Part shown: positions 1 to 64,000 of the stretch, piece by piece
How positions within the stretch are numbered: position 1 is the stretch's first letter
How the letters are laid out: each line of letters begins with the position of its first letter
Source: Minisyncoccia bacterium
GTDB taxonomy: Bacteria > Patescibacteriota > Minisyncoccia > Phycocordibacterales > GWA1-40-21
Reading direction: 5' to 3'
Length of the DNA stretch: 64,000 nt
Assembly: GCA_049287185.1 (NCBI GenBank)
Contig: JBAQFI010000012.1
Location: 166,179-230,178 of the forward strand
Notes under the pieces: model-generated
Database searches by the model: none
What the model saw: the letters and a program-made list of their open reading frames with translations, nothing else
What the model was told of the DNA's origin: nothing
Translations under genes and position numbers: made by a program

Positions 1-35
1 TCCTTAAAATAGACCAGAATAGCTAAAAGTTACTA

Positions 36-58
36 AAACCACCAAAAGGTGGTTTTTT
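36..58 (+). terminator. rho-independent terminator hairpin (aaaaccacc aaaa ggtggtttttt) ending an upstream + strand transcript
   Basis: GC stem plus T-run seen in sequence. Confidence 0.5.
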
Positions 59-328
59 ACGTATTTGCGTATTTAGAAAATATGCAACATATCTAATCGG
101 GGAATACTAATTTGAATTTTTTTATTTACTAATGAAATTTATTTTCAAAATATTATTTTATGATACATATCTCATAAATATAGTGAGTCAGTCAGAAAAT
201 CATAAAAGTATCGGGGGAGGATTAGTTTCGGCTAAACCTAGGCCTATTGCTATACTATACTGTCGCAAAGATATATTGTGCGACATATATATAATAGGAC
301 ACTTGTTTCTTCCCTACAATAAATCGAC

Positions 329-353
329 CCGCGAAGTTTAAACTTCGCGGGTC
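329..353 (+). terminator. strong hairpin gacccgcgaagtt-taaa-cttcgcgggtc followed by T-rich tract
   Basis: perfect 11 bp stem, T-rich 3' flank. Confidence 0.5.
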
Positions 354-668
354 TCGTATCTTTCTATTTTTTTGTTATTTCATTTAGTGACCGGTTAGCC
401 TCTTGCGGCAAATATTATTCCACCTTTCTCTCTGTTTGGGAGTCATGTAAGTTAGCAAGAGTAAAATTCTCCTTAATAACTCTTTTGACTCTTTTGAACT
501 GAACTTGAACTTTTTGTTCTTCTTGTTGCTCTTCTTAGTCATTAGGCTTCCCTCCTTCTTAATGATCATTATAATGCTAATGACTAGCATATAATGAGTT
601 AGCAATTCTGTCAATAACAAAAACAACTAACTATATCGGTTAGTTGTTTTTGTTTTAATAGTTATTAA

Positions 669-843
669 ATTACCCGGTTGTGAGTTTTGGCATCGTTTTT
701 GAAATTGTGCGTATGATTGTTTTGATTAGGTGTTAACAAAACAGACCCTAGTTTAAATACTAGGGTCTGTTTGGGCAAAAACAATTTTAACCCGTCCGAA
801 TAGATTCATCCGGGCGGATGCCAAATTCTACAACGGGGTTATT
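669..843. repeat. MITE-like element family B copy 1 (approx 13 bp TIRs, aaccSSgttgtgag ... ctacaacSgggtt; internal hairpin cagaccctag...ctagggtctg)
   Basis: near-identical copy at 30376-30518 with the same termini. Confidence 0.6.
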
Positions 844-1315
844 TCCAGGCAATACTTGAAGTAACTTTATCATTCCAACATGGACTAGATGATATCCAAG
901 GATATGTACCCTCTTTGTCATATAGCCACTTAGCATAGGCCAAATTACCATCGATAGTTTCAAGATCAAACCCGAGTTTAGTAGCTGTATCTTTATGATA
1001 ACGTTCATTGATTTGCATCACACCGACGTCACCATTGTTGACGATACCTCTCAAAACCTCACCATTTGACATAAAGTGTCTAAAGGTAGATTCACATTTG
1101 GCAATTTCGGCCAAAATAGGTTGATCGGCATAGTATTCTCGAACATATTGTTCAAAAGAAATAGGATTATTAATTTCTACTACATTCTCTACTTTAATCT
1201 GGCTGGGCATATTTGCACTTGAAGTACTTACCGTTTCGGCAATTACCTCTTTTGGCAAAGTGTACACAGACATCGATGAAAGCATCAAAAATAGTGCTGT
1301 ACTTAATTCAATCAT
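839..1315 (-). CDS. secreted lytic-transglycosylase/lysozyme-like domain protein (signal peptide; CESxFRH ... GxMQIN motifs)
   Basis: motif recognition in ORF translation, N-terminal hydrophobic segment. Confidence 0.55.
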   Translation of the reverse strand: MIELSTALFLMLSSMSVYTLPKEVIAETVSTSSANMPSQIKVENVVEINNPISFEQYVREYYADQPILAEIAKCESTFRHFMSNGEVLRGIVNNGDVGVMQINERYHKDTATKLGFDLETIDGNLAYAKWLYDKEGTYPWISSSPCWNDKVTSSIAWK

Positions 1316-1699
1316 AATTTTTTATATATATTAGATGTTTTGATATCGCCTTTTCTATAAAAAGCGAAATCCAGACTTTTACGTCTGGTTTTAATATACT
1401 ATCACCTTTCAGCTTTCTTGTCAAGAGAAGACAATGACTTTAGTACCCTGTCAAACGAGATAAAATGGCTAAGAATAAGGGTTTTTAACTTGACAAAGGG
1501 GGTATTTTATAGGGCAGAATTTTGGGACTTTTTAAAAGTTGTGTTATCGTTTAGTACCTTTCGAGTCTTGAATGGTAAAAATTAGAAGTTTGCGCCATAT
1601 TTCTCATTATTTTATAAACTTTCCAAAGAAAAAAGGGCTCGTCTACATAATATATTTGTAAGACAAGCCCTTTATTAGAAATTTACTCCCCTTTATATT

Positions 1700-2563
1700 T
1701 TAACTGGCTATTTGCATAGCAACATTTGAGGAACTCTGCAGGAGAAATCCAGAGGCCGAACCTCGGATGTCACATGCCGCTCCCACTGGGTACATGGCGT
1801 ATTCAACCCTGCCATTTAAACTTCTGAAGCATGGTGCCTTTGGTAAAACACCAACAACAGTCGAAGCAAGTTCGTCGCCACCGCAATCAATCCAGAGATC
1901 CTCATAGTGATTAAGACGTTCTGGATGATTAAACAACATAATCGCAGTTGTGAACGTATCAAAAGGGTATTCGCTAGAATCCATACCTTTTAGCGTTCGG
2001 TGAACTGGATTACCTCGATAAAGGATGCCAAATTGTCCGGGGATCAGAAGGATGTCATGATCCTTTTGCTCACAACCAATCCTCTGAAAAATATCTTTCG
2101 TCCTATCGAGTTGACGAAAATATTGTTTATCCATTTTGTCTTCACAGCAATTTTTAAATTTGCCGTTCCGACTAATTGCAATCAGATCGAAGACCCTTTT
2201 TACTGCTTCGACATAGTTCGAAGCTATTTTCTTCCTCCGAGGGATGGCAAACCATCCTTCAGCATTCGGTGGAAGTGGCTGTTCGATCAACCTTTCATCA
2301 GCAGACCTAAGTTCTGGGAAGAACTTAACCAAATTAGAAACTTGGTCAGCTACACTTCTTGGCCTTTTATAGCCAGAAAGATAACCGTACTTTGTGTCCG
2401 TAATTCGGTTGTCTACCAACTCAATACTGGTAACAGAGCCTGTTGGCTTTGCTACACCACCTCTTCCGGTGATAGGGTTTTTTGGCATAAAATATCCTCC
2501 ATTTTTCATACCTGCTTGTAAGGCAGATACTACCAGATACACTCCGGTCAATGTCTGCCTCAA
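1700..2563 (-). CDS. hypothetical protein, locally GC-richer than flanks; true start may be an internal Met
   Basis: long ORF with downstream terminator at about 1640-1690; no family recognised. Confidence 0.45.
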   Translation of the reverse strand: MRQTLTGVYLVVSALQAGMKNGGYFMPKNPITGRGGVAKPTGSVTSIELVDNRITDTKYGYLSGYKRPRSVADQVSNLVKFFPELRSADERLIEQPLPPNAEGWFAIPRRKKIASNYVEAVKRVFDLIAISRNGKFKNCCEDKMDKQYFRQLDRTKDIFQRIGCEQKDHDILLIPGQFGILYRGNPVHRTLKGMDSSEYPFDTFTTAIMLFNHPERLNHYEDLWIDCGGDELASTVVGVLPKAPCFRSLNGRVEYAMYPVGAACDIRGSASGFLLQSSSNVAMQIAS

Positions 2564-2739
2564 TATGAAGCGAGAATACTAGATACGAAAGTTCATATCT
2601 AAAATACTCGCTTCATCAAGTTAAAATATATTCTCAAGGAACTTTGTACTTCTTAAACTGTACCATAGAAAATATACTACTTCAAGCACATTAAAAAAGC
2701 CTCGATTCTTACGAATCGAGGCTTTGGGAGATAGATTTC

Positions 2740-4401
2740 CTATTCCCTATTTAAGGCACTAATTACGGCTTTGACTGATGCCAATTGAATACTTGTATCA
2801 ATCCCGGCTCCCCAACGGATTTTCCCGCTAGAAAACTTGAGTTTAATATAAGCGATCGCTTTAGCGTCAGATCCGAGACCAAGTGTATGTTCAGACTGAT
2901 CTAAAACACAAACATCGGTCACGTTTATGTCGTGAAGAGAGTTAATAAAGGCGTCAATCGGTCCATTACCTTTTCCCACCAAAACTGCTTTTGCGTTATC
3001 AATTTTAATAATTGAATTACACTCGCAGCTGTCAATATTATTTGTTGAATAAAAATATTCAATGGAATAGGGATTTGTTCGATCGATATATTCTCCCCAA
3101 AACATGGTTTTTATTTCCTCGGCTTTTACCTCTCGGCCGAGATTATCAACCAATTTACTGGTGATGTCTCCGAATTCTCTTTGCATATCTTTTGGCAAAT
3201 AAATTTTGTACTCATTTTCCAATATATATGCTTTACCACTTTTGCCAGATTGACTGGTGACTCTGATTACTTCTTTATAATCTCGGCCAATATCAATCGG
3301 ATCAATGGTGAGATACGGCACATCCCAAACCAGGAGTCCTGACTGGAGCAATCCTCCCCATCTAGCAATCAATCCTTTTCTTATCGCATCTTGATGTGAT
3401 CCAGAAAAGGCAGTGAGGACCAATTCCCCACTGTATGGTTGTCTTGACGGCACTGTCATCCCCGTGCATTCCTCGTACACTTTCCGGATTTGATTTATAT
3501 TAGAAAAATCTAACTTTGGATCAATTCCTTGAGTATAAAGATTCAAAGCCACAGTGATGATATCAAGGTTACCGGTTCGCTCTCCATTACCGAAGAGTGT
3601 ACCTTCAACTCGATCAGCACCAGCCAATAAACCAAGTTCTGTTGATGCTACTCCAGTTCCTCGATCATTGTGAGTATGAAGACTGACAATAATGGAATCA
3701 CGGCAAGACACATGGCGACAAAACCATTCAACTTGATCAGCGTACACATTTGACATGGCAACTTGAACAGTCTCAGGCAAATTAAAAATTATTTTATTTT
3801 CCTGAGTCGGTTTCCATTCCTTTGCTACGGCTTCACAAACATCCAAAGCAAATTCTACTTCGGTTGCCGAAAAGCTTTCTGGCGAATACTGAAGTCTTAC
3901 TTCTGCTTCACCAAGAAATGATGCGTACTGTTTTACCCATTTTGTCCCTTGCACCGCTAACTCAATAATTTCCGGTTTTTCCAAACCAAAAACAATTCGT
4001 CGTTGAGCGGGTGAAGTAGAATTATACATATGAATTATTACTTTTTTCACACCAATCAATAATTCACAGGTAATCTTAATCAAATCTTCACGCGCCGGCG
4101 TGAGAACTTGAATCGTCACGTCATTAGGAATCTTGTCTTCCTTTATTAGACGCTTAACAAATTCAGCTTCGATTAAAGATGCTGCTGGGAAGCCGACTTC
4201 AATTTCCTTAAAACCACAGGCAATGAGCGTATCGAAAAAAATCATTTTTTGTTCAACACTCATTGGAGTAGCTAAGGCTTGATTACCGTCGCGTAAATCA
4301 ACACTGCACCAGATTGGTGCCTGAGTTATTTTACGATTCGGCCACTCACGATTTTCCAATTTAATAACTGGAAAGGACACATACTTACCTTTTGGATTCA
4401 T
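2740..4401 (-). CDS. leuA: 2-isopropylmalate synthase, long LeuA form (IWCSVDLRDGNQA, HTHNDRG motifs, C-terminal regulatory domain)
   Basis: strong motif match to actinobacterial-type LeuA; terminator hairpin at 2698-2728. Confidence 0.85.
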   Translation of the reverse strand: MNPKGKYVSFPVIKLENREWPNRKITQAPIWCSVDLRDGNQALATPMSVEQKMIFFDTLIACGFKEIEVGFPAASLIEAEFVKRLIKEDKIPNDVTIQVLTPAREDLIKITCELLIGVKKVIIHMYNSTSPAQRRIVFGLEKPEIIELAVQGTKWVKQYASFLGEAEVRLQYSPESFSATEVEFALDVCEAVAKEWKPTQENKIIFNLPETVQVAMSNVYADQVEWFCRHVSCRDSIIVSLHTHNDRGTGVASTELGLLAGADRVEGTLFGNGERTGNLDIITVALNLYTQGIDPKLDFSNINQIRKVYEECTGMTVPSRQPYSGELVLTAFSGSHQDAIRKGLIARWGGLLQSGLLVWDVPYLTIDPIDIGRDYKEVIRVTSQSGKSGKAYILENEYKIYLPKDMQREFGDITSKLVDNLGREVKAEEIKTMFWGEYIDRTNPYSIEYFYSTNNIDSCECNSIIKIDNAKAVLVGKGNGPIDAFINSLHDINVTDVCVLDQSEHTLGLGSDAKAIAYIKLKFSSGKIRWGAGIDTSIQLASVKAVISALNRE

Positions 4402-4648
4402 ATTAACTCTCCTTTCAAAGAACTTATAACCAAAGTTTATTTATAATTTTATTTTGTATTACTGACTGTAAAACAAAACCAGCTCCTTTGGTGAAGAGCT
4501 GGCTTGTATTTATCTAATTTGGAATTTTAGCTAGACACAAGTAAACTCTCCACTTTTTTTAAGTAGGTTGAGCAGACTCAAAAGATTTTTACTTTGTCTC
4601 ATCATATTTTTAGTGTATAGAATGAATAATACAATGTCAATGATATAT

Positions 4649-5242
4649 TTACTTTAAAAGCCAAGGTATTTCGTACTGTTCAAATTCTGGTAGGAGTTTT
4701 TTATTATTCAAGAGACGAGAAAGGGCTTCGGCCGCTACTTTAGCACCATTTAAAGCATTATGAGGATGTGGTTCTTCGGGAATACCGACATACTCCTGAA
4801 TCTTGGTAGAATTCAAATCACTACGTTTATTGGCGACTGGCGGTTCAATGCCACGAAGTTTCATATGAGCATAGCAAACTGAGTGAACATCGATAGAACG
4901 ATGAGCCAAAGGCCAATTTAGTTTTGCTCGCTCCGCCGCAAATCGCAAAAAATCTCTATCGTATGAAGGATTTTGCCCAGCCAAGGTATGTTCTTCCCTA
5001 TCTTTCGTCCAGTTTAAAAAAGCGGAAATTAACACATCCTCCCCTTCTTTAGTTTTATTGGTTATGTCTTCCTTGGTAAAACCGTTTACTTCTAGGGCTT
5101 CATCAATAATTTCGGCCCCATCCCAAACACGACATTCAGAATAAAATTGTATTTCTGGATGCTCGAAATCAATTGCCCCAACTGACAGGACAGAATTTTT
5201 GTGTGGATCTAAACCTGAAGCTTCAACATCAACTATGATCAT
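4649..5242 (-). CDS. DEDDh-family 3'-5' exonuclease (DnaQ-like; IVDVEASG Exo I, H-x4-D Exo III)
   Basis: exonuclease motifs in translation. Confidence 0.7.
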   Translation of the reverse strand: MIIVDVEASGLDPHKNSVLSVGAIDFEHPEIQFYSECRVWDGAEIIDEALEVNGFTKEDITNKTKEGEDVLISAFLNWTKDREEHTLAGQNPSYDRDFLRFAAERAKLNWPLAHRSIDVHSVCYAHMKLRGIEPPVANKRSDLNSTKIQEYVGIPEEPHPHNALNGAKVAAEALSRLLNNKKLLPEFEQYEIPWLLK

Positions 5243-5381
5243 ATAATTAAATTAAATATTAAAAATCAAATTTCAAAAATAAATCTGAAAAGTTAAAAGT
5301 TTAAGTCGCAACACCTTTTCGTTAGAAAAGTAATTTTGAGTTTTGAGATTAACCTTTAAGTTTTGAATTTTGAGATTTGAG

Positions 5382-5861
5382 CTATTTAAGTCCCAGGCAA
5401 CCACTCGCCGCTGTTAAGCCAGCTGCTTGTGCCTCTTCATAACTATTATACCAAACTTTATTAGCTTCAGAAATTCGAGAGACACCAGAGCACCAGGGAA
5501 AATAATAACGTGTACCACTTTTTGAAGCGACTAACATACCTTTTTGATCAGGAGTTTTTGCAACTTCAGTCAGTACTCCATCAGCAGTTTTCAGTGAAAG
5601 TTTATTTTCAAAATTTTGTGGGCAGATCAATTTCTTAATATCTAGTGTTTCATTATTACTTTCGAAACCGGACAATCTACCCAACCCGAAGCCCACTAAA
5701 CCAACTAGAATAATTACCAAGAAAATAAACAAATCACTTTTCCAATTGGAGTCTGAGACTAACATAACCTTGTTTCTAAGGTTATTTTTGAATCCAACTC
5801 CCCTACTTCTAATTTTGACCATTGAGGGCTTGATTTTTTCCTTAATTTCTTCTATACTCAT
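5382..5861 (-). CDS. membrane-anchored protein with C-terminal Cys-containing domain (YxPWCSG ... GC); start trimmed to internal Met to avoid overlap with rpmA
   Basis: TM segment then conserved-looking Cys motif; ORF-track start 5957 overlaps L27 start. Confidence 0.4.
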   Translation of the reverse strand: MSIEEIKEKIKPSMVKIRSRGVGFKNNLRNKVMLVSDSNWKSDLFIFLVIILVGLVGFGLGRLSGFESNNETLDIKKLICPQNFENKLSLKTADGVLTEVAKTPDQKGMLVASKSGTRYYFPWCSGVSRISEANKVWYNSYEEAQAAGLTAASGCLGLK

Positions 5862-5902
5862 GCCGTATCCTATTATAACAGAAATAAGTATAAAAAAAGA
5901 CC

Positions 5903-6178
5903 ATGTCAACAAAAAAAGCCGCCGGTGTGTCCAAAAACGGTAGAGATTCGAATCCAAGATATCTTGGGGTTAAGCTTTTTGATGGTCAAATTGCTCAAAT
6001 CGGTTCTATCATAGTTCGTCAAAAAGGCCGTGAAGTTATGGCTGGTCAAAATGTTGGAGTTGGTAAAGATCATACCCTTTTTGCCCTCAAAGCTGGTAAA
6101 GTGGAATTTGGTTCTAAAAGAAAAACCGGTTTTAACTCTAAAACTGTATTGAAGAAAACTGTCAGTGTTATTGCTTAA
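5903..6178 (+). CDS. rpmA: 50S ribosomal protein L27
   Basis: GRDSNP...LGVK...GQN...GKDHTLFA motif pattern typical of L27. Confidence 0.9.
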
Positions 6179-6185
6179 TATTAAA

Positions 6186-6210
6186 GACCGCCATCTAGGC
6201 GGTTTTTTTG
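6186..6210 (+). terminator. rho-independent terminator after rpmA (accgcc atct aggcggt + T7)
   Basis: hairpin plus T-run. Confidence 0.7.
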
Positions 6211-6314
6211 TGTGTTTACAATAGTAACATTTTATGGTATCTTAGAAAGGAAAAGTTCTTAAAAATTTTAACGTATTGGTCAGACAAATATGATTTGTCA
6301 GGCCAAAAGGAGGC

Positions 6315-6635
6315 ATGATGTCTAACGATAATTCAGTAATGAATTCGATCAAATTTGACGCCAAGTTTTTCCTGGGCTGGTGGAAACTTCTGTTTCTTAC
6401 AGCTGGAGAAAAAATCGAGGAATTCTTGGATTGGTTGTTTATGTTAAGTTTCCTGATCTTCGGCCTGTTTATTGATTTCTTCACTTTCGGTCCCAAAAAA
6501 CCTGAACCAGAAGAAATTCGTAACGTTCCGTTATATACTACCAAAGTTGTCCTGGTTTTGTTTCTACTATGGCTCATCGTCATATTAGGTTCTGGAATTA
6601 TTTGGATGGTATGGTATATATTGGAAAAAACATGA
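6315..6635 (+). CDS. small multi-pass membrane protein, hypothetical
   Basis: AAGGAGG RBS 2 nt upstream of ATG; hydrophobic segments; preferred over antisense ORF 6242-6640. Confidence 0.5.
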   Translation: MMSNDNSVMNSIKFDAKFFLGWWKLLFLTAGEKIEEFLDWLFMLSFLIFGLFIDFFTFGPKKPEPEEIRNVPLYTTKVVLVLFLLWLIVILGSGIIWMVWYILEKT

Positions 6636-6651
6636 AACAATTATGAAACAA

Positions 6652-6680
6652 AACGCGTCTTTTCGAAGGCGCGTTTTTTT
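6652..6680. terminator. bidirectional terminator hairpin (aacgcgtc ttttcgaa ggcgcgtt + T-run) between membrane protein gene and uvrC
   Basis: hairpin with T-runs on both strands. Confidence 0.6.
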
Positions 6681-6689
6681 GGTAAATTT

Positions 6690-7943
6690 TTATAGAAGTG
6701 ACTTCTTTCTTAACTGACGACGGTGGGCACCAATGGCAAAACGATGGGCCTCACCATTTATTTCTAATATTTGTTTAGAGTATTTTTTAGTAATGCTAGT
6801 TGAACCAATAATGGCTTTTGGCTGATGCTTTTCATTTTTAACCACGGAAACTACTGGCATAGTTAAATTTTTATCTGTTAAAATTTGTGTTGCTACTTTT
6901 ATCTGTCTTTTATCTCCATCAACTACAATTAAATCTGGTAAAGTCCATTCTGGGTGGTTCAGCCGACGAATTATAAGTTCTCTCAAGGCAGCCAGATCAT
7001 CGCGCTGACTATCCTTAATATTAAACAAACGATATTTCTGAGGTGTGAGTTCACCATTCTCGCTAACGACCATCACTCCTATTTCCGCAGCTCCAGCATG
7101 GTGTGCCACATCATAGGCTTCAATTCTAAATTTATTATTCGTATGATATTCGTTTGTCGATTCGTTGTATTCGTCCATTCGTATATTCGTTAAGCTGTCA
7201 TTTTTAATCAGTGCCACGTCCTGAATATGTTGTGGTGCAAAAAGAGTTCGTTTAACAACATTGGCTTCCTCAAATTTATGTTCTTTAGCCAAGGTTTTCA
7301 TTTCGCTATTTAACTCCTTTACCAAAGTTTTCTTTCTACCAGATAAAAAGTATTTGAGGTGGCGGATTATTTTATTGTAATCACGTTTCGAAATTAAACC
7401 GGAACAAGTACCAGGACAAAGACCAATCTGATAATTAAAACATGGTCTGTTTAGATTTAATGCACATTCACTGCGAAAAGGAAAAATTTTACGAATTATT
7501 CTTAGAGCTTCCTTAAGTGAATTACTTTGAGTAAAAGGTCCAAACTTTTCAGAAATCGGAAAATCAAAATCTTTCTCCAATTCCCTACCACGAATAGTTA
7601 GAACTCTGGGAAAATCTTCTTTGGTTATCACTACCCAATTAAAACTTTTATCATCTTTTTCTTTGGTGTTGTAATAAGGTGTGTGTTTTTTAATTAATGA
7701 GGCTTCAAGAATTAAGGCTTCTAAAACTGAATCTGTGACTTCAAAATCTATCCTGTCAGTCTTGGTTACCATATCTACTAAAAGTGGTCCGCGAGTAGCA
7801 ATCAAATCATTAGCAAAATAACTACGAACACGGTCGCGTAGTGACGTCGCCTTTCCGATATACAAAATCTCCGAGCCTCTCTTAAAGAAGTAAACTCCAG
7901 GCAAATCAGGTAAATTCAGTTTTTTTATATATTGACTTTTCAT
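6690..7943 (-). CDS. uvrC: excinuclease ABC subunit C, short form (GIY-YIG plus RNase H-like endonuclease domain, no C-terminal HhH); carries an in-frame repeat insertion
   Basis: GIY-YIG N-terminus (GVYFF...LYIGKA), UvrC endonuclease domain (IEAYDVAH, VVDGDKRQ). Confidence 0.85.
   Translation of the reverse strand: MKSQYIKKLNLPDLPGVYFFKRGSEILYIGKATSLRDRVRSYFANDLIATRGPLLVDMVTKTDRIDFEVTDSVLEALILEASLIKKHTPYYNTKEKDDKSFNWVVITKEDFPRVLTIRGRELEKDFDFPISEKFGPFTQSNSLKEALRIIRKIFPFRSECALNLNRPCFNYQIGLCPGTCSGLISKRDYNKIIRHLKYFLSGRKKTLVKELNSEMKTLAKEHKFEEANVVKRTLFAPQHIQDVALIKNDSLTNIRMDEYNESTNEYHTNNKFRIEAYDVAHHAGAAEIGVMVVSENGELTPQKYRLFNIKDSQRDDLAALRELIIRRLNHPEWTLPDLIVVDGDKRQIKVATQILTDKNLTMPVVSVVKNEKHQPKAIIGSTSITKKYSKQILEINGEAHRFAIGAHRRQLRKKSLL
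7136..7196. repeat. CGAAT-rich repeat (family A) half-copy inserted in frame inside uvrC (encodes ...IRMDEYNESTNEYHTNN...)
   Basis: about 90 percent identity to intergenic copies at 47157-47213 and rc of 11219-11290; lies at an extra about 17 aa segment relative to E. coli UvrC between the conserved helix and the RxEAxDxxH motif. Confidence 0.65.
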
Positions 7944-8001
7944 CTTGATTATGACATTATCTTAGCAGAAGTTCTATAAAATTCAACATCTGGAGGATAA
8001 A

Positions 8002-8556
8002 ATGAAATTATGTATAGGAAATTCACGTTTGGTTTTGGTTTTTCCGCTACTTGGCTTCGTTATAAAGTTTCCGAAGATTAATCTCAAACCAATATATGAT
8101 TTGGTAAGAGACGTACTGCTTAACAGATGGAAAAACCAGGAAATGCTTTGGTCACTGCCAATCGACATAGATTTTAGCCCGCGACATAAGTTGTATGGCG
8201 GAATCTACGAAAATTGGTTTGAATGGAAAGCTTGGCGTAAGACTCATTACAAACTCTTGTGTCCAACCTGGTTTTCTTTTTTTGGATTATTTAATATCCA
8301 AAAATATGGTGCGGCACTCAAGTCAGACCAAGTTGATATGAAAAAGGCTATTAATAAAGTGACAAATGGTGATTCATGTCACAGCCATAGTCATGGATTT
8401 GATGGTGCAGAGAATTACTGTGAAAGAAGTGGGCACATCCAAATGATTGATTATGGCACTCGTCGTCTCTGGCCGGTAATAAAAAAATACAATCAAGAAA
8501 TTGTCCGACTGACAGTTCAAGATTGTCAAAAAGAACAAGCCACAACTGATGGCTGA
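8002..8556 (+). CDS. hypothetical protein (His/Cys-rich segment CHSHSHG)
   Basis: GGAGGA RBS upstream; terminator at about 8560-8590. Confidence 0.45.
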   Translation: MKLCIGNSRLVLVFPLLGFVIKFPKINLKPIYDLVRDVLLNRWKNQEMLWSLPIDIDFSPRHKLYGGIYENWFEWKAWRKTHYKLLCPTWFSFFGLFNIQKYGAALKSDQVDMKKAINKVTNGDSCHSHSHGFDGAENYCERSGHIQMIDYGTRRLWPVIKKYNQEIVRLTVQDCQKEQATTDG

Positions 8557-8590
8557 ACCGTTAACTTAAATGTTGACGGTTTTTCTTTTA

Positions 8591-11215
8591 CTACTTATTT
8601 TTAAGATGCTTCTTCAAATACTTTCCGGTATAAGATTTTTCATTTCTGGCTATATCTTCCGGCGTACCCTTCGCAACTATTTCTCCACCTTTATCACCCC
8701 CTTCTGGACCAATATCAATTACATAGTCGGCAGATTTAATTAAATCCATATTGTGTTCAATCACCACCACAGTATTACCTTCATCTACCAGCCTTTGTAA
8801 AATTTCAATTAATTTCTTAACATCCTCATAATGAAGTCCGATGGTCGGTTCATCTAAAACATACAAAGTTTTTTGCATAAATGGTCGGTATAATTCTGAA
8901 GAAATTTTGACACGCTGAGCCTCCCCACCTGACAAGGTGGTAGCAGATTGTCCAAGCTCCAAATAGCTGAGTCCGACGTCATTTAAGCTCTTCAAACGGT
9001 CAGAAATAGCTGGAATATCCTTAAAGAACTCCAAGGCCTCTTCTACGGTCATTTTGAGCACGTCATATATGCTTTTACCCTTATATTTAACCTCTAAAGT
9101 CTCCTTGGTAAAGCGCTTACCATTACAAACATCGCATGGCACATAAACGGTTGGTAAGAAGTGCATTTCTACTTCGATGGTGCCGTTTCCCTCACAAGCC
9201 TCACAACGTCCACCTTTAACGTTAAAAGAAAAACGATTGCTCTTCCAACCGCGAGCTTGCGCTTCAACAGTGTTGGCAAACATATCGCGAATAAAGGTAA
9301 ATGCCCCAGTATAGGTGGATGGGTTAGAACGTGGAGTTCGTCCAATCGGTGACTGATCAATCATGATGCCCCGACCAAGATATTCTGTGCCAGTACAAGA
9401 AGTACAATTAAATATTTCGTTAGAGCGATAGCGACGATCTAATTTGGCTTGCAAGTTTTTAAACAGAATTTCATAAATCAAAGATGATTTTCCAGAACCT
9501 GACACACCGGTAATACAGACTAGTTTACCGAGTGGAATATCCACATTCATATTTTTAATATTGTAAATGTGTCCACCACGAATTTTTATTTCACCTTTAT
9601 TTTCATCACGTCTTTTTTTAGGAGTTTTAATCACTAAATCCTCACGCAAATAATCTAGAGTAATTGATCCTGACTCATTTTTCTTATCAGTTAAAAGTTT
9701 GTCTAGATAGCCAGAAACTACTACGTGTCCACCGTGGACTCCAGCACCTGGTCCAATATCTACCAAGTAATCGGCAGAGTAAATTGTATCTTCATCGTGT
9801 TCCACCACAATAATAGTATTTCCTAAGTCTCTAAGGTGAAGCAGAGTTTTAATCAGACGATCATTATCACGACTATGTAGTCCAATCGTTGGTTCGTCCA
9901 AAACATACAAGGCTCCAACCAATCCAGATCCCAACTGACTAGCCAAACGAATACGTTGGGCTTCCCCACCAGAAAGAGTATAAGCGCGACGACTAAGTTG
10001 TAAATATTCAATACCGACGTTTAACATAAATTGTAAACGATCATCAATCTCTTTTAAAACTACTCGAGAAATTTCTTTTTCACGTTCATCAAGCACAAGT
10101 TCATCCATAAACTTTTTAGCATCAGTAATATTTTTATCAACAAATTGGGAAATGTTAATTCCACCCATCTTAATGTGATAGGCTTCTTCACGCAGGCGTC
10201 CTCCTTTACACTCAGCACACGGTTCATCACCAAAAATATGTTTTGTTCCAAGTCCATTACAATGAGGACAGGCACCATATGGAGAGTTAAAAGAAAACAA
10301 ACGTGGCTCGATTTCTGGATAGGAATAACCGTCATAAGGACACATAAACTTTACCGACATAATTTTTTCTCCAGCCGGAGTTTCAATTTTGAGCATACCT
10401 TGTGACTCATCAATGGCTTTTTCAATCGCTTCACTCAAACGCTCTCTGGTGGCACCAAACTCTTTTTTATTCCCGCCGTTAGGTCGGGCAGGCTTGAATT
10501 CACTGACAAAAAACTCATCAACTAAAATATCAATGTCATGTTTTTTATTTTTATTTAAAATAATTTGTTCACGAAGCTTCATCATTTCGCCGTCAATCTT
10601 TACCCACTCATAACCCTTACCAAGTAGATCATAAAGTAATTGGTAGTATTCACCTTTGCGTCCAACTACCACCGGTGAGAAAATTTTTACCCGAGCCTCA
10701 TTATAAGGTACACCTAAAACCACTTTGTTTTGTTTGGCATAGTCGGCTGTAGTTACAGTTTTTATAACAGTTTCTAGAATTTCTTCATTAGAAAGTTTTT
10801 TAATTTCACGACCACATTCTAAACAGTGTGGATGACCAATGCGGGCATAGAGAATACGAAGATAATCATATATTTCGGTAATAGTAGCCACAGTGGAACG
10901 AGGATTGTTGGAACGAGATTTTTGGTCAATGGAAATAGCCGGACTTAAACCAGAAATCTCATCTACATCTGGTTTTTGCATCTGGCGGAGGAACTGACGA
11001 GCATAAGAAGAAAGAGATTCAATGTAGCGACGTTGGCCTTCAGCAAAAATAGTATCGAATGCCAAAGACGACTTACCTGATCCGGAAAGTCCTGTAAAAG
11101 CAATCATTTTACCTCGAGGCATTTCCAGATCAATATTTTTAAGGTTATTAGTTCTCGCCCCCTTAATAGTAATCTTGTCAGACTCGGTAATTATTTTTGG
11201 TTTTTTATTTTCCAT
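8591..11215 (-). CDS. uvrA: excinuclease ABC subunit A (tandem ABC ATPase with zinc fingers)
   Basis: two Walker [24 protein letters not shown] signatures LSGGE, Cys clusters. Confidence 0.95.
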
Positions 11216-11218
11216 ATT

Positions 11219-11358
11219 TACGAATTTCTATACTAATATACGAATGGACGAATGATGCGAATCGATCAACAAATATTATACGAATTAAGAAAATTTCTTT
11301 GTTTGTGTGTCATTTGTTAATCGATTTGTTGTATTTGTGTTATTTGTTGATTTGTTAA
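11219..11358. repeat. CGAAT-rich palindromic repeat element (family A), two inverted half-copies; right half decayed CG to TG (tttgtt units)
   Basis: matches 47076-47213 and 7136-7196. Confidence 0.6.
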
Positions 11359-11544
11359 GATATAACACATCAATACCCCCTCGGGTTATCCCTAGGGGTT
11401 TATATACGAACTTTGCTATTGTAGCAGATACTATCAATTTGACAAGTAAATAATTGTATTTCAAAAGTTTCTTGACTTTAAGGTACTAAAAGCGTAATTT
11501 AGAAAAAGTAATTGAACCTTAAAATATAAGCAAAAAATACTTTC

Positions 11545-11592
11545 GCTACAGTTTTCAACTGACTTATATAGTCAGTTGAAAACTGTGGCGAA
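11545..11592. promoter_or_regulatory. near-perfect 21 bp-arm palindrome (cgctacagttttcaactgact tatata agtcagttgaaaactgtggcg) in leader of hypothetical gene
   Basis: seen directly; one mismatch in arms. Confidence 0.4.
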
Positions 11593-11635
11593 AACAAATC
11601 GTTTAGTCCAACAGTAGAGACGTGTTTCTAAGGAA

Positions 11636-12373
11636 ATGAGTCTCACAAAAAAAAGGAATAGGTTAGTTATGAAAAAAACTAATGGGTTCTGGAAAGCCGC
11701 CGGTCAGATTCATGAATTTGCAATGAAAGCCAGAGACAGGGGTATAACTGAGGCAGACATAACATTGTTTACTCAAAGTCCTGAAAGAATGGATGACTTA
11801 AAAAAGCTGGCTCGTGGAGGGATAGTGTCGTATCCAACCGATAAAATTTTATCAATGATAGAATGTGATATAAAAATTCCAGCGGTTTGGGAACGTGTTT
11901 CTCTTGATGATTATCTCCGAATTAATATTGGTCAGATGGCAAAAAAACAATGGAGGGAGGGAGATATAAAAATTGTGTCTATCGACGGAGAAATTAGAGA
12001 ATTCTTTGGCGGACAGATGATCGACGGTGATGTTGGTCAATATTTGTCAGCTTACGAAATCGCCGAGAACAAAACTAACGACATAAATTATGATGGTCGA
12101 GTACGATTTGAACTCGGTGACAACCATGAAGTAAAGTTTACAACAATTTTTCACTTATTGCGCCAGCAACCCAAAGGTGAATCTGAAGGTTCACTACGTA
12201 TCGATAAATGTAATAAATTTTATGTTATCGATAATGATGGAGAGGTTCGCTGTGTCTGCATACAATGGTGGGAGGCAATTGGTGGATGGGGTATTAGTAT
12301 CTGCAAAAGTAATCTTGGTCGTCATATTGGTGGCCAAAATATCTTTTTCGCAAGACGTGGTATTTATGCTTAA
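11636..12373 (+). CDS. hypothetical protein (alternative start 11669 MKKTNGFW with AGGAA RBS)
   Basis: long ORF, no recognised family. Confidence 0.45.
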   Translation: MSLTKKRNRLVMKKTNGFWKAAGQIHEFAMKARDRGITEADITLFTQSPERMDDLKKLARGGIVSYPTDKILSMIECDIKIPAVWERVSLDDYLRINIGQMAKKQWREGDIKIVSIDGEIREFFGGQMIDGDVGQYLSAYEIAENKTNDINYDGRVRFELGDNHEVKFTTIFHLLRQQPKGESEGSLRIDKCNKFYVIDNDGEVRCVCIQWWEAIGGWGISICKSNLGRHIGGQNIFFARRGIYA

Positions 12374-12471
12374 GTCTTTGTCTTTTGGCCTTGCAGTGTA
12401 CACTGCAAGGCCATTTATTTTTAAAATATTCGTCTGTTTTGGCAAATAAATCAGTACTATAATTTACATGA

Positions 12472-12510
12472 AATCGTCCCGCAAAAGATATTGCGGGACG
12501 ATTTTAAATT
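12472..12510. terminator. bidirectional terminator hairpin aatcgtcccgcaa-aagatat-ttgcgggacgatt
   Basis: 13 bp stem with T-rich flanks on both strands. Confidence 0.7.
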
Positions 12511-12516
12511 TAATAT

Positions 12517-12966
12517 TTAGACTTCTAACGGCTTAATCGAAACACGCAATTTAGCATTTCCACCAGCCGATTGAATATCAATATCATGATTGCCAACTTC
12601 TTTTATTGGTTTATCGAGAATAATAAACTCCGGTAAAATATCGATATGAGCTTGCTTCTTTAATTCAGAAACCAATTGTTCCTTGTGAATTCCTGCGAAC
12701 AAATGTCCTTTGTCATTGGTTTTACCGTGAATCTCTAGAACTGTTGAATTTATTGAAGCTAAATTCATCTTTAGCAAATCATCATTAACAGTTTGAAACT
12801 TTTCATCTTTTTCCTTAAGGGCTGTAATTTTTTTAATATTTTCTGGATTAGCCACAATTGCTTCTCCGTGTGGAATAAGCATGTTCAAAGCAAAGCCATC
12901 AGCCACTTCCTTGGTTTCATATTTCTTCCCTACTTTTCGAACATCTTTTAGTAAAATTATTTTCAT
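12517..12966 (-). CDS. rplI: 50S ribosomal protein L9
   Basis: MKIILLKDV...GK.G....V.DGFA.N.LIP N-terminal L9 signature. Confidence 0.9.
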   Translation of the reverse strand: MKIILLKDVRKVGKKYETKEVADGFALNMLIPHGEAIVANPENIKKITALKEKDEKFQTVNDDLLKMNLASINSTVLEIHGKTNDKGHLFAGIHKEQLVSELKKQAHIDILPEFIILDKPIKEVGNHDIDIQSAGGNAKLRVSIKPLEV

Positions 12967-12969
12967 ATT

Positions 12970-13034
12970 ATTTACCCGGTAAAGTTTTGACTAGTTAAAA
13001 ATCGTAGATTTTTCAGTCAAAATTTTTGCGGGTT
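12970..13034. repeat. MITE-like module family C (tttacccggtaaagttttgac ... gtcaaaatttttgcgggttg), imperfect inverted termini
   Basis: same module in opposite orientation at 21008-21073; termini reused at 47776-47808 and 52823-52903. Confidence 0.55.
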
Positions 13035-13045
13035 GATTCGTTTAC

Positions 13046-14290
13046 TTATTTGTTAATAACTTCCAACGCTTTGATCATCTGTGGATCTCGTCCTTTGACT
13101 CTATCTTCTTCTGTTATTTTTACCTCAAAATCTGGTTTAAGTCCACTCTCGGAAATTGAATAGCCATTTGGGGTAAGCCAACGAGCAATAGTGACCTTCA
13201 AATTACTGTTTTCACCAATTTTTACCACTTCTTGAACAGAACCCTTACCAAAAGTCTTCGTACCAACTATTTGAGCTAAACCGTGATCCCTAAGAGCACC
13301 AGCTAAAATTTCAGAGGCAGAAGCTGAACCCTCATTGGCCAAAATAACTAATTTTAATTTGTCTGTAAAAATTTGATGTCCATTGGCTCGATGAATTTTT
13401 TCGTCTTGCTCATCACTACCAACTTCTCGAACTATTACTTTACCTAATGGTAAAAACCATGAGGCCATGTCCACTGCTGATTCCAGATATCCACCAGGGT
13501 TACCACGTAAATCCAAAATCATCTTATCACTATCAGAAGCCAGAAATTCCTTTAAAGCCCCGCGGAAAAGATTGGCTGATTGAGCGTAAAAATTGTAAAG
13601 ATGAATAATGAAAACTCCATCCTTTTGTTCAGTGGCGACAGTTGGAATATTTATTACATCACGAGTAACTTTTTTTTCTAGATAATCATTATTACCTTCG
13701 CGAGCAATTTTAAAGGTAACCTCTGTCCCCTTTGGTCCACGGATTAATTTTACAGCAGCATCGACAGATATATCCTGAGTACTACTACCATTAATCGTGA
13801 TGATTTTGTCACCCGGCAAAATTCCCGCTCGTTCCGCTGGGGTGCCTTTGAGTGGCGCAATAACCGTCAAAATTCCATCTTTTTGCCCGACTTCCATTCC
13901 TACCCCCTCAAACCCACCACTGATGTCTTCGTCAAAACTCTTAGCTTCTTCAGGTGGCATGAAAACTGTATATGGATCACCAAAAGCTGAGGTCATACCT
14001 TGAATGGCTCCGTATAATTTCTCTTGATTAGTGGCGGGTTTAGCACTTTTTGTGGCCACGAACTTCTTATCTAAAATTTTCCATGTTTCCCAAAATTGTT
14101 TCATATCAATCGAATCGGTAGTAGAACCAGTAATGGTTAAATCAAAATTATTCTTAATATTTAAACCATCAACAGGATTGGTAACATTATTTTGACCCAA
14201 AACAAAACCGCCAAAAAAAGCGCTGGCAAATAAAAAGACTACAAACAAAGGCACGCCATAAACTTTCAGAAAATCTTTTTGCATATGCAT
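13046..14290 (-). CDS. ctpA: C-terminal processing peptidase S41 with PDZ domain, N-terminal membrane anchor
   Basis: PDZ segment and S41 catalytic region (GNPGG, SASASE-like Ser/Lys motif region). Confidence 0.8.
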   Translation of the reverse strand: MHMQKDFLKVYGVPLFVVFLFASAFFGGFVLGQNNVTNPVDGLNIKNNFDLTITGSTTDSIDMKQFWETWKILDKKFVATKSAKPATNQEKLYGAIQGMTSAFGDPYTVFMPPEEAKSFDEDISGGFEGVGMEVGQKDGILTVIAPLKGTPAERAGILPGDKIITINGSSTQDISVDAAVKLIRGPKGTEVTFKIAREGNNDYLEKKVTRDVINIPTVATEQKDGVFIIHLYNFYAQSANLFRGALKEFLASDSDKMILDLRGNPGGYLESAVDMASWFLPLGKVIVREVGSDEQDEKIHRANGHQIFTDKLKLVILANEGSASASEILAGALRDHGLAQIVGTKTFGKGSVQEVVKIGENSNLKVTIARWLTPNGYSISESGLKPDFEVKITEEDRVKGRDPQMIKALEVINK

Positions 14291-14374
14291 GTTATTATCT
14301 CAAAAAAATTGTTTTGATTCAACTGTTGTATGTGTTTGCCCACTTTAAACAAAAAATGTATAATTCATAAATAT

Positions 14375-15286
14375 ATGATAAAGAGATACACGAACAAAAA
14401 CTTGCTCTGGATTGACGCTGAAAATCTAGACAAAAATGAAATTGCTAGTTTAATGTCTGAGTTTGATCTTGAGCCTGAAGTTGCTCAGGAGTTGAGCTTA
14501 CCAACTTATAAACCAAAAATCTCAATTTATAAGGACTATATTTATTTGGTTCTTCACTTCCCTTCTTTTAGACATAATACTGAAGAACATGGTCAGGAAA
14601 TTGATTTTGTCATTGGTAAAAATTTTTTAATTACCACCCATTATGGCAATATTGATCAACTTGAAAAAGTGGCGAAGGTTTTTGAAGTAAATAGTATTTT
14701 AGATAAATATGATCTCAATGACAATGCTGGTTACCTATTTTATTTTGTTATCAAGGAATTATTTAAATCACTTAATGATGAGATTGACTATATCAATGAC
14801 ACTCTTAGAGGAATTGAAAAGAAAATTTTTGCTGGACAAGAAAAACAAATGGTTACTGCCCTATCAAAGGTTAGCCGTAATCTTTTAGAATTTAAGAATA
14901 TTGTTTGGGGTGAAAACGAAACAATTGCGACATTAGAAAAAAGTAGCCACGCTGTTTTTGATAAAAAATTATCATACAATCTTAGTAGTATCGTTAGTGA
15001 ATACTACAAAATCGAAAAAGCGATTGAAAGAAATATTCACTTCTTGAGTGAGCTTAGAGAAACCAATAACTCTCTTTTGTCTACCAAGCAAAATGAGATT
15101 ATGAAAACACTGACAATTATTACTTTTACTGTTATGCCTTTCACAATTATCAATAGTTTCTTTCAAATAAATACTAACTTTAAGCCGTTGCCAAATATTG
15201 AATACGACTGGTTTATTTTAGTTGGTTTAGAAGTAATATTGGTATTTTTAATGTATTTGTTTGCTCGAAGAAAGAAATGGTTTTAA
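14375..15286 (+). CDS. corA: CorA-family divalent cation transporter with non-canonical pore motif (QIN in place of GMN)
   Basis: C-terminal two TM helices with MPxT...N motif and KKKW tail; start moved to Met at 14375. Confidence 0.7.
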   Translation: MIKRYTNKNLLWIDAENLDKNEIASLMSEFDLEPEVAQELSLPTYKPKISIYKDYIYLVLHFPSFRHNTEEHGQEIDFVIGKNFLITTHYGNIDQLEKVAKVFEVNSILDKYDLNDNAGYLFYFVIKELFKSLNDEIDYINDTLRGIEKKIFAGQEKQMVTALSKVSRNLLEFKNIVWGENETIATLEKSSHAVFDKKLSYNLSSIVSEYYKIEKAIERNIHFLSELRETNNSLLSTKQNEIMKTLTIITFTVMPFTIINSFFQINTNFKPLPNIEYDWFILVGLEVILVFLMYLFARRKKWF

Positions 15287-15310
15287 ACTTTATTCATAAC
15301 TCCTTTAACT

Positions 15311-16759
15311 ATGTGGAATTTCTTGTCCAATTTGGTCGGCGCTAACCCAAACAAAATAAAACTTTGGAATACTTTGTCACGCTCAAAAGAGGACTTTATT
15401 CCAATAAAAAATGGCAAGGTTGGTTTATATACCTGTGGTCCAACTGTTTATGGTTTTCCCCACCTTGGTAATATGCGCACTTATGTTTTTGAAGATGTTT
15501 TAAAGAGGGTTCTAATGTATAACGATTTTAAGGTTAGACATATTATGAACATCACCGATGTTGGACACTTGACTGGCGACCGTGACATGGGCGAAGACAA
15601 GATGGAGAAAGAAGCCAAAAAAGAACATAAAACTGCCTGGGAGATTGCTGAGTTTTATACTAAAGCCTTTAAAGAAGACCTAGAATCACTGAACATAATC
15701 AATCCTGATATTCTCTGTAAAGCCACTGATCATATTGATGCTCAAATTGCTATGATTGAGGAGCTTGAGAAGAAAGGTTTTGTTTATTTAACATCCGATG
15801 GCGTTTATTTTGATACTTCCCTAGTACCCGACTATAATAAGCTTTCTCATCAGGATTTAGAATCATTAAAAGAAGGTGCTCGTGTCGAAAAGAATGAAGA
15901 AAAGAAAAATGCTACTGACTTTGCCCTTTGGAAATTTTCTCCAAAAACCAAGAGTAAATCTGAAAAAAGACAGATGGAATGGAAATCACCATGGGGTGTT
16001 GGTTTTCCTGGCTGGCATATTGAATGTTCCGCTATGAGTATGTTTTATCTGGGTGAACAATTTGACATACACTGCGGTGCTGTAGACGCCATCAGTATTC
16101 ATCATACTAATGAAATTGCTCAATCAGAAGCGGCAACTGGGAAAAAACCTTGGGTTCGATTCTGGCTTCATGCTGAACATCTAAACATGGACGGTGGTAG
16201 AAAAATGTCTAAAAGTGCTGGAGATGCAGTAACTGTAAAAAATACTTTCTTAAATAGGAAAATTGACCCATTAGCTTTTCGTTTTGCTAACTTTGGCACT
16301 CATTATCGTAAAACGATGGTCTGGAATGATGATATTCTAAATTCGGCTCTCAATAGCTATGATAATTTTACTCGTCGGGTTAAAGCTTTGGGTACCAGAG
16401 TTGGAAAAATTAATATGGCCTTTAAAGATGAATTTAAATCTGCTATAAATGACGATTTAAATATTTCAAGAGCTTTAGCGGTAACTAATGAAGTATTTAA
16501 AAGTGATATTTCCGATGAAGATAAACTAGCCACTGTTTTAGATTTTGATAATGTTCTTGGATTAAATTTAGAAAAATTAATTAACAGTAGCCCAAGACCC
16601 ACCAAATTGCCAGAAAAAGTTGGTCAACTAATGATTCTGAGACAAACTGCCAGAATCGGTAAAAACTGGGTAGAATCTGATCGTCTTAGAGACGAAATAC
16701 TAAAATTAGGCTACGAAGTAAAAGATACCCCAAACGGCCAAGAGACCACAAAAATATAG
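15311..16759 (+). CDS. cysS: cysteinyl-tRNA synthetase
   Basis: HLGN (HIGH-class) and KMSKS motifs, CGPTVY start. Confidence 0.95.
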   Translation: MWNFLSNLVGANPNKIKLWNTLSRSKEDFIPIKNGKVGLYTCGPTVYGFPHLGNMRTYVFEDVLKRVLMYNDFKVRHIMNITDVGHLTGDRDMGEDKMEKEAKKEHKTAWEIAEFYTKAFKEDLESLNIINPDILCKATDHIDAQIAMIEELEKKGFVYLTSDGVYFDTSLVPDYNKLSHQDLESLKEGARVEKNEEKKNATDFALWKFSPKTKSKSEKRQMEWKSPWGVGFPGWHIECSAMSMFYLGEQFDIHCGAVDAISIHHTNEIAQSEAATGKKPWVRFWLHAEHLNMDGGRKMSKSAGDAVTVKNTFLNRKIDPLAFRFANFGTHYRKTMVWNDDILNSALNSYDNFTRRVKALGTRVGKINMAFKDEFKSAINDDLNISRALAVTNEVFKSDISDEDKLATVLDFDNVLGLNLEKLINSSPRPTKLPEKVGQLMILRQTARIGKNWVESDRLRDEILKLGYEVKDTPNGQETTKI

Positions 16760-16834
16760 GTATTAGAAAGTATTGAGTATATAGTATATGGTATATAGTA
16801 TAAAACTAATGACTTTGCTATAGCAAAGTCATTA

Positions 16835-16867
16835 TACTGTATACTAAATACTTGATACTATATACCA
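16835..16867. repeat. heptad direct repeats (ATACTNN)x4-5
   Basis: similar arrays at 19841-19877 and 52741-52770. Confidence 0.5.
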
Positions 16868-16978
16868 TTAATTCTGTCCCCAACATAAGCACAGTTTTTA
16901 CACTTTTATTAGTTTGCTAATGTCTTTGTTATTGGTAAAATATGATAGTAATATTTAATTCTAGGTTTATTCCCTTCT

Positions 16979-17066
16979 CCGTCATTGCGAGCGAAGCGAA
17001 GCAATCCAGACTTAATTAATTTTAAAATCCTGGATTGCCGCGGATGAGTACATCCTCGCAATGACA
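16979..17066. repeat. inverted-repeat element family IR-A (arms gtcattgcgagcgaagcgaagcaatccag / ctggattgccgc...ctcgcaatgac), immediately upstream of dnaB
   Basis: arm family recurs at 19239, 27667, 47803, 49757, 51080, 52845, 54418, 56743. Confidence 0.6.
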
Positions 17067-17080
17067 GAAAAAACAAAACA

Positions 17081-18418
17081 ATGTCAGTTAGAATTCCCCC
17101 ACAAAATATTGAATCAGAAAAAGCTTTGCTCGGATCCATCATGCTCCGACCGGATTCTATTAATGATATTTCTGATATTGTAACTGCCGATTCTTTTTAT
17201 TCTGAGAAGCATCGTTTGATTTTTAGAACTATGCAGGAACTTTCTAGTAAAGGTGATCCGATTGATCTTCTAACTGTTTCTACAAAACTTAAAGACAATA
17301 AAGCTTTGGAACAAGCCGGTGGAATGTCATATCTCACTGAACTGACCAATATGGTTCCCTCCTCCGCCAATATTGAATATTACGGCCAGATGGTACAAAA
17401 GAAACATATGATGCGCAAGCTGATTGAAGCGTCAGAACATATTTGTTCTATGGGCTATGATGAAGCCAATGATATGGAAAATATGTTGGAAGGAGCAGAA
17501 AGAAAAATCTATGAAGTTACTCATGCTGCTGGTGGATCAGGTAATGTTGTAGAAATGAAAGATGCCCTTGGTGAGGCTTGGGAAAGATTGGACAAACTTC
17601 ATCGCTCAGATGGAGGGCTCCGGGGTGTGCCTACTGATTTTCGTGATTTAGACAATATTATGGCTGGTCTCCAAAAGTCTGACTTGGTTATTTTAGCGGC
17701 TCGACCATCAATGGGTAAAACTTCCCTAGCGCTGGACATCGCCCGCCAATCCTCTATCAAGCATGGAACTAAGGTAGTTATTTTTTCTTTGGAAATGTCC
17801 AACCAACAACTGGTTGATCGTATGATTGCTGCCGAATCGAGAGTGGATGCCTGGAGACTTCGTACGGGTAAACTTTCTATGGATGATGAATTCTTGAAAA
17901 TTCGTGATGCTTTAGAACCACTTTCCAAAGCTCCAATCTATGTTGACGATCAACCAGGTGCCACTATTCAAAAAATGCGTTCAACAGTTCGCAAATTAAA
18001 AATTGAAAAAGGAGTGGACTTGATTATTGTGGACTACTTACAACTTATTACTCCTACCAGAACCAAGTCGGACAATGTAGTTCAACAAATTACTGAAATT
18101 TCTCGTGATTTAAAGCATATGGCTCGTGAATTTAATGTTCCGGTCCTCGCTCTATCTCAGCTTTCTCGTGCAGTGGAACAACGTGGTGGTCGCCCTCGTC
18201 TGTCTGATCTTCGCGATTCTGGTTCTATTGAACAGGATGCCGACGTAGTTATTTTTATCCATCGTGAACAAAATGATGATGGTGGCGGTAAAAAGCAGAA
18301 TGCCGAGATTTTGATTGAAAAACATCGTAATGGTCCGACTGGTAAAGTGGAACTATTCTTTGATGATAAAAAATCGACTTTCCTAACTGTTGATAAAAAC
18401 AACTTCGGCGCCTTCTAA
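17081..18418 (+). CDS. dnaB: replicative DNA helicase
   Basis: DnaB N-terminal domain, Walker A (ARPSMGKTS), RecA-like C-domain motifs. Confidence 0.95.
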   Translation: MSVRIPPQNIESEKALLGSIMLRPDSINDISDIVTADSFYSEKHRLIFRTMQELSSKGDPIDLLTVSTKLKDNKALEQAGGMSYLTELTNMVPSSANIEYYGQMVQKKHMMRKLIEASEHICSMGYDEANDMENMLEGAERKIYEVTHAAGGSGNVVEMKDALGEAWERLDKLHRSDGGLRGVPTDFRDLDNIMAGLQKSDLVILAARPSMGKTSLALDIARQSSIKHGTKVVIFSLEMSNQQLVDRMIAAESRVDAWRLRTGKLSMDDEFLKIRDALEPLSKAPIYVDDQPGATIQKMRSTVRKLKIEKGVDLIIVDYLQLITPTRTKSDNVVQQITEISRDLKHMAREFNVPVLALSQLSRAVEQRGGRPRLSDLRDSGSIEQDADVVIFIHREQNDDGGGKKQNAEILIEKHRNGPTGKVELFFDDKKSTFLTVDKNNFGAF

Positions 18419-18595
18419 TGAATTTATATAACAAGGCTTTATATAAATAATTTCCAATTCAAAGTTTAAAATTTAAAAATAATTTAAAAACTCTGACATT
18501 TAAAATTTTAAATTAAGTAATTGTTTTTAAATTTGAAATTTGTTATTTTGAATTAAATTCCTCTAATTACTAACAAATAAAATATACTTATTCTC

Positions 18596-19222
18596 ATGGA
18601 TACCATTAATAAATTAACTAAAATCTTCTCTGACTTTCCTGGTATTGGTCCGAGACAAGCCAAGCGATTTGTCTATTATCTTTTAGTTCGTGATCAAACC
18701 TATCTAAAACAATTGGTCAATTTACTTAGCGAGCTTAAAGATGAAATAGTAAACTGTGAAGAATGTCATCGCTTTTTTCCTGCCAACAAAAACAACACTA
18801 TCTCGCTCTGTGATATTTGTCGTGGGGCCAATCGCGATGTTTCCGAAATTATGATTGTTAGTCGGGATATTGATTTAGAGAATATGGAAAAGACTCATTC
18901 CTGGAATGGTCGTTATTTCGTTTTAGGTGGAAATATTCCAATCCTTGAAAAAAATCCCGAACAAAAGGTTCGGATAAATGAGTTATTGAGTATGGTGGAA
19001 AAACTGGCAAAAAACGGATTGGGCGAAATTGTTCTGGGTTTAAGTGCTAATTCAGAGGGTGAATATACTGAACAGATTTTGAAACAAACTCTAGCTCCCC
19101 TAGCCGAGAAATATAAATTATCTATCACCACTCTTGGTCGCGGTCTCTCGACTGGTACTGAAATAGAATATTCTGATGGCGACACCTTAAAGAGCGCTTT
19201 AGAAAATCGTCATAAGATTTAA
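18596..19222 (+). CDS. recR: recombination protein RecR (C4 zinc finger, Toprim)
   Basis: FPGIGPRQAKR HhH and CEEC...CDIC finger. Confidence 0.9.
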   Translation: MDTINKLTKIFSDFPGIGPRQAKRFVYYLLVRDQTYLKQLVNLLSELKDEIVNCEECHRFFPANKNNTISLCDICRGANRDVSEIMIVSRDIDLENMEKTHSWNGRYFVLGGNIPILEKNPEQKVRINELLSMVEKLAKNGLGEIVLGLSANSEGEYTEQILKQTLAPLAEKYKLSITTLGRGLSTGTEIEYSDGDTLKSALENRHKI

Positions 19223-19238
19223 TCTATTTTTTCATATT

Positions 19239-19412
19239 CGTCATTGCGAGCCAGTACTCTGGCGCGGCAATCCATCTTAAAAGATAAAATTAATCCTCAC
19301 CACAAGGGCATTTCCATTTTCTACCACGGAGTACCATGAAGAAAATTAGATCACATCGGGAATCCAGTCAAAATTAATTCTGGATCCCATCGTGAGGTCT
19401 TGCCTCACGATG
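19239..19412. repeat. IR-A family element with long internal segment (caccacaagggcatttccattttcta...), right arm degenerate
   Basis: internal segment also inside copies at 49790-49866 and 56810-56870. Confidence 0.5.
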
Positions 19413-19440
19413 CTTCTGTTTTGCAATTGCAGTCAAATAA

Positions 19441-19470
19441 AAACCCCGCCAAGTGGCGGGTTTTTATTTT
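19441..19470. terminator. bidirectional terminator (ccccgcc aagt ggcgggg) shared by recR and rplU
   Basis: GC hairpin with flanking A/T runs. Confidence 0.7.
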
Positions 19471-19473
19471 AAA

Positions 19474-19791
19474 TTATTTAATTGAGGTTATTTCAACTTT
19501 GAAATAAGGTTGCTGATGGCCAGCTTTCTTAAAATATTTACTTTTTTGTTTGTAGTGAATAACGGTAATTTTAGCAGCACGGTCAATTTCTTTAATAACA
19601 GCGTTAACCAAGGCACCTTTGATATATGGGTTTCCAAGAGTGGTATCATTTCCATCGTCTACTAGTAAAACCTTATCAAAAACAACTTTGTCACCTACTT
19701 TATAGGTTCCAATAATCTTTTCAATATTAAGCACGTCTCCTTTGGAAACGCGATATTGTTTACCTCCTGTTTGTATTACTGCAAATTCCAT
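19474..19791 (-). CDS. rplU: 50S ribosomal protein L21
   Basis: MEFAVIQTGGKQYRV L21 N-terminus. Confidence 0.9.
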   Translation of the reverse strand: MEFAVIQTGGKQYRVSKGDVLNIEKIIGTYKVGDKVVFDKVLLVDDGNDTTLGNPYIKGALVNAVIKEIDRAAKITVIHYKQKSKYFKKAGHQQPYFKVEITSIK

Positions 19792-19840
19792 AAGCGCTAT
19801 AATATACTAAACAGGAACTTTTTGCAAGTCTGTTTTTCTT

Positions 19841-19877
19841 CATACTAAATACTACATACTTGATACTGAATACTAAA
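19841..19877. repeat. heptad direct repeats (ATACTNN)x5 upstream of rplU promoter-like TTGCAA-N17-TATATT
   Basis: 7 bp periodicity of AGTAT on the rplU coding strand. Confidence 0.5.
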
Positions 19878-19878
19878 T

Positions 19879-20955
19879 TTATTCCTCACTTTCTGGCTTT
19901 GTAACTTCCAAAAGTTCAATGTCAGATTCAACACCGGTAATTCTCACCACGTCTTTATCAATTTTCCTAAACTCACGGTTTGAAGCATTAAAGTGGTTTA
20001 CTGTCGTAGTTAGAGCGTTACCTAGCTTACCCTGATATTCTTCAAAGCTCTTTAAGTGCTTCTGAAGCCCCTCTACGTTTTTGCGAATTTCCTTGGCTGA
20101 TTCCTCAATCTGCATAGCCTTTAAACCCTGCAAAACGGTCTGTAGATAGGCCAAGAACGAGGTCGGCGAGACAATGATCACTTTGTATTTATTAGCAGCT
20201 CTCTGAATCAAATTGTCGGTTTCTTCGGTTATGGCTCCAATCTTATTGACCAGTAAATCATAGTAGATAGCTTCATGAGGAATGAACATAAAAGCAAAGT
20301 CCATCGTCCCCTCTTTTGGTCGAATATATTTTGAAGTTTCCTGAATGCGTAATTTTAGGTCATTCACAAAAGCTTTTTCTAGTTTTTCTTTTTCAGCTGG
20401 ATTTTGTTCGACACTTAACTTGTTATAATTTTCCAAGGAAAATTTAGAGTCCACCGGAATGATTTTATCCTTTACAAAAACTGCTGCATCCACAATTTCG
20501 CCGTTTTCGAAAGCATACTGCATTTTGTATTGAGTTGGGGCTAAAACATTTTGAAGTAGAGTTTCCAAATAATATTCACCTAGAATACCGCGATGTTTAG
20601 GATTTTTTAAAATGTCTTGGAGTGATTGTAGTTGATCAGCAAAAGATACCACCTGTCGATTGGTTTCGTCTAGCTTGGTTAAACCTTTGGTCACATCCTG
20701 AATCAGTTTAGCTGATTCAGAAAACTGGTGACGAACTGATTCATTCATCTGACGAGAGGTCTCTCCCATTTTTTCATCAACTGTTCGGGAAATTTCGTTC
20801 AACTGTTGTAGAATGAGCTTAAAGCCAATATCTTCTTTTGGTTGACTATTCTCCTCTTTTCTACTAAACAGTTTAAAAATCAAAAAAATATTAACTCCAA
20901 TGGCAGCGATTAGTAATATAACAGCAATAATTATTATGATGTCTGACATAGGCAC
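19879..20955 (-). CDS. rmuC: DNA recombination protein RmuC (N-terminal TM, coiled coil, RmuC nuclease-like C-domain)
   Basis: family-typical architecture and conserved C-terminal segment. Confidence 0.75.
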   Translation of the reverse strand: MPMSDIIIIIAVILLIAAIGVNIFLIFKLFSRKEENSQPKEDIGFKLILQQLNEISRTVDEKMGETSRQMNESVRHQFSESAKLIQDVTKGLTKLDETNRQVVSFADQLQSLQDILKNPKHRGILGEYYLETLLQNVLAPTQYKMQYAFENGEIVDAAVFVKDKIIPVDSKFSLENYNKLSVEQNPAEKEKLEKAFVNDLKLRIQETSKYIRPKEGTMDFAFMFIPHEAIYYDLLVNKIGAITEETDNLIQRAANKYKVIIVSPTSFLAYLQTVLQGLKAMQIEESAKEIRKNVEGLQKHLKSFEEYQGKLGNALTTTVNHFNASNREFRKIDKDVVRITGVESDIELLEVTKPESEE

Positions 20956-21007
20956 ATTATAGCAAATATGCTAAGATATTTAAACAGCTAATAATTATTA
21001 GATTTAA

Positions 21008-21073
21008 CCCACCCGCAAAAATTTTGACTGAAAAATCTCCGATTTTTAACTAGACAAAACTTTATCGGGCAAG
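21008..21073. repeat. MITE-like module family C, reverse orientation relative to 12970-13034, ends 4 nt before the yqeY-like start codon
   Basis: about 90 percent identical over about 60 bp. Confidence 0.55.
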
Positions 21074-21076
21074 AAC

Positions 21077-21535
21077 ATGATTATATTAAGACAAAAAATA
21101 AAAGATGAGACCAAGGATGCGATGATTAAGAAAGACGCTGTCCGTCTTATGACTCTACGTAACCTGGCTGATGTTGTCACCAAAGAATTTGTTGTTAAAG
21201 GTATAAAAAAAGACGAGGAAGTCACTGAAGATGATGTTTTAACTATTATTCGTAGGTTAGTAAAACAACGTAAAGATTCAATCGAACAATTCACCAAAGG
21301 TGGTCGCCCAGAATTAGCAGAAAATGAAACTGCCGAAATGAAAATCCTGGAGGCTTACCTACCACAGATGATGAGCAAAGATGAAATTAAAAAAATTGCT
21401 GAAGCTAAAAAAATTGAACTTGGCATCACAGATAAAACTAAACTTGGACAATTTGTTGGGACACTTATGAAAGAACTGAAAGGTAAAGCTGACGGTGCTG
21501 ATGTTAAGGCAGTAGCAGAGGAACTATTTAATTAA
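21077..21535 (+). CDS. GatB/YqeY domain protein
   Basis: YqeY-family conserved segments (LRNL...KQRKDSI...GR.ELAE). Confidence 0.75.
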   Translation: MIILRQKIKDETKDAMIKKDAVRLMTLRNLADVVTKEFVVKGIKKDEEVTEDDVLTIIRRLVKQRKDSIEQFTKGGRPELAENETAEMKILEAYLPQMMSKDEIKKIAEAKKIELGITDKTKLGQFVGTLMKELKGKADGADVKAVAEELFN

Positions 21536-21552
21536 TCATTGTTATAAACAAA

Positions 21553-21585
21553 ATACCCCTGATTTGCTATCAGGGGTATTTTTTA
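21553..21585 (+). terminator. rho-independent terminator (atacccctgat ttgcta tcaggggtat + T6)
   Basis: hairpin plus T-run. Confidence 0.7.
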
Positions 21586-21632
21586 GTTCTCATTCGCCAA
21601 AATAGGCGAATGACATACGATTGGTTTTATGT

Positions 21633-21659
21633 TTGACAAACAACAATTTATGTTATAGT
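21633..21659 (+). promoter_or_regulatory. sigma70-like promoter TTGACA-N15-TGTTATAGT upstream of 21740 operon
   Basis: consensus -35 and extended -10-like. Confidence 0.4.
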
Positions 21660-21739
21660 ATGGTGTAAAAGTTCATTAAAATAACAATTAAATATCGACC
21701 TAAAACAAATGGAAATTTGTTTGGTCAAAGGAGGTTAAA

Positions 21740-22162
21740 ATGGCTAAGGAAGTTGCTGATTCAGTAAGGTCTGAAAGGATGACTGCATTCCTGTTGAAAA
21801 ATGGGATTGTTGTTAAAGCTGAGGATCTGAATCGTCACTGGGGTATATTTGATCGTAACGCCATGTATTTTATCTGGCGTAATATGAGAAAAAAGCGCTT
21901 GGCAACAATCGTAAATATTCTCACTCAAAAAAATGTCCCAATTGAGTATATTGGGAAAAAAACTGAGTTGAAATCTCTAGGACCAAAAGTTGAACTCCTG
22001 GAGATTGAGATTGTGGATCACCCAGTAAAACCTGAACGAATGGGTCAAGCTGGTAAAAAATGTCCTCACTGTGGATATGTTGATCCAGCGAGTGGTAGCA
22101 CCAAGTGCCCAAACTGCGATACAGTATATTCACAAACAGAAATGGAGGTTGAAAATGGCTGA
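21740..22162 (+). CDS. hypothetical protein with C-terminal C4 zinc ribbon (CPHCG...CPNC)
   Basis: AAAGGAGG RBS; stop overlaps next start (ATGGCTGA). Confidence 0.5.
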   Translation: MAKEVADSVRSERMTAFLLKNGIVVKAEDLNRHWGIFDRNAMYFIWRNMRKKRLATIVNILTQKNVPIEYIGKKTELKSLGPKVELLEIEIVDHPVKPERMGQAGKKCPHCGYVDPASGSTKCPNCDTVYSQTEMEVENG

Positions 22163-22556
22163 GCAGATTCCTGTTAAACCAAATCTTTTCCCAAGTGCGA
22201 GAAGATTCCACATCGAAAACTACGTCGTACCAATTTTTCACAAACTAAGGATTGCCCTTGAGGTAACCGATCCTGTGATACCTTTGACAGATATCATATC
22301 TGAAACGTATCGCGATCATCTCTTTTGCGAGGAGCAAAAGAGAAAAGTGTGCAAAAAAGCTGGCACGGAATTCAAACCGACTATGTTTCACTATCCAACT
22401 GCGGTTCGGATGTTACTCCGTTTTGCTGGTTTTCCAAGGAATGGTGAGATTTATCACGCTATCCTGAAAGTCTCAAATGAGCGAGCCGTGGCTGCCAACA
22501 AAAAGAAGGCTTCAAGAATTGCCGTCTTGAAAGCAAAAACCAACCTGAAGAAATAA
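22155..22556 (+). CDS. hypothetical protein, translationally coupled to upstream gene (start chosen at MAEQIP with GGAGG RBS)
   Basis: ATG/TGA overlap; ORF-track start 22071 would overlap by 90 nt. Confidence 0.45.
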   Translation: MAEQIPVKPNLFPSARRFHIENYVVPIFHKLRIALEVTDPVIPLTDIISETYRDHLFCEEQKRKVCKKAGTEFKPTMFHYPTAVRMLLRFAGFPRNGEIYHAILKVSNERAVAANKKKASRIAVLKAKTNLKK

Positions 22557-22643
22557 TTTTCTTCAGAACAAATCGAGTTCCAGAAATGGGCTCGATTTTT
22601 ACTTTTAATTATTATAGTGTTATATTTACCCAAGTCACATTTT

Positions 22644-22715
22644 GGCCCTATCGTCTAACGGTTAGGACAGAGCCTTCTCAAGGCTTAAATCGGGGTTCGA
22701 TTCCCCGTAGGGTCA
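22644..22715 (+). tRNA. tRNA-Glu (anticodon CUC)
   Basis: manual cloverleaf: acceptor GGCCCTA/TAGGGTC, D-loop AACGGTTA, anticodon loop TTCTCAA, T-loop TTCGATT. Confidence 0.8.
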
Positions 22716-22863
22716 CAAAAATTTACAGGGTATAATTTTTATGATTTCAAAATGCAAAAGTCTTTGCATTTTGAAAGAATCGAAAGACGGAGGCCGACGG
22801 GCCGAGTCGGGGTCGCAAGATTTTTCAGCAGAAAAATACTAGTGACCGAAAGCGTACTCGCGT

Positions 22864-22879
22864 TTCCCCATAGGGTCAC
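22864..22879 (+). repeat. direct repeat of tRNA-Glu 3' end (ttccccatagggtcac vs ttccccgtagggtcac at 22701-22716): att-like scar
   Basis: 16/17 identity 148 bp downstream of the tRNA. Confidence 0.5.
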
Positions 22880-22959
22880 TTTCATGAGCTAACGCAAGAA
22901 GTAGTTATTTGTATTATTGATGTATACACATAACATAATTATTACGTTATAATAAATAT

Positions 22960-23178
22960 ATGAAAAATGAAGAAAAGAAAACTAATCAAATGAGGATATT
23001 TTTGTTGTTTATATTAATATTGATTATAATAAATTTTATTTTTGAACTTAATTTTTCTTATTACATTTGGGTTATACTTTTCTTTTTAGTCTGTTTTCTA
23101 GCTCTTGTCCAAGTGCTTGATAGAAAATTAAGAGCACTGAGTGATCGTATATCAAAATTAGAAAAAAAAGATATATGA
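22960..23178 (+). CDS. small 2-TM membrane protein with charged coiled-coil tail, very AT-rich
   Basis: ORF and hydrophobicity only. Confidence 0.3.
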   Translation: MKNEEKKTNQMRIFLLFILILIIINFIFELNFSYYIWVILFFLVCFLALVQVLDRKLRALSDRISKLEKKDI

Positions 23179-23384
23179 GTTTTATTTATTTACAGAACAT
23201 AAATCCAAGCAAAATATCAGCGATACTCAGTATTATTGTTGCTATTATTATACTTGTGTCTAATTTTTTCCAATGGTGGAATATAACATACGATGGAACA
23301 ATGATTACTAAAAAATGGGTTAAGATTGTTTTTGTAATTTCTATAGTAGTATTAATAATTTCTGGAATATTAGTATTAATTTAA
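23175..23384 (+). CDS. small 2-TM membrane protein, overlaps upstream stop by 4 nt
   Basis: ORF and hydrophobicity only. Confidence 0.3.
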   Translation: MSFIYLQNINPSKISAILSIIVAIIILVSNFFQWWNITYDGTMITKKWVKIVFVISIVVLIISGILVLI

Positions 23385-23476
23385 CAACATATGAGAATGA
23401 TTATTATATTTCATTTAGAAGTAATAAAATAACTTTACTAATCAACTTTAAAATTCATATCTCCTAGCTCAAAAAT

Positions 23477-24022
23477 TTAACCAGACTTTAATTTCCTTCT
23501 CATCTCCTTATATTCTGGAATTACCATGCTAACTAGTTTCCAAAAATCTTTAGAGTGATTAAACTCCTTTAAATGACATAGCTCATGAACAATCACGTAA
23601 TCTCTGACTTCGGCTGGCAAATACTTTATTTTATAATTGAAATTTAAATTTCCTTTACGAGAACAACTGCCCCACCGGCTTTTCTGATTTCGAATGGTAA
23701 TTTTGTTGTATTTTAATCCATAGGTTTGATTAAAAAAACTCAGCCTTTCTTCAACGAGTTTTTGCACTTCATTTTTATATTTTAAAAAATCTTTTTTTGT
23801 ACTGATATGGACAAATCTCATTGGTGATTTTAGAAACTTTCGTACCTTTTCACTTATCCAGGCTTTTTTTTCGAATAAAAACTTTTGTAGTAAATTATTG
23901 TTAAAATTCCTTGGAACAGTAACTACCACTCGCCCATCACAAAACACCGAGATTTTCATTCGCTTGGCACGCAGGCTTTGTCTAAGTTTATACTGAATTG
24001 AATCCAAATTATTTATTGACAT
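23477..24022 (-). CDS. DUF45/YgjP-like zinc-dependent hydrolase (WGSC...HELCHL..NHS.FW)
   Basis: family-diagnostic motifs. Confidence 0.7.
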   Translation of the reverse strand: MSINNLDSIQYKLRQSLRAKRMKISVFCDGRVVVTVPRNFNNNLLQKFLFEKKAWISEKVRKFLKSPMRFVHISTKKDFLKYKNEVQKLVEERLSFFNQTYGLKYNKITIRNQKSRWGSCSRKGNLNFNYKIKYLPAEVRDYVIVHELCHLKEFNHSKDFWKLVSMVIPEYKEMRRKLKSG

Positions 24023-24062
24023 AATTTAAAAACTCCGATTGTTCGGAGTTTTAATACTTGCG

Positions 24063-24377
24063 TTATTCTTCGCAACTACCATTAACGTCATCCCAGAGCT
24101 TTTTCGTACTTATGATTGATTCAAACATATCACCTAGTCTAACCTCGTCAACTTTATTTAGTGGTGTATTCATGTCAGTTAATTTTTCCATTCTTTCACT
24201 AAATTTTCTGTTCAAAACAAGAAAATAATCCCAGAGGTATTTCTTATTACAAGCATCATGAGCTTCCTCAGTATCAAAAATCATCCATGGTAGTGATAAG
24301 ACTCCAGCACTGGCATATTCCCCACTAATTCTATTTGAGATAGAAACAAATCCTCGTGTTTTTATTTTGTATGACAT
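24063..24377 (-). CDS. hypothetical protein
   Basis: ORF only. Confidence 0.35.
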   Translation of the reverse strand: MSYKIKTRGFVSISNRISGEYASAGVLSLPWMIFDTEEAHDACNKKYLWDYFLVLNRKFSERMEKLTDMNTPLNKVDEVRLGDMFESIISTKKLWDDVNGSCEE

Positions 24378-24410
24378 TTTGTCAAAAGTTAAATTAATAA
24401 TAAATAAAAA

Positions 24411-25160
24411 TTAATATTCCGCTGAAACACTAGTAAAACCATCTTTAGTTACCACAACATGGTCCAGTAAATCTATACCGAGCATTTTCCCGGCTTTCAC
24501 CAACTGGTTAGTTATTTCTATGTCTGCCTGGCTTGGTTTTGAATCACCAGATGGGTGGTTATGAACTAATATCATGGCTACTGCGGAATATTCTAGAGCG
24601 GGTTTAAAAACTTCACGTGGATGAATAAGGTTAGAATCAGCGGTTCCGATAGAGATAGTCTCATCATGGATAACTTTATGATGAGCGTTCAAATAAAGGC
24701 CTCTAAGATTCTCTTTTGGTAATTCACGCATATCTTTAGCGTACTCAAAAACATCCTGGGCATTACGTACCGTGGCTAAACCATTGCCGTTCTTTTCAAA
24801 AAATCGGCGACCGAGTTCACAGCAGGCTACGACTTGGAGAGCTTTACTGATTGGAATATCCAATTCCTTTGCTAGGAGGATTGGATCATTGTGATTGGCC
24901 AGTCCCTTTGCACCATATTCTTTTAGAATTCTGTGACACATTTCCATGACTCCCTCTTTTTTAGAGCCAATACCTAAAATTATAGCTAGCAATTCAGGCG
25001 AGGATAGACTCGTAGAGCCAGATTTCAACATTTTTTCTCGCGGCCGTTCATCATCTGGCAAATCATGAATTTTTAAAACATAAGTTTTGGGTTCTTGGTC
25101 CAAAACTAAGCTGTTATCAATAATCCGATAATTACTCCTAACAAGATCTAGTGTTTTCAT
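24411..25160 (-). CDS. radC: RadC-like JAB/MPN domain protein (HNHPSG motif, N-terminal HhH)
   Basis: JAMM motif and RadC architecture. Confidence 0.85.
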   Translation of the reverse strand: MKTLDLVRSNYRIIDNSLVLDQEPKTYVLKIHDLPDDERPREKMLKSGSTSLSSPELLAIILGIGSKKEGVMEMCHRILKEYGAKGLANHNDPILLAKELDIPISKALQVVACCELGRRFFEKNGNGLATVRNAQDVFEYAKDMRELPKENLRGLYLNAHHKVIHDETISIGTADSNLIHPREVFKPALEYSAVAMILVHNHPSGDSKPSQADIEITNQLVKAGKMLGIDLLDHVVVTKDGFTSVSAEY

Positions 25161-25237
25161 AAATTTATGTCAGTATTATATCAGATGTTATTTAAGTTGA
25201 GAAGAAAAAGAGGTCCTAGTAAAACTAGAACCTCAAG

Positions 25238-25492
25238 TTAATAGTGACTGAGCATGGCAACAGTGTTTTCAATGTCCTTCTCGATAATTGACAACTTTTC
25301 TTTCGATGAATGTTCCTTGGCCATTTCCGCTTTTTTCTCGGCTTCAAGTACCTCGAGTAAACTAATAATGGCTTTTTTTGTTGGTACCATAATGGTATCA
25401 CCTGGTTTCCAACCCGACTTTTCGCAAAGTCGACATCCAATACCTAAATACTTACCATGTTGGCAAATATTTTTTTCATTAATATTATCCAT
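25238..25492 (-). CDS. small hypothetical protein with N-terminal Cys/His cluster
   Basis: ORF only. Confidence 0.35.
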   Translation of the reverse strand: MDNINEKNICQHGKYLGIGCRLCEKSGWKPGDTIMVPTKKAIISLLEVLEAEKKAEMAKEHSSKEKLSIIEKDIENTVAMLSHY

Positions 25493-25623
25493 CTTAATCT
25501 CCTTTTTCTTTTTTGAAATTTTAAATAACTATTTAATTGAATAGTAGCAGTAATCTAAAAATTGTAAAGAAAAAGCCCAACTTACAGTCGTAAGTTGGGG
25601 GTTAAAATCTGAAAAGACAAATA

Positions 25624-26121
25624 TTAAGACTCGGGAATAATGACATAAAGTCCGAAAGCACAGTTCCAAACACTCTTCAGTGAGAAGTTGAATCGGCGGA
25701 GACGCAGGCCAAGACAAGTTTCATCAATCCAAGCAACAGAATAATCTGAATTATTTTTACTCCTCAGTAATACAAGAGTGGCTATACCACCAGGATGTAA
25801 CCAGTGAGAATATTCGGTTACAAACTGTCTGATCTGTTCTGGCTCAAGACACAAGTGATCCAAATTATCGCTAGCCGATAAAAAAATATCACGAAAAATT
25901 CCATCTTTTTTATCAAACCGATAAACCTGAGCCCTGGTCTGTGGTGTATAGGTGCCTGGAATATTCCACAGGTTTTGGCTAAAATCCGAATCTATTCCGC
26001 CGGGAAATACCTTTCTAACCTGAAAAAAAGTTTCTTTGCCCGACGTCGTCTTAAGAATAATTTCACTGCCTTTTGAAATACAACTCAAATTTTCAGTGAC
26101 ATATTCAGCTGTTGATATCAT
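25624..26121 (-). CDS. hypothetical protein (LHPGG segment reminiscent of SAM-methyltransferase post-I motif, no GxGxG)
   Basis: ORF only. Confidence 0.35.
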   Translation of the reverse strand: MISTAEYVTENLSCISKGSEIILKTTSGKETFFQVRKVFPGGIDSDFSQNLWNIPGTYTPQTRAQVYRFDKKDGIFRDIFLSASDNLDHLCLEPEQIRQFVTEYSHWLHPGGIATLVLLRSKNNSDYSVAWIDETCLGLRLRRFNFSLKSVWNCAFGLYVIIPES

Positions 26122-26205
26122 TCTCTTTCCTTTCTTTATCTATGTTTATAGTTAACAAGGTTCTAATTTACATATTAGGCTTTTTTCGACTTTTGGCAAG
26201 TATTT

Positions 26206-26619
26206 CTAATTAAAATTAATTTGAAAATTATACATACCCATACCACACAAACCCTTAAGGGACTCCCCAGCCTTTAGTGTACCTAAATCAATAATTGTCT
26301 CCCCGGTTTGAGGCAAAATCTTTTGGTAGCCAATAGCGTTTATTCGAAGAGCAGCAGAACAATCATAGGTACCATTGGTCTTTACTATTAGTTTACTTGG
26401 GATGCCCGCCTGAGCCGTAGATACTCGTGGTGAATAGCCCCCTTTAGCTAGGATAGTTATATATTGCACACCATCTTTGATTTCCACATTTGAGGCAATC
26501 TGATTACCAGTCTTAATGGTTGGAGTATTAGTAACATTTGTTTTCTTACTACCAAAAAACATAATTCCTAAAACAATAACTAGTCCGACGGTAATAATAA
26601 TTAGAACTCTTTTATTCAT
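26206..26619 (-). CDS. membrane-anchored cupredoxin-like putative copper-binding protein (C...C.MGM C-terminus)
   Basis: operon context with copA and Cys/Met motif. Confidence 0.5.
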   Translation of the reverse strand: MNKRVLIIITVGLVIVLGIMFFGSKKTNVTNTPTIKTGNQIASNVEIKDGVQYITILAKGGYSPRVSTAQAGIPSKLIVKTNGTYDCSAALRINAIGYQKILPQTGETIIDLGTLKAGESLKGLCGMGMYNFQINFN

Positions 26620-26623
26620 AAAT

Positions 26624-27637
26624 TTATATATTAAATAGTGGGTTAATAATACCTAAGCCAGCTAGACCACCGAGTAAAGCGAAAATTCCTAGTCCTAAGA
26701 CAACAACGCCAGCCGACTTGAAGAATAATGGAGCATATTTTGATTTCGAAAATGAAACGGAACTAAATGATATTAGAGCTAAAACTGGTAATGTACCTAG
26801 AGAAAATGCCAACATAATAAGTAATCCAGAAATAAATGAACCGCTGGACAAAGCCGATACTTGCATGGACTGTGTAAAGCCACAAGGCAAGAAGAAAGTT
26901 CCTAGTCCAATTATAATTGGCGCCCAGGTAGCATGTTCAATTTTTCTAAAATAATTAAAGAAATTATTTGGCAAGGTTAATTTGTTTCTCTTAAATATTT
27001 CTAAAAGATTTAGACCGAGTAAGATCATAATTAGTGAAGCTAGAAGCCCAATGATAGCTGAAAAAAGAAAACTGATTCCAAAAGCTTCACCAATGAGACC
27101 AAGTATTCCTCCAAGCAAAGCGAAGCCAACAATTCGTCCAAGATGAAATAGGACAAATGTTTTGGTGGCAGATTTATTATCGTCTTGAGCCACTTTAGCG
27201 GACAATGACAAAACCAGTCCCCCAACCACCGCTAAACAACTCGAGAGCGAGGCAATAATACCAATAATTAACGCAGTTAATGGCGTGGTACCACCGCCAA
27301 TTCCAATATTAAGAATCCCAGATTTTTGTAACCAAAAGAATAAAACAAGAACAATCAAACCAATGGGAATTGCCTGCCAAATAGTATTATCAGAAATTTT
27401 CACACCAACTTTTTTCTCTTTGGAAACACTATATCCATGTGATTTAATTTTCTCTGAAATAATTGACTCAAGCTCATCTAAACTTTTTTCACTTTCTGTT
27501 TCGATATCAATAGTTTCATTTTTAATATTTACGTCTACTTTGTCTATTGAATCTAGACCAAGTAAAATATCCTCTATCAATATCTTACATGAGGCGCAAT
27601 GAGTACCAGAAATATGTAAAGTGTGTTTTTTTGTCAT
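26624..27637 (-). CDS. heavy-metal-associated (GTHCASC) domain fused to CcdA/DsbD-like transmembrane domain
   Basis: HMA CxxC motif plus multi-TM domain with Cys pair. Confidence 0.65.
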   Translation of the reverse strand: MTKKHTLHISGTHCASCKILIEDILLGLDSIDKVDVNIKNETIDIETESEKSLDELESIISEKIKSHGYSVSKEKKVGVKISDNTIWQAIPIGLIVLVLFFWLQKSGILNIGIGGGTTPLTALIIGIIASLSSCLAVVGGLVLSLSAKVAQDDNKSATKTFVLFHLGRIVGFALLGGILGLIGEAFGISFLFSAIIGLLASLIMILLGLNLLEIFKRNKLTLPNNFFNYFRKIEHATWAPIIIGLGTFFLPCGFTQSMQVSALSSGSFISGLLIMLAFSLGTLPVLALISFSSVSFSKSKYAPLFFKSAGVVVLGLGIFALLGGLAGLGIINPLFNI

Positions 27638-27666
27638 TATTTTTTAATATTTAATTTGTTGTATTT

Positions 27667-27738
27667 GTCATTCCCGCGCAGGCGGGAATCCAGGTCTTTC
27701 TTTTAATTTTTCTGGATTCCCGCCTGCGCGGGAATGAC
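27667..27738. repeat. IR-A family element, canonical form: gtcattcccgcgcaggcgggaatccag - 18 bp - ctggattcccgcctgcgcgggaatgac, inside the cop operon
   Basis: perfect inverted arms each containing an 8 bp GC hairpin. Confidence 0.65.
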
Positions 27739-27764
27739 AGAGGATAATTTATAGTTAGTAATTA

Positions 27765-30077
27765 TTATAATTTTTTAGCCTTAATTCTTAAAGAGTTGGT
27801 GACCACTGAAACACTGGACAATGCCATAGCCATTCCAGCAAAAACCGGATTAAGTAACAAACCAAATATTGGATAGAATAAACCAGCCGCTAATGGTATT
27901 CCCACTACATTATAGGCAAAAGCCCAAAATAAATTTTGCTTTATACCGCGCATAGTGATCTTTGATAATTTAATGGCTTTAACTATTTTAGAAATGTCGC
28001 CACCTAATAGCGTAATGCCAGCCGATTCAATGGCTACATCCGTGCCAGTACCCATAGCAATACCTACATTCGCTTGAGCGAGAGCTGGAGCATCATTAAC
28101 TCCATCCCCGGCCATAGCCACAACTTTCCCTTCCAATTGCAAAGCTTTAATTTTAGCTAACTTGTCTTGTGGTAAAACATGAGCAATCACTTCATCAATG
28201 CCAACTAGTGAAGCAATGTGTCTAGCCGCTTTTTCATCATCACCGGTGACCATGACAACTTTAATCCCAAGTTTATGTAGGTCAGAAACCGCTTGTATGG
28301 ATTCCGCTTTTATTTCGTCAGCCACCATCACAAAACCAAGAACCTTTTCTTTGGTGGCTAAAATTACCGGCGTCTTACCTTGAGCTGTAAATTCTACAAT
28401 CTTCTCAGTATTGAATGGTAAACCTAAATTATTTATAAGCTTAACATTACCAGCATAATATTCCTTACCACTAACTAGGCCTTTGATACCTTGTCCTTGA
28501 ATGCTGTCAAAATTTGAAGCCTCCGCAAATTTAATATTTTTCTCTTGAGCATAATTTATAATAGCCTGAGCCACTGGATGTTCAGATTTCTTTTCTAGTG
28601 AAGCTAAAATTGAAATCAAATCATTATCATTGAGATTAGAATTATTTTGAATATTTACTAAAGTTGGTTTACCAATAGTGATTGTTCCAGTCTTATCAAC
28701 AATAACTACATTAACTTTATGCAATTCTTCCAGTGTAGCTGCATCCTTAATCAGGATCCCCTCTTTAGCACCTTTTCCTACTCCGACTATGATAGCAGTT
28801 GGTGTAGCCAAGCCTAGAGCGCAGGGACAGGCAATGACCAGAACACTAACAAATGAGACTAAACCAAATGACAGAGCTTGAGAAAAACCAAGTGGTGTCG
28901 TAGCAAACAATAACCAACCACCGAGAGACAGAAATGCTATCACCAAAACAATCGGTACAAAAATACTAGAAATTTTGTCGGCTAGAGCCTGAATCGGAGC
29001 CTTACTACCTTGAGCCTCCTCCACCATTTGAATAATATGAGCTAATAGAGTTTCCGAACCAACTTTAGTGGCTTTAAAAACAAATGAACCGGTGGTGTTT
29101 ATAGTCCCAGATACAACTGAATCACCAACTTTTTTCCCAGACGGCATCGGTTCACCAGTCACCATAGATTCATCAATGAAAGATTTTCCTTCAGTAATAA
29201 TTCCATCAACCGGAATTTTAGCACCCGGTTTTACAATAATTAAATCACCATGGACAACATCATTTACTGAAACTTCAATTTCCTTTCCATCTCGTGTGAC
29301 TAAAGCAGTCTTGGCCTGTAAATTTAGAAGTTTTTCAATAGCATCACCAGTTTTTACTTTTGAGCGAGCCTCAAGATATTTACCAAGGGCAATAAAAGTA
29401 ATAACCACAATCGTAATATCATAATAAGTTATATCAACATTAATATACGGTTTAAGTACACCGGAAAAAGCCGTAACGACAAAGCTATAAATAAAAGCAG
29501 TGGTGGTACCAATACCAATCAAAGTATCCATATTGGCTTTGCCATGGCGAAGAAAACGGTAAAAACCAACCAAATATGGTTTACCAACGACTAATAATAT
29601 ATAGGTGGCCATTATTGGTAAGAGATGGTGGAAGAAAAGTTTTAATGTTCCATCCATTTCAGAAATAATATTGTATTGGATTAAAACATCCCAAATCATT
29701 AAGAAAATGCTAAACAAGGCTAAAGGGATGGCTGATATAACCTTTATCTTCAAATCTTTTATCTCAGCTATTTTCTCTTTTTTGGATTGATTTAAGCCTA
29801 AGTGTTCAGCATGTTCACTGGCAGACATTCCCATCTCCTTGGCTGTTGGTTCAGATGACACTAAAGAATAGCCTAGAGGTTCAAGTTTCTTTGATAAATG
29901 TTCATGACTAGTTTTTGTTTCATCAAAAGCAATCTTGGCTTTTTCTGTGCCAAAATTGACAGCTACAGAAGAAACGCCATCAGTTTTTTTGAGGGTTTTT
30001 TCTATTACACTAACACAAGAGGCACAGTGCATACCTTTTACCCTGACATTAATTTCCTTATTGTTGTTAGTAGACAT
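27765..30077 (-). CDS. copA: copper-translocating P1B-type ATPase (HMA domain, [16 protein letters not shown])
   Basis: all hallmark P-type ATPase motifs. Confidence 0.95.
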
Positions 30078-30080
30078 AAA

Positions 30081-30344
30081 TTACTTACGCTTAAGCTTAT
30101 AAACTTTTAATATCTCGGCTGTTGCCTTTTCAGTTTTTCCACTCTTAATTTGATCTACCAAGCAAGAACCTAGATGATTCTCTAATAGAATATCCTCCAC
30201 ATTAGAAAGTCCCTGCTTCACAGCCGAAATTTGGTTAATAACATTAATACAATAAATATCTTTTTCAATAAGATTTTGAATACCTCTGACCTGACCTTCA
30301 ATTATTTTTAATCTCTGGATCAATTTTGTCTTGTTTTTTTGCAT
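30081..30344 (-). CDS. csoR: CsoR/RcnR-family copper-sensing repressor (Cys...His...Cys ligand set YC...H..C)
   Basis: DUF156 size and ligand pattern; cognate operator upstream. Confidence 0.8.
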   Translation of the reverse strand: MQKNKTKLIQRLKIIEGQVRGIQNLIEKDIYCINVINQISAVKQGLSNVEDILLENHLGSCLVDQIKSGKTEKATAEILKVYKLKRK

Positions 30345-30350
30345 ATGCTT

Positions 30351-30378
30351 ATTATATACCCCCCTGGGGGTATGTCAA
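30351..30378 (-). promoter_or_regulatory. csoR-cop promoter TTGACA-N15-TATAAT with CsoR operator ATACCCCC-CT-GGGGGTAT (30356-30373) in the spacer; -10 ends 6 nt before the ATG (leaderless-like)
   Basis: perfect 8 bp inverted GC-tract half-sites similar to B. subtilis copZA operator; -35 overlaps first bases of MITE-B. Confidence 0.7.
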
Positions 30379-30518
30379 CCCCGTTGTGAGGTTTGGCATC
30401 GTTTTTGAAATTGTGTTTAGTTATCTGTTTTATTATGTATTTGCAAAACAGACCCTAGTATTAAACTAGAGTATGCTTAGACAAAAACAATTTTAATGCC
30501 AAATTCTACAACCGGGTC
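30376..30518. repeat. MITE-like element family B copy 2
   Basis: shares TIRs and about 80 percent of internal sequence with 669-843. Confidence 0.6.
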
Positions 30519-30608
30519 AAGCATTTATTCAAATTGACAAGCATGGGGTGATTTTGTATAAGTAAAGATAGATAAATAGTTCTACTAAAACAAACAAAAG
30601 GAGACAAT

Positions 30609-31391
30609 ATGAAATGGCCAGAGTTGATGTTACTAATTCGGCACGATACGTCGGCCTACAACGTTCTTAAGAATATGAAAAAGAACTGTCCGGTGTATCA
30701 AAAATTCCTGTATGAATTCGAAAATGATCCGACTTCTGAGGTTACCATTGCCTTGGCAAAAGAGGTTCAAAAAAAATGGACTCTAGGTACTGGTGACGCT
30801 GATACAGCTCTGATTGATAGCGAGGCTAAAAAAGCTGAAGAAGTTGGTCGAGCACTAAGATGTGAATATGACGGTAAAATTCCTCACATCATTTTTGTCT
30901 CACCTTACAGGAGAACAAGACTAACTCTCGAGGGTTTGAAACGGGGTTGGCCAGAGCTCAATGAGGTGAAAACAATTGAGGAAGAACGAATACGAGAGCA
31001 AGGACATGGCTTGTCACTTATTTACAGTGACTGGCGAGTATTTCACACACTACATCCAGACCAAAGAATTCTTTTTGGATTGGAGGGTCCCTACTGGTAC
31101 TGTTACCCGCAGGGAGAAAATGTTCCTCTAGTGCGTGAATGAAACCGCTCTTTCATGACCACGGTTGTTCGTGACTTTCCAGAAAAATTTGTTTTCTGTG
31201 TCAGTCACCACTTAGACATACTAAGTATCAGAGCTAACCTCGAACGCTGGAGTGCCGAACAATTCATCAAAGTTGATAATGAGGATAAGCCTATCAACTG
31301 TGGTGTCACGGCCTATTGTGGAAATCCGAAGAAAGGTAAAGAAGGAAGATTTGAGCTTCAGTACTACAATCGGAAATTCTATAAGGATTAG
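30609..31391 (+). pseudogene. histidine-phosphatase (PGM/SixA branch) gene interrupted by a single in-frame TGA at 31140-31142; N-half has RH(D) motif, C-half has VSHH motif; GC-richer than surroundings
   Basis: ORFs 30609-31142 and 31155-31391 are in the same frame separated by one TGA. Confidence 0.5.
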
Positions 31392-31458
31392 AAACACAAA
31401 ACCAACCGCCAGAATGTGAAAGCTTCTGGCGGTTTTTAATTTTCAATTTAACTGTATA

Positions 31459-31486
31459 TTGACAAAATCAATAATATGTGTATAAT
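31459..31486 (+). promoter_or_regulatory. consensus sigma70 promoter TTGACA-N16-TATAAT upstream of membrane protein gene
   Basis: perfect hexamers. Confidence 0.6.
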
Positions 31487-31532
31487 ATAGCAAGAATTAA
31501 GTAGTTTCAATTAAAAAAAGGAGATTTGTACT

Positions 31533-31946
31533 ATGTACAACAGAGTCAAAACAAACGTCGTGAATGTCTTTGCAATGATAATCGGTCTCACCTTCACCTG
31601 TATCATCCTGTCGTGGATTGCTGGAGGCTTCGAAAGTGATATTGGCTATGTTTCCCTGAGTGCTATCTTTCTCTCGTTCACCTCGATCATGATACAGGGT
31701 ATTGGTGCCACGAGAAGGATATATCTTCAGACCTCAATCCTGACTCAAATGTTCAAGGATTCGACACTGATTACATCGACGGCCTTGATGTTAACGTGGG
31801 TCTGGGGATATACACTGATGCACTGGACAATGCTTTCACTACTGAACGCCATTATTGTTTACCTTATCACCCAAATTCTTTTTGTCTATTTCATAAAAAG
31901 AACTACAGTGACGACTGAGAGAATAATACGACAGAAAGTGAGGTAG
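31533..31946 (+). CDS. hypothetical 4-TM membrane protein
   Basis: AAGGAG RBS; hydrophobic segments. Confidence 0.5.
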   Translation: MYNRVKTNVVNVFAMIIGLTFTCIILSWIAGGFESDIGYVSLSAIFLSFTSIMIQGIGATRRIYLQTSILTQMFKDSTLITSTALMLTWVWGYTLMHWTMLSLLNAIIVYLITQILFVYFIKRTTVTTERIIRQKVR

Positions 31947-31954
31947 AGGAACAA

Positions 31955-32003
31955 CTCCACAAATTTAAAACTCCACAGTTTTAAATTTGTGGAGTTTTAA
32001 TTT
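31955..32003. terminator. bidirectional terminator, 18 bp perfect stem ctccacaaatttaaaact/agttttaaatttgtggag
   Basis: seen directly. Confidence 0.7.
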
Positions 32004-32009
32004 ATAAGA

Positions 32010-33305
32010 CTATCTCTTCTTCCATTCTTCTTCTTGTCGAACCAACAACTCTCCCGCTCTCTCTGGTTCAGCCATAATTTCTTCCACACATCGTTCCATT
32101 CGCATTGACTGTGAGCCTTTTACCAAAATCACATCGTTCTTCTTAATTAAATTTTGTAAATATCGTCCAGCTTCTTCAGATTTTTCAAACTGAAAGATAT
32201 CTTTATCCTCTAGACCGTATGACAAGGCCATTTCTGCTGTTGCTCTAGTCCGCAAACCAACAGTTACCAAAATATCACAAACATCCCCCACCCTTTTTCC
32301 AAGATTTTCGTGTTCCTCTGACGAATGTTTTCCAAGCTCTAACATATCACCCAAAACTGCAATTCGACGTCCGGCTCGTCCTAATTTTATTTTTTTCAAT
32401 GTATCAATAGCAGAAAGTGCCGCCACTGGTGAAGAATTATAGGTATCGTCAATTATTAAGGTATCTTTAATACCTGGGATTAATTTCATCCGTCCCAGTG
32501 GAGAATCATAAACCAATATTCCCTGCGATACTTGAACAAGATTCAAATCACAGGCCACGCCAACAGTCGCAGCAGCCAAAGTGGCATAGATAACTTGGTC
32601 ACCAACAGTATTTTTTATAATTATTGGTACACTGTTACCAAAATAGTCAGCTTTGAATTGCATGCCAATAAGTTTTTTATCCTCATAATATAAATCAGAA
32701 AAAGTACCACGAACCTGAGCTTCAGACTCAATTCCGTAGGTAATTGTCTTATAGTCATTTTTGTTAATGAATGACATGGCGTCAGAATCATCAGCGTTGA
32801 CAATTAATGTTCCATCATGTTTCATCGCCTCAACAAGGTAACCCTTCTCCTTAATTATCTCCTCACGATTTTTAAAAAATTCTATATGAACCGGTGTTTT
32901 AGCAAATTTTGTTAAGACCACTATATCTGGTTTCAACCATTTTGTTACAGATTTAATGTCACCGGGATGATCAGCACCAACTTCCAAAACTAGCCAGTCT
33001 GGATAATTTTCTCGGTGGATAATGTAACTTAAACCATGAAAAATATTTTTAATCCACAAAAACGGGTTGTTCCAGGCATTTTGACATCCCAAGATTGTTA
33101 AAGGAATACCTATTTCACTATTGAAACTTTTTTCACTACGACGAACAATATATTTTTGTGATAAGACAGAATGAATAGCATCCTTAGTAGTAGTTTTGCC
33201 AACACTGCCTGTGACTGCGACAATTTTAGGTTTATATTTTTTTAAAACCAAGGCCGCCTCATATGAAAGTATAGCCGTTATTAACTTTTTAAAGAAAAAT
33301 TTCAT
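32010..33305 (-). CDS. murF: UDP-N-acetylmuramoyl-tripeptide--D-alanyl-D-alanine ligase (Mur ligase, GSVGKTTTK P-loop); start set at MKFFF to avoid overlap
   Basis: Mur ligase central domain motifs; dcw cluster context. Confidence 0.75.
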   Translation of the reverse strand: MKFFFKKLITAILSYEAALVLKKYKPKIVAVTGSVGKTTTKDAIHSVLSQKYIVRRSEKSFNSEIGIPLTILGCQNAWNNPFLWIKNIFHGLSYIIHRENYPDWLVLEVGADHPGDIKSVTKWLKPDIVVLTKFAKTPVHIEFFKNREEIIKEKGYLVEAMKHDGTLIVNADDSDAMSFINKNDYKTITYGIESEAQVRGTFSDLYYEDKKLIGMQFKADYFGNSVPIIIKNTVGDQVIYATLAAATVGVACDLNLVQVSQGILVYDSPLGRMKLIPGIKDTLIIDDTYNSSPVAALSAIDTLKKIKLGRAGRRIAVLGDMLELGKHSSEEHENLGKRVGDVCDILVTVGLRTRATAEMALSYGLEDKDIFQFEKSEEAGRYLQNLIKKNDVILVKGSQSMRMERCVEEIMAEPERAGELLVRQEEEWKKR

Positions 33306-33306
33306 A

Positions 33307-33600
33307 CTATCTATTAATATTAGGGCAAACAAATTGACAATTTGGTCCAGTTCTCTTAACTGATGTACCATCAGAGCATTTAAAAATATCACTATTGCAG
33401 GTCTTTGTTTGGTTAGTGTTTTTTACAGACGGATTCTCATTTAAAATTGGAGAAGGAATGATTTTAATTATCCCATTACTTGGTACCTTTGACTTGTTTG
33501 GATTTAATGAATTAGAGACTATTTCAACTACCGCAATTAGTACAAAATAAACAACAATTATAGCAATGAAGACAACTAATATTTTTTTAAATAATTCCAT
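33307..33600 (-). CDS. small membrane-anchored Cys-containing protein within dcw cluster
   Basis: ORF and TM prediction. Confidence 0.35.
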   Translation of the reverse strand: MELFKKILVVFIAIIVVYFVLIAVVEIVSNSLNPNKSKVPSNGIIKIIPSPILNENPSVKNTNQTKTCNSDIFKCSDGTSVKRTGPNCQFVCPNINR

Positions 33601-33616
33601 AATTTTATTTAGTTAA

Positions 33617-35308
33617 TTAACGATCTGGTGGTATTTGATAATAATTTATTAAAAAGTCCGCTAAATTCATGAATGGCTTAGTAAAAGTCTCAGAAGCATA
33701 ATTTACACCTTTTGGATCTACAGCATACAAAAGAATAAGAAATTGGGGGTCATAGGCCGGAAAATAACCAAAAAATGAGTGCAAATACCTGTCTTTATAA
33801 TAACCGCCACCGTCAGGATTAGCAAGCTGAGCTGTACCGGTTTTAGCAGCAATACTATATCTATCATGACGGTATGTTCCTCCACGGAGAGCCTTATCTA
33901 CTACTGTCACTAGCATTCTAGTTATTTCTTCAGAAGTCTCTTTTTTAATTACCTGTTGACCTGGGGTAACCTCAATTTTCTTTGTCACTCCGATGTCATA
34001 ATTTATTTGTTTAACTAAATGTGGTGTCACGAGGTATCCTCCATTACCAAGAACTGCTAATGCTCGAATAGTTTGAATAGGTGTTAGGGTTATTCCTTGG
34101 CCAAATGATGAGGTTATATATTCAACGTCTCTAGTGGAATTTAGATTTCTAATATCACCTGAAATTTCGTCTGGCAGATCAATACCTGTTTTTTCTCCAA
34201 AACCAAACTTAATTAAATAATCGGCAAAAACTTTGTTTCCAAGTTTATCTACTACAAAAGCCATACCGGTATTTAGTGATTGATTTAAAACTTCCTGCAT
34301 TGGTACAACACCTCTAGCTTTTTTATCGTAGTTATATATTGTGGCGATGCCGGATTTTATAAAACCTTTGTCATTGTAGGTGGTTTTAGCCGTTACGACT
34401 CCAGCATCTAATCCACTAGCCATGGTAATAGCTTTAACAATCGAACCCATTTCAAATCGACTTTTTATAATCGGATTTGGAAAGGTACTCATTTTTTCTT
34501 TACCATAATCATTGGGATTAAAGGTTGGCCAGGCCCCTAAGGCATATATTTCTCCTGTCTTGGGACTCATAATTATTCCACCCATGCTTTGTGGAGAATA
34601 TTCGGCGTACACTTTATCAAATTCATTTTCTAATGTTTTTTCAACTTCTGGCTCAATTGTAGTGACAATGTCACCTTCTAGACTCTCTTCAGGGTTGAAG
34701 GCTTTATTCAGCGTCGAAAATATCTCAGCAAAAAAATTATTATAAGTGTCCTTACTATTACGAGTCAAAACATTGTCATATGATGTTTCCAAACCATAAC
34801 CACGACTTTTACCATCGACACCAACCATACCTAGCGTCTGGGAAGCCAAAGTATTATTAGGATAATAACGCCAACGTTCCTTAATCACGACCACCCCTTT
34901 AATATTTTTTTCTGAAATTTCCATTGCTTTAAACTCCTCTATTTGAGTTGCTATTTCTTCATAGGGATCATCTTTTTTACTAGCTCGTGAAAAAAATTTT
35001 TCTGAATCAATGTCAATAGTTTTGGATAAATTATCGTAGGTTTCTTTTACATCTGATATTTTGTTTGGAGTGATTGCAATAATATAACCAGTTTTCAAAT
35101 TTGCAGCCGACAATAATGTATTATCTTTATTTGAGAAAAAAATAGTACCGCGATCAAATAAACCATTTTGACTAGTATACTGTCTTTCGGCTTTTTCAAT
35201 AAATTTATCATTATTTACAATCTGCAAAAAATATAGTCGCACTATAAATGACAGTGCGACTACAATAATAATTATTGAAATTAATCTGATACGTGAGTGT
35301 AAAATCAT
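33617..35308 (-). CDS. ftsI: penicillin-binding transpeptidase FtsI/PBP3-like (SxxK SIVK, SxN, KTG)
   Basis: transpeptidase motifs, dcw context. Confidence 0.85.
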   Translation of the reverse strand: MILHSRIRLISIIIIVVALSFIVRLYFLQIVNNDKFIEKAERQYTSQNGLFDRGTIFFSNKDNTLLSAANLKTGYIIAITPNKISDVKETYDNLSKTIDIDSEKFFSRASKKDDPYEEIATQIEEFKAMEISEKNIKGVVVIKERWRYYPNNTLASQTLGMVGVDGKSRGYGLETSYDNVLTRNSKDTYNNFFAEIFSTLNKAFNPEESLEGDIVTTIEPEVEKTLENEFDKVYAEYSPQSMGGIIMSPKTGEIYALGAWPTFNPNDYGKEKMSTFPNPIIKSRFEMGSIVKAITMASGLDAGVVTAKTTYNDKGFIKSGIATIYNYDKKARGVVPMQEVLNQSLNTGMAFVVDKLGNKVFADYLIKFGFGEKTGIDLPDEISGDIRNLNSTRDVEYITSSFGQGITLTPIQTIRALAVLGNGGYLVTPHLVKQINYDIGVTKKIEVTPGQQVIKKETSEEITRMLVTVVDKALRGGTYRHDRYSIAAKTGTAQLANPDGGGYYKDRYLHSFFGYFPAYDPQFLILLYAVDPKGVNYASETFTKPFMNLADFLINYYQIPPDR

Positions 35309-35334
35309 ATTGAAAAACTATAAGGCTCTTTGAT

Positions 35335-35670
35335 TTAGCGAGTATTCAAGGTTAAAGCAGTTGATGCTTCTGACAAGGATATATATCTTGTTTTGTTTTC
35401 GGAAGCAGACACAAAACCCTGACTTTTTACATATTCTTCATTAACTGAATTTCTTAAGGCTAAATACTGTGTTTCAAGAGAATGAACAGCATTGTTAGTA
35501 ATTTCAAATTGTCTTGAAATTTCCTGTCTTTCAACCCCTCCTAAAAATGCACTGCCCAGAAAAAACATATAGGTTGAAAAGCAAATAGCAATACAACAGA
35601 TTAGTGTAGCAAAAAAAACGTTGCTATTGGTTTCCAGAATATTTATTTTATTTTCTATTATTTTAGTCAT
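35335..35670 (-). CDS. ftsL: cell division protein FtsL-like (single TM plus coiled coil)
   Basis: position between rsmH and ftsI, architecture. Confidence 0.55.
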   Translation of the reverse strand: MTKIIENKINILETNSNVFFATLICCIAICFSTYMFFLGSAFLGGVERQEISRQFEITNNAVHSLETQYLALRNSVNEEYVKSQGFVSASENKTRYISLSEASTALTLNTR

Positions 35671-35671
35671 A

Positions 35672-36571
35672 TTATTTTGATATTTTCTCTAAAATTCTGA
35701 GTTTAGCGCTACGAGAACGAGGATTTTCTCTTAATTCTTCCTCACTGGGAGTTAATGGTTTCTTGGTAATAATTTTCCCCGTACCCTCTTTCTGCTTATC
35801 CTTATAAAAATTCTTTACAAAACGATCCTCTAAGCTATGAAATGAAATTACTGCTAGTCTTCCCTTATCATTCAGTAATTCAAATCCGTCTTCTAGACCT
35901 TGCTTGAGTGAACCTAGTTCATCATTAACAGCAATACGTAGAGCTTGAAAGGTTTTGGTGGCAAAATGTTTCTTCCCGTGTCGATAAGCAGCTGGAACAG
36001 CTTGAGCAATAATGTTTACCAAATCGGTAGTAGTTTTAATTTTTCTATTTTTTCTTTCTTCAACAATTACCCTAGCAATTCTTTTGGCATATCTCTCATC
36101 AGCAAATCCATAAATAATGTCGGCAATCGTTTCTTCTGACCATTCATTTATTATTATTTCCGCAGTTACACTATTGTTTTCTCCATTCTCAGAAAAGGTC
36201 ATAAGGAGTGGTTCATCTTTTTGAAAAGAAAAGCCTCGATTTGATTCTTCTAATTGGTTTGAACTTAACCCGAGATCAAGTAGCATTGCATCAATTCTAG
36301 AAAGATTTTTTTCCGCTAATACATTTTTAATATCTCGATAATTTGATATAACAGGATTGAAATCACATTTTAAATCCTTAATTCGAGCACCAGTACGAGC
36401 AGCTGCGGCAACATCCCGATCAGTGGCAATAATTTTTATTTCCTGACCAAATCTTTTACAGACTTCTTCACTGTGTCCCCCACCACCGAGCGTACCATCA
36501 AAGAAAACCATTCCTTTTTTTAGATTTAAACCATCAATCGCTTCTTTTAAAAGAACAGTTTTGTGAATCAT
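35672..36571 (-). CDS. rsmH: 16S rRNA (cytosine1402-N4)-methyltransferase RsmH/MraW
   Basis: FDGTLGGGGHS SAM motif. Confidence 0.95.
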   Translation of the reverse strand: MIHKTVLLKEAIDGLNLKKGMVFFDGTLGGGGHSEEVCKRFGQEIKIIATDRDVAAAARTGARIKDLKCDFNPVISNYRDIKNVLAEKNLSRIDAMLLDLGLSSNQLEESNRGFSFQKDEPLLMTFSENGENNSVTAEIIINEWSEETIADIIYGFADERYAKRIARVIVEERKNRKIKTTTDLVNIIAQAVPAAYRHGKKHFATKTFQALRIAVNDELGSLKQGLEDGFELLNDKGRLAVISFHSLEDRFVKNFYKDKQKEGTGKIITKKPLTPSEEELRENPRSRSAKLRILEKISK

Positions 36572-36580
36572 AGGAGTGAA

Positions 36581-37015
36581 TTAGAGGATACCGACTGACC
36601 CTAGTTTTTCTGCCAAACTATCAGCTTGTTTTTCGACGACCTTTTTATATTCTGACCAACTAGTTTCATTCCAAACTTCAATACGATCTTGAACACCGAT
36701 AATAGCTACTTTGTCTTTAAGATTGGCGCGACCAGTTAAAAATTCTGGTAAGAGAATGCGACCAATAGTGTCAACATCAATTTCTACAGCTCCACCAAAC
36801 ATGAAGCGGTTGAAACTACGGTTGTCAGCTTGAAGCATTGAGGAACCAGAAAGTTTTTCAGAAATTTTCTCCCATTGTTTTAAGGTAAAAATAAATAAAC
36901 AACCATCGAGTCCGGGAGTGACGACAATTTTTTTACCTAATTCTTTACGAAATTTCACAGGTAATGAAACTCTTTTTTTGTCATCTATGATGTGTGTATA
37001 TTCGCCAATTAACAT
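36581..37015 (-). CDS. mraZ: transcriptional regulator MraZ
   Basis: tandem DxxxR-like MraZ repeats (DDKKRVSLP / DRIEVW region). Confidence 0.9.
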   Translation of the reverse strand: MLIGEYTHIIDDKKRVSLPVKFRKELGKKIVVTPGLDGCLFIFTLKQWEKISEKLSGSSMLQADNRSFNRFMFGGAVEIDVDTIGRILLPEFLTGRANLKDKVAIIGVQDRIEVWNETSWSEYKKVVEKQADSLAEKLGSVGIL

Positions 37016-37044
37016 ATAAGTATTTTGAGAGGAAAAAGTGATTT

Positions 37045-37090
37045 ACCACTCTGTCCCACTTCATATATATTATATAGCACTTCATCCCAC
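37045..37090 (-). promoter_or_regulatory. mraZ promoter region: TATAAT -10 (rc of 37069-37074) flanked by GTGGG/GTGGT direct repeats (putative MraZ boxes, 10 bp spacing)
   Basis: GTGGG repeats rc of cccac at 37055 and 37086, GTGGT at 37045. Confidence 0.4.
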
Positions 37091-37259
37091 ATTACAAAGA
37101 AGTTATCCACAACTCACCACCTAACCAATGCCAAAATAACCTTATTTTATAAGGATATTTTGCTAAAATAAAAAAGAAAATAAAAAATATATCTTTTCAC
37201 CAAAAAAGTATACTTTTATTACTAAAGCCAGAAAGAGATGGTTTTCAACTTAAAATTAT

Positions 37260-38189
37260 TTACCTAAAAAACATTAGACCGTTTGAGATTTCTAAATCCA
37301 AAATTAAACCGCCTTGACTGGTAAAAGAAAAACCTGAAACATCATTTAACATTTGAACAAATTCAGATTCTTGTGAACCCTCACAGTACATAAGTGTCGA
37401 CATCATCTTAGAAAAAAATATTTTATTCTCATTTACAAGGTAACTTCCACCAATAGTATTACAGTCTGTTCGCGCGGAAAACGTACCATCGTTTTTGAAA
37501 ATGATTGAAAAAGCATTTATTCTTTTTGGTGAAACAATAACATCATCATTAAATTGAGTCTGAATCCAATCCCAAGTTTTCATACCTAAACTCATTTTGC
37601 TAGTATCGGCTTCACCTTCAAAATCCTTTACCCACTCACCTATCTCACCAGTCTTTAAATCAAAGTTAATCCATAAACTTTTTCCAATAGAAGGTCGCGC
37701 ACTAAAATCTTCTCCAATTTTACGCACGGCATAATTATACAGCGCCCGTCCATCATGAATTTCCACCGTCTGCGGAGCTATCCGATCACCGAGGAGTAAA
37801 GAATTGGTCGCTTTATAAATGCCTTTGTTATTAATAGCTAGAACTGCATAATAAAAAGTACCACTGCCACCAGGCTCATTTTGAAGCAAAACTGCAGCGT
37901 CTTTTTGCCCATCATTATTAAGATCTCCGTAAACTGGTTCACCAAAAATTCTCAAGGTTTTTTTTGTAGCACTGCTTGGAGTAATATCGTTCTCTGCTTT
38001 ACCGTTTATTAAAGTAAAATTTTCACCACTAACATTATAGGTCATGTTTAATGGATCATTTATATTTATTGAAATAACAGGATTACCTTTATTAAAAAGT
38101 GAGTCATAAATGCCAGTAATTATACCGGCAAGAATGAGAATTAAAAATATTAGTCCAAGAACAATTAAAATTATTTTAGTTATTTTCAT
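37260..38189 (-). CDS. membrane-anchored protein with C-terminal META/HslJ-like domain (C..GG.Y ... M.C)
   Basis: DUF306-like motif. Confidence 0.55.
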   Translation of the reverse strand: MKITKIILIVLGLIFLILILAGIITGIYDSLFNKGNPVISININDPLNMTYNVSGENFTLINGKAENDITPSSATKKTLRIFGEPVYGDLNNDGQKDAAVLLQNEPGGSGTFYYAVLAINNKGIYKATNSLLLGDRIAPQTVEIHDGRALYNYAVRKIGEDFSARPSIGKSLWINFDLKTGEIGEWVKDFEGEADTSKMSLGMKTWDWIQTQFNDDVIVSPKRINAFSIIFKNDGTFSARTDCNTIGGSYLVNENKIFFSKMMSTLMYCEGSQESEFVQMLNDVSGFSFTSQGGLILDLEISNGLMFFR

Positions 38190-39675
38190 CGTCTTTTTCC
38201 TGTTTTTCCTGTTTACTATTTTTTGGTCTCATCAATGGAAAAATCTGACACTCACGCATTGGCTTATCCATAAGGAAACTAAAAAGGCGTTCAGAAAAAC
38301 CGAAACCACAAGTCGGTGGCATGCCATGTTCCAGGGCTTCCACAAAGTCAGTGTCATTCATTTGAGCTTCTTCGTCTCCTGCTTCACGAAGCATACTTTG
38401 GTCTGCAAAACGTCCTGCCTGGTCAATTGGATCATTGAGTTCACTGAAGCCCTTACCCATTTCTGACCCAGCCAAAATAATTTGGAATCGTTCAACTAAA
38501 TCTGGATTTTCACGAGACCTCTTGGCCAATGGTTCCATAAAAACTGGAACGTTAATAAGAAAGCCGGGTCCACCAATTTGTTTACGGCAAAATTTCCAAA
38601 GATTATCAATGCCTCTGGTCAAGTTGAAACCCTTACTGTCATATTCAACTTTCAATTCACGCAATTTTTCAGCAATCTCTTCATGATCGGTATTAAAAAT
38701 ATCAATGTTAGTTTTCTCTTTAATGATTTTTGCAAAATCATAAGTTGCCCATTCGGTGCCAAGATCAATATCAAAACCCTTAATTTTAAATTGTAGGGTA
38801 CCAAAAGTCTCTTTCGCAATATGACGATAAAAATCTTGGACAAACTTCATCCCTTGATTGTAATCGGCGTAAGCCCAATAAAATTCCATATGCATGTAAT
38901 CCTGTAAATGTTCGGCATCCATACCTTCATTACGAAATACCTTACCAATTTCAAAGACTTTAGGAAAACCAGCTACCATAAGACGCTTTAACCACAATTC
39001 TGGGGAAATACGTAAAAAAACATCCAAATCTAAGGCGTTGTGATGTGTAATAAATGGCTTTGCTTCAGCACCACCAGCCACATTTTCTAGGGTTGGAGTG
39101 TCAACTTCCATAAAACCATTTTTAACCAAAAATTCGCGGGTAGCTGACCAAAATTTTGAACGCTTCTCAATGACATTTCTCACATCAGGATTAGTGAGAA
39201 TATCCAAATATCTATAGCGCAAGCGTAGTTCCTCATCCTGGAGTCCTTCCCATTTATCTGGTAATGGTAAAAGTGATTTGGTTAAAATTCTCCAAGACTC
39301 AACTTTAACAGTTTTTTCTCCTCTTTTAGTAGCAAAAATTGTTCCGTTTACTTCCACAAAGTCTCCAATGTCTATAGTTTCAGCAAACAAATCAAAAGCG
39401 ACACCGTCCATCTCATCTTTTTTAAGTAGTGATTGAAATAAACCTGTGCCATCATTAAAATGAAAAAAAATCAAAACACCTTGACCGCGAAGAGACATTA
39501 TTCGTCCGCCTAAAGTAACCTTTTTAAGAGAAGTGGATAGGTCATCAAAATTAGCTATAGCCTCAACATTAGATAAATCACGTTTAGATTCGGCAGTAAA
39601 AGGGTCAATGCCTTTAGCACGTAAGATATCCATTTTCTTGACTCGGCCGGCACGGATTTCATCAAGTGAAGACAT
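38176..39675 (-). CDS. lysS: lysyl-tRNA synthetase, class II
   Basis: OB-fold N-domain and class II motifs 1-3. Confidence 0.95.
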   Translation of the reverse strand: MSSLDEIRAGRVKKMDILRAKGIDPFTAESKRDLSNVEAIANFDDLSTSLKKVTLGGRIMSLRGQGVLIFFHFNDGTGLFQSLLKKDEMDGVAFDLFAETIDIGDFVEVNGTIFATKRGEKTVKVESWRILTKSLLPLPDKWEGLQDEELRLRYRYLDILTNPDVRNVIEKRSKFWSATREFLVKNGFMEVDTPTLENVAGGAEAKPFITHHNALDLDVFLRISPELWLKRLMVAGFPKVFEIGKVFRNEGMDAEHLQDYMHMEFYWAYADYNQGMKFVQDFYRHIAKETFGTLQFKIKGFDIDLGTEWATYDFAKIIKEKTNIDIFNTDHEEIAEKLRELKVEYDSKGFNLTRGIDNLWKFCRKQIGGPGFLINVPVFMEPLAKRSRENPDLVERFQIILAGSEMGKGFSELNDPIDQAGRFADQSMLREAGDEEAQMNDTDFVEALEHGMPPTCGFGFSERLFSFLMDKPMRECQIFPLMRPKNSKQEKQEKDDENN

Positions 39676-39710
39676 AAAAAATATTTTGATTAATTTATAA
39701 TAGATACAGA

Positions 39711-40181
39711 TTACTTAACGTCAATAATTTTATAGGTGATAGCTCCCTTTGGAGAATTATAGGTAAATGACTCCCCTTTCTTTTTTCCAAGAACAGCCAT
39801 ACCAAATGGAGAGCGATTGGAAACTTTTCCTGTAGCCATATCCGCCTCTTCAGAACCAACAACAGTAAAACTTCTAGGTGTTTTTTCACCCTCCTTCTGA
39901 ACCTCAATCTTTGAACTAATTTCTACTACACCATGACCAGCATGTTCGGTAATAATGACAGCGTTTTTTAAAATAAGCTCAAGTTTTATAATACGATCCT
40001 CCAAGTTTGCTTGGGCTTCGCGAGCTTCCTGATATTCAGCGTTTTCTGATAAGTCACCTAAAGAACGGGCATAGTCTAATTCTTCAGCAATTTGCTTTCT
40101 TTTAGTGGTCTTTAAAAATTGTAATTCATTCTTAAATTCTTCAAACTTTTCCTTAGACAAGTATTCTTTTACCTCTTTCAT
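39711..40181 (-). CDS. greA: transcription elongation factor GreA
   Basis: coiled-coil with DLSENAEY and FKBP-like C-domain. Confidence 0.9.
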   Translation of the reverse strand: MKEVKEYLSKEKFEEFKNELQFLKTTKRKQIAEELDYARSLGDLSENAEYQEAREAQANLEDRIIKLELILKNAVIITEHAGHGVVEISSKIEVQKEGEKTPRSFTVVGSEEADMATGKVSNRSPFGMAVLGKKKGESFTYNSPKGAITYKIIDVK

Positions 40182-40344
40182 CTTAATTAAAGATTATTAT
40201 TAAAAACTGGCTTAGATTATAGCCTTTATTGACTAAAAAGTCAAAAAATGACAATCCATGACTTGAGCATTATTTTAGTGATAATTTACATGATTGAGAT
40301 TTAATATTTATTAGTATCTTCGGCTATTATTCATAGAAAAATTA

Positions 40345-42051
40345 CTATTTCAGATATTCCGGTCGATACAAAATAATCCATTTAATTATTTCACTCATAA
40401 CTGAAGAGGCACCAATAGTGTTACTTCGTGGACCTTTTTCCATCATCATAACAAAGGCATAATGTGGTTTTTCATAGGGAAAATATCCCATTACCCAAGA
40501 GTTAACTTTAATTTTACCTTCATCAATTTCAGCTGTACCAGTTTTAGCGGCAATAGCTACCTCTGGAAAATTTAAAGCTTGAGCAACACCACTAACTGCT
40601 CCTTGTCTCATACCCTCTTTTACCACCTGAAAAGCACTTGGTAAAATATTCCAATTTTGATTCCATTTTGTCTCTTCATCAATTAAAATTTTTGGGTTAA
40701 CGATTTTACCATTGTTAGCAATACCAGCTACTGTTCGCAACATTATGATTGGTGTAACTTGAAAACCATATTGACCAATAGAAGTGTTGTAGGTATCACC
40801 TAGACGCCAGACTCCATCTTTAAAGTTCAAGGCTTTCCAGTCTGGACTTGGTACAATTCCGGCCGCACCGCTAAAAAAACTATCGGCAACGGGCTGATTG
40901 ATACCAAACATCTTCATGTACTCATTTATCCGACCGATACCTAAACCAACCTGTTCGTCAGGCTCATAACCACCACCTAGACGATAAAAATACTCATTCG
41001 ATGATACCGCAATTGCCTCTCGCATATCAACATAACCGTGAGCTTTCCAGTCCTTAAAAATACTTGGTTTGGTTTTATCATAGGGATTTGGCACTACCAA
41101 TTGTCCGGAACTATAAAAGTTTTGCAAAGGATCAATAATTTTTTCATTGAGTCCTGACAAAGCCATTAATGGTTTAACAATAGATCCTGGAGTATACAAA
41201 CCATCAGTCAAACGGTTCAAGAATGGTTTGTTTTTACTTGTTAAATAACTATTGATTAGTTTTGTATTGTCACCATCAGTTAAAACTTGTGACGAATATT
41301 CAGGATAATTAACAGCAGCCAGGACCTCACCATTAGTAATATCCATCATCATCATTGCTCCACCACCAAAACCAACTCGATTAGCCAAATCATCCATCGT
41401 TTCATAGGCCTGAGTTTGTAGTTCAGAATCAATAGTCATTACTAGATTTTTGCCATTCTGAGGTGCCCTAATTGTACTTGAGGATTGAATAGCTCCAACA
41501 GCATCAACTTCAACAATTCTTAGACCATTCTGACCAGATAATTCATCATTGTAATACTTTTCTAATCCCGCTTTACCATCCAAAACTTCATTATAGTAAA
41601 AACCCATTTTATCCTTCTGTGGGTATTTTAGGTAGCCTATTAATGAAGAAACTCCTGGTTTAGAATTGTATCGTCTTAAAGTAAACTCTTCCTCCTGACT
41701 AATAATATTTTCGGCTAATACTTTTTGATTTCTATCAAGAATTAATCCTCGGTCAGCAAAAACCAACGTCTCTCGAAGTCGGTTATTTTCACTTCTTAAA
41801 GCATAGGCACTACCTTTGGTTATTTGTAATTCCCAGATGCGAAATCCAAAAATTAATATAACAATAACAAAAAAAATACCAATGCTAAATAAACTCAAAA
41901 AAGAAATAGGCTTTTCAATTTGCCCTTCAAACTGGTCGAGATTATGTTTTGGCAAGTTACTCGAGTCTAGAAAAATCTCATCCGGATCAATATCCCGATT
42001 ATACTTTTTTACTGAATGCCTACGCCATTTTATGAACCATCTTCGCCACAT
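40345..42051 (-). CDS. mrdA: penicillin-binding protein 2 (elongasome transpeptidase; SIVKP, SSN, KTGTA)
   Basis: motifs plus adjacency to mreBCD. Confidence 0.85.
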   Translation of the reverse strand: MWRRWFIKWRRHSVKKYNRDIDPDEIFLDSSNLPKHNLDQFEGQIEKPISFLSLFSIGIFFVIVILIFGFRIWELQITKGSAYALRSENNRLRETLVFADRGLILDRNQKVLAENIISQEEEFTLRRYNSKPGVSSLIGYLKYPQKDKMGFYYNEVLDGKAGLEKYYNDELSGQNGLRIVEVDAVGAIQSSSTIRAPQNGKNLVMTIDSELQTQAYETMDDLANRVGFGGGAMMMMDITNGEVLAAVNYPEYSSQVLTDGDNTKLINSYLTSKNKPFLNRLTDGLYTPGSIVKPLMALSGLNEKIIDPLQNFYSSGQLVVPNPYDKTKPSIFKDWKAHGYVDMREAIAVSSNEYFYRLGGGYEPDEQVGLGIGRINEYMKMFGINQPVADSFFSGAAGIVPSPDWKALNFKDGVWRLGDTYNTSIGQYGFQVTPIIMLRTVAGIANNGKIVNPKILIDEETKWNQNWNILPSAFQVVKEGMRQGAVSGVAQALNFPEVAIAAKTGTAEIDEGKIKVNSWVMGYFPYEKPHYAFVMMMEKGPRSNTIGASSVMSEIIKWIILYRPEYLK

Positions 42052-42052
42052 A

Positions 42053-42316
42053 TTAATTATCGAAAGAGTAAAATTTGAGCCGACTCTTAAGCGGTTTAAT
42101 TAGAATAAAAAGCAATAAAAATAGTAATGAAAATTTCCAGGCAGAAAAACTAAGAGCTGGATAAGTGTTATATAAAACGTCTAGAAAAATTACAGCAATC
42201 ACAGCCTCCAAATAATTATCAAATAAAAATAAACCAATAATAGCCAAAATAACTGTCAGCCACCACGGGGCAAGAAAGACTGATAAAAATAAAAATGTTC
42301 CGGCAATAACTCTCAT
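42053..42316 (-). CDS. mreD: probable rod-shape protein MreD (small polytopic membrane protein)
   Basis: position after mreC, hydrophobicity. Confidence 0.4.
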   Translation of the reverse strand: MRVIAGTFLFLSVFLAPWWLTVILAIIGLFLFDNYLEAVIAVIFLDVLYNTYPALSFSAWKFSLLFLLLFILIKPLKSRLKFYSFDN

Positions 42317-42319
42317 ATA

Positions 42320-43123
42320 TTATTTTTTAATAATTTCCACAAACTTCAGCTCTAGGAGATTGACAGGGTTTTTAAAATATACATTTTGAAAAGTATCAGA
42401 AGCCTCTGACACAATTTTTTCCACCACACCAAAAACATTTAAGGAAATTGACGGTACGACCACACTATCCCCCTCTTTTAATTCTGTTTCTTTTGGTAAA
42501 CGAACAATAAAATTTCCGGAGCCAATGCCTTTAGCCTCAGCTTGAATAGAATTTGGGCCTAATAAAACATTCGTTACGGCGTTTGGCGTAGAAAATAATG
42601 ATACTTTTGAGGTTTTACTAAAAACTTCCGTCACTTCTCCCAAAACAATAGTGCCGTCAACGGAAACCAGATCCCCAACCTTAATATCAAAATTGTTTCC
42701 AGCGTCAACAATGATTTCATCATAAAAACTAATGCCTGGTTTTGACAAAACATAGGCCAATACAGACTGTTGTTTTTCATCCTTACGTCCCAAAGCTTCT
42801 TGAAGAGAAAGATTTTCTTGACGAAGAAAATCATTTACCAAAACATAATAATCAGTTTTATTTTTTGCTTCACGTAGAGCCCTATTTTCTTCAACTAATG
42901 AGCGTTTCGAAGAAAAAAGATTGGCACTATCGATTAACAAAACTTCTATAACATTTTCAAGTTTCCATAGTGGTCTACCAACCATGAAGACCAGATTACG
43001 GAAGGATGAAGAGATAAAAATAAGAATTAGAAAAATAATTACCACAGAAAAAAATATGGTTCTTTTTTTTCTCCCTCTTTTGGGCGAACTAAATGTATAA
43101 TTATTTTTTTGGTGGTAGTTCAT
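42320..43123 (-). CDS. mreC: rod shape-determining protein MreC
   Basis: TM, coiled coil, beta-rich C-domain; operon position. Confidence 0.7.
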   Translation of the reverse strand: MNYHQKNNYTFSSPKRGRKKRTIFFSVVIIFLILIFISSSFRNLVFMVGRPLWKLENVIEVLLIDSANLFSSKRSLVEENRALREAKNKTDYYVLVNDFLRQENLSLQEALGRKDEKQQSVLAYVLSKPGISFYDEIIVDAGNNFDIKVGDLVSVDGTIVLGEVTEVFSKTSKVSLFSTPNAVTNVLLGPNSIQAEAKGIGSGNFIVRLPKETELKEGDSVVVPSISLNVFGVVEKIVSEASDTFQNVYFKNPVNLLELKFVEIIKK

Positions 43124-44174
43124 CTTCGTTTTGGATCAAAACTTCATCAAAATCCGAAAGATTCTCCAGAATTATACCAGTGCCACGGGCAATGGCGGTC
43201 AACGGATCATCAGAAATAAAAACCGGAATTTTAAAGGTCTCCTTAAGTAAGGTATCTAAACCTCTAATCAATGCTCCTCCTCCAACCAAGTGAATACCTC
43301 TCTGCATAATATCAGACACAATTTCTGGCGGAGTTGTTTCCAAAACTTCTTTTACTGCTTCGACCAAGGAATCGATAGATTGCGCCATAGCCTCACGAAT
43401 ATCGGCATCTGTAATAATCACTTCTCGTGGCAGACCAGTAATTAAGTCACGTCCTTTAATAGAAGTTTCCATGGCCTCCATAGGCACAACTGACCCAATT
43501 TTAATTTTAATTTCTTCAGCCGTTTTTTCACCAATAAGAATTTTAAATTCACTACGAATGTATGCAATAACATCGTTATTAAGTTTAACGCCAGCAATAC
43601 GAAGATTTTTTGAACGAACAATTCCGCTTAAGGAAATCACAGCGATGTCTGTGGTACCACCACCGATATCTATCACCATACTGGCCACGGCTTCTTTAAC
43701 GGGTAATTTAATACCAATAGCTCCAGCCATTGGCTCCTCAACAATGTAAACCTCACGAGCGCCAGCATTTCTAGTCGCATCACGAACAGCGCGAATCTCG
43801 ACGTTTGTTACTCCAGAAGGCACACCAACGACTACTCGTGGTCCAAGTAACTTTTTAGAACCTTTTTCCGCAGTACGTAGTAAATGAGCAATCATTTCTT
43901 CGGTCACTTCGAAATCAGAAATAACACCATCAACAAGAGGACAAATAGCAGTAATATGTGGAGGTGTACGACCAAGCATTTCTTTAGCTTGGCAACCAAC
44001 AGCGACTACTCGCCCGGTCTTTTGGTTCACTGCTACAACTGATGGCTCGTTAACTACAATTCCCCTTCCCGCCATGTAAACCAAAGAATTGGCAGTACCA
44101 AGATCAATCCCAATATCATTTGAGAATCTTCTGTTTATTTTCTTTCTGATTTGATTTCTGATTTTCTTGATCAT
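43101..44174 (-). CDS. mreB: rod shape-determining protein MreB (actin-like ATPase)
   Basis: GIDLGTANSL phosphate-1, DIGGGTTD phosphate-2. Confidence 0.95.
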   Translation of the reverse strand: MIKKIRNQIRKKINRRFSNDIGIDLGTANSLVYMAGRGIVVNEPSVVAVNQKTGRVVAVGCQAKEMLGRTPPHITAICPLVDGVISDFEVTEEMIAHLLRTAEKGSKKLLGPRVVVGVPSGVTNVEIRAVRDATRNAGAREVYIVEEPMAGAIGIKLPVKEAVASMVIDIGGGTTDIAVISLSGIVRSKNLRIAGVKLNNDVIAYIRSEFKILIGEKTAEEIKIKIGSVVPMEAMETSIKGRDLITGLPREVIITDADIREAMAQSIDSLVEAVKEVLETTPPEIVSDIMQRGIHLVGGGALIRGLDTLLKETFKIPVFISDDPLTAIARGTGIILENLSDFDEVLIQNEDELPPKK

Positions 44175-44204
44175 GACAGTTAATGATTATACCTGACTTA
44201 AAAT

Positions 44205-45464
44205 CTATTTATTAAAATCTTTCACCCAGTCAACTAGTTTAGCTTCTGCTACCATTCTTACTTCTCCAGTTTGGCGATTCTTCATTTCGTATTCTCCACC
44301 AGCCACCAGTTTTTCACTTATAACTAAACGCAAAGGTATACCGATAAGATCAGCATCGGCAAATTTTTCCCCTGGACGGAGAGCTCGATCATCCCATAAA
44401 ACTTCAAGACCAGCCTCTATTAAGGAATTATATATTTCTTCTGTCTTTTGTCTAACTGTTTCATTGTCAGCCCCAATTTCAATCAAATGAACGAGGAAAG
44501 GTGCAATATTCTTTGGCCAAATAATTCCTTTGTCATCACTTAGGTTTTCCACTATTGTTCCCATCACGCGTCCTGGGCCGATACCATAACTACCCATAAA
44601 AACCAGTTTCTTCTCTCCTTTTTCATCAGCGTAACTCAAATCGATAGCCTCAGAGAATTTTTCACCAAGAGTAAAAATATTACCTACTTCAATGGCTTTC
44701 TTTTCCACCAAATCTTTATTTTTACATTCTGGACAGATTGATTGTTCCGCTATTAATTCCTTGTTTACAGCTACGTGACATTTTTCACAAACGTAAATCA
44801 AATCCTCACCGGCTTCACTTACGGTCTGAAACTCATGAGAATATTTACTAAAGGTTCCACCAGTCGCAATCGTGACATAGGTTTTTTCACCAATACCCAA
44901 ACGATTAAATATTTTTGTATAAGCCTGTTTAGCTTTCTCGTAAAAAACCTCGTGTTGTTCTTTGTTCAAACAAAAAGAATACAAATCCTTCATTAAAAAT
45001 TCTCGGCCACGCATAATACCGCTTTTGGCTCGAGCTTCATTACGAAATTTAGTTTGAAATTGATAAACAGAAAAAGGTAAATCACGGAAAGAACGAACAT
45101 GATTTTTAAGCATGGCCGTAATCGGTTCCTCGTGCGTAAAACCTAATCCAACTTTTGTACCATTTTTTAATTCGGTTTTAAACCAAATTTCAACTGCCTT
45201 ATCATCCCAACGTCCGGACTTTTCCCATGGAGCCTTGTCCTGGAGAGCTGTCATCTCAAGTTCCTGTCCACCAAGAGCATTCATTTCTTCACGAATAACG
45301 TTAACAATTTTATTTAATGTTCTAAGCCCTAAAGGTAAATAAGCATAAACACCGGCTAATTCCTTGTTGATAAAACCAGCTCGAATCAGATACTGGGCAT
45401 TTTTTGATACCTCATCTTTTGGAGCTTCTTTTCTGGTCTTGGTGAAAAGTTTTGATTGTTGCAT
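44205..45464 (-). CDS. proS: prolyl-tRNA synthetase, compact bacterial form lacking the INS editing domain
   Basis: class II motifs, ProRS N-terminus, C-terminal anticodon-binding domain; 419 aa. Confidence 0.9.
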   Translation of the reverse strand: MQQSKLFTKTRKEAPKDEVSKNAQYLIRAGFINKELAGVYAYLPLGLRTLNKIVNVIREEMNALGGQELEMTALQDKAPWEKSGRWDDKAVEIWFKTELKNGTKVGLGFTHEEPITAMLKNHVRSFRDLPFSVYQFQTKFRNEARAKSGIMRGREFLMKDLYSFCLNKEQHEVFYEKAKQAYTKIFNRLGIGEKTYVTIATGGTFSKYSHEFQTVSEAGEDLIYVCEKCHVAVNKELIAEQSICPECKNKDLVEKKAIEVGNIFTLGEKFSEAIDLSYADEKGEKKLVFMGSYGIGPGRVMGTIVENLSDDKGIIWPKNIAPFLVHLIEIGADNETVRQKTEEIYNSLIEAGLEVLWDDRALRPGEKFADADLIGIPLRLVISEKLVAGGEYEMKNRQTGEVRMVAEAKLVDWVKDFNK

Positions 45465-45659
45465 TTGTCCTTATTCTAAGCAAAAAAATGGGATTTTGCA
45501 ACCTAGATATAATTATGTATAGGCCACAATAAAACAGCGACCGCGTCCTTATTGTGCCTAGAATTATTGTATGTAAAAAATGAAACTATTATTGCTATTA
45601 AAAATAGAATGTTGTAATCTTGAAATCAGAAACGAACCTAACTAATAGTAAGGAGAAAA

Positions 45660-45908
45660 ATGAATAATCGAACAGATCCAAAAGCTTTTGGTCTGGCTAT
45701 GGCTAACGTTGCTATGAGTGCAGCACATATGACCTACAACGCCAGGAGGGGCAAAAAAATTGTTGAACATAGTATAGAAAGTCTTGAGGCTTGCATAAAA
45801 AGTCTTGAAATTTGCATAAAAAATCTCCGAGAAAGACTACCTGAGATTCAACCGAAAAAAGCCACTCCAGCCTACAAAAAAGCTAGGTATGGAAAAAAGA
45901 ACAGGTAG
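45660..45908 (+). CDS. small hypothetical basic protein
   Basis: ORF followed by strong terminator. Confidence 0.35.
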   Translation: MNNRTDPKAFGLAMANVAMSAAHMTYNARRGKKIVEHSIESLEACIKSLEICIKNLRERLPEIQPKKATPAYKKARYGKKNR

Positions 45909-45925
45909 ATATTACCTAGTAAAGT

Positions 45926-45960
45926 AAAAACCGCCAAAATTTATTTTGGCGGTTTTCTTC
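45926..45960. terminator. bidirectional terminator aaaaccgccaaaat-ttat-tttggcggtttt
   Basis: seen directly. Confidence 0.7.
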
Positions 45961-45970
45961 TTTAAAAAAA

Positions 45971-47059
45971 TTAAATTAATTTAAGAATATCTTTAACTGA
46001 AATAACAATCATCAGAAGTATCAGCAACATGAAGCCGACGGCATTAACTCTATTCGCCCATTTTGGATTGAGTGGACGACGGATAATCGCTTCAATACCA
46101 ATAAAAAGTAATCGTCCGCCATCAAGCGCTGGAAACGGAACGAGATTAAGTACTGCCAAGTTTATAGAAATCATAGCGGCAAAGCTGATAACGTAGGACC
46201 AACCAGCGGCTTTGGCTGAACCAACCATGCCAACAATACCGACTGGTCCAGAAATCTGAGAATAATCTGCCTGACCAATAAAAGCCTGACCGATAAACGA
46301 ATAGAGACTGACAAAAATGGCCTTGGTAGCTAAAATCGTATATTTCAGACCCTCCCAGGCAGCTAAATGAAATGGTAAACGCAGGTTGAGGGCTTCACTC
46401 ATCATAATTCCGACCGCTTTTTTGCCTTCAACCACACCGCTGACTGGAGTCACAAAAATGGTAACTGGTTCATTACTTCTGATTACACTGATAGCCAATT
46501 CGCCGTCAGCTTCTTTTATAAAATTTTGAACTGAATCAACAGTTGGTGCTTCCAAAATACGATCAGCGGTTTTTATTGAAACAATTTCATCGCCTCTCTC
46601 AAAACCTGCTTTCTCAGCTGGAGAATTCTTTTCCACTGAAACAATCATAACCAAATTACCACTGGAATATTGTTCATAATTTTGCGCTGCTGGAGCGGCT
46701 ACACCAGTCATAAATGAGGCGGTAAAAAGAGGCCAGGCAATAAGAAAATTACATAAAACTCCAGAGGAGATTATAAGTGCTTGCTTCCATTTTTTAGCCT
46801 TAGTAAAACTTCTTTCATTATCGACTCCACATTCAGTATCGTCATCAGGAGTTTCCCCATGAATTTTTACGTAACCACCGAATGGAATAGCATTCAGTTT
46901 ATAGGTAGTTTCTCCAACTTTCTTTCTATATAAGGTTGGAGGAAAACCAACAGCAAATTCATCAACGCGAACACCAGATTTCTTGGCCACAACAAAATGA
47001 CCTAACTCGTGAACAAAAACTAGGACTGCTAGTATTACTAAGAAAATTATTATAGTCAT
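45971..47059 (-). CDS. rseP: site-2 zinc metalloprotease RseP (HELGH, PDZ, LDGG)
   Basis: M50 motifs. Confidence 0.85.
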   Translation of the reverse strand: MTIIIFLVILAVLVFVHELGHFVVAKKSGVRVDEFAVGFPPTLYRKKVGETTYKLNAIPFGGYVKIHGETPDDDTECGVDNERSFTKAKKWKQALIISSGVLCNFLIAWPLFTASFMTGVAAPAAQNYEQYSSGNLVMIVSVEKNSPAEKAGFERGDEIVSIKTADRILEAPTVDSVQNFIKEADGELAISVIRSNEPVTIFVTPVSGVVEGKKAVGIMMSEALNLRLPFHLAAWEGLKYTILATKAIFVSLYSFIGQAFIGQADYSQISGPVGIVGMVGSAKAAGWSYVISFAAMISINLAVLNLVPFPALDGGRLLFIGIEAIIRRPLNPKWANRVNAVGFMLLILLMIVISVKDILKLI

Positions 47060-47075
47060 TATTTTAAATATTATG

Positions 47076-47213
47076 GAATTAACGAATCAACAAATGGACA
47101 AATGATACGAATCGAATTGACGAATTTCAACGAATAAAAATATCTCCAGTATTCATTCGTATGATATTTGTTAATCGATTCGTTGTATTCGTGTCATTCG
47201 TATATTCGTTAAA
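47076..47213. repeat. CGAAT-rich palindromic repeat element (family A), two inverted half-copies
   Basis: matches 11219-11358 and 7136-7196. Confidence 0.6.
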
Positions 47214-47215
47214 TG

Positions 47216-47767
47216 TTACAAAGAGATTTCTTTTTCTTTTCTTGCAAAAACTTCTTCCAGTTTCAAATTTGAATCATCAACATATTTTTGTAATTCAACT
47301 TTGTTGCGCTTGTGATCATCTTCACCAATTAAACCATCATCTTTTTTCTTATCAAGGTCAGTAAGAGTGTCGGTTCTGGCTGAGCGCAAAGAAATACGAG
47401 CATCTTCCAATTTTGATTTTGCCAATTTAAGTAAAGTGGTTCTAGTTTCGGAGGTTAATTCAGGAAAATTGACTCGGATACCCTTATCATCCGACATAAC
47501 GGACACACCAAGGTTAGCCACTTGAATCGCTTTTTCTAGAGCCTTTAGAACACTGTTGTCCCACGGGACTACACGTAAAGAACGTGCCCCTTCAGTAGTA
47601 ATACCTGCCACTTGATTGACTGGGCTCATTTGACCATAAGCCTCAACACGAACGCCATCGAGAATCATTGGTGAAGCCTGACCAGTACGAATTCCCTGAT
47701 ATTCTTTATGTAGCCAATCCTCTACTTCTTTAACCTTATTCTTAAAAATATTAAAATCGTAAGCCAT
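47216..47767 (-). CDS. frr: ribosome recycling factor
   Basis: full-length RRF similarity. Confidence 0.95.
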   Translation of the reverse strand: MAYDFNIFKNKVKEVEDWLHKEYQGIRTGQASPMILDGVRVEAYGQMSPVNQVAGITTEGARSLRVVPWDNSVLKALEKAIQVANLGVSVMSDDKGIRVNFPELTSETRTTLLKLAKSKLEDARISLRSARTDTLTDLDKKKDDGLIGEDDHKRNKVELQKYVDDSNLKLEEVFARKEKEISL

Positions 47768-47802
47768 ATGTTTGATTTACCCGGTAAAGTCGACAATTCT
47801 GA

Positions 47803-47835
47803 TTGTCGTCCCCGCGCAGGCGGGGATCCAGTCAG
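47803..47835. repeat. solo IR-A-variant arm (gattgtcgtccccgcgcaggcggggatccagtc) preceded by gacaattctgattgtc palindrome and TTTACCCGGTAAA palindrome just upstream of the frr start
   Basis: same composite upstream of murA at 52823-52903. Confidence 0.5.
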
Positions 47836-47952
47836 ATTATCTTTCTTTCGGGTTAAATTATTACTTGTAATTATACCCGTATTCTAACATAAAACAACAA
47901 ACAAAAGAAAACTGCACCATTTCTGATGCAGTTATGTTTCTGTTTTTTACTT

Positions 47953-48096
47953 TAGTTAGGAACGTACATCCGGCGGAGGGCCATCACCCAATGTGGATCT
48001 ACCCTCTTGGTGTAATGATGAACTGAGGTGGTTGTATTTTCGTCAGCCACCAATCCTTTCATTACTTTGCCTTTTAAGGCCTTCTTTCTAATCATT
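47953..48096 (-). CDS. candidate 47-aa basic/His-containing peptide, GGAGG RBS, GC-rich
   Basis: manual ORF; RBS; coupled to upstream peptide; terminator downstream at about 47912-47950. Confidence 0.3.
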
Positions 48097-48111
48097 TCTA
48101 CCTCCATCAAT

Positions 48112-48237
48112 TAAATTTTTGTTTTTGTTGTTTTCGATATTATGTACTTTTTCCAGTATTTTTGAGCTTAATTTCAAAATTACCGTGCCAACAAGAAATT
48201 CGCTAATCGATATAGCAGCAAAAAGAAATGTCTTCAC
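48112..48237 (-). CDS. candidate 41-aa single-TM peptide with GTG start and AGGAGG RBS
   Basis: manual ORF. Confidence 0.3.
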
Positions 48238-48316
48238 AACAACCTCCTATTCAATTGTTTACTACTCTACAACTATTATACAACCTTTTTAGTAGAATAG
48301 CAAGATGTAAAATTAA

Positions 48317-48346
48317 AAACGGGAGAACTTTTACATTCTCCCGTTT
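48317..48346 (-). terminator. terminator aacgggagaa-loop-ttctcccgtt + T-run for 48363-48872 gene
   Basis: seen directly. Confidence 0.65.
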
Positions 48347-48362
48347 AGGTTTGAGGATCAGA

Positions 48363-48872
48363 TTATATTGACTTTCCATATTCTAATTCATCTTCAGCAT
48401 CTCCGTAGCCCATTATCGCCGCTTCATGTACGAAACCTGCTTTAAAAGCAATCTCTGCTGCTGTCTTGAAATTCTCTTCAGCTTTTTCAGCATCATTGCT
48501 CAGTTTTTCAAACTGAATAGTTTTTTCTAGGATTGCAACAGGGGTCAGACTCTTATATCCTTCTGATTCTTTTATTTTATCAATCTCTTCATTAATCAAC
48601 TCCAATTCCTCATTAGTGTTGATCACCTTGTTTTTTAGAGCAAAAAGCTTGCCCACTATCAGTTTTTGAAGATATGTTTTTTCTTCATCCAACCTTCCGG
48701 AAATACATTCTCCAAAATATTTTGTCTCCATTTTTTTTCTTTCAGAATTGGCTGTCAAGAGAAACCATAAATAGAAACAAAAAATAGGTAGACTACCAAT
48801 GACACAAACACTTAATCCAGGATGGTGTGAAGTGAAATTGCTAACACTCATTAGAAATTCGTACATAATCAA
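48363..48872 (-). CDS. hypothetical protein with N-terminal TM and coiled coil
   Basis: ORF. Confidence 0.4.
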   Translation of the reverse strand: MIMYEFLMSVSNFTSHHPGLSVCVIGSLPIFCFYLWFLLTANSERKKMETKYFGECISGRLDEEKTYLQKLIVGKLFALKNKVINTNEELELINEEIDKIKESEGYKSLTPVAILEKTIQFEKLSNDAEKAEENFKTAAEIAFKAGFVHEAAIMGYGDAEDELEYGKSI

Positions 48873-48953
48873 CCTCTCTTTCTTTTTTTGATTTAAATAA
48901 CTTTATACTACATCTGTTTTCTATAGTACACTTAAATATTAGCTCTGTCAATA

Positions 48954-49760
48954 TTACGCCAATCTAGGTAAAATAATCGCAATATACTCCAAAATAATCT
49001 TAAATGATGACGAGGGATCCTCTGAATAGCGGCAATTTTTTTCTAACTCTGTTAGCCATGACAGATTTTCTTTGGTCTGTTTTTTGTCTTTAACTTTTTG
49101 GAAACAAAGTTTAAGTAATTGTCGTAAAAATTCAGAAATATCCCCCCTCGAAATTTCCTCGTCAGTTCTAGCAGATAGAATTTCACCAACTATTTTTAAG
49201 CGGTCAGCGATACTGCCAGCTAAAAATTCAGATTCATTAAACAAACTGGCACCCTCTTTAAAGGCTGGAATTTCTTCATTCACATCAATAATGACTAAAC
49301 GCGATGAAACTGTCGGTAACAAACGACTTGCGGTCGGTAAAATCAAAAAAATTTTGGTATCTGCTGTCGGTTCTTCAAAAAATTTTAACAAGGAATTTTG
49401 GGCATTAATGTGAATGTCATCAGCCATAATGACTATCACTTTGTTTTTGGCTTGTACTGGAAAACTCTGAGCCGGTAAAATTATCTCTTCTAAAATAGTA
49501 TTGTAATTTGGTTTACCTTCGGGATGAAGTTTTAGTAAGTCATATTCTCGTAAAGAAAAATCCGGATGACCAGTGGTATCAAAATCTAGTTTTTCCAATA
49601 GTTCGCTCTTTAATTCAGTTAAAATAGTTTGTTTGTCCCCCACTAAACAATAAGCGTGATGAGAAAAATCACAGTTTAGTTTTGTAATATTTTTTTTCTG
49701 AGATTTTGCAGACATGGAGAGATTATAACATGAACAAATTATGTTTCTCCAGTCTGTCAT
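48954..49760 (-). CDS. holB: DNA polymerase III delta-prime-like clamp-loader subunit (degenerate P-loop, LPTVSSR sensor region); likely starts at internal Met about 49715
   Basis: AAA+ clamp loader box motifs (FEEP, T.FIL). Confidence 0.65.
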   Translation of the reverse strand: MTDWRNIICSCYNLSMSAKSQKKNITKLNCDFSHHAYCLVGDKQTILTELKSELLEKLDFDTTGHPDFSLREYDLLKLHPEGKPNYNTILEEIILPAQSFPVQAKNKVIVIMADDIHINAQNSLLKFFEEPTADTKIFLILPTASRLLPTVSSRLVIIDVNEEIPAFKEGASLFNESEFLAGSIADRLKIVGEILSARTDEEISRGDISEFLRQLLKLCFQKVKDKKQTKENLSWLTELEKNCRYSEDPSSSFKIILEYIAIILPRLA

Positions 49761-49892
49761 TCCCGCGCAGGCGGGAATCCAGAAATAATAATCAATATTA
49801 ATAAAAACTGACTTTCCGTTGTGACCTAATTTTCTTGAGCGTAGCGATTAGAAAATGGAAATGCCCTTGTGGTACGCGGGAATGACAGAGGA
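49757..49892. repeat. IR-A family element with long internal segment
   Basis: left arm perfect, right arm partial. Confidence 0.55.
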
Positions 49893-49978
49893 ACAGAAAG
49901 CCGGAACCTATAAGGTTCCGGCTTTAACTAAATTAAAATTGTCTTAATTCCGCAATTTTGATTTTTGAATTTTGATTT

Positions 49979-50992
49979 TTACTTTTTACTTATAATACTT
50001 CTCTTATAGACATCTAAGTGTTCCAGTGCAATACCGGTCCCCTTAGCTACACAATACAAGGCCTCTTCGGCCAGAATAGCCTTAACACCTGTACGACGAA
50101 ATACCAGTTCCGGTAAATTACGCAATTGGGATGAACCACCGGTCATAATAATTCCACGATCAATAATATCAGAAGCCAATTCTGGAGGAGTTTCCTGTAA
50201 AACATCTTTGATAGCTTTAATCATGTCCTTAAGCTCACGGCTAATAGCTTTGACAATTTCATTGGTTTTAATTTCGGCAGAACGAGGCAAACCAGAAATA
50301 AAATCTCGGCCTTTGATAGTCATTTGTAATTCTTCTTCGAGTGGTACAGCCGAACCAATTTTAATTTTAATTTCCTCTGAAGTTTGGTCACCAATTGCTA
50401 GATTAAAAGTTTTCTTAATATAATCAGCGATAGCATAGTCAATCTTGTTCCCAGCACATTTAACAGAAGTGGAGGAGACAATACCACCGAGAGAAATCAC
50501 TGCTACGTCAGTTGTTCCACCACCGATGTCCACCACCATATGTCCGGCTGGTTCATAAATTGGAATACCGGCACCAATTGCAGCGAGAATCGGTTCCTTC
50601 ACGACGTAAGCATTTTTAGCTCCGGCCTTAATAGCGGCCTCAATGACTGCCCGACGTTCAGTAGAAGAAACTCCCGCTGGTACAGAAATCATGACATCTG
50701 GTTTAAACAAACTCCACTTACCTAGAGCTTTATTTATAAAATAGCGAAGCATCGCTTCGGTCACGCGATAGTCGGCGATTACACCATCTTTCATCGGACG
50801 ATAAGCAATAATATTGTCAGGGGTTCTACCAATCATTAATTTGGCTTCATTACCAACAGCCAAAATTTTATTATCTTGTTCGGAAACTGCCACTACAGAA
50901 GGTTCAAACAAAACTACACCCTTGCCAGGTAAAAAAACTAGGGTATTAGCTGTTCCTAAGTCAATTCCAATTCGTTTAGTAAAAATGGACAT
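49979..50992 (-). CDS. second MreB/Mbl-like actin homolog
   Basis: GIDLGTANTL and DIGGGTTD motifs. Confidence 0.9.
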   Translation of the reverse strand: MSIFTKRIGIDLGTANTLVFLPGKGVVLFEPSVVAVSEQDNKILAVGNEAKLMIGRTPDNIIAYRPMKDGVIADYRVTEAMLRYFINKALGKWSLFKPDVMISVPAGVSSTERRAVIEAAIKAGAKNAYVVKEPILAAIGAGIPIYEPAGHMVVDIGGGTTDVAVISLGGIVSSTSVKCAGNKIDYAIADYIKKTFNLAIGDQTSEEIKIKIGSAVPLEEELQMTIKGRDFISGLPRSAEIKTNEIVKAISRELKDMIKAIKDVLQETPPELASDIIDRGIIMTGGSSQLRNLPELVFRRTGVKAILAEEALYCVAKGTGIALEHLDVYKRSIISKK

Positions 50993-51079
50993 AATTTTTT
51001 AGCAATATTTGATAATCAGAGTATAGAGGTTTTTAAATAAATTTACAAGTTTGAATACATGAATGACTTTTATCTTTTA

Positions 51080-51160
51080 TCTGTCATTCCCGCGCAGGCG
51101 GGAATCCAGGATTAGATCAAAATAAAATTTCTGGATTCCCGCCTGCGCGGGAATGACAAG
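51080..51160. repeat. IR-A family element, canonical two-arm form
   Basis: near-identical to 27667-27738. Confidence 0.65.
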
Positions 51161-51302
51161 AAAGAATAGCAGAAATGCAGTCATCGTCTTATTATTCCTC
51201 ATAATGATGATATTTGGTAAAAAACATTATCATTGACATAGTTCAGGGTTTCTAGTTAACTGTATCTAGAAACAAGAACACTAAAAAAAGGATACTTAAT
51301 AT

Positions 51303-51434
51303 ATGAGTAAGAAAAGGAAAAAATTCAGACAGGAAAAAACACTGACTGAATGTCCAAAATGCTTAGTAAAATGGACTTCTGAATTAGAGAAAATAATCAA
51401 ATGGAAAAGTATTTGCTGTAACTGTAGAAAATGA
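51303..51434 (+). CDS. candidate 43-aa lysine-rich zinc-ribbon protein (CPKC ... CCNC)
   Basis: manual ORF below track threshold; AAGGAT upstream. Confidence 0.3.
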   Translation: MSKKRKKFRQEKTLTECPKCLVKWTSELEKIIKWKSICCNCRK

Positions 51435-51473
51435 CACAAATAAAAAATTTGATAACTAAAAAAAGGAGGATTT

Positions 51474-51773
51474 ATGAGTATCAGAATCTCTGAAGTAAAG
51501 CCGTCCGAAAAACTTGTAACAGAAGAAATTGGGAGAAGTAAGGATAACAAGGCTGTCGTTTTGAAAATAAACGGCGAAATAATTGTCCTCAAAAGTTCCC
51601 GGTTCAAGTTCAGTGCTCCTGAAGAAGGACCGCCGAATATTCTCTCAAAGAAAGAAATCCAGGAATACAAGAAAAAAAGCGATGCGAGTAAAAGTCCTGC
51701 TTGCCTTGCCCAAGAAAGAAAAGACGACAGAAAAAGATGCAAACTCTGGAAAGAGGGCGAAAAATATCAGTGA
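51474..51773 (+). CDS. hypothetical 99-aa protein with strong AAGGAGG RBS
   Basis: RBS and terminator at 51791-51820. Confidence 0.5.
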   Translation: MSIRISEVKPSEKLVTEEIGRSKDNKAVVLKINGEIIVLKSSRFKFSAPEEGPPNILSKKEIQEYKKKSDASKSPACLAQERKDDRKRCKLWKEGEKYQ

Positions 51774-51790
51774 TAATCATTATCACAAAC

Positions 51791-51820
51791 AAGACGCACT
51801 GAAAAGTGCGTCTTTTATTA
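51791..51820 (+). terminator. terminator aagacgcact-gaaa-agtgcgtctt + T-run
   Basis: seen directly. Confidence 0.7.
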
Positions 51821-51917
51821 TATGAGTATAAAAAAAGACGTACCCGGAGGTAACGTCTTATGAAGCATCAGTCCAAAGATAATTCGGACTGAAAAAGAAA
51901 GAACTAATCTAAAGAGT

Positions 51918-52078
51918 GGAGCTCCTTACTTATTAGGTCGACACACAGTTCAACGCCGGAATGTAATTGGTTGCAGTACAGTCTCACCCGGCTTGGTGGG
52001 ATTTCTTGTTCTCGGGACATTTTCCCCGCAAGAAATTTATCTTGACTTGCCAATACATTATTCCTAGTAAGGAGCTCC
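51918..52078. ncRNA. candidate structured RNA/TIR-bounded unit 1 (closing helix GGAGCUCCUUACU / AGUAAGGAGCUCC, 161 nt)
   Basis: 13 bp perfect terminal complementarity; no credible ORF; flanked by hairpin terminators. Confidence 0.3.
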
Positions 52079-52167
52079 GGGGCTATCATATCATCTAATA
52101 AAAAATTCGCAAATTAAAAACATACCACGTGGTATGTTTAAAAAAAGAAAGAACTAATCTGAAGAAT

Positions 52168-52373
52168 GGAGCTCTTTGTTAAAATGATCGCCGAGCCACA
52201 GGCTAATCATAAATGCATTTGGAGTTTGTATCGCCTATCCCTCTATTGGTGGGATTCTGTGGCATTGTCCCTATTGGGTAGCCATTCGCACACGAGAAAG
52301 GAATAATTCCATCCCGCGAAATAAATACGCGATTATCGGCTAGCCAAATACATTTTTCCTAACAAAGAGCTCC
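52168..52373. ncRNA. candidate structured RNA/TIR-bounded unit 2 (closing helix GGAGCUCUUUGUU / AACAAAGAGCUCC, 206 nt); 5' flank about 30 nt identical to unit 1
   Basis: compensatory change in terminal helix relative to unit 1. Confidence 0.3.
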
Positions 52374-52415
52374 AAAAAGAATACTACACCCGTAAATAAT
52401 TTTGTCAAAAATTAA

Positions 52416-52657
52416 GTAGAACTCTTCGTCGGGCACACAAACCAGATGGTTGTGATTGTGAAATCAAAATTGTGCTGGTGACATCGAGCAAATCCTCTCA
52501 TTGCCCCTAAGGAGATGCTGGATTAACAAAAGATTAACTTTCGAACCACTTCCTCCCGCGCGTCAATTGCCTTGGTGGGCCATTATCTCACCAACTAGCT
52601 GATACGACTAATGCCCGACACAACCCAAAATTTTCACTTAACCCAACGAAGAGCTAC
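52416..52657. ncRNA. candidate structured RNA/TIR-bounded unit 3 (closing helix GUAGAACUCUUCGU / ACGAAGAGCUAC, 242 nt)
   Basis: third variant of terminal helix; followed by strong terminator. Confidence 0.25.
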
Positions 52658-52687
52658 AAAGAATATTATCATCACAGGTTATTTTGT

Positions 52688-52731
52688 AAAGACATCGAGA
52701 CAGAGTGTCTCGATGTCTTTATTTTTCTTTG
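52688..52731 (+). terminator. strong terminator aaagacatcgagaca-gag-tgtctcgatgtcttt + T-run
   Basis: 15 bp stem. Confidence 0.75.
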
Positions 52732-52740
52732 TTTAATACT

Positions 52741-52770
52741 AAATACTGTATACTAGATACTATATACTTT
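52741..52770. repeat. heptad direct repeats (ATACTNN)x4
   Basis: same motif as 16835 and 19841. Confidence 0.5.
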
Positions 52771-52792
52771 TCTGGCTTCTTCATAGCATATG

Positions 52793-52801
52793 TGCTATAA
52801 T
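52793..52801 (+). promoter_or_regulatory. extended -10 TGCTATAAT upstream of HTH-murA
   Basis: TGn-TATAAT. Confidence 0.4.
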
Positions 52802-52822
52802 AAAAAATATATAAATTTAATC

Positions 52823-52903
52823 AACCCACAAAAATTGACAATTCAGATTGTCATCCCCGTGAAGACGGGGATCCAGTCTTAATCAAAACTTTACCGGGTA
52901 AAA
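52823..52903. repeat. family C module termini (caacccacaaaaattgac ... tcaaaactttaccgggtaaa) with an IR-A-variant arm (52845-52878) in the middle; ends 2 nt before the murA start
   Basis: aligned against 12970-13034 and 47776-47835. Confidence 0.5.
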
Positions 52904-52905
52904 AT

Positions 52906-54411
52906 ATGGATAATTTAAATCAAATCGGAAAACTAATTTCTACCTTAAGGCAACAAAAAGGCCTAACTCAGGAACAATTTGCTCAAAAATTAAATACCAC
53001 TCAAAGCGCTATTGCTCGCATTGAAAATGGTGAACAAAATCTAACTACTGAAATGATTTCCAAAATCAGCGAAACTCTAGAAAATAGTTTAGTTTGTGTC
53101 GCTGATGGAGCTATAAATATTGAAATTCACGGTGGTAAAAAACTGGCCGGAGAAATAATTACTAGAACATCCAAAAACGGAGCGGTGGGTCTCCTCTGTG
53201 CTTCCCTACTCAACAAAGGCAAAACTACTTTAAAAAATGTACCAAAGATTGAAGAGGTATATCGTATTATTGAAGTTCTAATTAGTATTGGTGTCAGCAT
53301 CAAATGGGTAAATAATGATTTGGAAATAAAAGTCCCAGCCAAATTATCTTTGAGTAAAATCAATCGGGACTCGGCTATTAAAACTCGCAGTATCATAATG
53401 TTTTTTGGCCCACTAATTCACGAATTTAAAAAATTTCGTTTACCTCGTAGTGGTGGCTGTAAACTTGGTGCTCGATCTATTCAGCCTCACATCTACGCAC
53501 TAGAGGAACTCGGGGTAAAAATTGAAACTAAAGAAAAATATTATGAAATCACTCATAGCGGTTTAAACAAAAATAGAGAAATAATTCTTTATGAGGCTGG
53601 TGACACCGTGACGGAAAACGCTATTATGGCCGCCGCTCGCTTACCCGGCACAACTACTATCAAATACGCCTCCGCCAATTATATGGGTCAGGACCTGTGC
53701 TTCTTTTTGGAAAAGCTAGGTGTAAAAATTCAGGGTATTGGCACCACTACTATCATTGTGGAGGGTAAGGAAAAAATTAACGAAGACATCATTTATTATC
53801 TTGGGGAAGATCCGATTGATAGTATGTTTTTTATTTCTGTCGCAGCCACCACCAATTCTAAAATGAAAATCACTCGTTGTCCGATTAACTTCCTAGAAAT
53901 GGAGTTACTCAAACTAGAAAAAATGGGTTTAAAATTTAAGAAATCAAAAACTTATAAATCTTTAAATGAAAGACTGGACTTAGTTGATATTCAAATTTTT
54001 CCGTCAAAACTCGTTGCCTTGGAAGATAAAATTGAAGCCCATCCTTATCCAGCCATTAATATTGATAACCTACCTTTCTTTGCCGTGATTGCCACCCAAG
54101 CTCAAGGCCAAACTTTTATCCACGACTGGGTTTATGAAAAACGCGCCATCTATTACACTGAGCTAAATAAGCTCGGTGCAGATACCCTTCTAGCTGACCC
54201 TCACAGATTTTATGTGAATGGTAAGACCACTCTAAAACCTGCGGAAATAATCTGCCCGCCAGCTCTCCGTCCAGCGGCCATAATTTTAATTGGTATGCTC
54301 GCCGCCAAAGGACGCTCAGTTTTGCGAAATATCTATAGTATAAATCGCGGTTATGAAGATATTACTAAAAGATTGAATGACATTGGCGCCGATATTCGTA
54401 TTTTAAGATAG
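52906..54411 (+). CDS. murA: UDP-N-acetylglucosamine 1-carboxyvinyltransferase with an N-terminal XRE-family HTH domain (fusion)
   Basis: HTH LRQQKGLTQEQFA...SAIARIENG; MurA GGKKLAGEI, catalytic Cys loop RSGGCKLGARS, C-terminal RGYEDI. Confidence 0.85.
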   Translation: MDNLNQIGKLISTLRQQKGLTQEQFAQKLNTTQSAIARIENGEQNLTTEMISKISETLENSLVCVADGAINIEIHGGKKLAGEIITRTSKNGAVGLLCASLLNKGKTTLKNVPKIEEVYRIIEVLISIGVSIKWVNNDLEIKVPAKLSLSKINRDSAIKTRSIIMFFGPLIHEFKKFRLPRSGGCKLGARSIQPHIYALEELGVKIETKEKYYEITHSGLNKNREIILYEAGDTVTENAIMAAARLPGTTTIKYASANYMGQDLCFFLEKLGVKIQGIGTTTIIVEGKEKINEDIIYYLGEDPIDSMFFISVAATTNSKMKITRCPINFLEMELLKLEKMGLKFKKSKTYKSLNERLDLVDIQIFPSKLVALEDKIEAHPYPAINIDNLPFFAVIATQAQGQTFIHDWVYEKRAIYYTELNKLGADTLLADPHRFYVNGKTTLKPAEIICPPALRPAAIILIGMLAAKGRSVLRNIYSINRGYEDITKRLNDIGADIRILR

Positions 54412-54417
54412 TTTTTT

Positions 54418-54606
54418 CTGTCATTCCCGCGCAGGTTGAAATTTGGGATGGGACCCAAATGAAAGACCTTGAGCGTTTTGTCTTCAAAATGTGAAAGGTG
54501 TACTGCTCCTGTAAGGAGAGAAATTCCAGTCCTTCTATGTTAAAACAATTTACGATTCCTAGATTCCCGCCTGCGCGGGAATGACAACACGAATAACAGG
54601 TTGAAA
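54418..54606. repeat. IR-A family element with left arm interrupted after gcgcag by about 115 bp and duplicated caggttgaaattt / tttttctgtcatt flanks (nested or rearranged copy)
   Basis: right arm intact at 54552-54580. Confidence 0.45.
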
Positions 54607-54640
54607 TTTAGTCATTTTTCTGTCATTATAATAAGAGCGT

Positions 54641-54818
54641 GTTTACAATCTAACCGCCATTAAACATAACAATCGGCTTGCTCGTTCAAATCTTCAAATT
54701 TAGGCTACAAAATAAGTGTTTTCTCCTCAGCGTATCTCGATATGCTTCGAAGAAAACCCATATTTTTCGCTCAAAATTTGAAAATTTGTTCCGAACATTA
54801 GATTGTAAGCACGCTCTA
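54641..54818. repeat. 19 bp inverted repeat pair (agagcgtgtttacaatcta / tagattgtaagcacgctct) bracketing about 140 bp, ending 2 nt before the priA start
   Basis: seen directly. Confidence 0.4.
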
Positions 54819-54820
54819 CA

Positions 54821-56737
54821 ATGAAACTCATCGGCATTATCCCCATTTCAAGAGGCATTGCCAAGGAAAAACTGTCGTATTTTTCGACCGAGGACTTTCC
54901 TATTGGTTCTATTGTCTATGTCTCTCTGCGCAGTAAAAACATTCCTGGTTTAGTTGTTTCCAGCCAGGATGCTCTAGAAGAAAAATCCAGTATCAAGAAA
55001 CTATCATTTACTATTAAAAAAGTCAGTAAGAAACCACCAGTAGAATTGTTTCTACCAAATTTTATTAAAACCTGTCAGGAAGAGGCTCGCTATCTAGCCA
55101 CCACGACTGGTGCTGTACTTTATTCGGTTATGCCGAGTGGTATTTTAGAAAATTTAGATAAAATTGAAAAAACAGAATTAACTGTAAAAAGAAAAAATGA
55201 AGTCGGTGAAAAATTTGTAGTGCAAAGCGATGACGAGGAAAGATATTCTAATTACAAAAGTATCATTCGTGAAGAATTTGCCAAAGGCTATTCAGTTTTC
55301 TTTTGTCTCCCAACAATTCAAGAAACCAAAAAAGCTGTTAGTTTACTTTCCAAAGGTATAGAAACTTACACTTTTGTCTTACATAGTGGCCTGACAAAAA
55401 AGGAAATTCTGAAGACCTGGAACAAAATCATGGCGGAAAAGCACTCCGTCCTAGTAGTTATGACTGGCTCATTCCTTTCTCTACCTCGTCCTGATATTGG
55501 AACCATTATTATTGACCGTGAAAGTTCCCGCTCCTACAAAAGCCAACATCGACCATTTCTAGACATTCGTTGTTTCGCTGAGAAACTAGCCTTAAACTAT
55601 AACGTTCGTCTGGTTCTCGGTGATATTTTATTACGAACTGAGACCATCTGGCGCTATAAGAATAATGAGTTTTTTGAATTATTTCCGCTCAAGTTTCGCT
55701 CTCTTTCCCTCTCTAGTCAAGAAATTATTGATATGTGTCCAAAGCCAGTTGAACAGGACTTTGTTGAAGAAAAAGATAAGAAAAAAATTGAGTTCAAAAT
55801 AATTTCTGATGACTTAGTAAATTTAATAAAAAATAATCAAGACGACAGTGAACATCTGTTTATTTTCTCAGCACGTCGTGGTCTTCATCCAACTACTCTT
55901 TGTGCTGATTGTGGCACGATTGTCACCTGTCATAATTGTAAATCACCAATAGTTCTTCACACAGCTAGTAAAGGTAATTTTTTCCTTTGTCATCGTTGCG
56001 GTGAACGGAGAAGCGCCTCAGAGAAATGTTTTAAATGTGATAGCTGGCGTTTAGCGACACTAGGCATTGGTTCAGAACTTATAGAAAAAGAAATTCAAAA
56101 AATTTTTCCCGATATGAAAATTTTCAGATTAGATGCCGACAATGCTGACTCCCACAAGAAAGCCCTGCAGATTGCCGAGAAATTTTATTCTTCTCCGGGT
56201 TCAATTTTAATTGGTACAGAAATGTCCCTACCATACATTTACGAAAAGATTCAAAACTCAGCCGTTATATCTATGGATGCTTTCTTTTCCCTACCAGACT
56301 TTCGCATTAATGAAAGAATAATTAACATCATATTAAAGATAAAATCCTTTACCAGCAAGAGATTTATTCTTCAGACTAGAAAAGCACAGGCTAAAATCTG
56401 GGATTATGCTGTCCGTGGTAACCTGGCAGATTTTTATCGTGATGAAATTGGCGATCGCCAGATGTTAAGCTACCCCCCATATTCAACTTTGATCAAAATT
56501 AGTTTATTAGGAAATAAAGATGTCGTAGTTGGAGAAATGGAAAAACTACAAAAAGAAATTGAGCCACATATTATTGATATTTTTCCGGCCTTTATTCCAA
56601 GCAAAGCTGGAAAATATCAGATTCATGGACTCATAAAAGTTAAAGGTGATGACTGGGTGGATGAAGCCTTGCTAGAAAAAATTCAGAATTTACCACCAAT
56701 ATTTAACGTAAATGTTAACCCAGAAAGTCTGCTCTAG
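54821..56737 (+). CDS. priA: primosomal protein N' (PriA) homolog with degenerate Walker A and Walker B (DRES) but intact 3'BD and Cys-rich region
   Basis: aligns to PriA around VLHSGL and IIIDRESSRSYKSQ; CxxC x4 region; helicase C-domain. Confidence 0.75.
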   Translation: MKLIGIIPISRGIAKEKLSYFSTEDFPIGSIVYVSLRSKNIPGLVVSSQDALEEKSSIKKLSFTIKKVSKKPPVELFLPNFIKTCQEEARYLATTTGAVLYSVMPSGILENLDKIEKTELTVKRKNEVGEKFVVQSDDEERYSNYKSIIREEFAKGYSVFFCLPTIQETKKAVSLLSKGIETYTFVLHSGLTKKEILKTWNKIMAEKHSVLVVMTGSFLSLPRPDIGTIIIDRESSRSYKSQHRPFLDIRCFAEKLALNYNVRLVLGDILLRTETIWRYKNNEFFELFPLKFRSLSLSSQEIIDMCPKPVEQDFVEEKDKKKIEFKIISDDLVNLIKNNQDDSEHLFIFSARRGLHPTTLCADCGTIVTCHNCKSPIVLHTASKGNFFLCHRCGERRSASEKCFKCDSWRLATLGIGSELIEKEIQKIFPDMKIFRLDADNADSHKKALQIAEKFYSSPGSILIGTEMSLPYIYEKIQNSAVISMDAFFSLPDFRINERIINIILKIKSFTSKRFILQTRKAQAKIWDYAVRGNLADFYRDEIGDRQMLSYPPYSTLIKISLLGNKDVVVGEMEKLQKEIEPHIIDIFPAFIPSKAGKYQIHGLIKVKGDDWVDEALLEKIQNLPPIFNVNVNPESLL

Positions 56738-56742
56738 ATAAC

Positions 56743-56916
56743 CACTCACACTCCGTCATTGCGAGCTGGTATTCCAGCGTGGCAATCCAGGATAATTCAT
56801 AAAAATTAAATACGGAGTCTCACCACAAGGGCATTTCCATTTTCTAATCGCTTCGCTCAAGAAAATTAGGTCTGGATTGCCACGCTTCGCTCGCAATGAC
56901 CGAAGAAGAGTGTGAG
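56743..56916. repeat. IR-A family element (gtcattgcgagctgg...caatccag / ctggattgccacgcttcgctcgcaatgac) with extended outer inverted repeat cactcacactc/gagtgtgag and the shared internal segment
   Basis: seen directly. Confidence 0.55.
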
Positions 56917-56966
56917 GGGTTACTGCTCTAGAATTTTGAGACAAAATAAGCTATATTTATTGAAAT

Positions 56967-57551
56967 ATGACCGACAAAATCATAAATAAGAAGAAAATAG
57001 CGGAAATCCCGATTGTTCAAAGGCACGATCCAGTTTTGCGTGGTAAAGCAAAACCAGTTGATCTAAAGGAAATTACCTCATCCAAAATTAACAAAATCCT
57101 TTCTGATATGAAGAAGGCTCTCGCTCAGGAACAAGACGGTGTGGCTATCGCTGCTCCACAAATTGGCGTTGATCTGAGTATTTTTGTCGTCTCTAAAAAG
57201 GTTTTTCAACTTATGGATGGAAAAAATATTGAAGAAAAATCTAGTTATCAGGATTTGGTTTTTATAAATCCGAAAATATTAAAATTATCTAAAACAAAAA
57301 AACTAATGGAAGAAGGTTGTTTGTCCGTTAGATATGCCTATGGCAAAGTTCCACGAGCGGAACGAGCTACTATTGAAGCCTATGATGACGAGGGTCAGAA
57401 ATTTACTCGAGGAGCGGGCGGACTCTTGGCTCAAATCTTTCAACATGAAACAGACCATTTAAATGGCGTTTTGTTCATCGACAAAGCTACTGAAGTTGAA
57501 GAAATGTCAGAAGCAGAATACCTTAAGCTTTATCAAGATGATAATAAATAA
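56967..57551 (+). CDS. def: peptide deformylase
   Basis: GxGxAAxQ, EGCLS, QHExDHLxG motifs. Confidence 0.95.
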   Translation: MTDKIINKKKIAEIPIVQRHDPVLRGKAKPVDLKEITSSKINKILSDMKKALAQEQDGVAIAAPQIGVDLSIFVVSKKVFQLMDGKNIEEKSSYQDLVFINPKILKLSKTKKLMEEGCLSVRYAYGKVPRAERATIEAYDDEGQKFTRGAGGLLAQIFQHETDHLNGVLFIDKATEVEEMSEAEYLKLYQDDNK

Positions 57552-58401
57552 TCAAAACATAAAAACTGCCTTTATGGGTAGTTCTGAATTTTCCGTTATT
57601 GTTTTAGACAATCTTAAAAAGGCTGGACTAATTCCCGATTTGATTGTGTCAGCTCCTGACAAACCACGTGGTCGCAAAATGGTCATCACTCCAAATGAAG
57701 TGAAAACCTGGGCCATTAAAAATAATATCCCAGTTGTGACTCCTGACAAATTAAAAAATCCTGATTTTCTGGAAGTAATTAAAAATCACGATTTACACAT
57801 TGTTGCTTCCTACGGCAAAATAATTCCGGCTGGAGTTTTATCCAGTGCCAAATATGGCAGTGTAAATATTCATCCTTCCCTACTACCAAAATATCGTGGC
57901 CCATCACCACTCCAAACAGCTATTTTAAATAATGACAAAAATACTGGCATTTCCATTATGCTTTTAGATGCCGAAGTGGATCACGGACCAATTTTAGCTC
58001 AAGAAAATATTTCTCCTGAAAACTGGCCTGTTTCTTTTAATGAACTGGAAAAAATTACGGCTGAGGCTGGAACAAAATTGCTTATCAAAGTTTTACCTGA
58101 CTGGATAAATAATTCGATAAAAGCCCGCGAGCAAGATCACAGCCAAGCAACTTTTACCAAAAAAGTTGAGAAAACTCACGGTCTGATTAGTCTTACCGAT
58201 AAACCTATGACTAATTTACTGAAAACTAAGGCTTATAGCGAATGGCCCAATACTTATTTTATTGTTAAACACAAAGATCGAGATATCCGAGTCATTGTCA
58301 AAGATGCTAAACTTGAGGCTGGTCAGTTTGTCCCAACGAGAGTTATTCCAGAAGGAAAAAAAGAAATGGACTATAAATCATTTCTTCAGGGACTTAAATA
58401 G
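57538..58401 (+). CDS. fmt: methionyl-tRNA formyltransferase (start at MIINN, 14 nt overlap with def)
   Basis: formyltransferase N-domain SLLPKYRG motif and C-domain. Confidence 0.9.
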   Translation: MIINNQNIKTAFMGSSEFSVIVLDNLKKAGLIPDLIVSAPDKPRGRKMVITPNEVKTWAIKNNIPVVTPDKLKNPDFLEVIKNHDLHIVASYGKIIPAGVLSSAKYGSVNIHPSLLPKYRGPSPLQTAILNNDKNTGISIMLLDAEVDHGPILAQENISPENWPVSFNELEKITAEAGTKLLIKVLPDWINNSIKAREQDHSQATFTKKVEKTHGLISLTDKPMTNLLKTKAYSEWPNTYFIVKHKDRDIRVIVKDAKLEAGQFVPTRVIPEGKKEMDYKSFLQGLK

Positions 58402-58405
58402 CACA

Positions 58406-58441
58406 AAAAAACTACTAACCATAATGGTTAGTAGTTTTTTT
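58406..58441. terminator. bidirectional terminator aaaaactactaacc-ataa-tggttagtagttttt
   Basis: seen directly. Confidence 0.75.
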
Positions 58442-58444
58442 GTG

Positions 58445-59029
58445 CTATTTAAGTGTGACACTCTTTATAACCACGGGAGTGATCAACCCTCCTCTATTAT
58501 TTTTCGGGGCCTTGGCCATAGCAGACAAAATATCTAGACCATTAGTTACCCTAGCGAATACTGCGTGTTCACCCTCTAGCCACGGTGCAGCATAGCCAGT
58601 AACAATAAAGAAACCACCACTCTTCTCACCAGTAACTGTTCCCAGTGAACCAAAGGTCATATGTTCATTATTTACTTCATTCCATGACACCTCCATTGTT
58701 GAGGTCGGAGCAGAAAACTGAATGAAATCATTTACCATATCGGACATTCTAACCCCATTATATAAACCAGCTTTAGTTAATTTAATAAATGAATTAACTG
58801 ACAGAGGTGCCGCTTCCTTCAAAAAAGAGATTTCTAAAATACCAAAATTGGTTTCAATGATTGCCCCTTTGGCTGAAGAGTTTAAATTACCAGCATTATC
58901 AATATTGTTATTCGCAAAATAAAGGGAAAGAGATACTGTTATCATCAATAGGAAAATAACAATACTGGAAATTAAAATTGAACGATGTTTTACAAGGTTT
59001 TGTATCATACTACTCTTCCTTACTACCAC
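58445..59029 (-). CDS. ppiB: membrane-anchored cyclophilin-type peptidyl-prolyl isomerase
   Basis: cyclophilin core motifs (FIKL...G.Y.G, FFI). Confidence 0.85.
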   Translation of the reverse strand: MVVRKSSMIQNLVKHRSILISSIVIFLLMITVSLSLYFANNNIDNAGNLNSSAKGAIIETNFGILEISFLKEAAPLSVNSFIKLTKAGLYNGVRMSDMVNDFIQFSAPTSTMEVSWNEVNNEHMTFGSLGTVTGEKSGGFFIVTGYAAPWLEGEHAVFARVTNGLDILSAMAKAPKNNRGGLITPVVIKSVTLK

Positions 59030-59399
59030 CAGATAGACCTCTGAGCATACTCTTCAATTTAGCACCACCGCGACGAATGAGACTGGTTCTTCGTTCTTTA
59101 TTGTGTTCAACAACACGGACTATTTCATCTTTAACCTCATCGATTGCCTGATAGAGGTCTTCTTTTTGGGATTTTACGGTGTAACTGCGACCTCGGATTA
59201 AAGCCTTAACTTCAGCTAGAAATATGGCTCCTTCTTTGTGGTGATTGGTAGTTTTTTCAATATCAATATTAAATTCAGCCGCCTCAACAACATCTGGGTT
59301 ATGACCTAAAAACTTTTCAACATGGGAGATGCGCTTATTAATATAATCATTTATGGCTGGAGTAATTTCTAGATTCTTTGAATGAATAGTTATTTTCAT
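59010..59399 (-). CDS. hpf: ribosome hibernation promoting factor / RaiA, short form
   Basis: MKI.I...NLE.TPAI..Y pattern. Confidence 0.85.
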   Translation of the reverse strand: MKITIHSKNLEITPAINDYINKRISHVEKFLGHNPDVVEAAEFNIDIEKTTNHHKEGAIFLAEVKALIRGRSYTVKSQKEDLYQAIDEVKDEIVRVVEHNKERRTSLIRRGGAKLKSMLRGLSGGSKEE

Positions 59400-59425
59400 A
59401 TTTTTGATAATTTATTAATAATTTT

Positions 59426-59647
59426 TTAACGGCCAGCGCTCAAGATTTTACTTGGCGAATGATGGCCACTAATAATCCTTATATCTCCATTATACTCCGG
59501 AAACTTTTCTTTGACCAACTCTAAAATACGTTTATTGGCTAAATTTCTTTCAGCCGGCTCTTTAACCCAGATTCGTAAAAAATTTGGTTCAATTTCTTCA
59601 ATCTTCTCCTTCTTAGCATTCGTGACTGCTCTAATCTTTATGTACAT
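59426..59647 (-). CDS. DUF167/YggU-family protein
   Basis: family-typical 70-aa fold signature (V.A.....G.I.G). Confidence 0.6.
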   Translation of the reverse strand: MYIKIRAVTNAKKEKIEEIEPNFLRIWVKEPAERNLANKRILELVKEKFPEYNGDIRIISGHHSPSKILSAGR

Positions 59648-59764
59648 AGTACAATTATAGCGCTAGACATAGTTAAAAACAAAAGCCTTAGGTATTGCCT
59701 TTATCCTTATTTTTGCTAAGATGATAGACGTATTCTAGCCACAAAATAGGAATACAAAATATAT

Positions 59765-59836
59765 TCCGTGGTAGCTCAGTGGTAGAGCGATCGCCTGTTA
59801 AGCGATTGGTCGTAGGTTCGATCCCTACCCACGGAG
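59765..59836 (+). tRNA. tRNA-Asn (anticodon GUU)
   Basis: manual cloverleaf: acceptor TCCGTGG/CCACGGA, anticodon loop CTGTTAA, T-loop TTCGATC. Confidence 0.9.
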
Positions 59837-61378
59837 CAATGTAGGATGAGAGAGCACGAAAGTGCTCTTTTGTCTTTTATTAGCAACGTTTTTCTCTGGT
59901 TCGAAAGTATCATTAAGTACTGGTACCCAATTAGTCAAAAACTGGAAGGCTAAAGTGTAATCTGCACTTATTTCATCTGTGTTTAATGACATGTTCGAAA
60001 ATATTTTGCTGAGAAGTAATCTCTTGTCTTCTATACTGCATCTTGGACTCTTATATATCTCTTCTGCTTTTGACGCTAGTTCATGAATTGCAAAACCAAT
60101 TTCATAATACTTTGTATTTCCTTCATTTAATTTCTTGAGTAATTCAATACCATCTTCCTTATCCTTTGTGTATTCTGCAAATTTTTTATTATAGAATTCC
60201 GGTGTAATCTTTGAATCAATCTTATCTTCATAAATAGCTTCGAGACGCTTTTGTGCTAATTCAACTTGTTGATTGGCTTCCTTTTGCATTGTGACCTGAT
60301 ATTTTATTTCCCCATCATGATTACTTTTAAGTGCTTCTTCAAGAATTTTTAAAACATTTCTTGATTTTGGAGCGACTTTATCAAACAGAGGAAATATCAT
60401 TTCTTCAACTTTCTCCTGACGAAACCACTTCTTTTGACTGCATTTTCGGTAATGATTACAATGTCCATACCAATGTTCTCTTTGAATTTCCCAAGTAACT
60501 GTTCCTTTGCATTCACCACATTCTATCTTTGCTTTAAATACAGGTAGATGTTTTCGATATTGAGGAACCTTAAATTTACGCATCAATTTTTCTTTAACTT
60601 GATCGAAAAGACTTTTGGCTATTATAGGTTCATGCTTGGCTGGATAGAGATTTCCATTCCAACTCATCATGCCGTAATAGAAAGGGTCTGAAAGAAGATC
60701 ATACATTCTTGATTTCCCCACTTTTTTTCCTTCTCTATTTCTTAAACCTTTCTTATACATAAGGTCTGAAAGAGCAGGAGTTGAATAGTTACCAGTTGAA
60801 TATAACCGAAACATTTCAATTATTATTGGTTTTCTCTCCTCATCTATAACATGTATCTTATGCCCTTTATCTCCAATGGTTTTATAACCTAATGGTGGCT
60901 TGGTTGGTAACCAACCCTGAGCTATCTTCTCTTTTTGCCCCTTTTTTACTTCTTCAGATAGATTAGCTATATACTTCTTTGCAAGGACAATTTCGATGTC
61001 CCATCTAAACTTCTCGTCTGATTTTGAGTATTTATGTATTACAAGATTTTGTTTTACAAAATGAATTTGTCTTTCGCAATTTTCTTCAACCCAGTTATTT
61101 ACGTCTAAAGCTTCTTTCAAATTCCTAGTTAGTCTATCAACTTTCTCGCATAATAATACTGATATACCATTTCTTAACATATAGCTCATCATTTCTCCGA
61201 ATATCTTTCTTTGTTTAGCACCACTTGCTGATTCTGCCACTGAAAAGGTCTTATCAACTTCAAATCCCCTCCTTTCTGCGTAATCAATCAAAAGTTTTTC
61301 CTGGGCTGGTAATGAATAACCTGTTTCTTCTTGTTCTTTAGATGATACCCTACAATATGCTACTGATTTAATTTTCAT
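59825..61378 (-). CDS. large serine recombinase/integrase (resolvase catalytic domain YCRVSSKEQ, recombinase domain, Zn ribbon), 3' end abuts tRNA-Asn
   Basis: catalytic Ser motif and domain order. Confidence 0.85.
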   Translation of the reverse strand: MKIKSVAYCRVSSKEQEETGYSLPAQEKLLIDYAERRGFEVDKTFSVAESASGAKQRKIFGEMMSYMLRNGISVLLCEKVDRLTRNLKEALDVNNWVEENCERQIHFVKQNLVIHKYSKSDEKFRWDIEIVLAKKYIANLSEEVKKGQKEKIAQGWLPTKPPLGYKTIGDKGHKIHVIDEERKPIIIEMFRLYSTGNYSTPALSDLMYKKGLRNREGKKVGKSRMYDLLSDPFYYGMMSWNGNLYPAKHEPIIAKSLFDQVKEKLMRKFKVPQYRKHLPVFKAKIECGECKGTVTWEIQREHWYGHCNHYRKCSQKKWFRQEKVEEMIFPLFDKVAPKSRNVLKILEEALKSNHDGEIKYQVTMQKEANQQVELAQKRLEAIYEDKIDSKITPEFYNKKFAEYTKDKEDGIELLKKLNEGNTKYYEIGFAIHELASKAEEIYKSPRCSIEDKRLLLSKIFSNMSLNTDEISADYTLAFQFLTNWVPVLNDTFEPEKNVANKRQKSTFVLSHPTLLRG

Positions 61379-61745
61379 AGTTTTTGTTATTATGATTATT
61401 TTCTAATAAGATTTTATAATTTACTTCTGCGAGTTTATCAAAGTAATCAACAAGATCTGAAAGTATCATGTTAGCATCATCGAAACTCATATTTTTGCAA
61501 TAATCGTCTTTGATAGCTTTTTGAAATCTTTCAATAATCTTTCTGCCAAATTTTCCATAAATAATGACAAGGATTAATTCAATGTCTAACAATCCACAAA
61601 TAGTAACTTCTTCGAAACAAAAGATTTCTAGTATTCCTTCATCTAATTTCTTCTTTTGTCTTAAATTAATACATTTTTCTAGTTTTTTCATAATTCTAGT
61701 TTTATATCTCTTCATTGACCACTTTATACTCACACTGCGCTTCAT
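61368..61745 (-). CDS. hypothetical protein in island
   Basis: ORF only. Confidence 0.35.
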   Translation of the reverse strand: MKRSVSIKWSMKRYKTRIMKKLEKCINLRQKKKLDEGILEIFCFEEVTICGLLDIELILVIIYGKFGRKIIERFQKAIKDDYCKNMSFDDANMILSDLVDYFDKLAEVNYKILLENNHNNKNYEN

Positions 61746-61825
61746 ACGACTCTGCTAGGCGAATGAAAGTTCAAAATGTGAGTAAATGATCATTTAGCGA
61801 TATATTTAATTAATAAAGGTCTCCT

Positions 61826-61853
61826 ATAACTAATTTGTTAACAAATTAGTTAT
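61826..61853. promoter_or_regulatory. 28 bp perfect palindrome ataactaatttgtt|aacaaattagttat, about 80 bp upstream of hypothetical gene 61745
   Basis: seen directly. Confidence 0.35.
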
Positions 61854-62026
61854 TTTTGACATGAACTGTAACGTTCTAAGTATTCTGTTACTGCTTCACC
61901 TAATACAGTTGAGAGGGTTTCATATCTTCGCTTGGCGTATCCTAAAGCGTCATCTTTTAAACCTCTATCTAAACGGACTAGTACAGTAGCACGTGTTTTT
62001 CGTCTTTTTCTTGTTTGTGTTTCCAT
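61850..62026 (-). CDS. candidate 58-aa ribbon-helix-helix DNA-binding protein (TRATVLVRLD strand, two helices)
   Basis: manual ORF; RHH-like pattern; 28 bp perfect palindrome overlapping its 3' end. Confidence 0.35.
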   Translation of the reverse strand: METQTRKRRKTRATVLVRLDRGLKDDALGYAKRRYETLSTVLGEAVTEYLERYSSCQK

Positions 62027-62799
62027 ATATTTTAGATTAATAATAAAACTGCCTACTTCTACTTAAATAGATTTAAGATTAAAACTTCATAATATTTGAA
62101 TACGAAAAAAGCCCTATTTACCTCATAGTAGGAATCTTCACAGACCTACCATGAGCTAAACAGGGTTCTTTATGTGAAGATTTTGTTATATACACAAGAC
62201 TTTGAAATAGACGTAATTCAATAGAATTCGACCTTAGAAAGCTTTAAAACTTAAATGAGCAACCGAAATATACATATTCATATTAATAAAGTAATTCTAA
62301 CATAGTCCCAAAAAGTCATCTTAATATCTGAAAGATATTAAATAAAAAATGAAAATAACCTTATAATATAGGGGTTTTCTTATAAAATGTCTGATGTAAC
62401 ACTAATTTAGTTTTGATAGTGGGGGGGGGCGTAGTTAAGTTTAACTTCCCTAGATATCCAAGAGACCCTAGGGTAACCAAACTATTTATGCTTCGGAAAA
62501 TTATTCTCAATTTCAAAATCGAGCGGTCAAAAAAATTTCTAAAATTTTCACAGAAAATAGGGTTGGCAAGGTTAAATAGAAAGGGTAGAATATAAGGGTC
62601 GGTAAAACTAAATATGTGACCTAACCTCCACAGAGTAATTTATGGAGCACGGTCTTAAATCGTAAGCCACAAACAACCTATCATTAGGGCGTGGCTTACG
62701 TTATACCGGGAAACTGGTATATGGCCGCAAGGCCTCCTAGTGGTAGGCTTTTTGTTGCTTATTTTTTAGGATTACTAATTAAAAACAAAAGAAAATTAA

Positions 62800-63867
62800 A
62801 TGAAAAATATCGGTAGTCTAATTTTGTTTTTAGTATTTTTATTCTTACCTATTACTTTTACATATGCCTACGGTGGATCATTAGGTACTTTTGGTAACCC
62901 ATTGCAGGTTGAGGTAGTACAAACACCATCACAAATACTAGACCAACAAAGAAGAGATATGGAATTGAGGTCTCAACAACAAAGCCAACAAAATTCTCTA
63001 AATTCTGCATTACACCTGCAACAAGAACTGAAATTTTTGGAATTAAAACAACAAGTAAATGATCGCTTTAAGCCATTCCCTGGTCACCTACCTACACCTA
63101 ACTGTCAAAATGGCTATGTTTTAATGAATGGAAGCTGTATTACTTATAATCAATCATGTAATCTTCAATATCCCAATACTGTTTTTGTAAATTATAATGG
63201 CAATGGTGAAAGAGTCTGTAATTGTGCGAGTGGTTATCTCTGGAATAAACAAAAAACAGGCTGTATTCTAGATTACAATTTAATCTGTTCCGATAAATTT
63301 GGAGCAGGATTTACCTGGGATGGCACAATTAATAGTGCTGGTGGCCCAAATTGTTCATCAGCGGTAGAAAATAATAAGATCTGCGCTAAAGATTATGGAG
63401 AAAGAAGTATTTGGAATGGCAAAACAAATGAAAAAGGTGGATTAATTTGTGATTGTATGACTGGCTATCAATGGAATTCTAATCAAACATCTTGTATTAC
63501 TATTTCCAAACCTAAAACAATTTCTACCACCACAGTGATAAATGGTGGTAGGAGTTTAGGGATCTGCACAAACAATGCGACTAACTATCCGACTTGTGAT
63601 AGTAATGTAAAAATATCCTGTGATAAAATAGTTTTTGGAAAAATGACAAGTTTTGGTGTTATAACTAAGGATGAATGTAGTTTGGCCTGGAAGAAAGCAG
63701 TTGAAGCAAAGCAACAGGAAACAAAAATAGAAGAAAATATTCAAAAAGCAACAACTACTGATGCGCAGATTATAAGTAATTCAAGTAGTACTGTTTTAGT
63801 AACTAGTAGTTTAGTTCAAAAAAACGGTGGCATTTGGAAAGTCATTACAGGCTGGTTTGGTTTTTAA
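62800..63867 (+). CDS. secreted Cys-rich repeat protein (4 copies of C.C..GY.WN....C, Gln-rich linker, C-terminal hydrophobic tail)
   Basis: signal peptide and repeat pattern. Confidence 0.5.
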   Translation: MKNIGSLILFLVFLFLPITFTYAYGGSLGTFGNPLQVEVVQTPSQILDQQRRDMELRSQQQSQQNSLNSALHLQQELKFLELKQQVNDRFKPFPGHLPTPNCQNGYVLMNGSCITYNQSCNLQYPNTVFVNYNGNGERVCNCASGYLWNKQKTGCILDYNLICSDKFGAGFTWDGTINSAGGPNCSSAVENNKICAKDYGERSIWNGKTNEKGGLICDCMTGYQWNSNQTSCITISKPKTISTTTVINGGRSLGICTNNATNYPTCDSNVKISCDKIVFGKMTSFGVITKDECSLAWKKAVEAKQQETKIEENIQKATTTDAQIISNSSSTVLVTSSLVQKNGGIWKVITGWFGF

Positions 63868-63887
63868 TACAAATCATATGAGTGATA

Positions 63888-64000
63888 ATAATATTGTAAA
63901 AATAAGAGTTCCACATACCCACTTTTGGGTATTAGGAGTTAAAAAAGACAATAATTTATGGGAACTATATCTAATTAATCCAAAAACTAATTACAAAGAA
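63888..64000 (+). CDS. 5' part of hypothetical gene running off window
   Basis: open frame from ATG to window end. Confidence 0.25.

Follow-up and report, generated by a model that had tools for sequence, protein, structure and literature searches.

How does a stretch of a conserved repair gene come to resemble a repeat that otherwise lies between genes, and what becomes of the encoded protein? Only a few ways are documented in which bacterial proteins acquire new loops, and one of them is to take up selfish or regulatory repeats in frame. Most studies of this process concern Rickettsia and its RPEs; for REPs, they cover a few Proteobacteria and Opitutus. The question arises again at the uvrC gene of the window analysed here, a stretch of DNA of 64 kb with a GC content of 36%. 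The organism belongs to the Candidate Phyla Radiation (CPR) and is an ultra-small bacterium. An initial annotation of the window proposed that a palindromic repeat had been inserted in frame in uvrC in the manner of the RPEs, and we examined the gene, the repeat family and the orthologous genes of relatives in order to follow up this proposal.

Results

A repeat arm is read in frame within uvrC

The uvrC gene (6690-7943, minus strand) is an open reading frame of 417 codons and encodes a UvrC of the short CPR type, without the C-terminal HhH domain. Pfam matches were obtained for GIY-YIG (residues 17-91), for UVR (205-231, a weak match with E 0.007) and for UvrC_RNaseH_dom (272-404, E 6e-31). 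Consistent with this, the solved UvrC domains in the PDB align to residues 2-101 (GIY-YIG) and 271-416 (endonuclease), and the alignment with the C-terminal domain of T. maritima UvrC (2nrt) begins at residue 271. All residues that are invariant in a 98-sequence alignment of the family are kept, including Y18, Y28, R38, E75, N92, D278 and H281. Because the domains and every invariant residue are present, the gene looks functional, as far as its sequence can tell. The UvrC proteins of E. coli and T. maritima carry a C-terminal helix-hairpin-helix DNA-binding domain. No Pfam match to this domain was found in the window UvrC, which stops at residue 417, directly after the endonuclease domain, and the 120 closest homologues are 395-497 aa long. 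The absence of the HhH domain is a trait of the CPR clade that is unrelated to the insert, and E. coli UvrC is a poor comparator for the short CPR type.

The 55-mer singled out by the annotation occurs exactly once in the window, at 7137-7191 on the plus strand, and it indeed lies in frame within the uvrC reading frame, whose translation around it reads ...SLTNIRMDEYNESTNEYHTNNKFRIEAYDVAH.... The complete unit is a single repeat arm at 7137-7193, with its ATTYGT hexamers as written on the plus strand (starts at 7137, 7148, 7160, 7169, 7177 and 7185), and its 57 nt make up 19 codons of the minus strand, which encode L251-N269, LTNIRMDEYNESTNEYHTN. Of the three frames of the arm on the coding strand, only the one actually used is free of stops. 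It is the best-scoring arm in a search with a profile built from the copies (E 1.3e-15) and, among intergenic repeats of any kind in the window, the sole copy inside a gene. A blastn search against the window returned the intergenic copy at 47155-47212 with 91.4% identity over 58 nt (E 2.8e-14) and, in reverse complement, 11231-11295 with 81-83% identity over 54-64 nt; the proposed identity of about 90 percent thus holds for the former copy and is too high for the latter. We also found that the annotation went too far in having a whole palindromic element inserted, as uvrC contains only one arm and this arm is unfolded: in the secondary-structure test it gave z values of 0.1 and 0.6, i.e. about 0. 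By comparison of the sequences, the likeness between the uvrC segment and the repeats is shown to be homology and not chance, since the 91% identity includes the spacers and five arms are found where none is expected.

The repeat family is non-coding and forms inverted pairs in the window

An arm consists of six ATTYGT hexamers at spacings of 11, 12, 9, 8 and 8 nt, has TCGATT conserved at its centre and ends in TTAA; the conservation of the hexamers and of their spacing is far above that of the spacers. The profile search detected five arms and no more in the 64 kb; their E values run from 1.3e-15 to 4.9e-08, and the next match stands at E 3.5. They lie at 7137-7193 (+), 47155-47212 (+), 47079-47135 (-), 11231-11285 (-) and 11303-11358 (+). 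A degenerate pattern likewise gave 5 matches in the window, against 0 in 100 shuffles.

At both intergenic loci of the window, two arms form an inverted pair in which the reverse-complement arm comes first. One pair (47079-47212) is located between the stop of frr (47216) and the start of rseP (47059), identified by Pfam as RRF and Peptidase_M50, and is composed of a left arm at 47079-47135 in reverse complement, a loop of ~19 nt and a right arm at 47155-47212, which is the nearest relative of the uvrC arm. Both of its strands fold into long hairpins (-42.9 and -44.4 kcal/mol, z -5.4 and -4.8). The second pair (11219-11358) lies directly upstream of uvrA (start 11215); its left arm, at 11231-11285 in reverse complement, has one extra hexamer at 11220, and its right arm (~11301-11358) has ATTTGT at every hexamer. 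This pair folds well on the plus strand only (-43.1 kcal/mol, z -5.4, versus -18.5 kcal/mol and z -1.9 on the minus strand), because ACGAAU pairs with AUUUGU through G-U. Arms within one pair are less alike than arms from different loci.

When the other arms were read in the frame that corresponds to that of uvrC, two stops appeared in each of 47079-47135 and 11231-11285, and 47155-47212 was off by 1 nt, which indicates that the family is not built for translation. A gathering scan of Rfam did not match the element, and when 47040-47240 was scanned permissively, the hits were confined to generic miRNA models for long hairpins, all well short of the threshold. The window yielded no transposase or other gene for mobilisation; its sole recombinase is a serine recombinase beside tRNA-Asn, and no RAYT-like gene was obvious among its ORFs, ten of which were scanned against Pfam and the others by eye. 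A second array family, the ATACT arrays, is present in the window as well. From inspection by eye, we infer that the arrays offer no acceptable -35/-10 pair in either orientation, and sigma-70 promoters were rejected as an identity for them.

The family is gained or lost between related genomes

To see the family beyond the window, we scanned species-representative genomes and JGI metagenomes with the pattern; the source genome is in neither collection. Matches were obtained in 12 genome stretches and 20 metagenome stretches. After profile filtering, arms were counted from contigs of <45% GC, which carry real arrays and some of which are syntenic with the window. This gave 26 distinct arms overall, and the uvrC copy is the only coding one (1 of 26; 1 of 5 within the window). 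Nearly all intergenic arms fall within 0-25 nt of gene ends or starts, in either orientation, typically 0-14 nt past a stop codon and 7-25 nt ahead of the next start. Arms in the other genomes are mostly single, with several inverted pairs. The paired form has arms of 55-58 nt and loops of ~15-53 nt and measures 133-150 bp in total.

A 1-kb metagenome contig (L029) has flanks that are 81-89% identical to 58955-59637 of the window and carries a 150-bp inverted pair ahead of hpf, at the site where the window has only a 26-nt spacer (59400-59425) from the stop of the upstream ORF to the hpf start. This difference points to gain or loss of the repeat family between relatives. The filled and empty sites are too AT-rich and diverged for a duplication to be defined. 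In one further contig (L014), a 125-aa GxxExxY / PD-(D/E)XK gene lies between inverted arms, the only cargo seen, and seen once. We set this gene aside as a mobiliser, since it is a single case and no homologue was present in the other loci examined. Viral contigs gave 0 pattern matches and thus no sign of a phage origin. A comparison of the stop-free arm translations with 5.8 billion proteins gave 214 candidates with words in common, of which none reached E <= 10; segments of ~20 aa lack power in a search of that size.

Arms of two other genomes (L004 and L006) show 92-95% identity at non-orthologous places, in genomes with coding DNA that is at most 75% identical to the window or bears no detectable similarity to it. 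Judged from the alignments, such high identity across diverged genomes would fit a recent spread of the arms or, alternatively, an array sequence under strong constraint. It is also the main reason for retaining a different reading of the locus, in which the array is a cis-element, a cluster of protein-binding sites recruited to the uvr genes, so that uvrA and uvrC are co-controlled and the peptide is a by-product. Two of the three window loci do lie at uvr genes, with 4 kb between the genes, conservation is far stronger for the hexamers and their spacing than for the spacers, and a single arm has no fold, unlike a REP or MITE hairpin. However, other copies stand beside unrelated genes, including frr/rseP, hpf, mraZ and an rpiB-like gene, their orientation to the neighbouring genes varies, and no array was found at the uvr loci of five relatives (L001 and L035-L038). 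Moreover, a promoter and terminator scan of uvrC detected no promoter-like or terminator-like site at the array, and the element has no Rfam match. We consider it unlikely that uvrC and uvrA are regulated in this way. In a broader form, the arrays could be functional binding sites rather than selfish DNA, and the uvrC copy would then perhaps not be neutral.

The arm replaces part of the linker and is absent from orthologues

The closest orthologue (P0002, 404 aa, encoded by L001) is 85% identical to the window UvrC and the segment is absent from it. In the nucleotide alignment of the two genes, the flanks match codon for codon on either side, and the 57-nt arm stands where L001 has 18 unrelated nt, GATTCACCAGTGGTAGTA, a net gain of 39 nt or 13 codons. 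The annotation expected the insertion to be lineage-specific and named the same segment in orthologues from repeat-free relatives as the observation that would speak against it. The arm peptide occurs in none of 119 homologues, i.e. P0002 and 118 further ones, in agreement with that expectation. The uvrC allele with the arm is known from one assembly.

Where in the protein does the arm lie? In an AlphaFold2 model computed from the 98-sequence alignment (mean pLDDT 84.9), residues 247-269 form the only segment below 50. This linker is preceded by helix 224-239 (codons at 7227-7274, minus strand; pLDDT >90), the last helix of the UVR or UvrB-binding region, and followed by strand 273-280 (RIEAYDVA; codons at 7104-7127, minus strand), the first strand of the RNase H-like endonuclease fold, which carries the invariant D278. 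The model therefore places the arm in a predicted unstructured segment connecting the UvrB-binding helices with the endonuclease domain, just where the annotation had put it, between the UvrB-binding helix and the RIEAYDVAH motif.

Measured from HIQDV to R(I/V)EAYD, this linker is 14-66 aa long in the 120 homologues. The window linker has 29 aa, of which 19 are derived from the arm and 10 are native, and exceeds the shortest linkers of the family (14 aa) by 15 residues and that of the closest orthologue by 13. The annotation had put the excess over E. coli UvrC at about 17 residues. Since only 10 native residues are left, fewer than in the shortest family linker, the event replaced sequence and did not merely add to it. 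The notion of a clean insertion therefore had to be given up: the arm takes the place of ~18 nt of linker, and neither a target-site duplication nor a clean junction is visible in the alignment with L001. For these reasons a classical cut-and-paste or copy-and-paste insertion at uvrC is not demonstrated.

The orthologues also bear on whether the segment could have grown within uvrC itself, from a short GAAT-rich linker that underwent slippage or tandem duplication, with its likeness to the repeats due to convergence or to derivation of the intergenic copies from the gene. Tandem Repeats Finder does report a weak period-8/16 structure at 7156-7190, and four distant orthologues (P0034, P0070, P0071 and P0078) have GAAT-periodic 'DEYRMSNVEY' linkers. 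The latter show conservation across the four proteins and vertical inheritance in their subclade, and no intergenic copies lie nearby. Yet the identity of 91% to 47155-47212 spans non-repeated spacers and the terminal TTAA, 26 intergenic arms are spread across many genomes whose uvrC lacks the segment, and the linker of the closest orthologue has nothing similar to the element (398 of 500 shuffles reach its local-alignment score). A local origin is thus close to refuted, and we give it very little probability. The DEYRMSNVEY linkers were also considered as homologues of the element in their own right; as their similarity is marginal (1-32 of 500 shuffles reach the score) and intergenic copies are lacking, we take them as unrelated or too old to tell.

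A further concern is that a repeat-induced mis-join during assembly or binning moved an intergenic arm into uvrC. The assembly is that of a MAG, no other contig on record carries the exact protein, and from another read set the organism is assembled in pieces of no more than 1-2 kb (Logan contigs). A mis-join at a repeat, however, would import foreign flanks, and none is seen: both flanks are collinear with the orthologous uvrC to the codon level. In addition, the frame is kept, with an arm of exactly 19 codons, and analogous in-frame repeats are present in orthologues that were assembled independently. An artefact of this kind is extremely improbable.

Discussion

Origin of the uvrC segment

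Taken together, the best explanation is that one arm of a non-coding intergenic family, prone to gain and loss, was recently copied into the uvrC linker and partly replaced it, leaving the gene intact and the peptide without a function of its own; we hold this to be highly probable. The transfer from intergenic DNA to the gene appears much the more likely direction, because the orthologues are without the segment and the family is otherwise intergenic and widespread.

In this model, the arm would have been copied into the uvrC of the window's lineage from the intergenic family and would have landed in the unstructured inter-domain linker, where it took the place of ~18 nt. The arm may have been copied by transposition, by template switching or as a patch resembling gene conversion. 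A complete UvrC is still encoded because the length of the arm is divisible by three and the frame used is free of stops, and the protein simply carries a 19-residue hydrophilic loop. The peptide probably persists since the linker tolerates almost any sequence, and the uvrC copy may be regarded as a survivor of selection for an intact gene. The same tolerance filter would account for the unrelated repeats at the same linker in other CPR UvrC proteins. We infer that the arm peptide is neutral, with no function of its own.

Relation to known intragenic repeats

RPEs are palindromes of ~150 bp with a conserved open frame, many copies of which lie in frame in Rickettsia genes, and in some families nearly half of the copies are genic (PMC10969869). 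As in the RPEs, we are dealing with small, mostly intergenic repeats whose in-frame copies in housekeeping genes add a surface or loop peptide, and the RPE-like character claimed by the annotation is to that extent borne out, as the copy is in frame and tolerated. The parallel fails for the family as a whole. Compared with the RPEs as they are described, it has no conserved frame, only one of its 26 arms is coding, stops occur in other window arms, and uvrC holds a single unfolded arm of 57 nt, whereas it is the paired intergenic form that makes hairpins of 133-150 bp.

Intragenic REPs of the GTAG and CGTC super-families occur as singles or dimers that encode 20-30 aa, and RPE-4 and RPE-6 of R. 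conorii have been equated with CGTC REPs (Di Nocera et al. 2013, BMC Genomics 14:522). GC-rich hairpins found in the UvrC and UvrA of orthologues, and between genes in the window, look like such intragenic REPs. The uvrC arm, in contrast, is an AT-rich hexamer array with no GC-rich hairpin, no GTAG or CGTC tag and no self-complementarity. The uvrC event is therefore classed as one that works like an RPE or intragenic REP insertion, yet the element belongs to neither family, because it has no conserved frame and is rarely coding on the one hand, and has no GC hairpin and no tag on the other.

The paired form of 133-150 bp also resembles MITEs and REPINs in having two inverted arms, in being non-coding and multicopy, and in that its presence differs between related genomes. 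Of the MITE features, the inverted arms and the size are found in the paired form only, and presence versus absence is seen at hpf (L029 versus the window) and at uvrC (the window versus L001). The family differs from both classes in that arms elsewhere are mostly single. A target-site duplication could not be delimited, and neither a parent insertion sequence nor a RAYT-like gene was seen. The enterobacterial repeats RU-1/2/3 and ERIC are described by Delihas (2007, PMC2759123) as occasionally lying inside genes and contributing new peptide segments; they share with our case that intergenic units are found in genes, and they differ in lineage and in sequence family.

In-frame repeats in excinuclease genes have already been published, both for the RPEs of Rickettsia and for REPs, and intragenic repeats show an unexplained bias to repair and replication genes (Di Nocera 2013), so the phenomenon, even within uvr genes, is already known. 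In a full-text literature search, neither an ATTYGT-array element nor the presence of such repeats in CPR bacteria was found described. The uvrC case extends in-frame repeat capture to the CPR, whose very small genomes are usually called streamlined. It is also a clean recent example, because a donor-like copy of 91% identity and an orthologue without the insert are both at hand.

Recurrent capture of repeats in UvrC

The linker that received the arm is occupied by other repeats in other genomes. In the proteins P0005-7 and P0003 it reads CHSRxGGNP...LDPRVREDDR, which in the uvrC of L035 corresponds to an in-frame doublet of GC-rich hairpins of the GTCATTCCCGTGAAAACGGGAATCC type. Hairpins of this type are also intergenic at many places in the window and occur in frame in the uvrA of L038, where they are read as MDSRFHGNDS. 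The linker VIASEAxQS of P0088, P0052 and P0043 matches the window hairpins of the form CGTCATTGCGAGCGAAGC...GCAATCC, and the uvrC of L037 has FSGKRFDLESPKRSNLEE, a perfect hairpin with an 11-bp stem, at the linker. In the 98-sequence alignment, insertions of at least 6 aa cluster after window residues 124 (18 sequences), 162 (17), 251-253 (26) and 359 (8), and identical repeat peptides turn up at differing loops in different UvrC proteins. These comparisons reveal the inter-domain linker of UvrC as a recurrent sink for many unrelated repeats, and the related CPR genomes turn out to capture in-frame repeats often.

A wider proposal, which we put forward as tentative and somewhat doubtful, is that the ATTYGT and ATACT arrays form an undescribed class of CPR repeats, non-hairpin platforms with multiple sites for a dedicated protein, which might be a host factor or a mobiliser akin to a transposase. 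The arrays would account for part of a routine capture of in-frame repeats by housekeeping proteins of CPR/Paceibacteria, with at least six repeat families at four permissive loops in UvrC. If capture is indeed routine, the CPR would join Rickettsia as a large natural system in which to study how proteins evolve by repeat insertion. Repeat inserts also inflate the variation in protein length, give spurious 'novel' peptides and can break CPR assemblies and alignments.

Hairpin repeats between genes and within UvrC and UvrA

A GC-rich, REP-like hairpin, TGTCATTCCCGCGCAGGCGGGAATCCAG, is found between genes of the window at 27665-27740, 47803-47843, 49755-49786, 51082-51159, 52848-52878, 54418-54442 and 54558-54587, where it is arranged as singles and as head-to-head doublets, the latter resembling REPINs. 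We observed that hairpins of this type are also translated in frame within proteins, namely in the UvrC homologues P0003 and P0005-7 and in the UvrA of L038, a locus of another CPR genome. The window further contains CGTC-tagged CGTCATTGCGAGC...GCAATCC hairpins (16978-17017, 17031-17078, 19227-19289, 56752-56804 and 56864-56903). Their translation, VIASEAKQS, occurs in the linker between the UvrB-binding helices and the RNase H-like endonuclease domain in the UvrC homologues P0088, P0052 and P0043.

Another linker, 'DEYRMSNVEY', is encoded by the UvrC genes of three loci of other CPR genomes (L036 10745-10783, L037 6029-6067 and L038 10746-10775). The DNA of this linker, considered by itself, is 87-95% identical between the three. 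The uvrA and uvrC genes of these loci share roughly 66-71% identity with their counterparts in the window.

A variant ATTYGT arm and a bracketed GxxExxY gene

In the palindromic ATTYGT copy upstream of uvrA, all six hexamers of the arm at 11301-11358 read ATTTGT rather than ATTCGT, while the central TCGA is retained. Because of this all-ATTTGT arm, good folding of the 11219-11358 pair is confined to the plus-strand RNA, where it proceeds via G-U pairs (-43 versus -18.5 kcal/mol). The variant arm could reflect either strand-specific structure or CpG decay; the CpG observed/expected ratio of the window is 0.86.

In L014, a further CPR locus, inverted ATTYGT arrays exactly flank a 125-aa GxxExxY / PD-(D/E)XK (PDDEXK_3) gene (2982-3468). 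This arrangement could represent a cargo-carrying or autonomous ATTYGT element. The gene lies between rpiB-like and rpe-like genes and is the single observed instance of such bracketing, which could also be a coincidence of ATTYGT arrays happening to occupy adjacent spacers.

Other repeat families of the window

Small repeats are unusually abundant in the window for a CPR genome, and greedy counting of ORFs puts its coding share at only 79%. A second family of periodic short motifs, (ATACTNN)n with a period of 7, forms one inverted pair enclosing a small hairpin and two single arrays (16769-16866, 19842-19878 and 52735-52768); its architecture is identical to that of the ATTYGT arrays. Two intergenic pairs are likewise inverted, one of 67 nt with 91% identity (12972-13038 and 21006-21072) and one of 51 nt with 98% identity (49823-49873 and 56822-56872). 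In addition, a repeat of ~120 nt with an internal hairpin has two copies in the window (671-791 and 30378-30517) and is conserved at 79-82% in other CPR contigs (L007 5362-5504 and 7074-7213; L022 470-609). An Rfam search with this repeat gave no match even at E <= 1; the repeat could represent either a structured RNA not yet described or a further mobile repeat.

The uvr neighbourhood and a probable element edge

UvrC of E. coli and T. maritima carries a C-terminal helix-hairpin-helix domain. In contrast, UvrC of this clade is ~400 aa long and ends directly after the endonuclease domain, in the window and in all 120 homologues. Two ORFs, of 184 aa (8002-8556) and 245 aa (11636-12373), each run on the strand opposite to the adjoining uvr gene and have no match in Pfam or NCBIfam. 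The latter ORF and the palindromic element lie in the interval between uvrA and the L9 gene, which spans 1.3 kb in the window; in the relative L035 the corresponding stretch measures only 344 nt.

Towards the end of the window, a large serine recombinase with Resolvase and Recombinase domains (59765-61378, minus strand) overlaps tRNA-Asn (59765-59837) with its 3' end, and this site probably marks the boundary of an integrated element. A LOOT RNA (Rfam RF03000) was detected at 62618-62735 with a score of 73 bits, the gathering score being 46.

Follow-up and report, generated by a model that had tools for sequence, protein, structure and literature searches.

A probable MITE/REP-like palindromic element in the gene leaders of a Minisyncoccia bacterium

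A short palindromic module recurs directly before start codons in the stretch of DNA presented above, and the question that it raises is whether this position marks a regulatory site or the insertions of a mobile element. The original prediction allowed two readings, a mobile promoter/leader cassette or a shared operator or translation-control site for ribosome- and envelope-related genes. From our analysis of the whole 64,000-nt stretch, hereafter called the window, and of related sequences, we consider the module to be probably a MITE/REP-like small palindromic mobile element residing in the leaders of an uncultured lineage of Minisyncoccia (Parcubacteria, CPR), and not a conserved operator or promoter. 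This reading follows from the combination of inverted-repeat ends, swapped interiors, filled and empty orthologous sites, patchy spread, assembly breaks and a copy within a coding loop.

The 15-nt right end of the module, ACTTTACCGGGTAAA, has three exact matches in the window, at 12971-12985 (-), 47776-47790 (-) and 52888-52902 (+), plus a fourth with three mismatches at 21059-21073 (+), which bears out the predicted repetition of the module before four start codons, with three exact copies and one decayed (table 1). When up to three mismatches are allowed, 11 matches are present in the window (GC content about 36%) against 2.3 expected, and none of 100 shuffled sequences contained as many. 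Two other matches were set aside: that at 45911-45925 sits after a terminator and belongs to no module copy, and that at 22714, overlapping tRNA-Glu at its 3' end, is regarded as a chance match.

Table 1. Positions of the module copies, of the genes that follow them and of neighbouring features in the window.
Feature	Position	Strand	Remarks
rplI, ribosomal protein L9	12517-12966	-	Pfam L9; downstream of copy A
Module copy A	12971-13034	-	rplI side; fills the 79-nt spacer after the S41 peptidase gene
Spacer bounds of copy A	S41 peptidase stop 13046-13048; rplI ATG 12966
Terminal pair of copy A	ACCCG 13033-13029; CGGGT 12978-12974		flanking AAA 12973-12971
13-mer TTTACCGGGTAAA of copy A	12971-12983	-	6-1-6 palindrome
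Putative yqeY extended -10 TGcTAAGAT	20969-20977	+	~33 nt upstream of the left end of copy D
Module copy D	21011-21073	+	right end decayed to ACTTTATCGGGCAAG; before yqeY
yqeY-like gene	21077-21535	+	Pfam YqeY; downstream of copy D
frr, ribosome recycling factor	47216-47767	-	Pfam RRF
Module copy B	47776-47853	-	frr leader; left end ACCCGAAAGAAAG.., right end GACTTTACCGGGTAAA
42-nt REP-like unit nested in copy B	47792-47833		GACAATTCTGATTGTC + GTCCCCGCGCAGGCGGGGATCCAGTC hairpin
frr extended -10 TGtTAGAAT (TTTTATGYTAGAAT)	47881-47889	-	conserved in L111 and L108
Terminator-like hairpin ahead of frr promoter	47933-47910
Terminator-like hairpin ahead of murA promoter	52686-52722
Native murA promoter block TAGCATATGTGCTATAAT	52784-52801	+	extended -10 TGcTATAAT at 52793-52801
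Module copy C	52824-52902	+	HTH-murA leader; left end ACCCACAAAAATTGAC, right end ATCAAAACTTTACCGGGTAAA
42-nt REP-like unit nested in copy C	52837-52878
HTH_3 (XRE)-MurA fusion gene	52906-54411	+	Pfam HTH_3+EPSP_synthase
REP-like hairpins	27666-27739, 49755-49786, 51082-51158, 54412-54435, 54559-54586
REP-like hairpins, further sites	16978-17078, 19239-19274, 56752-56903

The module measures 63-90 bp and contains no ORF intrinsic to the element. Its ends form imperfect inverted repeats of 18-20 nt (AACCCGCAAAAATTTTGAC and GTCAAAACTTTACCGGGT, 14 of 18 positions pairing), within which the terminal 5-bp pair ACCCG...CGGGT is perfect in copies A and B and in a copy from the related contig L103 that is described below. 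Copies A and D are 91% alike across 67 nt and have in common the left end AACCCGCAAAAATTTTGAC and the interior TGAAAAATCTNCGATTTTTAACTAG, a simple hairpin. The interior of copies B and C is a nested REP-like 42-mer consisting of GACAATTCWGATTGTC and an ATCCCCG..CGGGGAT hairpin, the orientation of which relative to the outer ends is opposite in the two copies; other hairpins take its place in relatives. In copy D the right-end 15-mer differs by three substitutions, which all fall in the 13-nt palindrome, and the remaining ~50 nt by three more. The 13-mer TTTACCGGGTAAA, originally described as a perfect palindrome, is more exactly a 6-1-6 arrangement whose reverse complement differs at the centre base, and it is made up of the subterminal TTTAC, the terminal CGGGT and the flanking AAA.

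Each copy is predicted to fold into one long imperfect hairpin closed by ACCCG:CGGGU, with energies ranging over all copies from -12.7 to -38.5 kcal/mol and z-scores from -2.4 to -8.4 (copy A, -19.7 kcal/mol, z -4.8; copy B, -34.5 kcal/mol, z -4.9). In the predicted fold the left half of the 13-mer (CGGGU) pairs with the ACCCG of the left arm and not with its own right half, leaving unpaired the AAA of the 13-mer together with the A-rich spacer and the AUG. Folding is no worse for the antisense than for the sense strand, indeed slightly better, and the symmetry is thus that of an inverted repeat at the DNA level and not of an RNA tuned on one strand; strand-specific RNA selection was rejected on the same ground. 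None of the families of Rfam 15 reaches its gathering threshold for the module, also when the search threshold is relaxed. The B- and C-type interiors give weak matches to FtrB (Francisella sRNA B) at 52835-52941 and 47790-47875 (+), with 29 and 20 bits against a threshold of 66, the other sub-threshold matches having E > 0.6; these FtrB matches probably reflect a common REP-like hairpin and not homology.

The position of the module relative to native promoters bears directly on the cassette reading. The murA promoter block is alike at 17 of 18 positions in the syntenic contig L108, which has TATACT and is devoid of the module, and the extended -10 of frr is likewise conserved in relatives (table 1). 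Since these conserved promoters lie upstream of the module, the latter was inserted inside the 5' leader and not ahead of it, and the comparison places the copies of frr and murA between the native extended -10 promoters and the start codons. The yqeY copy appears to lie downstream of its promoter too, given a similar extended -10 motif, a site assigned by analogy with the murA and frr promoters in place of the overlapping weaker one that the two-hexamer scan lists. Transcription starts downstream of the palindrome had been named as an outcome contrary to the original prediction; the starts that we infer lie upstream, and the palindrome would be transcribed.

It is very unlikely, in our judgement, that the module is a mobile promoter that drives the downstream gene with the TTGAC of its left end as the -35 box. 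The consensus TTGAC(T/A) is indeed present in the left end, copies A and D have TAACTA 17 nt further on, and the spacer around copy A leaves almost no room for another promoter. Yet TAACTA is without the invariant T6, copies B, C and that of L103 have unrelated sequence at the -10 position, and the conserved extended -10s of murA and frr lie upstream, also in the module-free relatives. Promoter and terminator scans of the four loci flag nothing inside the module above shuffle level, and no consistent sigma-70 -35/-10 pair with the spacing of 16-18 nt was found in the module, the interiors differing just where the -10 would lie; the module does not have the make-up of a sigma-70 promoter. What survives of the cassette is the mobile leader, in keeping with the empty orthologous sites, inverted-repeat ends, variable interior, alr copy and contig breaks, and what finds no support is the promoter, in view of the extended -10s upstream that module-free relatives keep.

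Tandem heptads of the form ATACTNN, in four to five units, occur at 52736-52768, 19842-19874 and 16834-16866 (+) and at 16769-16801 (-), the three-unit pattern having 12 matches against 0.04 expected. The array at 52736-52768 closely precedes the conserved extended -10 of murA, and a similar sequence, tatacttatactagatactt, is found upstream of the frr promoter of L108; such heptads may act as an upstream promoter element or form a binding array.

Orthologous sites in relatives are variously empty, filled or differently filled. L108, with an RRF 74% identical to that of the window, keeps the murA and frr promoter blocks (the latter as TTTTATGCTATAAT) followed by leaders of ~33-37 nt with no module. 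The rplI spacer is of 48 nt and module-free in L190/L191 (L9 72% identical), measures 117 nt in a 79% relative, and the alr site is empty in L188/L192. L111 (RRF 81%) has the frr terminator, promoter and first ~26 leader nt in common with the window, and then, at the point where the window has its module, ~250 nt of other REP-like repeats. L110 (RRF 83%) has an A/D-type module before frr, versus the B-type of the window, with the same right junction. Two frr leaders may show traces of a former module. In L108, ACGAGGTAAAT resembles the right end at 9/11 positions, be it as a relic or by chance; in L111, the sequence ..TTCAAAAC|AAACATATG equals that of L110 minus TTTACCGGGTAAAT, which could be due to deletion of the palindrome or, again, to chance. 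Module copies were sought in 20.5 kb of L108, 21 kb of L192 and 6 kb of L188, and none was found.

These comparisons are hard to reconcile with a shared operator or translation-control site, as the murA, frr and rplI leaders of relatives are without the palindrome and the module keeps no fixed distance to the conserved -10, which depends on how large the interior is. The proposed theme of ribosome and envelope genes likewise finds no support, the other hosts of the module being a flavoprotein gene and an alanine racemase gene. A specific version of this idea would have the palindrome bind HTH-MurA or another dimeric regulator, combining murA autoregulation with co-regulation of rplI, frr and yqeY. 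It would draw on the 6-1-6 symmetry, on the copy placed directly before HTH-murA and on the XRE type of the HTH, but we hold it to be extremely improbable, because L108 keeps the fusion and has no palindrome in its murA and frr leaders or in 20 kb of flanking sequence, and because the palindrome seems to owe its last AAA to the target sequence and not to the element (see below). The half-site spacing of 7 bp is, moreover, short for an HTH dimer. The fusion of an N-terminal XRE-type HTH to MurA (501 aa) is encoded in L108 at 5823-7328.

Outside the window, a metagenome scan with a 19-mer gave seven matches, two of which (L103 and L101) are real relatives. The alanine racemase (Alr) gene of L103 carries an 84-nt in-frame insert that has the module ends at 20/20 (left) and 21/21 (right) nt around a different interior. 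The insert lies between two AAA codons, and the protein has 407 aa versus 379 aa in its closest homologues (78% identical), a difference of 28 aa that equals the length of the insert exactly; a 3-bp duplication, seen as an extra Lys codon, was rejected by the same count. In the AlphaFold model of the L103 protein, residues 124-151 have pLDDT < 50 and lie between a barrel helix and a barrel strand, so that the insert region is predicted to be a disordered loop. Other Alr homologues have in the same loop different REP-derived peptides (..MDSRLRGND.., ..LDSRLHGND.., ..DPGLRRDD..), which are translated GGATTCCCGCCTGCGCGGGAATGAC-type repeats of a kind abundant in the window; further peptides of this loop are PAKILT..VKTLPG and ..LDSTLQWND... 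This surface loop of alanine racemase, seen in L103 (2336-3517) and in the Alr homologues P0121, P0129, P0130, P0137 and P0166, is a hot spot of in-frame insertions of different palindromic repeats in Minisyncoccia/Paceibacteria, and its insertions represent in CPR a phenomenon like that of the Rickettsia palindromic elements (RPE).

In L101 a flavoprotein has its conserved N-terminus, YDVVIIGGGPAGL, joined in frame to the right end of the module. At 1511-1571 (-) of this contig there is no in-frame ATG before YDVVIIGGGPAGL, the sole candidate start being a GTG inside the module (MSVKTLPGK-YDVV..), and the module may supply the start codon and the first nine codons of the flavoprotein. Four short contigs (L001, L189, L110 and L101) start or end inside the module, as is expected of assemblers at multi-copy repeats. 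In total we have seen about eight copies at six distinct loci. Among 185,579 GTDB species genomes, AAACTTTACCGGGTAAA has 98 matches, approximately the number expected by chance, all of which are single, in unrelated taxa and without module context; in IMG/VR the 15-mer has 74 matches, none module-like. A search of the literature on MITE/REP-type repeats in CPR bacteria found no paper, which is absence of evidence only.

The MITE-like character suggested originally is supported. The module is non-coding and small, below the ~500 bp that bound MITEs, with terminal inverted repeats and a variable interior; its copies are dispersed, four in 64 kb, and contigs of the same or a near-identical organism break inside it; it is present or absent at the orthologous sites of murA, frr, rplI and alr, the last with its copy in frame. 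The left flanks end in ..AA in copies A, B, C and L103, the right flanks begin with AAA, and AAA comes after the module in every case. Inside an A6 run of alr the insert accounts for exactly 84 nt, so that no target-site duplication is evident; a TA target-site duplication and a fixed 5' target in the style of IS200/IS605 were both rejected, as neither agrees with the left flanks. The empty sites of murA (..AATCATTGTAAAAATATTATG) and alr (AAA|AAA) already have the A-run that comes after CGGGT, and the terminal AAA of the palindrome is thus best read as target DNA that was there before the insertion and lies outside the element.

A scan of 40 window ORFs revealed neither a transposase or RAYT nor an autonomous partner, and a trans-acting enzyme encoded outside the window would move or copy the module, which would insert into A-runs. 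Transcription of the leader would include the copies, which would fold into a stable stem-loop with a 3' foot 6-11 nt ahead of the AUG, so that the A-rich stretch and the AUG alone would stay unpaired; the rplI copy fills the spacer after the upstream gene. Any effect on expression, through mRNA stability or ribosome access, is probably a by-product, as with Correia or ERIC, and not the work of a dedicated operator.

The proximity of the module to start codons calls for separate consideration. The right end precedes the ATG by 4 nt in rplI (12966), 8 nt in frr (47767), 3 nt in HTH-murA (52906) and 3 nt in yqeY (21077), in agreement with the originally proposed gap, which comes to 3-8 nt in all four copies, and the same end of the module faces the gene in all of them. 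Five of the six loci have the module 0-8 nt from a start codon with the same end toward the gene. If intergenic insertion is assumed to be uniform, a copy comes to lie no more than 10 nt from a start, its right end toward the gene, with a probability of ~0.024, and four out of four do so with one of ~3e-7. Two copies lie on each strand, their orientation tracking gene direction, while the cumulative GC skew falls almost throughout the window (with a small reversal at ~16-24 kb); orientation is thus not tied to the direction of replication. No other sequence class of the window is as rich in A as the 12 nt directly ahead of start codons (42% A), and this explains the proximity partly and not wholly. 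Start-codon proximity and fixed orientation are statistically real, and simple mobility does not explain them. The reported lack of a Shine-Dalgarno sequence is true for these four genes and yet nothing special to them, as an SD-like 4-mer is present in just 12 of 60 genes.

The start bias and the identity of the 15-nt right end despite replaced interiors hint at selection on this end. It is therefore possible, if on balance unlikely, that an element of mobile origin has been exapted, its right end ACTTTACCGGGTAAA or its hairpin being recruited for control of translation or mRNA stability or for protein binding. Besides the distance of no more than 8 nt from the ATG in fixed orientation, and an orientation that follows the gene and not replication, such recruitment would accord with the sameness of the 15-mer in the frr copies of the window and L110, which differ in their interior, and in L101, L103 and L189, which come from diverged genomes, as well as with a predicted stem that always leaves AAA..AUG single-stranded. 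Against it, the orthologous leaders of L108, L111 and L190 work without the module, the substituted right end of copy D betrays no obvious constraint, one copy lies inside a coding region (L103 alr), the sense RNA folds no better than the antisense, and the hosts (L9, RRF, MurA, YqeY, flavoprotein and Alr) form no obvious regulon. We are similarly doubtful that the insertion machinery targets, strand-specifically, the A-rich, melted or ribosome-loaded sequence directly 5' of starts, or else that the right end, ACTTTACCGGGUAAA at the base of the leader stem-loop, has been domesticated as a portable leader that determines translation or mRNA stability in a CPR bacterium with few Shine-Dalgarno sequences. 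If this were so, palindromic repeats would, in view of the Alr hot spot as well, be active agents in the remodelling of both leaders and proteins of CPR genomes. Were the bias in position and orientation to hold genome-wide, it would imply a rule of targeting or selection not yet known.

A mobile palindromic element of this kind resembles known systems in several respects. MITEs are known to lie upstream of genes, to be co-transcribed with them, to be processed by RNase III and to insert in frame (PMC10969869). The Correia elements, MITEs of Neisseria, are like the module small and multi-copy, with inverted-repeat ends, are often located directly upstream of genes or between promoter and gene, and are co-transcribed, their TIRs forming an RNA stem and their interiors showing variants and inversions (PMC10969869). 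The module differs from them in its unrelated taxon (CPR), in the lack of any TA duplication seen or strong outward promoters detected, in its much shorter length of 63-90 bp versus ~100-155 bp and in its striking nearness to the ATG (3-8 nt). To our knowledge, the Correia sequence is unrelated to that of the module. With RPE, which frequently insert in frame into ORFs, the module has in common an in-frame palindromic repeat that adds a peptide to a tolerated loop (the 28 aa of L103 Alr), but it does so in a single case plus a possible N-terminal fusion (L101), whereas the window copies reside in leaders and spacers, and the lineage is different. As far as can be told, the module is a sequence member of neither the Correia nor the RPE family. 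REP/BIME and the NIME of Neisseria are comparable as intergenic mosaics of hairpin units nested either way; the module departs from REP, imperfect palindromes of 20-40 bp that have a conserved GTAG-type head and an associated RAYT (Y1 transposase) gene, in having ACCCG/CGGGT ends with no such head and no Y1_Tnp/RAYT in the window ORFs scanned.

Other REP-like hairpin families are abundant in the window, GTCATTCCCGCGCAGGCGGGAATCCAG and CGTCATTGCGAGC..GCAATCC, often as inverted pairs and in all kinds of intergenic regions including 3' ends. The module is distinct from them by its longer TIRs and by a start-codon bias that they do not have. One of these hairpins overlaps the annotated ATG of a holB-like ORF at 49760, and the true start of this gene is probably further downstream.

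CPR/Patescibacteria have small genomes that are usually described as poor in mobile DNA. The module is an element of a rather ordinary kind, found in a lineage that has received little study. Hairpin repeats near starts and within enzymes affect gene calling, both in the choice of start codons and through spurious peptides, and they explain assembly fragmentation in CPR organisms. Hairpins in leaders also offer a handle on leader function where Shine-Dalgarno sequences are mostly absent.

The window has additional features of a repetitive or mobile nature. Repeats with TTCGT/TTTGT periodicity (ATTCGTATGATATTCGTTTGTCGATTCGTTGTATTCGT) are found at 7137-7190, 11232-11358 and 47155-47212, one of them between the frr stop and the rseP start. 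The gene of a large serine recombinase at 59825-61378 (-) overlaps the 3' end of tRNA-Asn at 59765-59837 (+), which suggests an integrated element at this tRNA. A LOOT RNA (Rfam RF03000, 73 bits) is present at 62618-62735 (+), and a 355-aa ORF that matches nothing in Pfam follows ~65 nt downstream of it. Finally, a perfect 31-nt inverted repeat with a 1-nt gap at 58392-58454, where fmt and the cyclophilin gene converge, probably serves as a bidirectional terminator.

Follow-up and report, generated by a model that had tools for sequence, protein, structure and literature searches.

In the stretch of Patescibacteria DNA analyzed here (64,000 nt, the window), the 3′ end of a tRNA-Glu gene is repeated a short distance downstream, ahead of a gene cluster that includes a copper-efflux module, which raises the question of what the repeat delimits. 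An earlier note on this DNA had read it as the att core or integration scar of a genomic island; its observations were partly confirmed, and its interpretation is partly supported. The tRNA gene (22644-22716, plus strand; anticodon CTC) is intact according to ARAGORN and Rfam (RF00005, 61.8 bits), is 98.7-100% identical to its counterparts in the relatives L124, L125, and L128, and encodes CCA incompletely, reading ...GGGTCA-C-AAAA. The first repeat copy found by the repeat search, X1 (22698-22716, plus strand), runs from T-loop C56 to the first base past the discriminator; it is the attL-like copy and belongs to the working tRNA-Glu. The second copy, X2 (22861-22879, plus strand; CGTTTCCCCATAGGGTCAC), is an attR-like boundary, and both of its substitutions would break the T arm. 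The reported second copy at 22864-22879 is real but not exact, with one G to A change in the 16-mer (15/16) and two mismatches over the full 19 nt (17/19). With up to three mismatches allowed, the 16-mer had two matches in 64 kb against 0.13 expected, and no third copy of X was found across the window. X2 ends at the position where a tRNA would end.

The insert lies directly 3′ of tRNA-Glu and comprises 163 nt (22717-22879), with 147 nt separating the repeat copies. Its spacer (22717-22776, plus strand) contains the TATAAT-like hexamer at 22731-22736, as previously reported, plus an AT-rich hairpin with arms at 22736-22758 and 22763-22785, of which the 3′ arm extends into the core (inverted-repeat search, fold). 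Comparable AT-rich hairpins adjoin the core in the copies L005, L041, L086, and L105, in which the TATAAT is not kept. The three-helix core (22777-22847, plus strand) was identified with 91 bits (E 9e-24) by the covariance model R1, of which it is the single match in the window. It starts with GAATCG, the remnant of the 5′ strand of helix P1 (X′), and an AAAG junction, followed by P2 (GAC / GGA / GGCC-GACG-GGCC / GA / GTC), a GGGG junction, and P3, a hairpin of 16 bp that has a bulged A and is capped by the loop AGCA, and its 3′ end is GTGACC. An optional small hairpin module, GA-AAGCGTACTCGCG, is located between the core and X2 (22848-22862, plus strand), and the module (AAGYGTACTCRCG) occupies the equivalent place in L006, L010, L018, L062, L101, L118, and L119. 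The hairpins noted earlier were thus recovered at 22790-22846, and the fold z-score was −4.7. The statement that no ORF separates the repeat copies holds only insofar as the mechanical ORFs of 46-49 aa present there overlap the conserved RNA-like structure. Since X′ is largely decayed to about 6 nt, P1 is weak in this copy, which may be decaying.

A motif scan found the core motif in at least 119 stretches of Patescibacteria genomes, and among the matches listed, those with a named taxon were CPR groups; the genome sample was picked via the core motif, so that frequencies are not population estimates. The model R1 was built from 119 other genomes, and the alignment of 120 sequences has compensatory changes at 12 of the 21 pairs. 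Paired cells made up 97.1%, compared with 81.4% after shuffling, and the covariation score was 0.405, compared with 0.116 for shuffled alignments (0/500 shuffles), while slid controls gave 0.05-0.09. The P2 half was conserved and covarying although it was outside the search pattern. At the free position 72-96, G-U was the commonest pair (91/120), in keeping with folding of the tRNA-sense strand. P1 complementarity was modestly better for own than for cross pairings (−14.9 vs. −11.1 kcal/mol), the gap being kept small by the resemblance among T arms. The core of the window's Paceibacterota copy and that of a Saccharibacteria copy (L024) were identical at 62 of 65 nt, and such identity across classes would fit horizontal spread and, equally, a host RNA under strong functional constraint. 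No Rfam 15 family matched three tested copies at E ≤ 10, no Rfam family at the gathering threshold overlapped the copies in 18 loci, and the element had no match in 2.9 million viral contigs. A literature search found no published description of the family, which is weak evidence of novelty.

Short repeats are abundant in AT-rich regions such as this one and hairpins are common behind tRNA genes, and the repeat and hairpins could on these grounds be coincidental or belong to the ordinary terminator region of a tRNA. The repeat count, the fold z-score, and the 91-bit match to a model from other genomes make this very improbable, and it was rejected given the breadth of the family, the covariation, and the model match.

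A co-oriented tRNA gene was present at most 130 nt upstream in 67 of the 115 evaluable copies, the spacing from tRNAs being 40-105 nt, and the tRNAs flanking copies represent more than 25 anticodons. A further 11 copies lie just 5′ of a tRNA, and eight have 5S-like flanks. The adjoining tRNA and 5S genes are intact, and the element almost always has their orientation and a duplicated end of the neighboring gene at its flank. Of the 67 tRNA-downstream copies, 40 carry an X2 repeat that is 12 nt or longer; across these 40 loci, which cover many tRNA isotypes, the repeat had a median length of 20 nt and a median identity of 100%, and its most frequent start was 19 nt upstream of the tRNA 3′ end (24/40). 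The whole unit measures about 110-220 nt, without cargo. Copies reach a density of six per 8 kb, with a perfect tandem unit in L052 and nested copies in L120, and the nesting sites are the P2 loop of another copy or MITE hairpins. In L125, two tandem units have unrelated cores within the same X1-hairpin-X′-...-X2 frame, while L003 and L126 carry a variant core, the L003 copy being decayed. An empty site, which the earlier note had proposed to look for, occurs in L128, where an identical tRNA-Glu runs into CCA and then an ordinary terminator, and the insert is missing. Its downstream DNA is non-homologous, and consequently the insertion boundaries are inferred from the repeats only. No protein family was enriched near copies, and neither an excised or circular form nor a mobilizing enzyme was seen, nor a pair of empty and filled sites whose flanks are homologous.

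The core is thus conserved with compensatory changes, multi-copy, tandem or nested, orientation-locked, and present or absent at the tRNA-Glu of relatives. We favor, at a probability of roughly 60%, the reading that X2 is the right edge of a 163-nt non-coding insertion from a Patescibacteria-wide family, and that the gene cluster beyond it is separate. In the proposed family layout, an intact stable-RNA gene ending in X1 would be followed by a short hairpin, X′, the core, and X2, where X′ is taken as the reverse complement of X, X2 as the duplicated gene end extending from C56 of the T loop as far as the 3′ end, and the core as folding on the tRNA-sense strand. This is exactly the layout that a Campbell-type integration would give, that is, a single crossover between the tRNA gene and a small circle bearing one X, so that X1 and X2 would act as attL and attR of a mini-element. 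The replacement gene end would come from the element and the original end would be displaced. Recombination may proceed via a host recombinase or homologous recombination, and DNA or a small circular RNA are candidates for the free form. The repeat does behave like a duplicated tRNA 3′ end of the att type, as had been suggested, whereas the proposed excision scar is at odds with inter-repeat DNA that completely represents a widespread family of structured insertions.

The same structure could instead be an immobile non-coding RNA module of the host that is transcribed together with tRNA or 5S genes, either a tRNA-minihelix-like stable RNA or a P1-forming switch in which X′ pairs with X1 or the decoy X2 and controls tRNA folding or processing. 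Such a module would account for the strict co-orientation and tRNA spacing, the RNA-type covariation with G-U pairs on the sense strand, the two alternative pairing partners of X′, X1 and X2, each of which is used in predicted folds, the termination of X2 where a tRNA would terminate, the extreme conservation of the core across classes, and the lack of an associated mobility gene. However, matched X′/X2 pairs would have had to arise or transfer independently at more than 25 tRNAs plus 5S, and the nesting in P2 loops and MITE hairpins, the tandem arrays, the decayed copies such as L003 and the window's own, the empty site beside an identical tRNA-Glu, and the unrelated cores in one frame would be left unexplained. 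We consider this alternative unlikely, and the insertion element is retained as the preferred reading.

The cluster between X2 and murF begins with two very AT-rich ORFs for small membrane proteins (22960-23384, plus strand; 72 and 69 aa, GC 0.22-0.24), which had only sub-threshold Pfam matches and no PHROG match, so that the earlier description as holin-like was not borne out. The following genes are on the minus strand and comprise a YgjP/DUF45 metallopeptidase-like gene (23477-24022; Pfam PF01863, 1e-46), a hypothetical protein of 104 aa (24063-24377), a full-length RadC (24411-25160; PF04002 and PF20582; NCBIfam PRK00024, 201.6 vs. a cut-off of 180), and two hypothetical proteins of 84 and 165 aa (25238-26121) with no family matches in Pfam, PHROG, or NCBIfam. 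In the closest DUF45 relative (72%, L132), the neighboring genes differ and no tRNA is present. Profile matches agreed with the previous assignments of YgjP/DUF45, RadC, cupredoxin, HMA plus DsbD_2, CopA, and CsoR.

A classical integrase-type island at tRNA-Glu, decayed or excised with a 16-nt scar, would make these downstream genes its cargo. The tRNA linkage with a significant direct repeat, the two MITEs within the cluster, and a csoR-copA pair located in a defense island in another genome are compatible with this. The tRNA-murF stretch is also accessory, as claimed, since 22850-32004 has no counterpart in L001, L003, and L126 despite synteny on both flanks. However, both repeat copies lie upstream of the cluster and no third copy brackets it, two att copies are not expected from precise excision, and the DNA between them represents a conserved family in full. 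The ORFs of at least 65 aa include no integrase, recombinase, or transposase, in line with the absence already reported. The alleged composition shifts are weak: the GC of the cluster genes is 0.31-0.40, where the mean for the window is 0.368 ± 0.032, the tetranucleotide distance ranks 5th of 57 windows, and GC and GC3 are ordinary except in the two tiny membrane ORFs. Conservation of gene order is mixed, for the cluster is absent at this position from the three relatives above, but radC...165aa-cupredoxin-HMA/DsbD-copA-csoR-HisPhos-murF is collinear in the closest relative L130 at 79-81% identity, where 165-aa and 88-aa genes hold the equivalent position beside the cop genes. Homologues of CopA at 77-88% identity number more than 100, all named ones being from Paceibacterota/Parcubacteria. 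The cluster is therefore a rearrangement hotspot's filling that is older and belongs to the lineage. The island is improbable, and as originally stated it is largely refuted; the cluster (22.9-32.0 kb) fills a rearrangement-prone tRNA-Glu-murF gap, a variable hotspot with no demonstrable island.

The copper module on the minus strand consists of genes for a cupredoxin-like protein (26206-26619), an HMA-DsbD_2/CcdA-like membrane protein (26624-27637), the P1B-1 ATPase CopA (27765-30077; TIGR01511, 601.6 vs. a cut-off of 397), and CsoR (30081-30344), all assigned with Pfam, and its order is the same in L130. CopA contains the motifs CxxC, CPC, DKTGT, YN, and MxxSS, and CsoR has the ligand residues C32/H57/C61. 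The csoR promoter (30351-30378, minus strand) is TTGACA-16-TATAAT (12/12), and the predicted CsoR operator, ATACCCCC-AG-GGGGGTAT (30356-30373), lies within its 16-nt spacer, which upholds the promoter, the ATACCCCC-NN-GGGGGTAT operator, and the near-leaderless ATG described before. The ATG at 30344 starts 7 nt past the −10 box, so the transcript is probably leaderless. Promoter and operator are identical in L130, with a 6-nt gap to the ATG, and the operator is likewise conserved in L131. The module would be read from this probably leaderless sigma-70 promoter with the operator as spacer, and, by analogy with characterized CsoR systems, the repressor should come off once Cu(I) binds C32/H57/C61. 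This csoR-copA module follows the canonical pattern and is common in the clade.

Between copA and the HMA-DsbD gene lies a palindromic 74-nt MITE (27666-27739) with 28-nt perfect terminal inverted repeats (TGTCATTCCCGCGCAGGCGGGAATCCAG), which has further copies at 51082-51158 and 54419-54586 and solo ends at 47804 and 49755. The 137-nt MITE-B, real as reported (30379-30515, second copy at 672-839), is inserted in the −35 TTGAC of the csoR promoter and flanked by the duplicated TTGAC (30374-30378 and 30516-30520), which regenerates the −35 box. It is precisely absent from L130, where the alignment breaks at 30378/30516.

CsoR-regulated copper efflux is known from copZA of B. subtilis and the cso operon of M. 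tuberculosis. The window shares the C-H-C ligand set, an operator that is GC-rich and pseudo-palindromic and overlaps the promoter, and a CopA of the P1B-1 type with CxxC, CPC, YN, and MxxSS, but its csoR heads the unit and is probably leaderless, free CopZ is absent, HMA-DsbD_2 and cupredoxin genes are added, and MITEs lie in the −35 box and between copA and the next gene.

Phages, ICEs, and islands integrate into the 3′ part of tRNA genes, and their integrase-less remnants are the cis-mobilizable elements (CIMEs) of streptococci. On the preferred reading, the element resembles them in its insertion at the segment from the T loop to the 3′ end, in the displaced end left as a direct repeat, in tandem accretion at the regenerated site (L125, L052), and in bringing a replacement gene end, so that the tRNA stays intact. 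In contrast, the Patescibacteria unit has only about 110-220 nt, no cargo, and no nearby integrase, contains a covarying RNA-like core and the inverted target copy X′, and also occurs 5′ of tRNAs, at 5S genes, and in the hairpin loops of other repeats. Like MITEs and REP-like repeats, it is short, non-coding, multi-copy, strongly structured, and sometimes nested, but it lacks terminal inverted repeats and a short target-site duplication, duplicates about 20 nt of the host RNA gene end, and is locked to the orientation of the host gene; unlike the window's own MITEs, its core is conserved across bacterial classes. R2 in 28S rDNA, retrozymes, and viroid-like small circular RNAs rely on co-transcription with host stable RNAs and processing by their own ribozymes. 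By analogy, the element would resemble this group in its site specificity for stable-RNA genes, compact branched fold, and tandem copies, and its co-orientation implies co-transcription with the host gene, although no reverse transcriptase, known ribozyme motif, or circular form was detected. The tested copies did not match Intron_gpI of Rfam. The group I introns in Patescibacteria tRNAs are self-splicing, belong to subgroup IA, reside in the anticodon loop (such as 35/36), and mostly lack homing endonucleases (Nakagawa et al., 2026, PMC13011429). They are likewise structured RNAs invading tRNA genes in the same phylum, whereas the element leaves the gene intact with a duplicated end and has a core of about 70 nt.

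The tRNA-Glu(CTC) gene was located at 22644-22716 by both ARAGORN and Rfam, and its 3' end (X1, 22698-22716) recurs at 22861-22879 (X2), where the repeated segment starts 19 nt before the tRNA end and matches at 17 of 19 positions. With up to three mismatches allowed, these were the only two copies in the 64 kb, 147 nt apart, against 0.13 expected. The repeat is thus real, although not exact, and the 16-mer that the earlier note had described as repeated agrees at 15 of 16 positions, with one G changed to A. Neither a third att copy nor a 5' partial tRNA copy was found in the window, so that the downstream genes are not bracketed, both copies lying upstream of them, and the repeat does not delimit the gene cluster between X2 and murF. 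The att-core reading proposed earlier was right in kind, but the unit to which it applies is a 163-nt non-coding insertion (22717-22879), here termed the mini-insert, and not the genes beyond it.

The 184 nt on the 3' side of tRNA-Glu folded far more strongly than shuffled sequences (z = -4.7). X1 is followed by a spacer carrying an AT-rich hairpin, a three-helix core at 22777-22847, an optional small hairpin at 22848-22862 that is common to L006, L018, L118, L119 and other comparison loci, and X2. The covariance model of the core (R1) matched the window exactly once, at 22767-22848 and over its full length of 1-82, with 91 bits and an E value of 9e-24, the window copy being one of the 120 training sequences and the other 119 coming from other genomes. 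The core motif starts 92 nt past tRNA-Glu on the same strand (family median 89 nt), and the host tRNA gene is left uninterrupted. In the closing helix P1, formed by X2 and X' (the reverse complement of X), only GAATCG/CGA^TTC is left, about 6 bp with -10.8 kcal/mol compared with a family median of -14.9. Since only about 6 nt of X' are left and two substitutions in X2 are predicted to break a T arm, the window copy looks like an ageing one.

The first relatives, which were reached via RmuC homologues, carry the same sequence 3' of their tRNA-Glu, and the copy in L001 differs from that of the window by compensatory changes in a 16-bp hairpin. A search pattern derived from this hairpin alone, GGGGTNGCNAG-N6-CAGCAG-N6-ACTNGTGAC, was run against one species-representative genome set and matched at least 119 genome stretches. 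Among the matches listed, all those named to a taxon were CPR apart from one labelled WS2, and they included Paceibacterota, Nomura-, Zambryski-, Vogel-, Adler- and Kaiserbacteria, Saccharibacteria, Berkelbacteria and Levyibacteriota; the remaining ones bore only generic labels such as 'uncultured bacterium'.

The upstream half of the core, which lay outside the search pattern, is also conserved and covarying in an alignment of 120 distinct copies. From 5' to 3', the parts recognized in this alignment were a junction AAAG, a helix P2a of the form GNC/GNC whose middle pair is CG in 69 copies, AU in 30, GC in 9 and UA in 8, a GGA/GA internal loop, a 4-bp helix P2b with a GACG-like loop, a junction GGGG, and a long P3 with an AGCA loop. 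Paired cells amounted to 97.1%, as against 81.4% after shuffling, and the covariation score was 0.405, as against 0.116 for shuffled alignments (none of 500 reached 0.405) and 0.05-0.09 when the partners were slid. At the free position 72-96, G-U was the commonest pair (91 of 120 copies), which argues for a fold on the tRNA-sense strand.

The copies are concentrated at stable-RNA genes. Among the 115 evaluable copies, 67 followed an intact, co-oriented tRNA at a distance of up to 130 nt, and the flanking tRNAs represented more than 25 anticodons. Using local alignment, since the optional hairpin shifts the position of the repeat, we found that in 40 of these 67 copies a stretch of 12 nt or more from the tRNA 3' end recurs in the 3' flank, with a median length of 20 nt and a median identity of 100%. 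The start of the repeat lies 19 nt ahead of the tRNA end in 24 of the 40, and its other end falls within -1 to +3 of the tRNA end. The full layout tRNA[...X1]-short hairpin-X'-core-X2 was clear in L095, L018, L044, L091 and others. A further 11 of the 115 copies were directly upstream of a tRNA together with a copy of its 5' part, and eight had 5S-like flanks beside an intact 5S gene. The 5S regions of L083, L088, L090, L116 and L121 each contain an intact 5S gene and, within some 60-380 nt of it, another 5S copy, partial or complete, in which the mini-insert replaces helix IV/loop D and its terminal GTGAC merges with the loop-E strand of the 5S (GTGAC-AGTAG).

Searches for a known identity of the mini-insert returned nothing convincing. 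When the copies from the window, L001 and L095 were compared with Rfam 15 at E ≤ 10, only chance matches to microRNA precursors and to the Pseudomonas rpsL leader were obtained, far below the gathering score, and at the gathering threshold no family overlapped the mini-insert copies of 18 loci. Therefore, known ribozymes, tmRNA (including permuted forms), Y-RNA-like RNAs, group I introns, riboswitches and 6S/SRP RNAs were rejected at that sensitivity. Three further candidates were set aside by eye: a hammerhead (GA-stem-GA is present, CUGANGA is absent), a K-turn (the bulge is 1 nt, not 3) and an origin from 5S, for which the GTGAC-AGTAG microhomology gave no fit. Two core patterns had no match in 2.9 million viral contigs, giving no sign of a phage-borne parent, and an exact 26-nt junction pattern had none in metagenome contigs. 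Clustering of 1102 ORFs from 119 loci revealed no protein enriched near the mini-insert (the top cluster occurred in nine loci), and thus no linked integrase, reverse transcriptase or transposase was evident. The literature that was searched described group I introns and rRNA insertions only. The family is large, and we could not find it described in Rfam 15 or in the literature searched.

The tRNA-Glu site is polymorphic among relatives. The comparison with an empty site that had been proposed earlier was provided by L128, where an identical tRNA-Glu is followed by CCA and an ordinary terminator. In L125 (4490-4860), two tandem units follow an identical tRNA-Glu and keep the frame X1-hairpin-X'-...-X2, with cores unrelated to R1 and to each other, so the insertion mechanism may depend on the frame rather than on the core. 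A variant core follows tRNA-Glu in L003 and L126, and an additional D-loop-type copy is found on the 5' side in L001 and L126. Separately, we noted that a hairpin divides X' of L125 at the T-stem/acceptor junction. Genomes can hold multiple copies, up to six in 8 kb (L030), and L052 contains perfect tandem units. One copy in L120 is nested in the P2 loop of another, amid a stack of decayed fragments of tRNA-Glu that precedes the intact gene, and related modules lie within the loops of MITE end-hairpins in L030 and at 54419-54586 of the window.

From this arrangement we infer a Campbell-type integration of a small circle. If the gene and a small circle with one X underwent a single crossover, X1-hairpin-X'-core-X2 would result, and repeated integration at the regenerated site would produce tandem units. 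We give a probability of roughly three in ten to the tentative reading that the mini-insert is one copy of an undescribed miniature mobile class, an RNA-structured element of about 150 nt, possibly circular, that homes into exposed hairpin loops of stable-RNA genes and carries a target-copying stem. Its members might even be a new ribozyme or a viroid- or retrozyme-like agent. The proposed targets would be the T-loop and D-loop of tRNAs, a loop of 5S, and loops in MITE hairpins and in the element's own P2 helix, and through the target-copying stem each integration would regenerate the essential single-copy gene. A functional, non-mobile RNA, such as a switch with X' pairing to either X1 or X2, is a live alternative to such an element.

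A related module, GGTTGAAATTTGGGATGGGACCCAAATGAAAGACC, occupies the loop of a MITE end-hairpin at 54436-54475, within the MITE at 54419-54586, and also occurs after a tRNA-Glu fragment in L001 (8618-8652). GGGACCC-loop hairpins of this type, with other flanks, form the 5' part of loop-type mini-insert copies. These occurrences suggest a wider zoo of modules that target hairpin loops.

Beyond X2, searches with Pfam, NCBIfam and PHROGs identified two tiny AT-rich membrane ORFs, a YgjP/DUF45 protein, a 104-aa hypothetical protein, a full-length RadC, 84-aa and 165-aa hypothetical proteins, a cupredoxin, an HMA-DsbD_2 protein, CopA (passing TIGR01511) and CsoR, which mostly confirmed the gene list of the earlier note. 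Its statement that no integrase is present also held, as Pfam detected no integrase, recombinase or transposase in any ORF of at least 65 aa between 19.8 and 33.5 kb. The description of the small proteins at 22960-23384 as holin-like found no backing: no PHROG matched, no endolysin lies nearby, and the only Pfam hits were sub-threshold ones to DUF4181/2TM. The composition shifts cited as a sign of an island proved weak on measurement. The window has a GC content of about 36% throughout, the genes of the cluster range from 0.31 to 0.40 compared with a window mean of 0.368 ± 0.032, values as low as 0.22-0.24 are confined to two ORFs of about 70 aa, and the tetranucleotide distance ranks fifth of 57.

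The window comes from a Patescibacteria (CPR) genome: its RmuC and CopA match proteins of an NCBI 'Minisyncoccia bacterium' MAG at 100% identity, and their close homologues are labelled Paceibacterota or Taylorbacteria. In L001, L003 and L126, whose RmuC is 89-92% identical, both flanks are syntenic (RmuC-YqeY and murF-ftsI-rsmH-mraZ), while 22850-32004 of the window has no counterpart and 0.3-2 kb of other content stands in its place. By comparison, L130, from the sample that gave a 96% identical RmuC and with a CopA 88% identical, is collinear with 25131-30378 and 30516-31390 at 79-81% identity and then continues into murF; its contig ends inside radC, so that this collinearity covers the radC-to-murF part. 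Contigs of this closest relative end on either side of the tRNA-Glu/cluster region, and DUF45 relatives were distant or on contigs too short to reach the tRNA-proximal part. A scan of genome contigs with the 133-aa protein encoded upstream of the tRNA found no relative. The gene order is thus shared from radC to murF with L130 but absent from the other three. For the proposed tRNA-linked genomic island this comparison points both ways, and neither an integrase, a bracketing repeat nor an unusual composition was found. Considering the absence in three relatives, the collinearity with L130, the commonness of CopA and the ordinary composition, the cluster is accessory at the genus scale and lies in a hotspot, and it is not a demonstrable integrated unit.

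tRNA-Glu is always found within the gap between RmuC-YqeY and murF, and its orientation flips among relatives. Together with its inserts, it is inverted relative to RmuC/YqeY in about half of the relatives (L001, L124, L125, L128 and L129) as compared with the window, L003 and L126, and inverted X/X' repeats might mediate these flips. Several smaller features were noted in the same region. The 165-aa (25624-26121, minus strand) and 84-aa (25238-25492, minus strand) proteins match no family and accompany the cop genes in L130, the closest relative (13457-13954 and 14080-14346), and the 84-aa Cys-rich protein (CxHG...GCRxCE) also occurs near a DUF45 gene in L132 (349-603). A histidine-phosphatase gene at 30609-31391 (plus strand) contains an in-frame TGA (31140-31142) at a codon that reads CGA (Arg) in the closest relative, and its 260-aa protein is otherwise about 85% identical to that of this relative; the TGA is a nonsense mutation, the mark of a pseudogene or a sequencing error. 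The 62 nt at 21011-21072, between RmuC and YqeY, are 95% identical to L130 7437-7498 just downstream of murF, well beyond the roughly 79% found for the DNA around them; they may be another mobile or promoter element of small size, or may record an ancestral murF-YqeY adjacency.

The copper module is an ordinary, textbook CsoR-CopA unit. CsoR scored 84.1 bits with PF02583 (cut-off 22.8) and has C32, H57 and C61 in its translation; the NCBIfam RicR model remained below its cut-off. CopA scored 601.6 with TIGR01511 (cut-off 397), and its translation contains an N-terminal CxxC, CPC, DKTGT, YN and MxxSS. The gap between csoR and copA is 3 nt. More than 100 CopA homologues were 77-88% identical, those bearing names being all Paceibacterota, Parcubacteria or other Patescibacteria, and in L131 csoR-copA lies within a defence island. 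The csoR promoter, TTGACA-16-TATAAT, matches the consensus at 12 of 12 positions, and its spacer carries ATACCCCC-AG-GGGGGTAT. The predicted operator between -35 and -10 agrees with the earlier note: ATACCCCC-NN-GGGGGTAT is unique in the window (0.00 expected), L130 has the identical promoter, and L131 a conserved operator. The ATG follows the -10 box by 7 nt in the window and by 6 nt in L130, with differing intervening sequence, which supports the near-leaderless start that had been proposed.

Two MITEs lie inside the copper unit, a 74-nt palindrome between copA and the HMA-DsbD gene and the 137-nt MITE-B in the promoter. MITE-B (30379-30515), with inverted ends of the CCGGTTGT type, was correctly placed by the earlier note at the csoR end of the region, and it sits exactly in the -35 hexamer. 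Its 5-nt target duplication, TTGAC at 30374-30378 and 30516-30520, rebuilds TTGACA next to the operator. A second copy occupies 672-839, and MITE-B is precisely absent from L130. Beyond this, the copper operon contributes little here, and its interest is local, through a MITE that landed in a -35 box and regenerated it. The 74-nt palindrome (27666-27739) belongs to a second MITE family, which also occurs at 51082-51158 and 54419-54586 and has perfect 28-nt terminal inverted repeats, TGTCATTCCCGCGCAGGCGGGAATCCAG, with solo ends at 47804-47831 and 49755-49782, each end being itself a hairpin. Similar ends (TGTCATCCTCG...GGATCC) were seen in the Saccharibacteria locus L030. A LOOT RNA (Rfam RF03000) was found at 62618-62735 (plus strand) with 73.2 bits, above the gathering score, and a second one at 1323-1446 of L097, which is an unrelated CPR locus and one of those with a mini-insert.

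In the tiny genomes of Patescibacteria, tRNA and rRNA genes are present in single copy, yet they are unusually prone to intron invasion. If the mini-insert settles next to such genes in hundreds of species, restores the gene end that it displaces and is conserved across classes, it would represent a new lifestyle for selfish or regulatory RNA-like DNA in a minimal genome. Mini-inserts give rise to repeats and to partial copies of tRNA and 5S genes, which could confuse annotation, as partial gene copies or false 'att sites', and break assemblies. Here they coincide with a rearrangement hotspot, in which tRNA-Glu flips and the genes in the gap to murF vary. Both true MITEs of the gene cluster have terminal inverted repeats, whereas the mini-insert has none, and instead of a short target duplication such as the 5-nt TTGAC of MITE-B, it duplicates about 20 nt of the tRNA end.

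Follow-up and report, generated by a model that had tools for sequence, protein, structure and literature searches.

Intergenic hairpin arms of a Minisyncoccia genome resemble CGTC-tagged REPs paired as head-to-head dimers

Introduction

The superfamily of CGTC-tagged REPs was described by Di Nocera, De Gregorio and Rocco in 2013 and reported from five phyla (PMC3733652). Units of its CGTC-1 family carry the tag CGTC (TGTC and CCTC are allowed), an 8-bp stem starting with A,T, a 4-nt loop and a CCA tail, and occur mostly as extragenic head-to-head dimers with the tags outside and spacers of ~20-100 bp, in many copies per genome; CGTC families 2-4 have 8-9 bp stems and 5-nt loops, and dimers are occasionally nested in larger palindromes in other species (PMC3733652). 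CGTC-1 is identical to RPE-6 and CGTC-4 to RPE-4 of Rickettsia, and no transposase flanked by CGTC repeats was found (PMC3733652). In N. meningitidis, the 21-mer ATTCCCGCGCAGGCGGGAATC is reported in 241 copies and has been tied to a Group 2 RAYT (bioRxiv 10.1101/2021.07.10.451892). The literature disagrees on whether a RAYT moves CGTC repeats. In Coxiella burnetii, a REP of the GTAG type lies in QMITE2, a unit of 150-190 bp that has inverted ends as well as direct repeats of 7-11 nt and whose smaller copies are bare REPs, and the GTAG REP is targeted by IS1111 (PMC5896051).

Results

Arm family and locus architecture

The window, by which we mean the whole 64,000-nt stretch of Minisyncoccia DNA analysed here, contains 13 intact and four partial arms at nine loci between 16.9 and 56.9 kb, where none would be expected by chance (Table 1). 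A 22-mer core allowed up to three mismatches gives six matches against 0.00 in 100 shuffles, and half-site patterns give 58 matches in the window against 0-6 in 20 shuffles. The arms are non-coding and hairpin-forming, and all nine loci are intergenic and lie inside 40 kb, next to genes for CsoR-CopA-HMA/DsbD_2, HolB, MreB, HTH-MurA, PriA, Def, CysS/DnaB, RecR/L21 and RRF; the ORFs they overlap are limited to spurious short ones or an over-extended holB start. Short ORFs reading '...VIPAQAGIQ...' and '...LDSRLRGNDR...' run through the arms and are spurious. A first-pass annotation of this DNA had listed nine loci, all of which exist, and its intergenic placement of them beside named genes and its picture of an abundant, dispersed family of paired GC-rich hairpin arms were borne out.

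Table 1. Positions of arms, modules and repeats in the window
Feature	Position	Strand	Remarks
B/B dimer locus	16981-17065		left and right type B arms, spacer 20 nt
Type B arm, short inner hairpin	16981-17009	+	tag CGTC from 16980; left arm of dimer
Type B arm, two-tier stem ATTGC-GA-GGATG-TACT-CATCC-GCG-GCAAT	17030-17065	-	right arm of dimer
Composite locus	19240-19412		type B arm, module variant, half arm, atypical arm
Type B arm, inner stem GCCAG/CTGGC, tail CCAT	19240-19275	+	18 nt past recR stop
Internal-module variant	19299-19352	+	ends conserved, central loop different
Half arm ACATCGGGAATCCAG	19353-19367	+	3' half of A-type arm
Atypical arm CATCGTGAGG-CAAGA-CCTCACGATG-GGATCCAG	19380-19412	-	family tail, no GTC tag; read from sequence
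Type A (CGTC-1) arm, perfect 27-mer GTCATTCCCGCGCAGGCGGGAATCCAG	27667-27693	+	copA / HMA-DsbD_2 spacer
Type A arm, perfect 27-mer GTCATTCCCGCGCAGGCGGGAATCCAG	27712-27738	-	18 nt from partner arm 27667-27693
Solo arm variant GTCGTCCCCGCGCAGGCGGGGATCCAG	47805-47831	+	within frr leader cassette
Long-form element, mreB/holB spacer	49756-49886		A arm, module, split A arm
Type A arm, perfect	49756-49782	+	left arm of long-form element
Degenerate 3' half of right arm (CTGACTTTCCGTTGT on +)	49808-49822	-	separated from 5' half by module; inferred from sequence
Internal module, 51 nt	49823-49873	-	98% identical to 56822-56872
5' half of right A-type arm GTCATTCCCGCG	49875-49886	-	
Type A arm, perfect	51083-51109	+	left arm of A/A dimer, 91 nt upstream of mreB start
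Type A arm, perfect	51131-51157	-	right arm of A/A dimer; spacer 21 nt
Solo arm variant GTCATCCCCGTGAAGACGGGGATCCAG	52850-52876	+	compensated stem change; leader cassette, 30 nt upstream of murA ATG
Decayed plus intact A arm	54420-54585		
Type A arm, first 16 nt intact, 3' half decayed	54420-54446	+	6/12 positions off consensus (manual comparison)
Type A arm, tail CTAG not CCAG	54559-54585	-	right arm of 54420 locus
13-nt direct repeat TTTTTCTGTCATT	54413-54425 and 54615-54627		bounds span 54413-54627
Second 13-nt direct repeat CAGGTTGAAATTT	54432-54444 and 54597-54609		swapped order
Locus with type B arm, module, type B arm	56755-56900		
Type B arm, inner stem GCTGG/CCAGC	56755-56790	+	18 nt past priA stop
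Internal module, 51 nt	56822-56872	+	own 7-bp AT stem
Type B arm, short inner hairpin	56872-56900	-	
Envelope of 56755 locus	56729-56932		direct repeat outermost
10-bp direct repeat CTGCTCTAGA	56729-56738 and 56923-56932		only twice in window (expected 0.05)
15-bp inverted flanks TAACCACTCACACTC	56739-56753, complement 56908-56922		14/15 match; inside 10-bp repeat

Two arm types can be distinguished. The type A arm reads (C/T)GTC-ATTCCCGC-GCAG-GCGGGAAT-CCA, in which an unpaired tag precedes an 8-bp stem with the 4-nt loop GCAG; GTC is preceded by T or C in type A and by C in type B. The type B arm (CGTCATTGCGAG...GGCAATCCAG) shares its tag and tail with type A and has between them a two-tier stem with compensatory changes: a 5-bp outer stem (ATTGC/GCAAT, the first five stem pairs of type A) is followed by the internal loop GA/GYG and an inner hairpin that varies among arms. 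In the window, all three inner stems of type B show full compensation. Of the 13 intact arms, 12 have the tail CCA(G) and one has CTA. Stem variants are ATCCCCGT-GAAG-ACGGGGAT and, at 47805, GTCCCCGC-GCAG-GCGGGGAT, whose first stem base is G instead of A.

Head-to-head dimers with the tags outside make up six of the nine loci, a composite array one and solo arms two; the solo arms reported in the first pass thus exist (47805 and 52850). The arm-to-arm spacers measure 18, 20, 21, 81, ~92 and ~112 nt, so that the range of 18-90 bp given earlier was slightly too narrow at its upper end. The element at 27667-27738 is, as originally described, a pair of perfect 27-nt arms (+/-) with 18 nt between them. 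The DNA around it (27660-27745) folds as a 28-bp hairpin of -39 kcal/mol (z = -14), and that around the other short A/A dimer (51076-51164) folds at -40 kcal/mol (z = -13). The spacers of these two dimers, GTCTTTCTTTTAATTTTT and GATTAGATCAAAATAAAATTT, are unrelated to each other, indicating that, unlike a classical REPIN, the dimer does not multiply as a whole. On the basis of the unrelated spacers, the solo arms and the seven loci without a direct repeat, what is repeated is the single 27-nt arm and not a TIR-bounded element. Homology between the 27.7-kb and 51-kb dimers in their 24-nt outer flanks was considered and rejected, their identity beyond the arms being ~58% in AT-rich DNA.

The loci take no consistent position or orientation relative to genes, some lying upstream of starts and others after stops. 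Five of the nine begin 9-26 nt downstream of a stop codon, the dimer at 16981-17065 ends 16 nt upstream of the dnaB ATG, and both solo arms lie inside a conserved gene-leader cassette, 30-38 nt upstream of the murA and frr starts; a small hairpin (47791-47808) adjoins the solo arm at 47805 and overlaps its tag. All loci examined are within or between co-directional or convergent genes. The shared internal module noted in the first pass is real: its 51-nt copies, at 56822-56872 and in reverse complement at 49823-49873, share 98% identity, and their first 25-28 nt recur at 19296-19323. The module has no match in viral contigs or among the loci compared.

Over 49845-51108 the window agrees at 100% identity with a Logan contig assembled independently from the same strain (L001), whose ends fall within two of the repeat loci; the elements thus break short-read assemblies of the organism. 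An assembly artefact or contamination was rejected, since the independent assembly is identical through the arms and the spacers have the base composition of the host.

Identity and distribution

The arm anatomy fits the CGTC-1 definition point by point, with the tag, the 8-bp stem and 4-nt loop, the CCA tail and the head-to-head dimers all in place, and we conclude that the arms are very probably CGTC-type REPs. Type A appears to be the CGTC-1 family unit itself, the same as Neisseria dRS3 and Rickettsia RPE-6, and not a new MITE; the 'IR-A MITE' family proposed earlier is replaced by known CGTC-tagged REPs arranged as head-to-head, REPIN-like dimers. Further features held in common with CGTC-1 are the stem starting with A,T, the CGTC/TGTC alternation of the tag, the extragenic setting, the lack of an adjacent transposase and occasional nesting, dimers being enclosed in a larger locus-specific palindrome at 56739/56908 in the window and at a Saccharibacteria locus (L181). 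Unlike the described cases, the host is a member of Minisyncoccia (CPR), outside the five reported phyla, the short spacers (18-21 nt) fall near the lower limit of the 20-100 bp range on record, and there is a second arm type whose two-tier stem misfits an 8-9 bp stem with a 4-5 nt loop (PMC3733652).

The 21-mer ATTCCCGCGCAGGCGGGAATC inside the type A arm is the exact Neisseria REPIN master sequence, and hairpin-forming inverted doublets are likewise shared with the Neisseria dRS3/NIME/REPIN repeats (10.1101/2021.07.10.451892). Differences from Neisseria are that doublets in isolate-derived viral contigs (origin not identified) are typically 48 nt apart compared with 18-21 nt here, that large mosaic clusters are absent from the window, and that the reported cognate RAYT was not found in the 64 kb. 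Genome GC also differs, at 35% here and ~52% in Neisseria. With Rickettsia, the carrier of RPE-6 and RPE-4, the present host shares a small, AT-rich, host-dependent genome, whereas many RPEs are inserted in frame in genes and all nine loci here are intergenic.

More than 10 phyla, spanning 34-70% GC, carry the same dimer, which was seen in at least 120 genome stretches with four other CPR genomes among them; the 27-mer occurs in 113 viral-contig stretches, and type B arms are also found in loci of Bacteroidota, Betaproteobacteria and Parcubacteria. The range of the superfamily is thereby extended to CPR (Minisyncoccia, Paceibacterota, Falkowbacteria, Saccharibacteria), Planctomycetota, Cyanobacteria, Chloroflexota and Firmicutes, well past the five phyla of 2013, and within CPR the distribution is patchy. 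Across the loci compared, the tag is CGTC in 173 cases and TGTC in 105, and the tail is CCA in 244 of ~300 arms elsewhere. A search of 2.1 Mb anchored on GTCA-N18-TCCA returned 42 distinct sequences with 8/8 stem pairs and 16 with 7/8, over a background of 1-4, and its compensated stems include ATTCCCAC/GTGGGAAT, ACTCCCGC/GCGGGAGT and ATTCCGGC/GCCGGAAT. From phylum to phylum the arms keep one sequence, whereas spacer composition shifts to that of the host, with spacer GC tracking host GC (r = 0.62, slope 1.05). Rfam assigned no family to the arms at gathering thresholds, and with E-value thresholds it returned sub-threshold noise only (miRNA models; FtrB at 29-30 bits versus a cut-off of 66).

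Empty sites and direct repeats

The closest sampled relative (L247/L248 and L237) has an mreB with 86% nucleotide identity to that of the source Minisyncoccia MAG. All four checkable orthologous sites (copA, mreB-holB, mreB-upstream and frr-leader) are empty in this relative, and no arm was found in ~16 kb of its DNA. The comparison of empty with filled sites, which the first-pass annotation had proposed, thus yields a mobility signature, and the arms were gained in this Minisyncoccia lineage after its split (~86% nt identity) from the closest sampled relative. We consider it likely that the arms still move in this lineage or did so recently. Perfect copies are found alongside a decayed copy (54420), as expected of elements that are copied and then decay. 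The earlier suggestion of ongoing activity therefore holds as far as gain since the split and the mixture of perfect and decayed copies are concerned; activity at present was not borne out. Insertion boundaries are not clean, because the extra DNA at the mreB sites exceeds the REP element, the lineage-specific insert of ~165 nt at the mreB-upstream site being larger than the dimer. The priA-def site was set aside as an empty site: a PriA-based metagenome scan gave one 1.5-kb contig, which has a different downstream gene and a non-REP hairpin of its own.

Target-site duplications had been proposed as a check on the MITE reading, and direct repeats above chance flank only two of the nine loci, with a 10-nt repeat at 56729/56923 and a 13-nt one at 54413/54615; none flanks the remaining seven. 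At 56729-56932, the 10-bp repeat encloses a unit of 184 bp whose 15-bp inverted ends match at 14 of 15 positions, and excision of this unit with one copy of the repeat would bring the priA-def spacer back to a compact 34 nt. This locus resembles QMITE2 in placing a REP within a unit with inverted ends and direct repeats, and differs from it in that QMITE2 contains a GTAG REP and has ends common to its copies (PMC5896051), whereas here a single locus has the outer inverted ends. At 54413 the 13-nt repeats are exact and were seen in 0 of 300 shuffles. The 'duplicated flanks' noted there earlier thus correspond to two exact 13-nt direct repeats; since these overlap the arm itself and stand in swapped order, the span 54413-54627 reads as an unexplained rearrangement and not as a simple target-site duplication.

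A classical MITE, that is, a non-autonomous derivative of a DDE-type IS with TIRs and target-site duplications in which the REP-like arms are cargo or ends, would accommodate the repeats at both loci, the restored priA-def spacer and the excess length of the mreB-upstream insert, and has its precedent in the REP-bearing Coxiella MITE. We nevertheless regard it as improbable as an account of the family. Besides the seven loci without repeats and the swapped, arm-overlapping repeats at 54413, the 15-nt inverted end occurs at a single locus of the window and is absent from all 248 loci compared, solo arms occur, spacers differ among dimers, and a DDE transposase is neither near the elements of the window nor recurrent near 120 dimers elsewhere. 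The MITE-like organisation of the first-pass description is matched at 56729-56932 alone, and the terminal inverted repeats that a MITE family would share reduce to the one pair at 56739/56908.

Terminators and fixed host elements

Being GC-rich intergenic hairpins, several of them just past stop codons, the arms might be rho-independent terminators or attenuators that merely look repeated, a reading we find scarcely credible. A T-run follows none of the arms, and it is this lack of T-tails that speaks against termination; a terminator scan called no arm but called 13 other hairpins in the same 11 kb. Genuine terminator-like hairpins adjoin elements at 19445-19475 and 49897-49926, the latter recognised from the sequence and not called by the scan. 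The short distances from the dimer to the dnaB ATG and from the solo arms to the murA and frr starts also disagree with this reading, as does identity to a repeat family of many phyla. The first-pass annotation had likewise noted that the strong T-runs expected of rho-independent terminators are mostly absent, and canonical terminator-like hairpins are found elsewhere in the region.

Alternatively, the arms could be fixed host elements without current mobility, selected as mRNA-stabilising or processing hairpins or as protein-binding sites (gyrase, nucleoid proteins) and spread or homogenised only via recombination and gene conversion. E. coli REPs have documented roles of this kind, the arm stays invariant while spacers drift, five loci follow closely on stop codons, the loci examined lie where a transcript hairpin could act, and a transposase was not found in the 64-kb window. 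This is unlikely in view of the four empty orthologous sites, the patchy distribution in CPR, the decayed copies beside perfect ones and the inconsistent position and orientation relative to genes; moreover, selection for a generic hairpin would not keep 27 nt identical in genomes of 34%-70% GC.

Mobilising enzyme

No Y1 transposase was found in the 64-kb window by jackhmmer with E. coli RayT over ORFs of >=70 aa and by Pfam on the candidate spot. The window has no transposase gene besides a serine recombinase (59825-61378), which lies 3 kb from the nearest arm and adjoins a tRNA. A Y1_Tnp gene of 145 aa is present in a syntenic CPR relative and absent from three other relatives examined. Among 120 dimer-bearing loci, jackhmmer detected RAYT at only two, and all-against-all ORF clustering of the 120 returned generic families alone as recurrent neighbours (ABC transporters, response regulators, SDR, GGDEF/EAL). 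In Viridibacterium (L168), a RAYT and a CGTC-1 dimer are 3 nt apart; orthologues of this RAYT in Uliginosibacterium and Niveibacterium have the same aroK-aroB-dgt context and no arm, so that the adjacency may be chance and was not counted as support for RAYT.

Discussion

Taken as a whole, the repeats are best explained as CGTC-tagged REPs with the anatomy given above and the working outlined below, which we hold to be somewhat more probable than the remaining explanations together. An HUH Y1 transposase (RAYT/IS200-like), its gene lying elsewhere, would act in trans to cut and paste the arms, which would in this way spread as non-autonomous ssDNA hairpin elements. We put forward this route of spread tentatively, as possible rather than probable. 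A landing preference for single-stranded or hairpin-loop DNA is suspected from two nested cases only. HUH transposition leaves no target duplication, and the 10-bp direct repeat at 56729-56932 therefore counts against the HUH model.

The mechanistic model adopted is that of REPIN-RAYT in Pseudomonas and E. coli (GTAG REPs, RayT/TnpA-REP). Both systems consist of short intergenic palindromes with an unpaired 4-nt foot, in inverted pairs that fold as one long hairpin, and most copies are without target duplication. Unlike in REPIN-RAYT, the foot is CGTC and not GT[AG]G, the whole dimer with its spacer is not the conserved unit, no population of near-identical doublets was seen, and a RAYT flanked by CGTC arms was not found in the 64-kb window or at the 120 dimer loci.

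Arms might also persist as landing pads, serving other mobile elements (IS110/IS1111-family, filamentous phage) as attachment or target sites. Neisseria dRS3 is such a site for IS110/IS1111-family elements or filamentous phage, and in Pseudomonas, Neisseria and Sinorhizobium insertion sequences target REPs. The occurrence of one 51-nt module, 98% identical, at two loci with different arm types, where it splits one arm in the loop, is consistent with something inserting into arms, and the 113 viral-contig stretches with the 27-mer point the same way. As an explanation of the family this is very unlikely: it describes the use of arms and not their origin or spread, IS110-family and phage genes are absent beside the arms in the window, and the sole recombinase is 3 kb away, beside its tRNA.

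Returning to CGTC-tagged REPs, a variant of that reading dispenses with a dedicated RAYT. Here another activity would recognise the tagged hairpin, and the element or its mobiliser would cross phyla, which would explain an identical 27-mer in genomes of 34%-70% GC. The candidates may include another HUH enzyme, a phage- or host-borne factor acting in trans, or a route using the resemblance of stem plus CCA to a tRNA acceptor end. We rate this variant as rather unlikely.

Inside an operon, arms would be co-transcribed and form very stable RNA hairpins. By analogy with REP biology elsewhere, such hairpins can alter how stable an mRNA is or the balance between upstream and downstream cistrons, with no intrinsic termination.

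For annotation, the consequence is an ordinary one: the arms should be labelled CGTC-type REP or dRS3-like repeats. For the superfamily, the four empty sites are direct comparative evidence of CGTC repeat turnover, in elements without a known transposase. With its very small genome, which we take to be ~1 Mb, and its recent expansion, this Minisyncoccia bacterium offers a convenient place to settle the RAYT question. If no RAYT is involved, this genome with its recently gained arms would be the smallest gene set for tracking down the CGTC superfamily's long-missing mobiliser.

Arms and loci in the window

The element at 27667-27738 and its kin belong to the CGTC-tagged REP superfamily of Di Nocera, De Gregorio & Rocco 2013 (PMC3733652), which is defined by an unpaired CGTC (often TGTC) tag, an 8-9-bp stem starting A,T, a 4-5-nt loop and a CCA tail, and whose members occur mainly as head-to-head dimers, tags outward, across 20-100-bp spacers, some nested in larger palindromes. 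The type A arm, GTC-ATTCCCGC-GCAG-GCGGGAAT-CCAG, shows every testable defining feature of CGTC-1, the family equated with Neisseria dRS3 and Rickettsia RPE-6 (PMC3733652), and is assigned to it. Its 21-mer ATTCCCGCGCAGGCGGGAATC is letter-for-letter the commonest REP/REPIN 21-mer reported for Neisseria meningitidis, where it has 241 copies (Bertels & Rainey, bioRxiv 10.1101/2021.07.10.451892). The type B arm, CGTC-ATTGC-GA-(inner hairpin)-G(Y)G-GCAAT-CCAG, is a related variant, wherein the tag, first five stem pairs and tail are alike but the two-tier stem falls outside the published stem and loop lengths. The dimers resemble REPIN doublets in shape but lack whole-doublet identity. MITE features are likewise missing at the family level, and the label "MITE-like family" of the first-pass annotation is not borne out: these are CGTC-tagged REPs, most copies lack target duplications, and a single locus is MITE-like.

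All nine loci listed by that annotation are present, with 13 intact and four partial arms, every one within 16.9-56.9 kb, and the gene context it named agrees with Pfam. The 22-mer core (≤3 mismatches) has six matches in the window versus 0.00 in 100 dinucleotide-preserving shuffles, and half-site patterns have 58 versus 0-6. An assembly artefact was ruled out, because an independent assembly of this strain in Logan shows 100% identity over 49845-51108 and ends within two repeat loci.

Stems are compensated in the type A variants at 47805 (GTCGTCCCCGC...GCGGGGATCCAG) and 52850 (GTCATCCCCGT-GAAG-ACGGGGATCCAG), and the inner stems of the three long type B copies are all different and fully complementary (GGATG/CATCC, GCCAG/CTGGC and GCTGG/CCAGC). 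The 3' half of the arm at 54420 is decayed, with 6/12 positions off consensus in our own comparison, and perfect copies occur elsewhere in the window. At 54413-54627, the duplicated flanks described previously are partly confirmed in the form of two exact 13-nt direct repeats, but their order is swapped (X-6 nt-Y ... Y-5 nt-X).

A 51-nt module recurs with 98% identity at 49823-49873 (reverse strand) and 56822-56872, with a partial copy at 19299. At 49756-49886 it appears to split the right arm in its loop, between a 5' half (49875-49886) and a degenerate 3' half (49808-49822). The copy at 56822 adjoins type B arms, so the module moved or was exchanged separately from the arms.

Features of the window and corresponding sites in the closest relative
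Feature	Position	Window	Relative
Type A dimer	27667-27738	inverted arms, two perfect 27-nt copies of GTCATTCCCGCGCAGGCGGGAATCCAG, 18 nt between
10-bp direct repeat CTGCTCTAGA	56729-56932	copies at 56729-56738 and 56923-56932, at no other place in window (expected 0.05)
copA / HMA-DsbD_2 spacer		127 nt with dimer	79 nt with unrelated hairpin
mreB-holB spacer		about 260 nt: AT-rich stretch, terminator-like hairpin, long REP element	22 nt
Upstream of mreB		193 nt including dimer	39 nt
frr leader		REP arm	AT-rich hairpin of leader cassette
Leader cassette	12972-13038 (-), 21006-21072 (+), 47768-47790, 52884-52905		L247 3225-3290
~170-nt repeat	672-840, 30378-30515	blocks of 81-95% identity, hairpin AAAACAGACCCTAG...CTAGGGTCTGTTT; second copy between csoR and divergent gene at 30609
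CsoR-box-like palindrome ATACCCCCCTGGGGGTAT	30358-30375	adjoins second copy of ~170-nt repeat
ATACT pentamer arrays	16826-16866, 19834-19874, 52728-52768	8-nt period, just 3' of terminator-like hairpins
Inverse array	16762-16800	AGTAT and ATACT arrays flank hairpin symmetrically across 16762-16866
ATTCGT/ATTTGT arrays	7137-7190, 11232-11285 (-), 11301-11358, 47155-47212	8-9-nt period; three intergenic, one within long ORF 6690-7943, translated in frame
LOOT RNA (Rfam RF03000)	62618-62735 (+)	73 bits versus gathering score 46
517-aa ORF	59825-61378 (-)	directly adjoins tRNA gene 59765-59836
Perfect 31-nt inverted repeat	58392-58454	1-nt gap, AT-rich, unlike REP arms; between convergent fmt and gene at 58445-59029
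Stretches without convincing ORF or Pfam match	51160-52850, 47934-48360	several terminator-like hairpins; 36-nt repeat at 51892 and 52142	51228-51511 86% conserved in L247
murA	52906-54411	N-terminal fusion to HTH_3 (XRE-type) DNA-binding domain

Orthologous sites lack arms in the closest relative

The closest available relative is represented by L247 (JGI 3300048804) and L248 (Logan SRR35912773), whose MreB shares 98% protein and about 86% DNA identity with that of the window in a conserved gene order. A further stretch from the same JGI sample as L247, L237, carries a syntenic mraZ...csoR-copA-HMA/DsbD_2 block at 87% protein identity, and we infer that the two derive from the same organism. 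When filled and empty sites were compared, as the first-pass annotation had proposed, all four orthologous sites lacked an arm in the relative, a mobility signature. About 16 kb of the relative contains no arm, where the corresponding stretch of the window has four loci; 8-18 kb of more distant relatives (73% identity) contains none either. The frr leader is the cleanest comparison because both flanks align well, and the leader cassette with the frr-type AT-rich hairpin has two further copies elsewhere in the window. The insertions are not clean, the extra DNA being larger than the REP element at both mreB sites. The simplest reading of the empty sites and of the mix of perfect and decayed copies in the window is that arms were gained after the split from the relative and then decayed.

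The leader cassette, AACCC(R)CAAAAATTTTGAC-(AT-rich hairpin)-TAGTCAAAACTTTAYCGGGYAA-N5-7-ATG, is conserved 5' of several unrelated genes, for which it may serve as a common promoter, 5'-UTR or regulator site. Over 67 nt, two of the copies show 91% complementarity, and a near-palindrome, CTTTACCGGGTAAA, lies directly 5' of the ATG of frr, murA and the gene at 21077. Both solo arms, at 47805 and 52850, are located within this cassette, which accounts for their 78% identity over 68 nt.

Distribution of the arm

Among IMG/VR contigs of 41-69% GC, 113 stretches contain the exact 27-mer (the window has 35% GC), and 21-mer doublets spaced 12-42 nt occur in at least 120 stretches of GTDB genomes. The doublet matches listed include Alpha-, Beta-, Gamma-, Delta- and Zetaproteobacteria, Planctomycetota, Bacteroidota, Cyanobacteria, Chloroflexota, Hydrogenedentes, Deferribacteres and, among Firmicutes, Sporobacter termitidis DSM 10068, as well as four CPR genomes (Ca. 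Paceibacterota L141, Saccharibacteria L181, Parcubacteria L196 and Falkowbacteria L213). Binning errors were ruled out as the cause of this spread, since complete genomes of cultured isolates are among the matches. Across the doublet-bearing loci listed, the tag is CGTC 173 times and TGTC 105 times, and the tail is CCA 244 times. Loci of Parcubacteria L196, Bacteroidota and Betaproteobacteria carry both arm types.

Dimer spacers of different taxa bear no relation to one another and track the host in GC content (r = 0.62, slope 1.05). A search anchored on GTCA-N18-TCCA alone gave bimodal stem pairing, wherein 42 distinct sequences have 8/8 and 16 have 7/8 stem positions paired against a background of 1-4 pairs. 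Given this bimodality and the many compensated stems, it is the hairpin itself that is conserved.

The kind of element is already known. What is new is its presence in CPR hosts (Minisyncoccia, Minisyncoccota being a CPR phylum, and further CPR lineages), the occurrence of an identical arm in far more phyla than before and the absence of arms from all four sites compared in a sister lineage. We found no description of REPs in CPR bacteria in the open-access papers searched.

Terminators and effects at the RNA level

In agreement with the first-pass remark that the T-runs expected of rho-independent terminators are mostly absent, a scan of 46.5-57.5 kb returned 13 T-tailed hairpins, none of them an arm. 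The terminator reading was rejected on this ground and on the position of some arms just upstream of start codons: one dimer ends 16 nt upstream of the dnaB start, and the solo arms lie 30-38 nt upstream of the murA and frr starts. Canonical-looking terminator hairpins adjoin elements at 19445-19475 and 49897-49926. Dimers form extremely stable hairpins, at -39 kcal/mol (z = -14) and -40 kcal/mol (z = -13). Those in operons would be co-transcribed with the flanking genes and, by analogy with REPs elsewhere, could plausibly alter mRNA stability or the cistron ratio.

The start ATG of the mechanically called holB ORF (48954-49760) comes from a REP arm (GTCAT read on the opposite strand); the true start, judged from the alignment with the relative, lies about 40-50 nt inside this ORF, at the ATG of ATGTCTGCAAAATC. 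Arm-crossing short ORFs, with peptides such as VIPAQAGIQ and LDSRLRGNDR, are spurious.

Other features of the region

A same-strain Logan contig ends beside the first copy of the ~170-nt repeat. The 517-aa ORF reads like a large serine recombinase by its N-terminal motif, and 59765-61745 may mark one end of an integrated element; the T-arm of the adjacent tRNA was the sole false positive of a loose arm detector. Small RNAs or small proteins that escaped annotation may be encoded in the two stretches without convincing ORFs. In relatives (ENA ERZ1426829, L239 and L245), the cop operon has varied, island-like contexts, its neighbour being a 145-aa Y1_Tnp, a Thoeris-like ThsA/ThsB pair or a serine recombinase with a Hachiman-like HamA, which suggests horizontal mobility of the cop cluster within this group.

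What mobilises the arms

A jackhmmer search that started from E. coli RayT and covered every ORF in the window and in 234 loci detected Y1 transposases in L168 and L188 only, both Y1_Tnp by Pfam, and no Y1 gene in the 64-kb window. A syntenic contig of a relative carries a 145-aa Y1_Tnp two genes past the cop operon. In L168 (Viridibacterium), 3 nt separate a CGTC-1 dimer from the RAYT ORF; this adjacency is possibly fortuitous, because orthologues (64-69% identity) in Uliginosibacterium and Niveibacterium keep the aroK-aroB-dgt-RAYT context without any arm. No other transposase-like family recurs near dimers in the at least 120 doublet-bearing stretches.

The literature is divided over the role of RAYTs in moving CGTC repeats. 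Di Nocera et al. found no transposase flanked by CGTC repeats (PMC3733652), whereas Bertels & Rainey tied the same Neisseria 21-mer to a Group 2 RAYT, a frameshift in which accompanies REPIN decay in N. gonorrhoeae (bioRxiv 10.1101/2021.07.10.451892). Since GTAG and CGTC repeats coexist in Neisseria (PMC3733652), there is room for a mis-assignment.

We tentatively regard an HUH Y1 enzyme, supplied in trans and acting on the single-stranded arm hairpin, as the most likely mechanism. In its tag-stem-tail anatomy the arm is like a GTAG REP, target duplications are missing from most copies, and dimers nest in the loops of larger locus-specific palindromes at 56739/56908 (14/15 positions matching), in L181 (16/16) and in other species (PMC3733652). 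The unrelated spacers argue against this mechanism, as they show that copying does not involve the whole dimer. So does 56729-56932, an exception in the target-site duplication check, wherein the 10-bp direct repeat encloses a 184-bp unit with 15-bp inverted ends. An arrangement of this kind marks a DDE-type MITE insertion and is reminiscent of Coxiella QMITE2 (PMC5896051), but the inverted ends have no further occurrence in the window or compared loci, and the architecture may therefore reflect a single composite event. This small Minisyncoccia genome could help to identify the mobilising activity behind CGTC repeats and the reason for the invariance of the arm across phyla.
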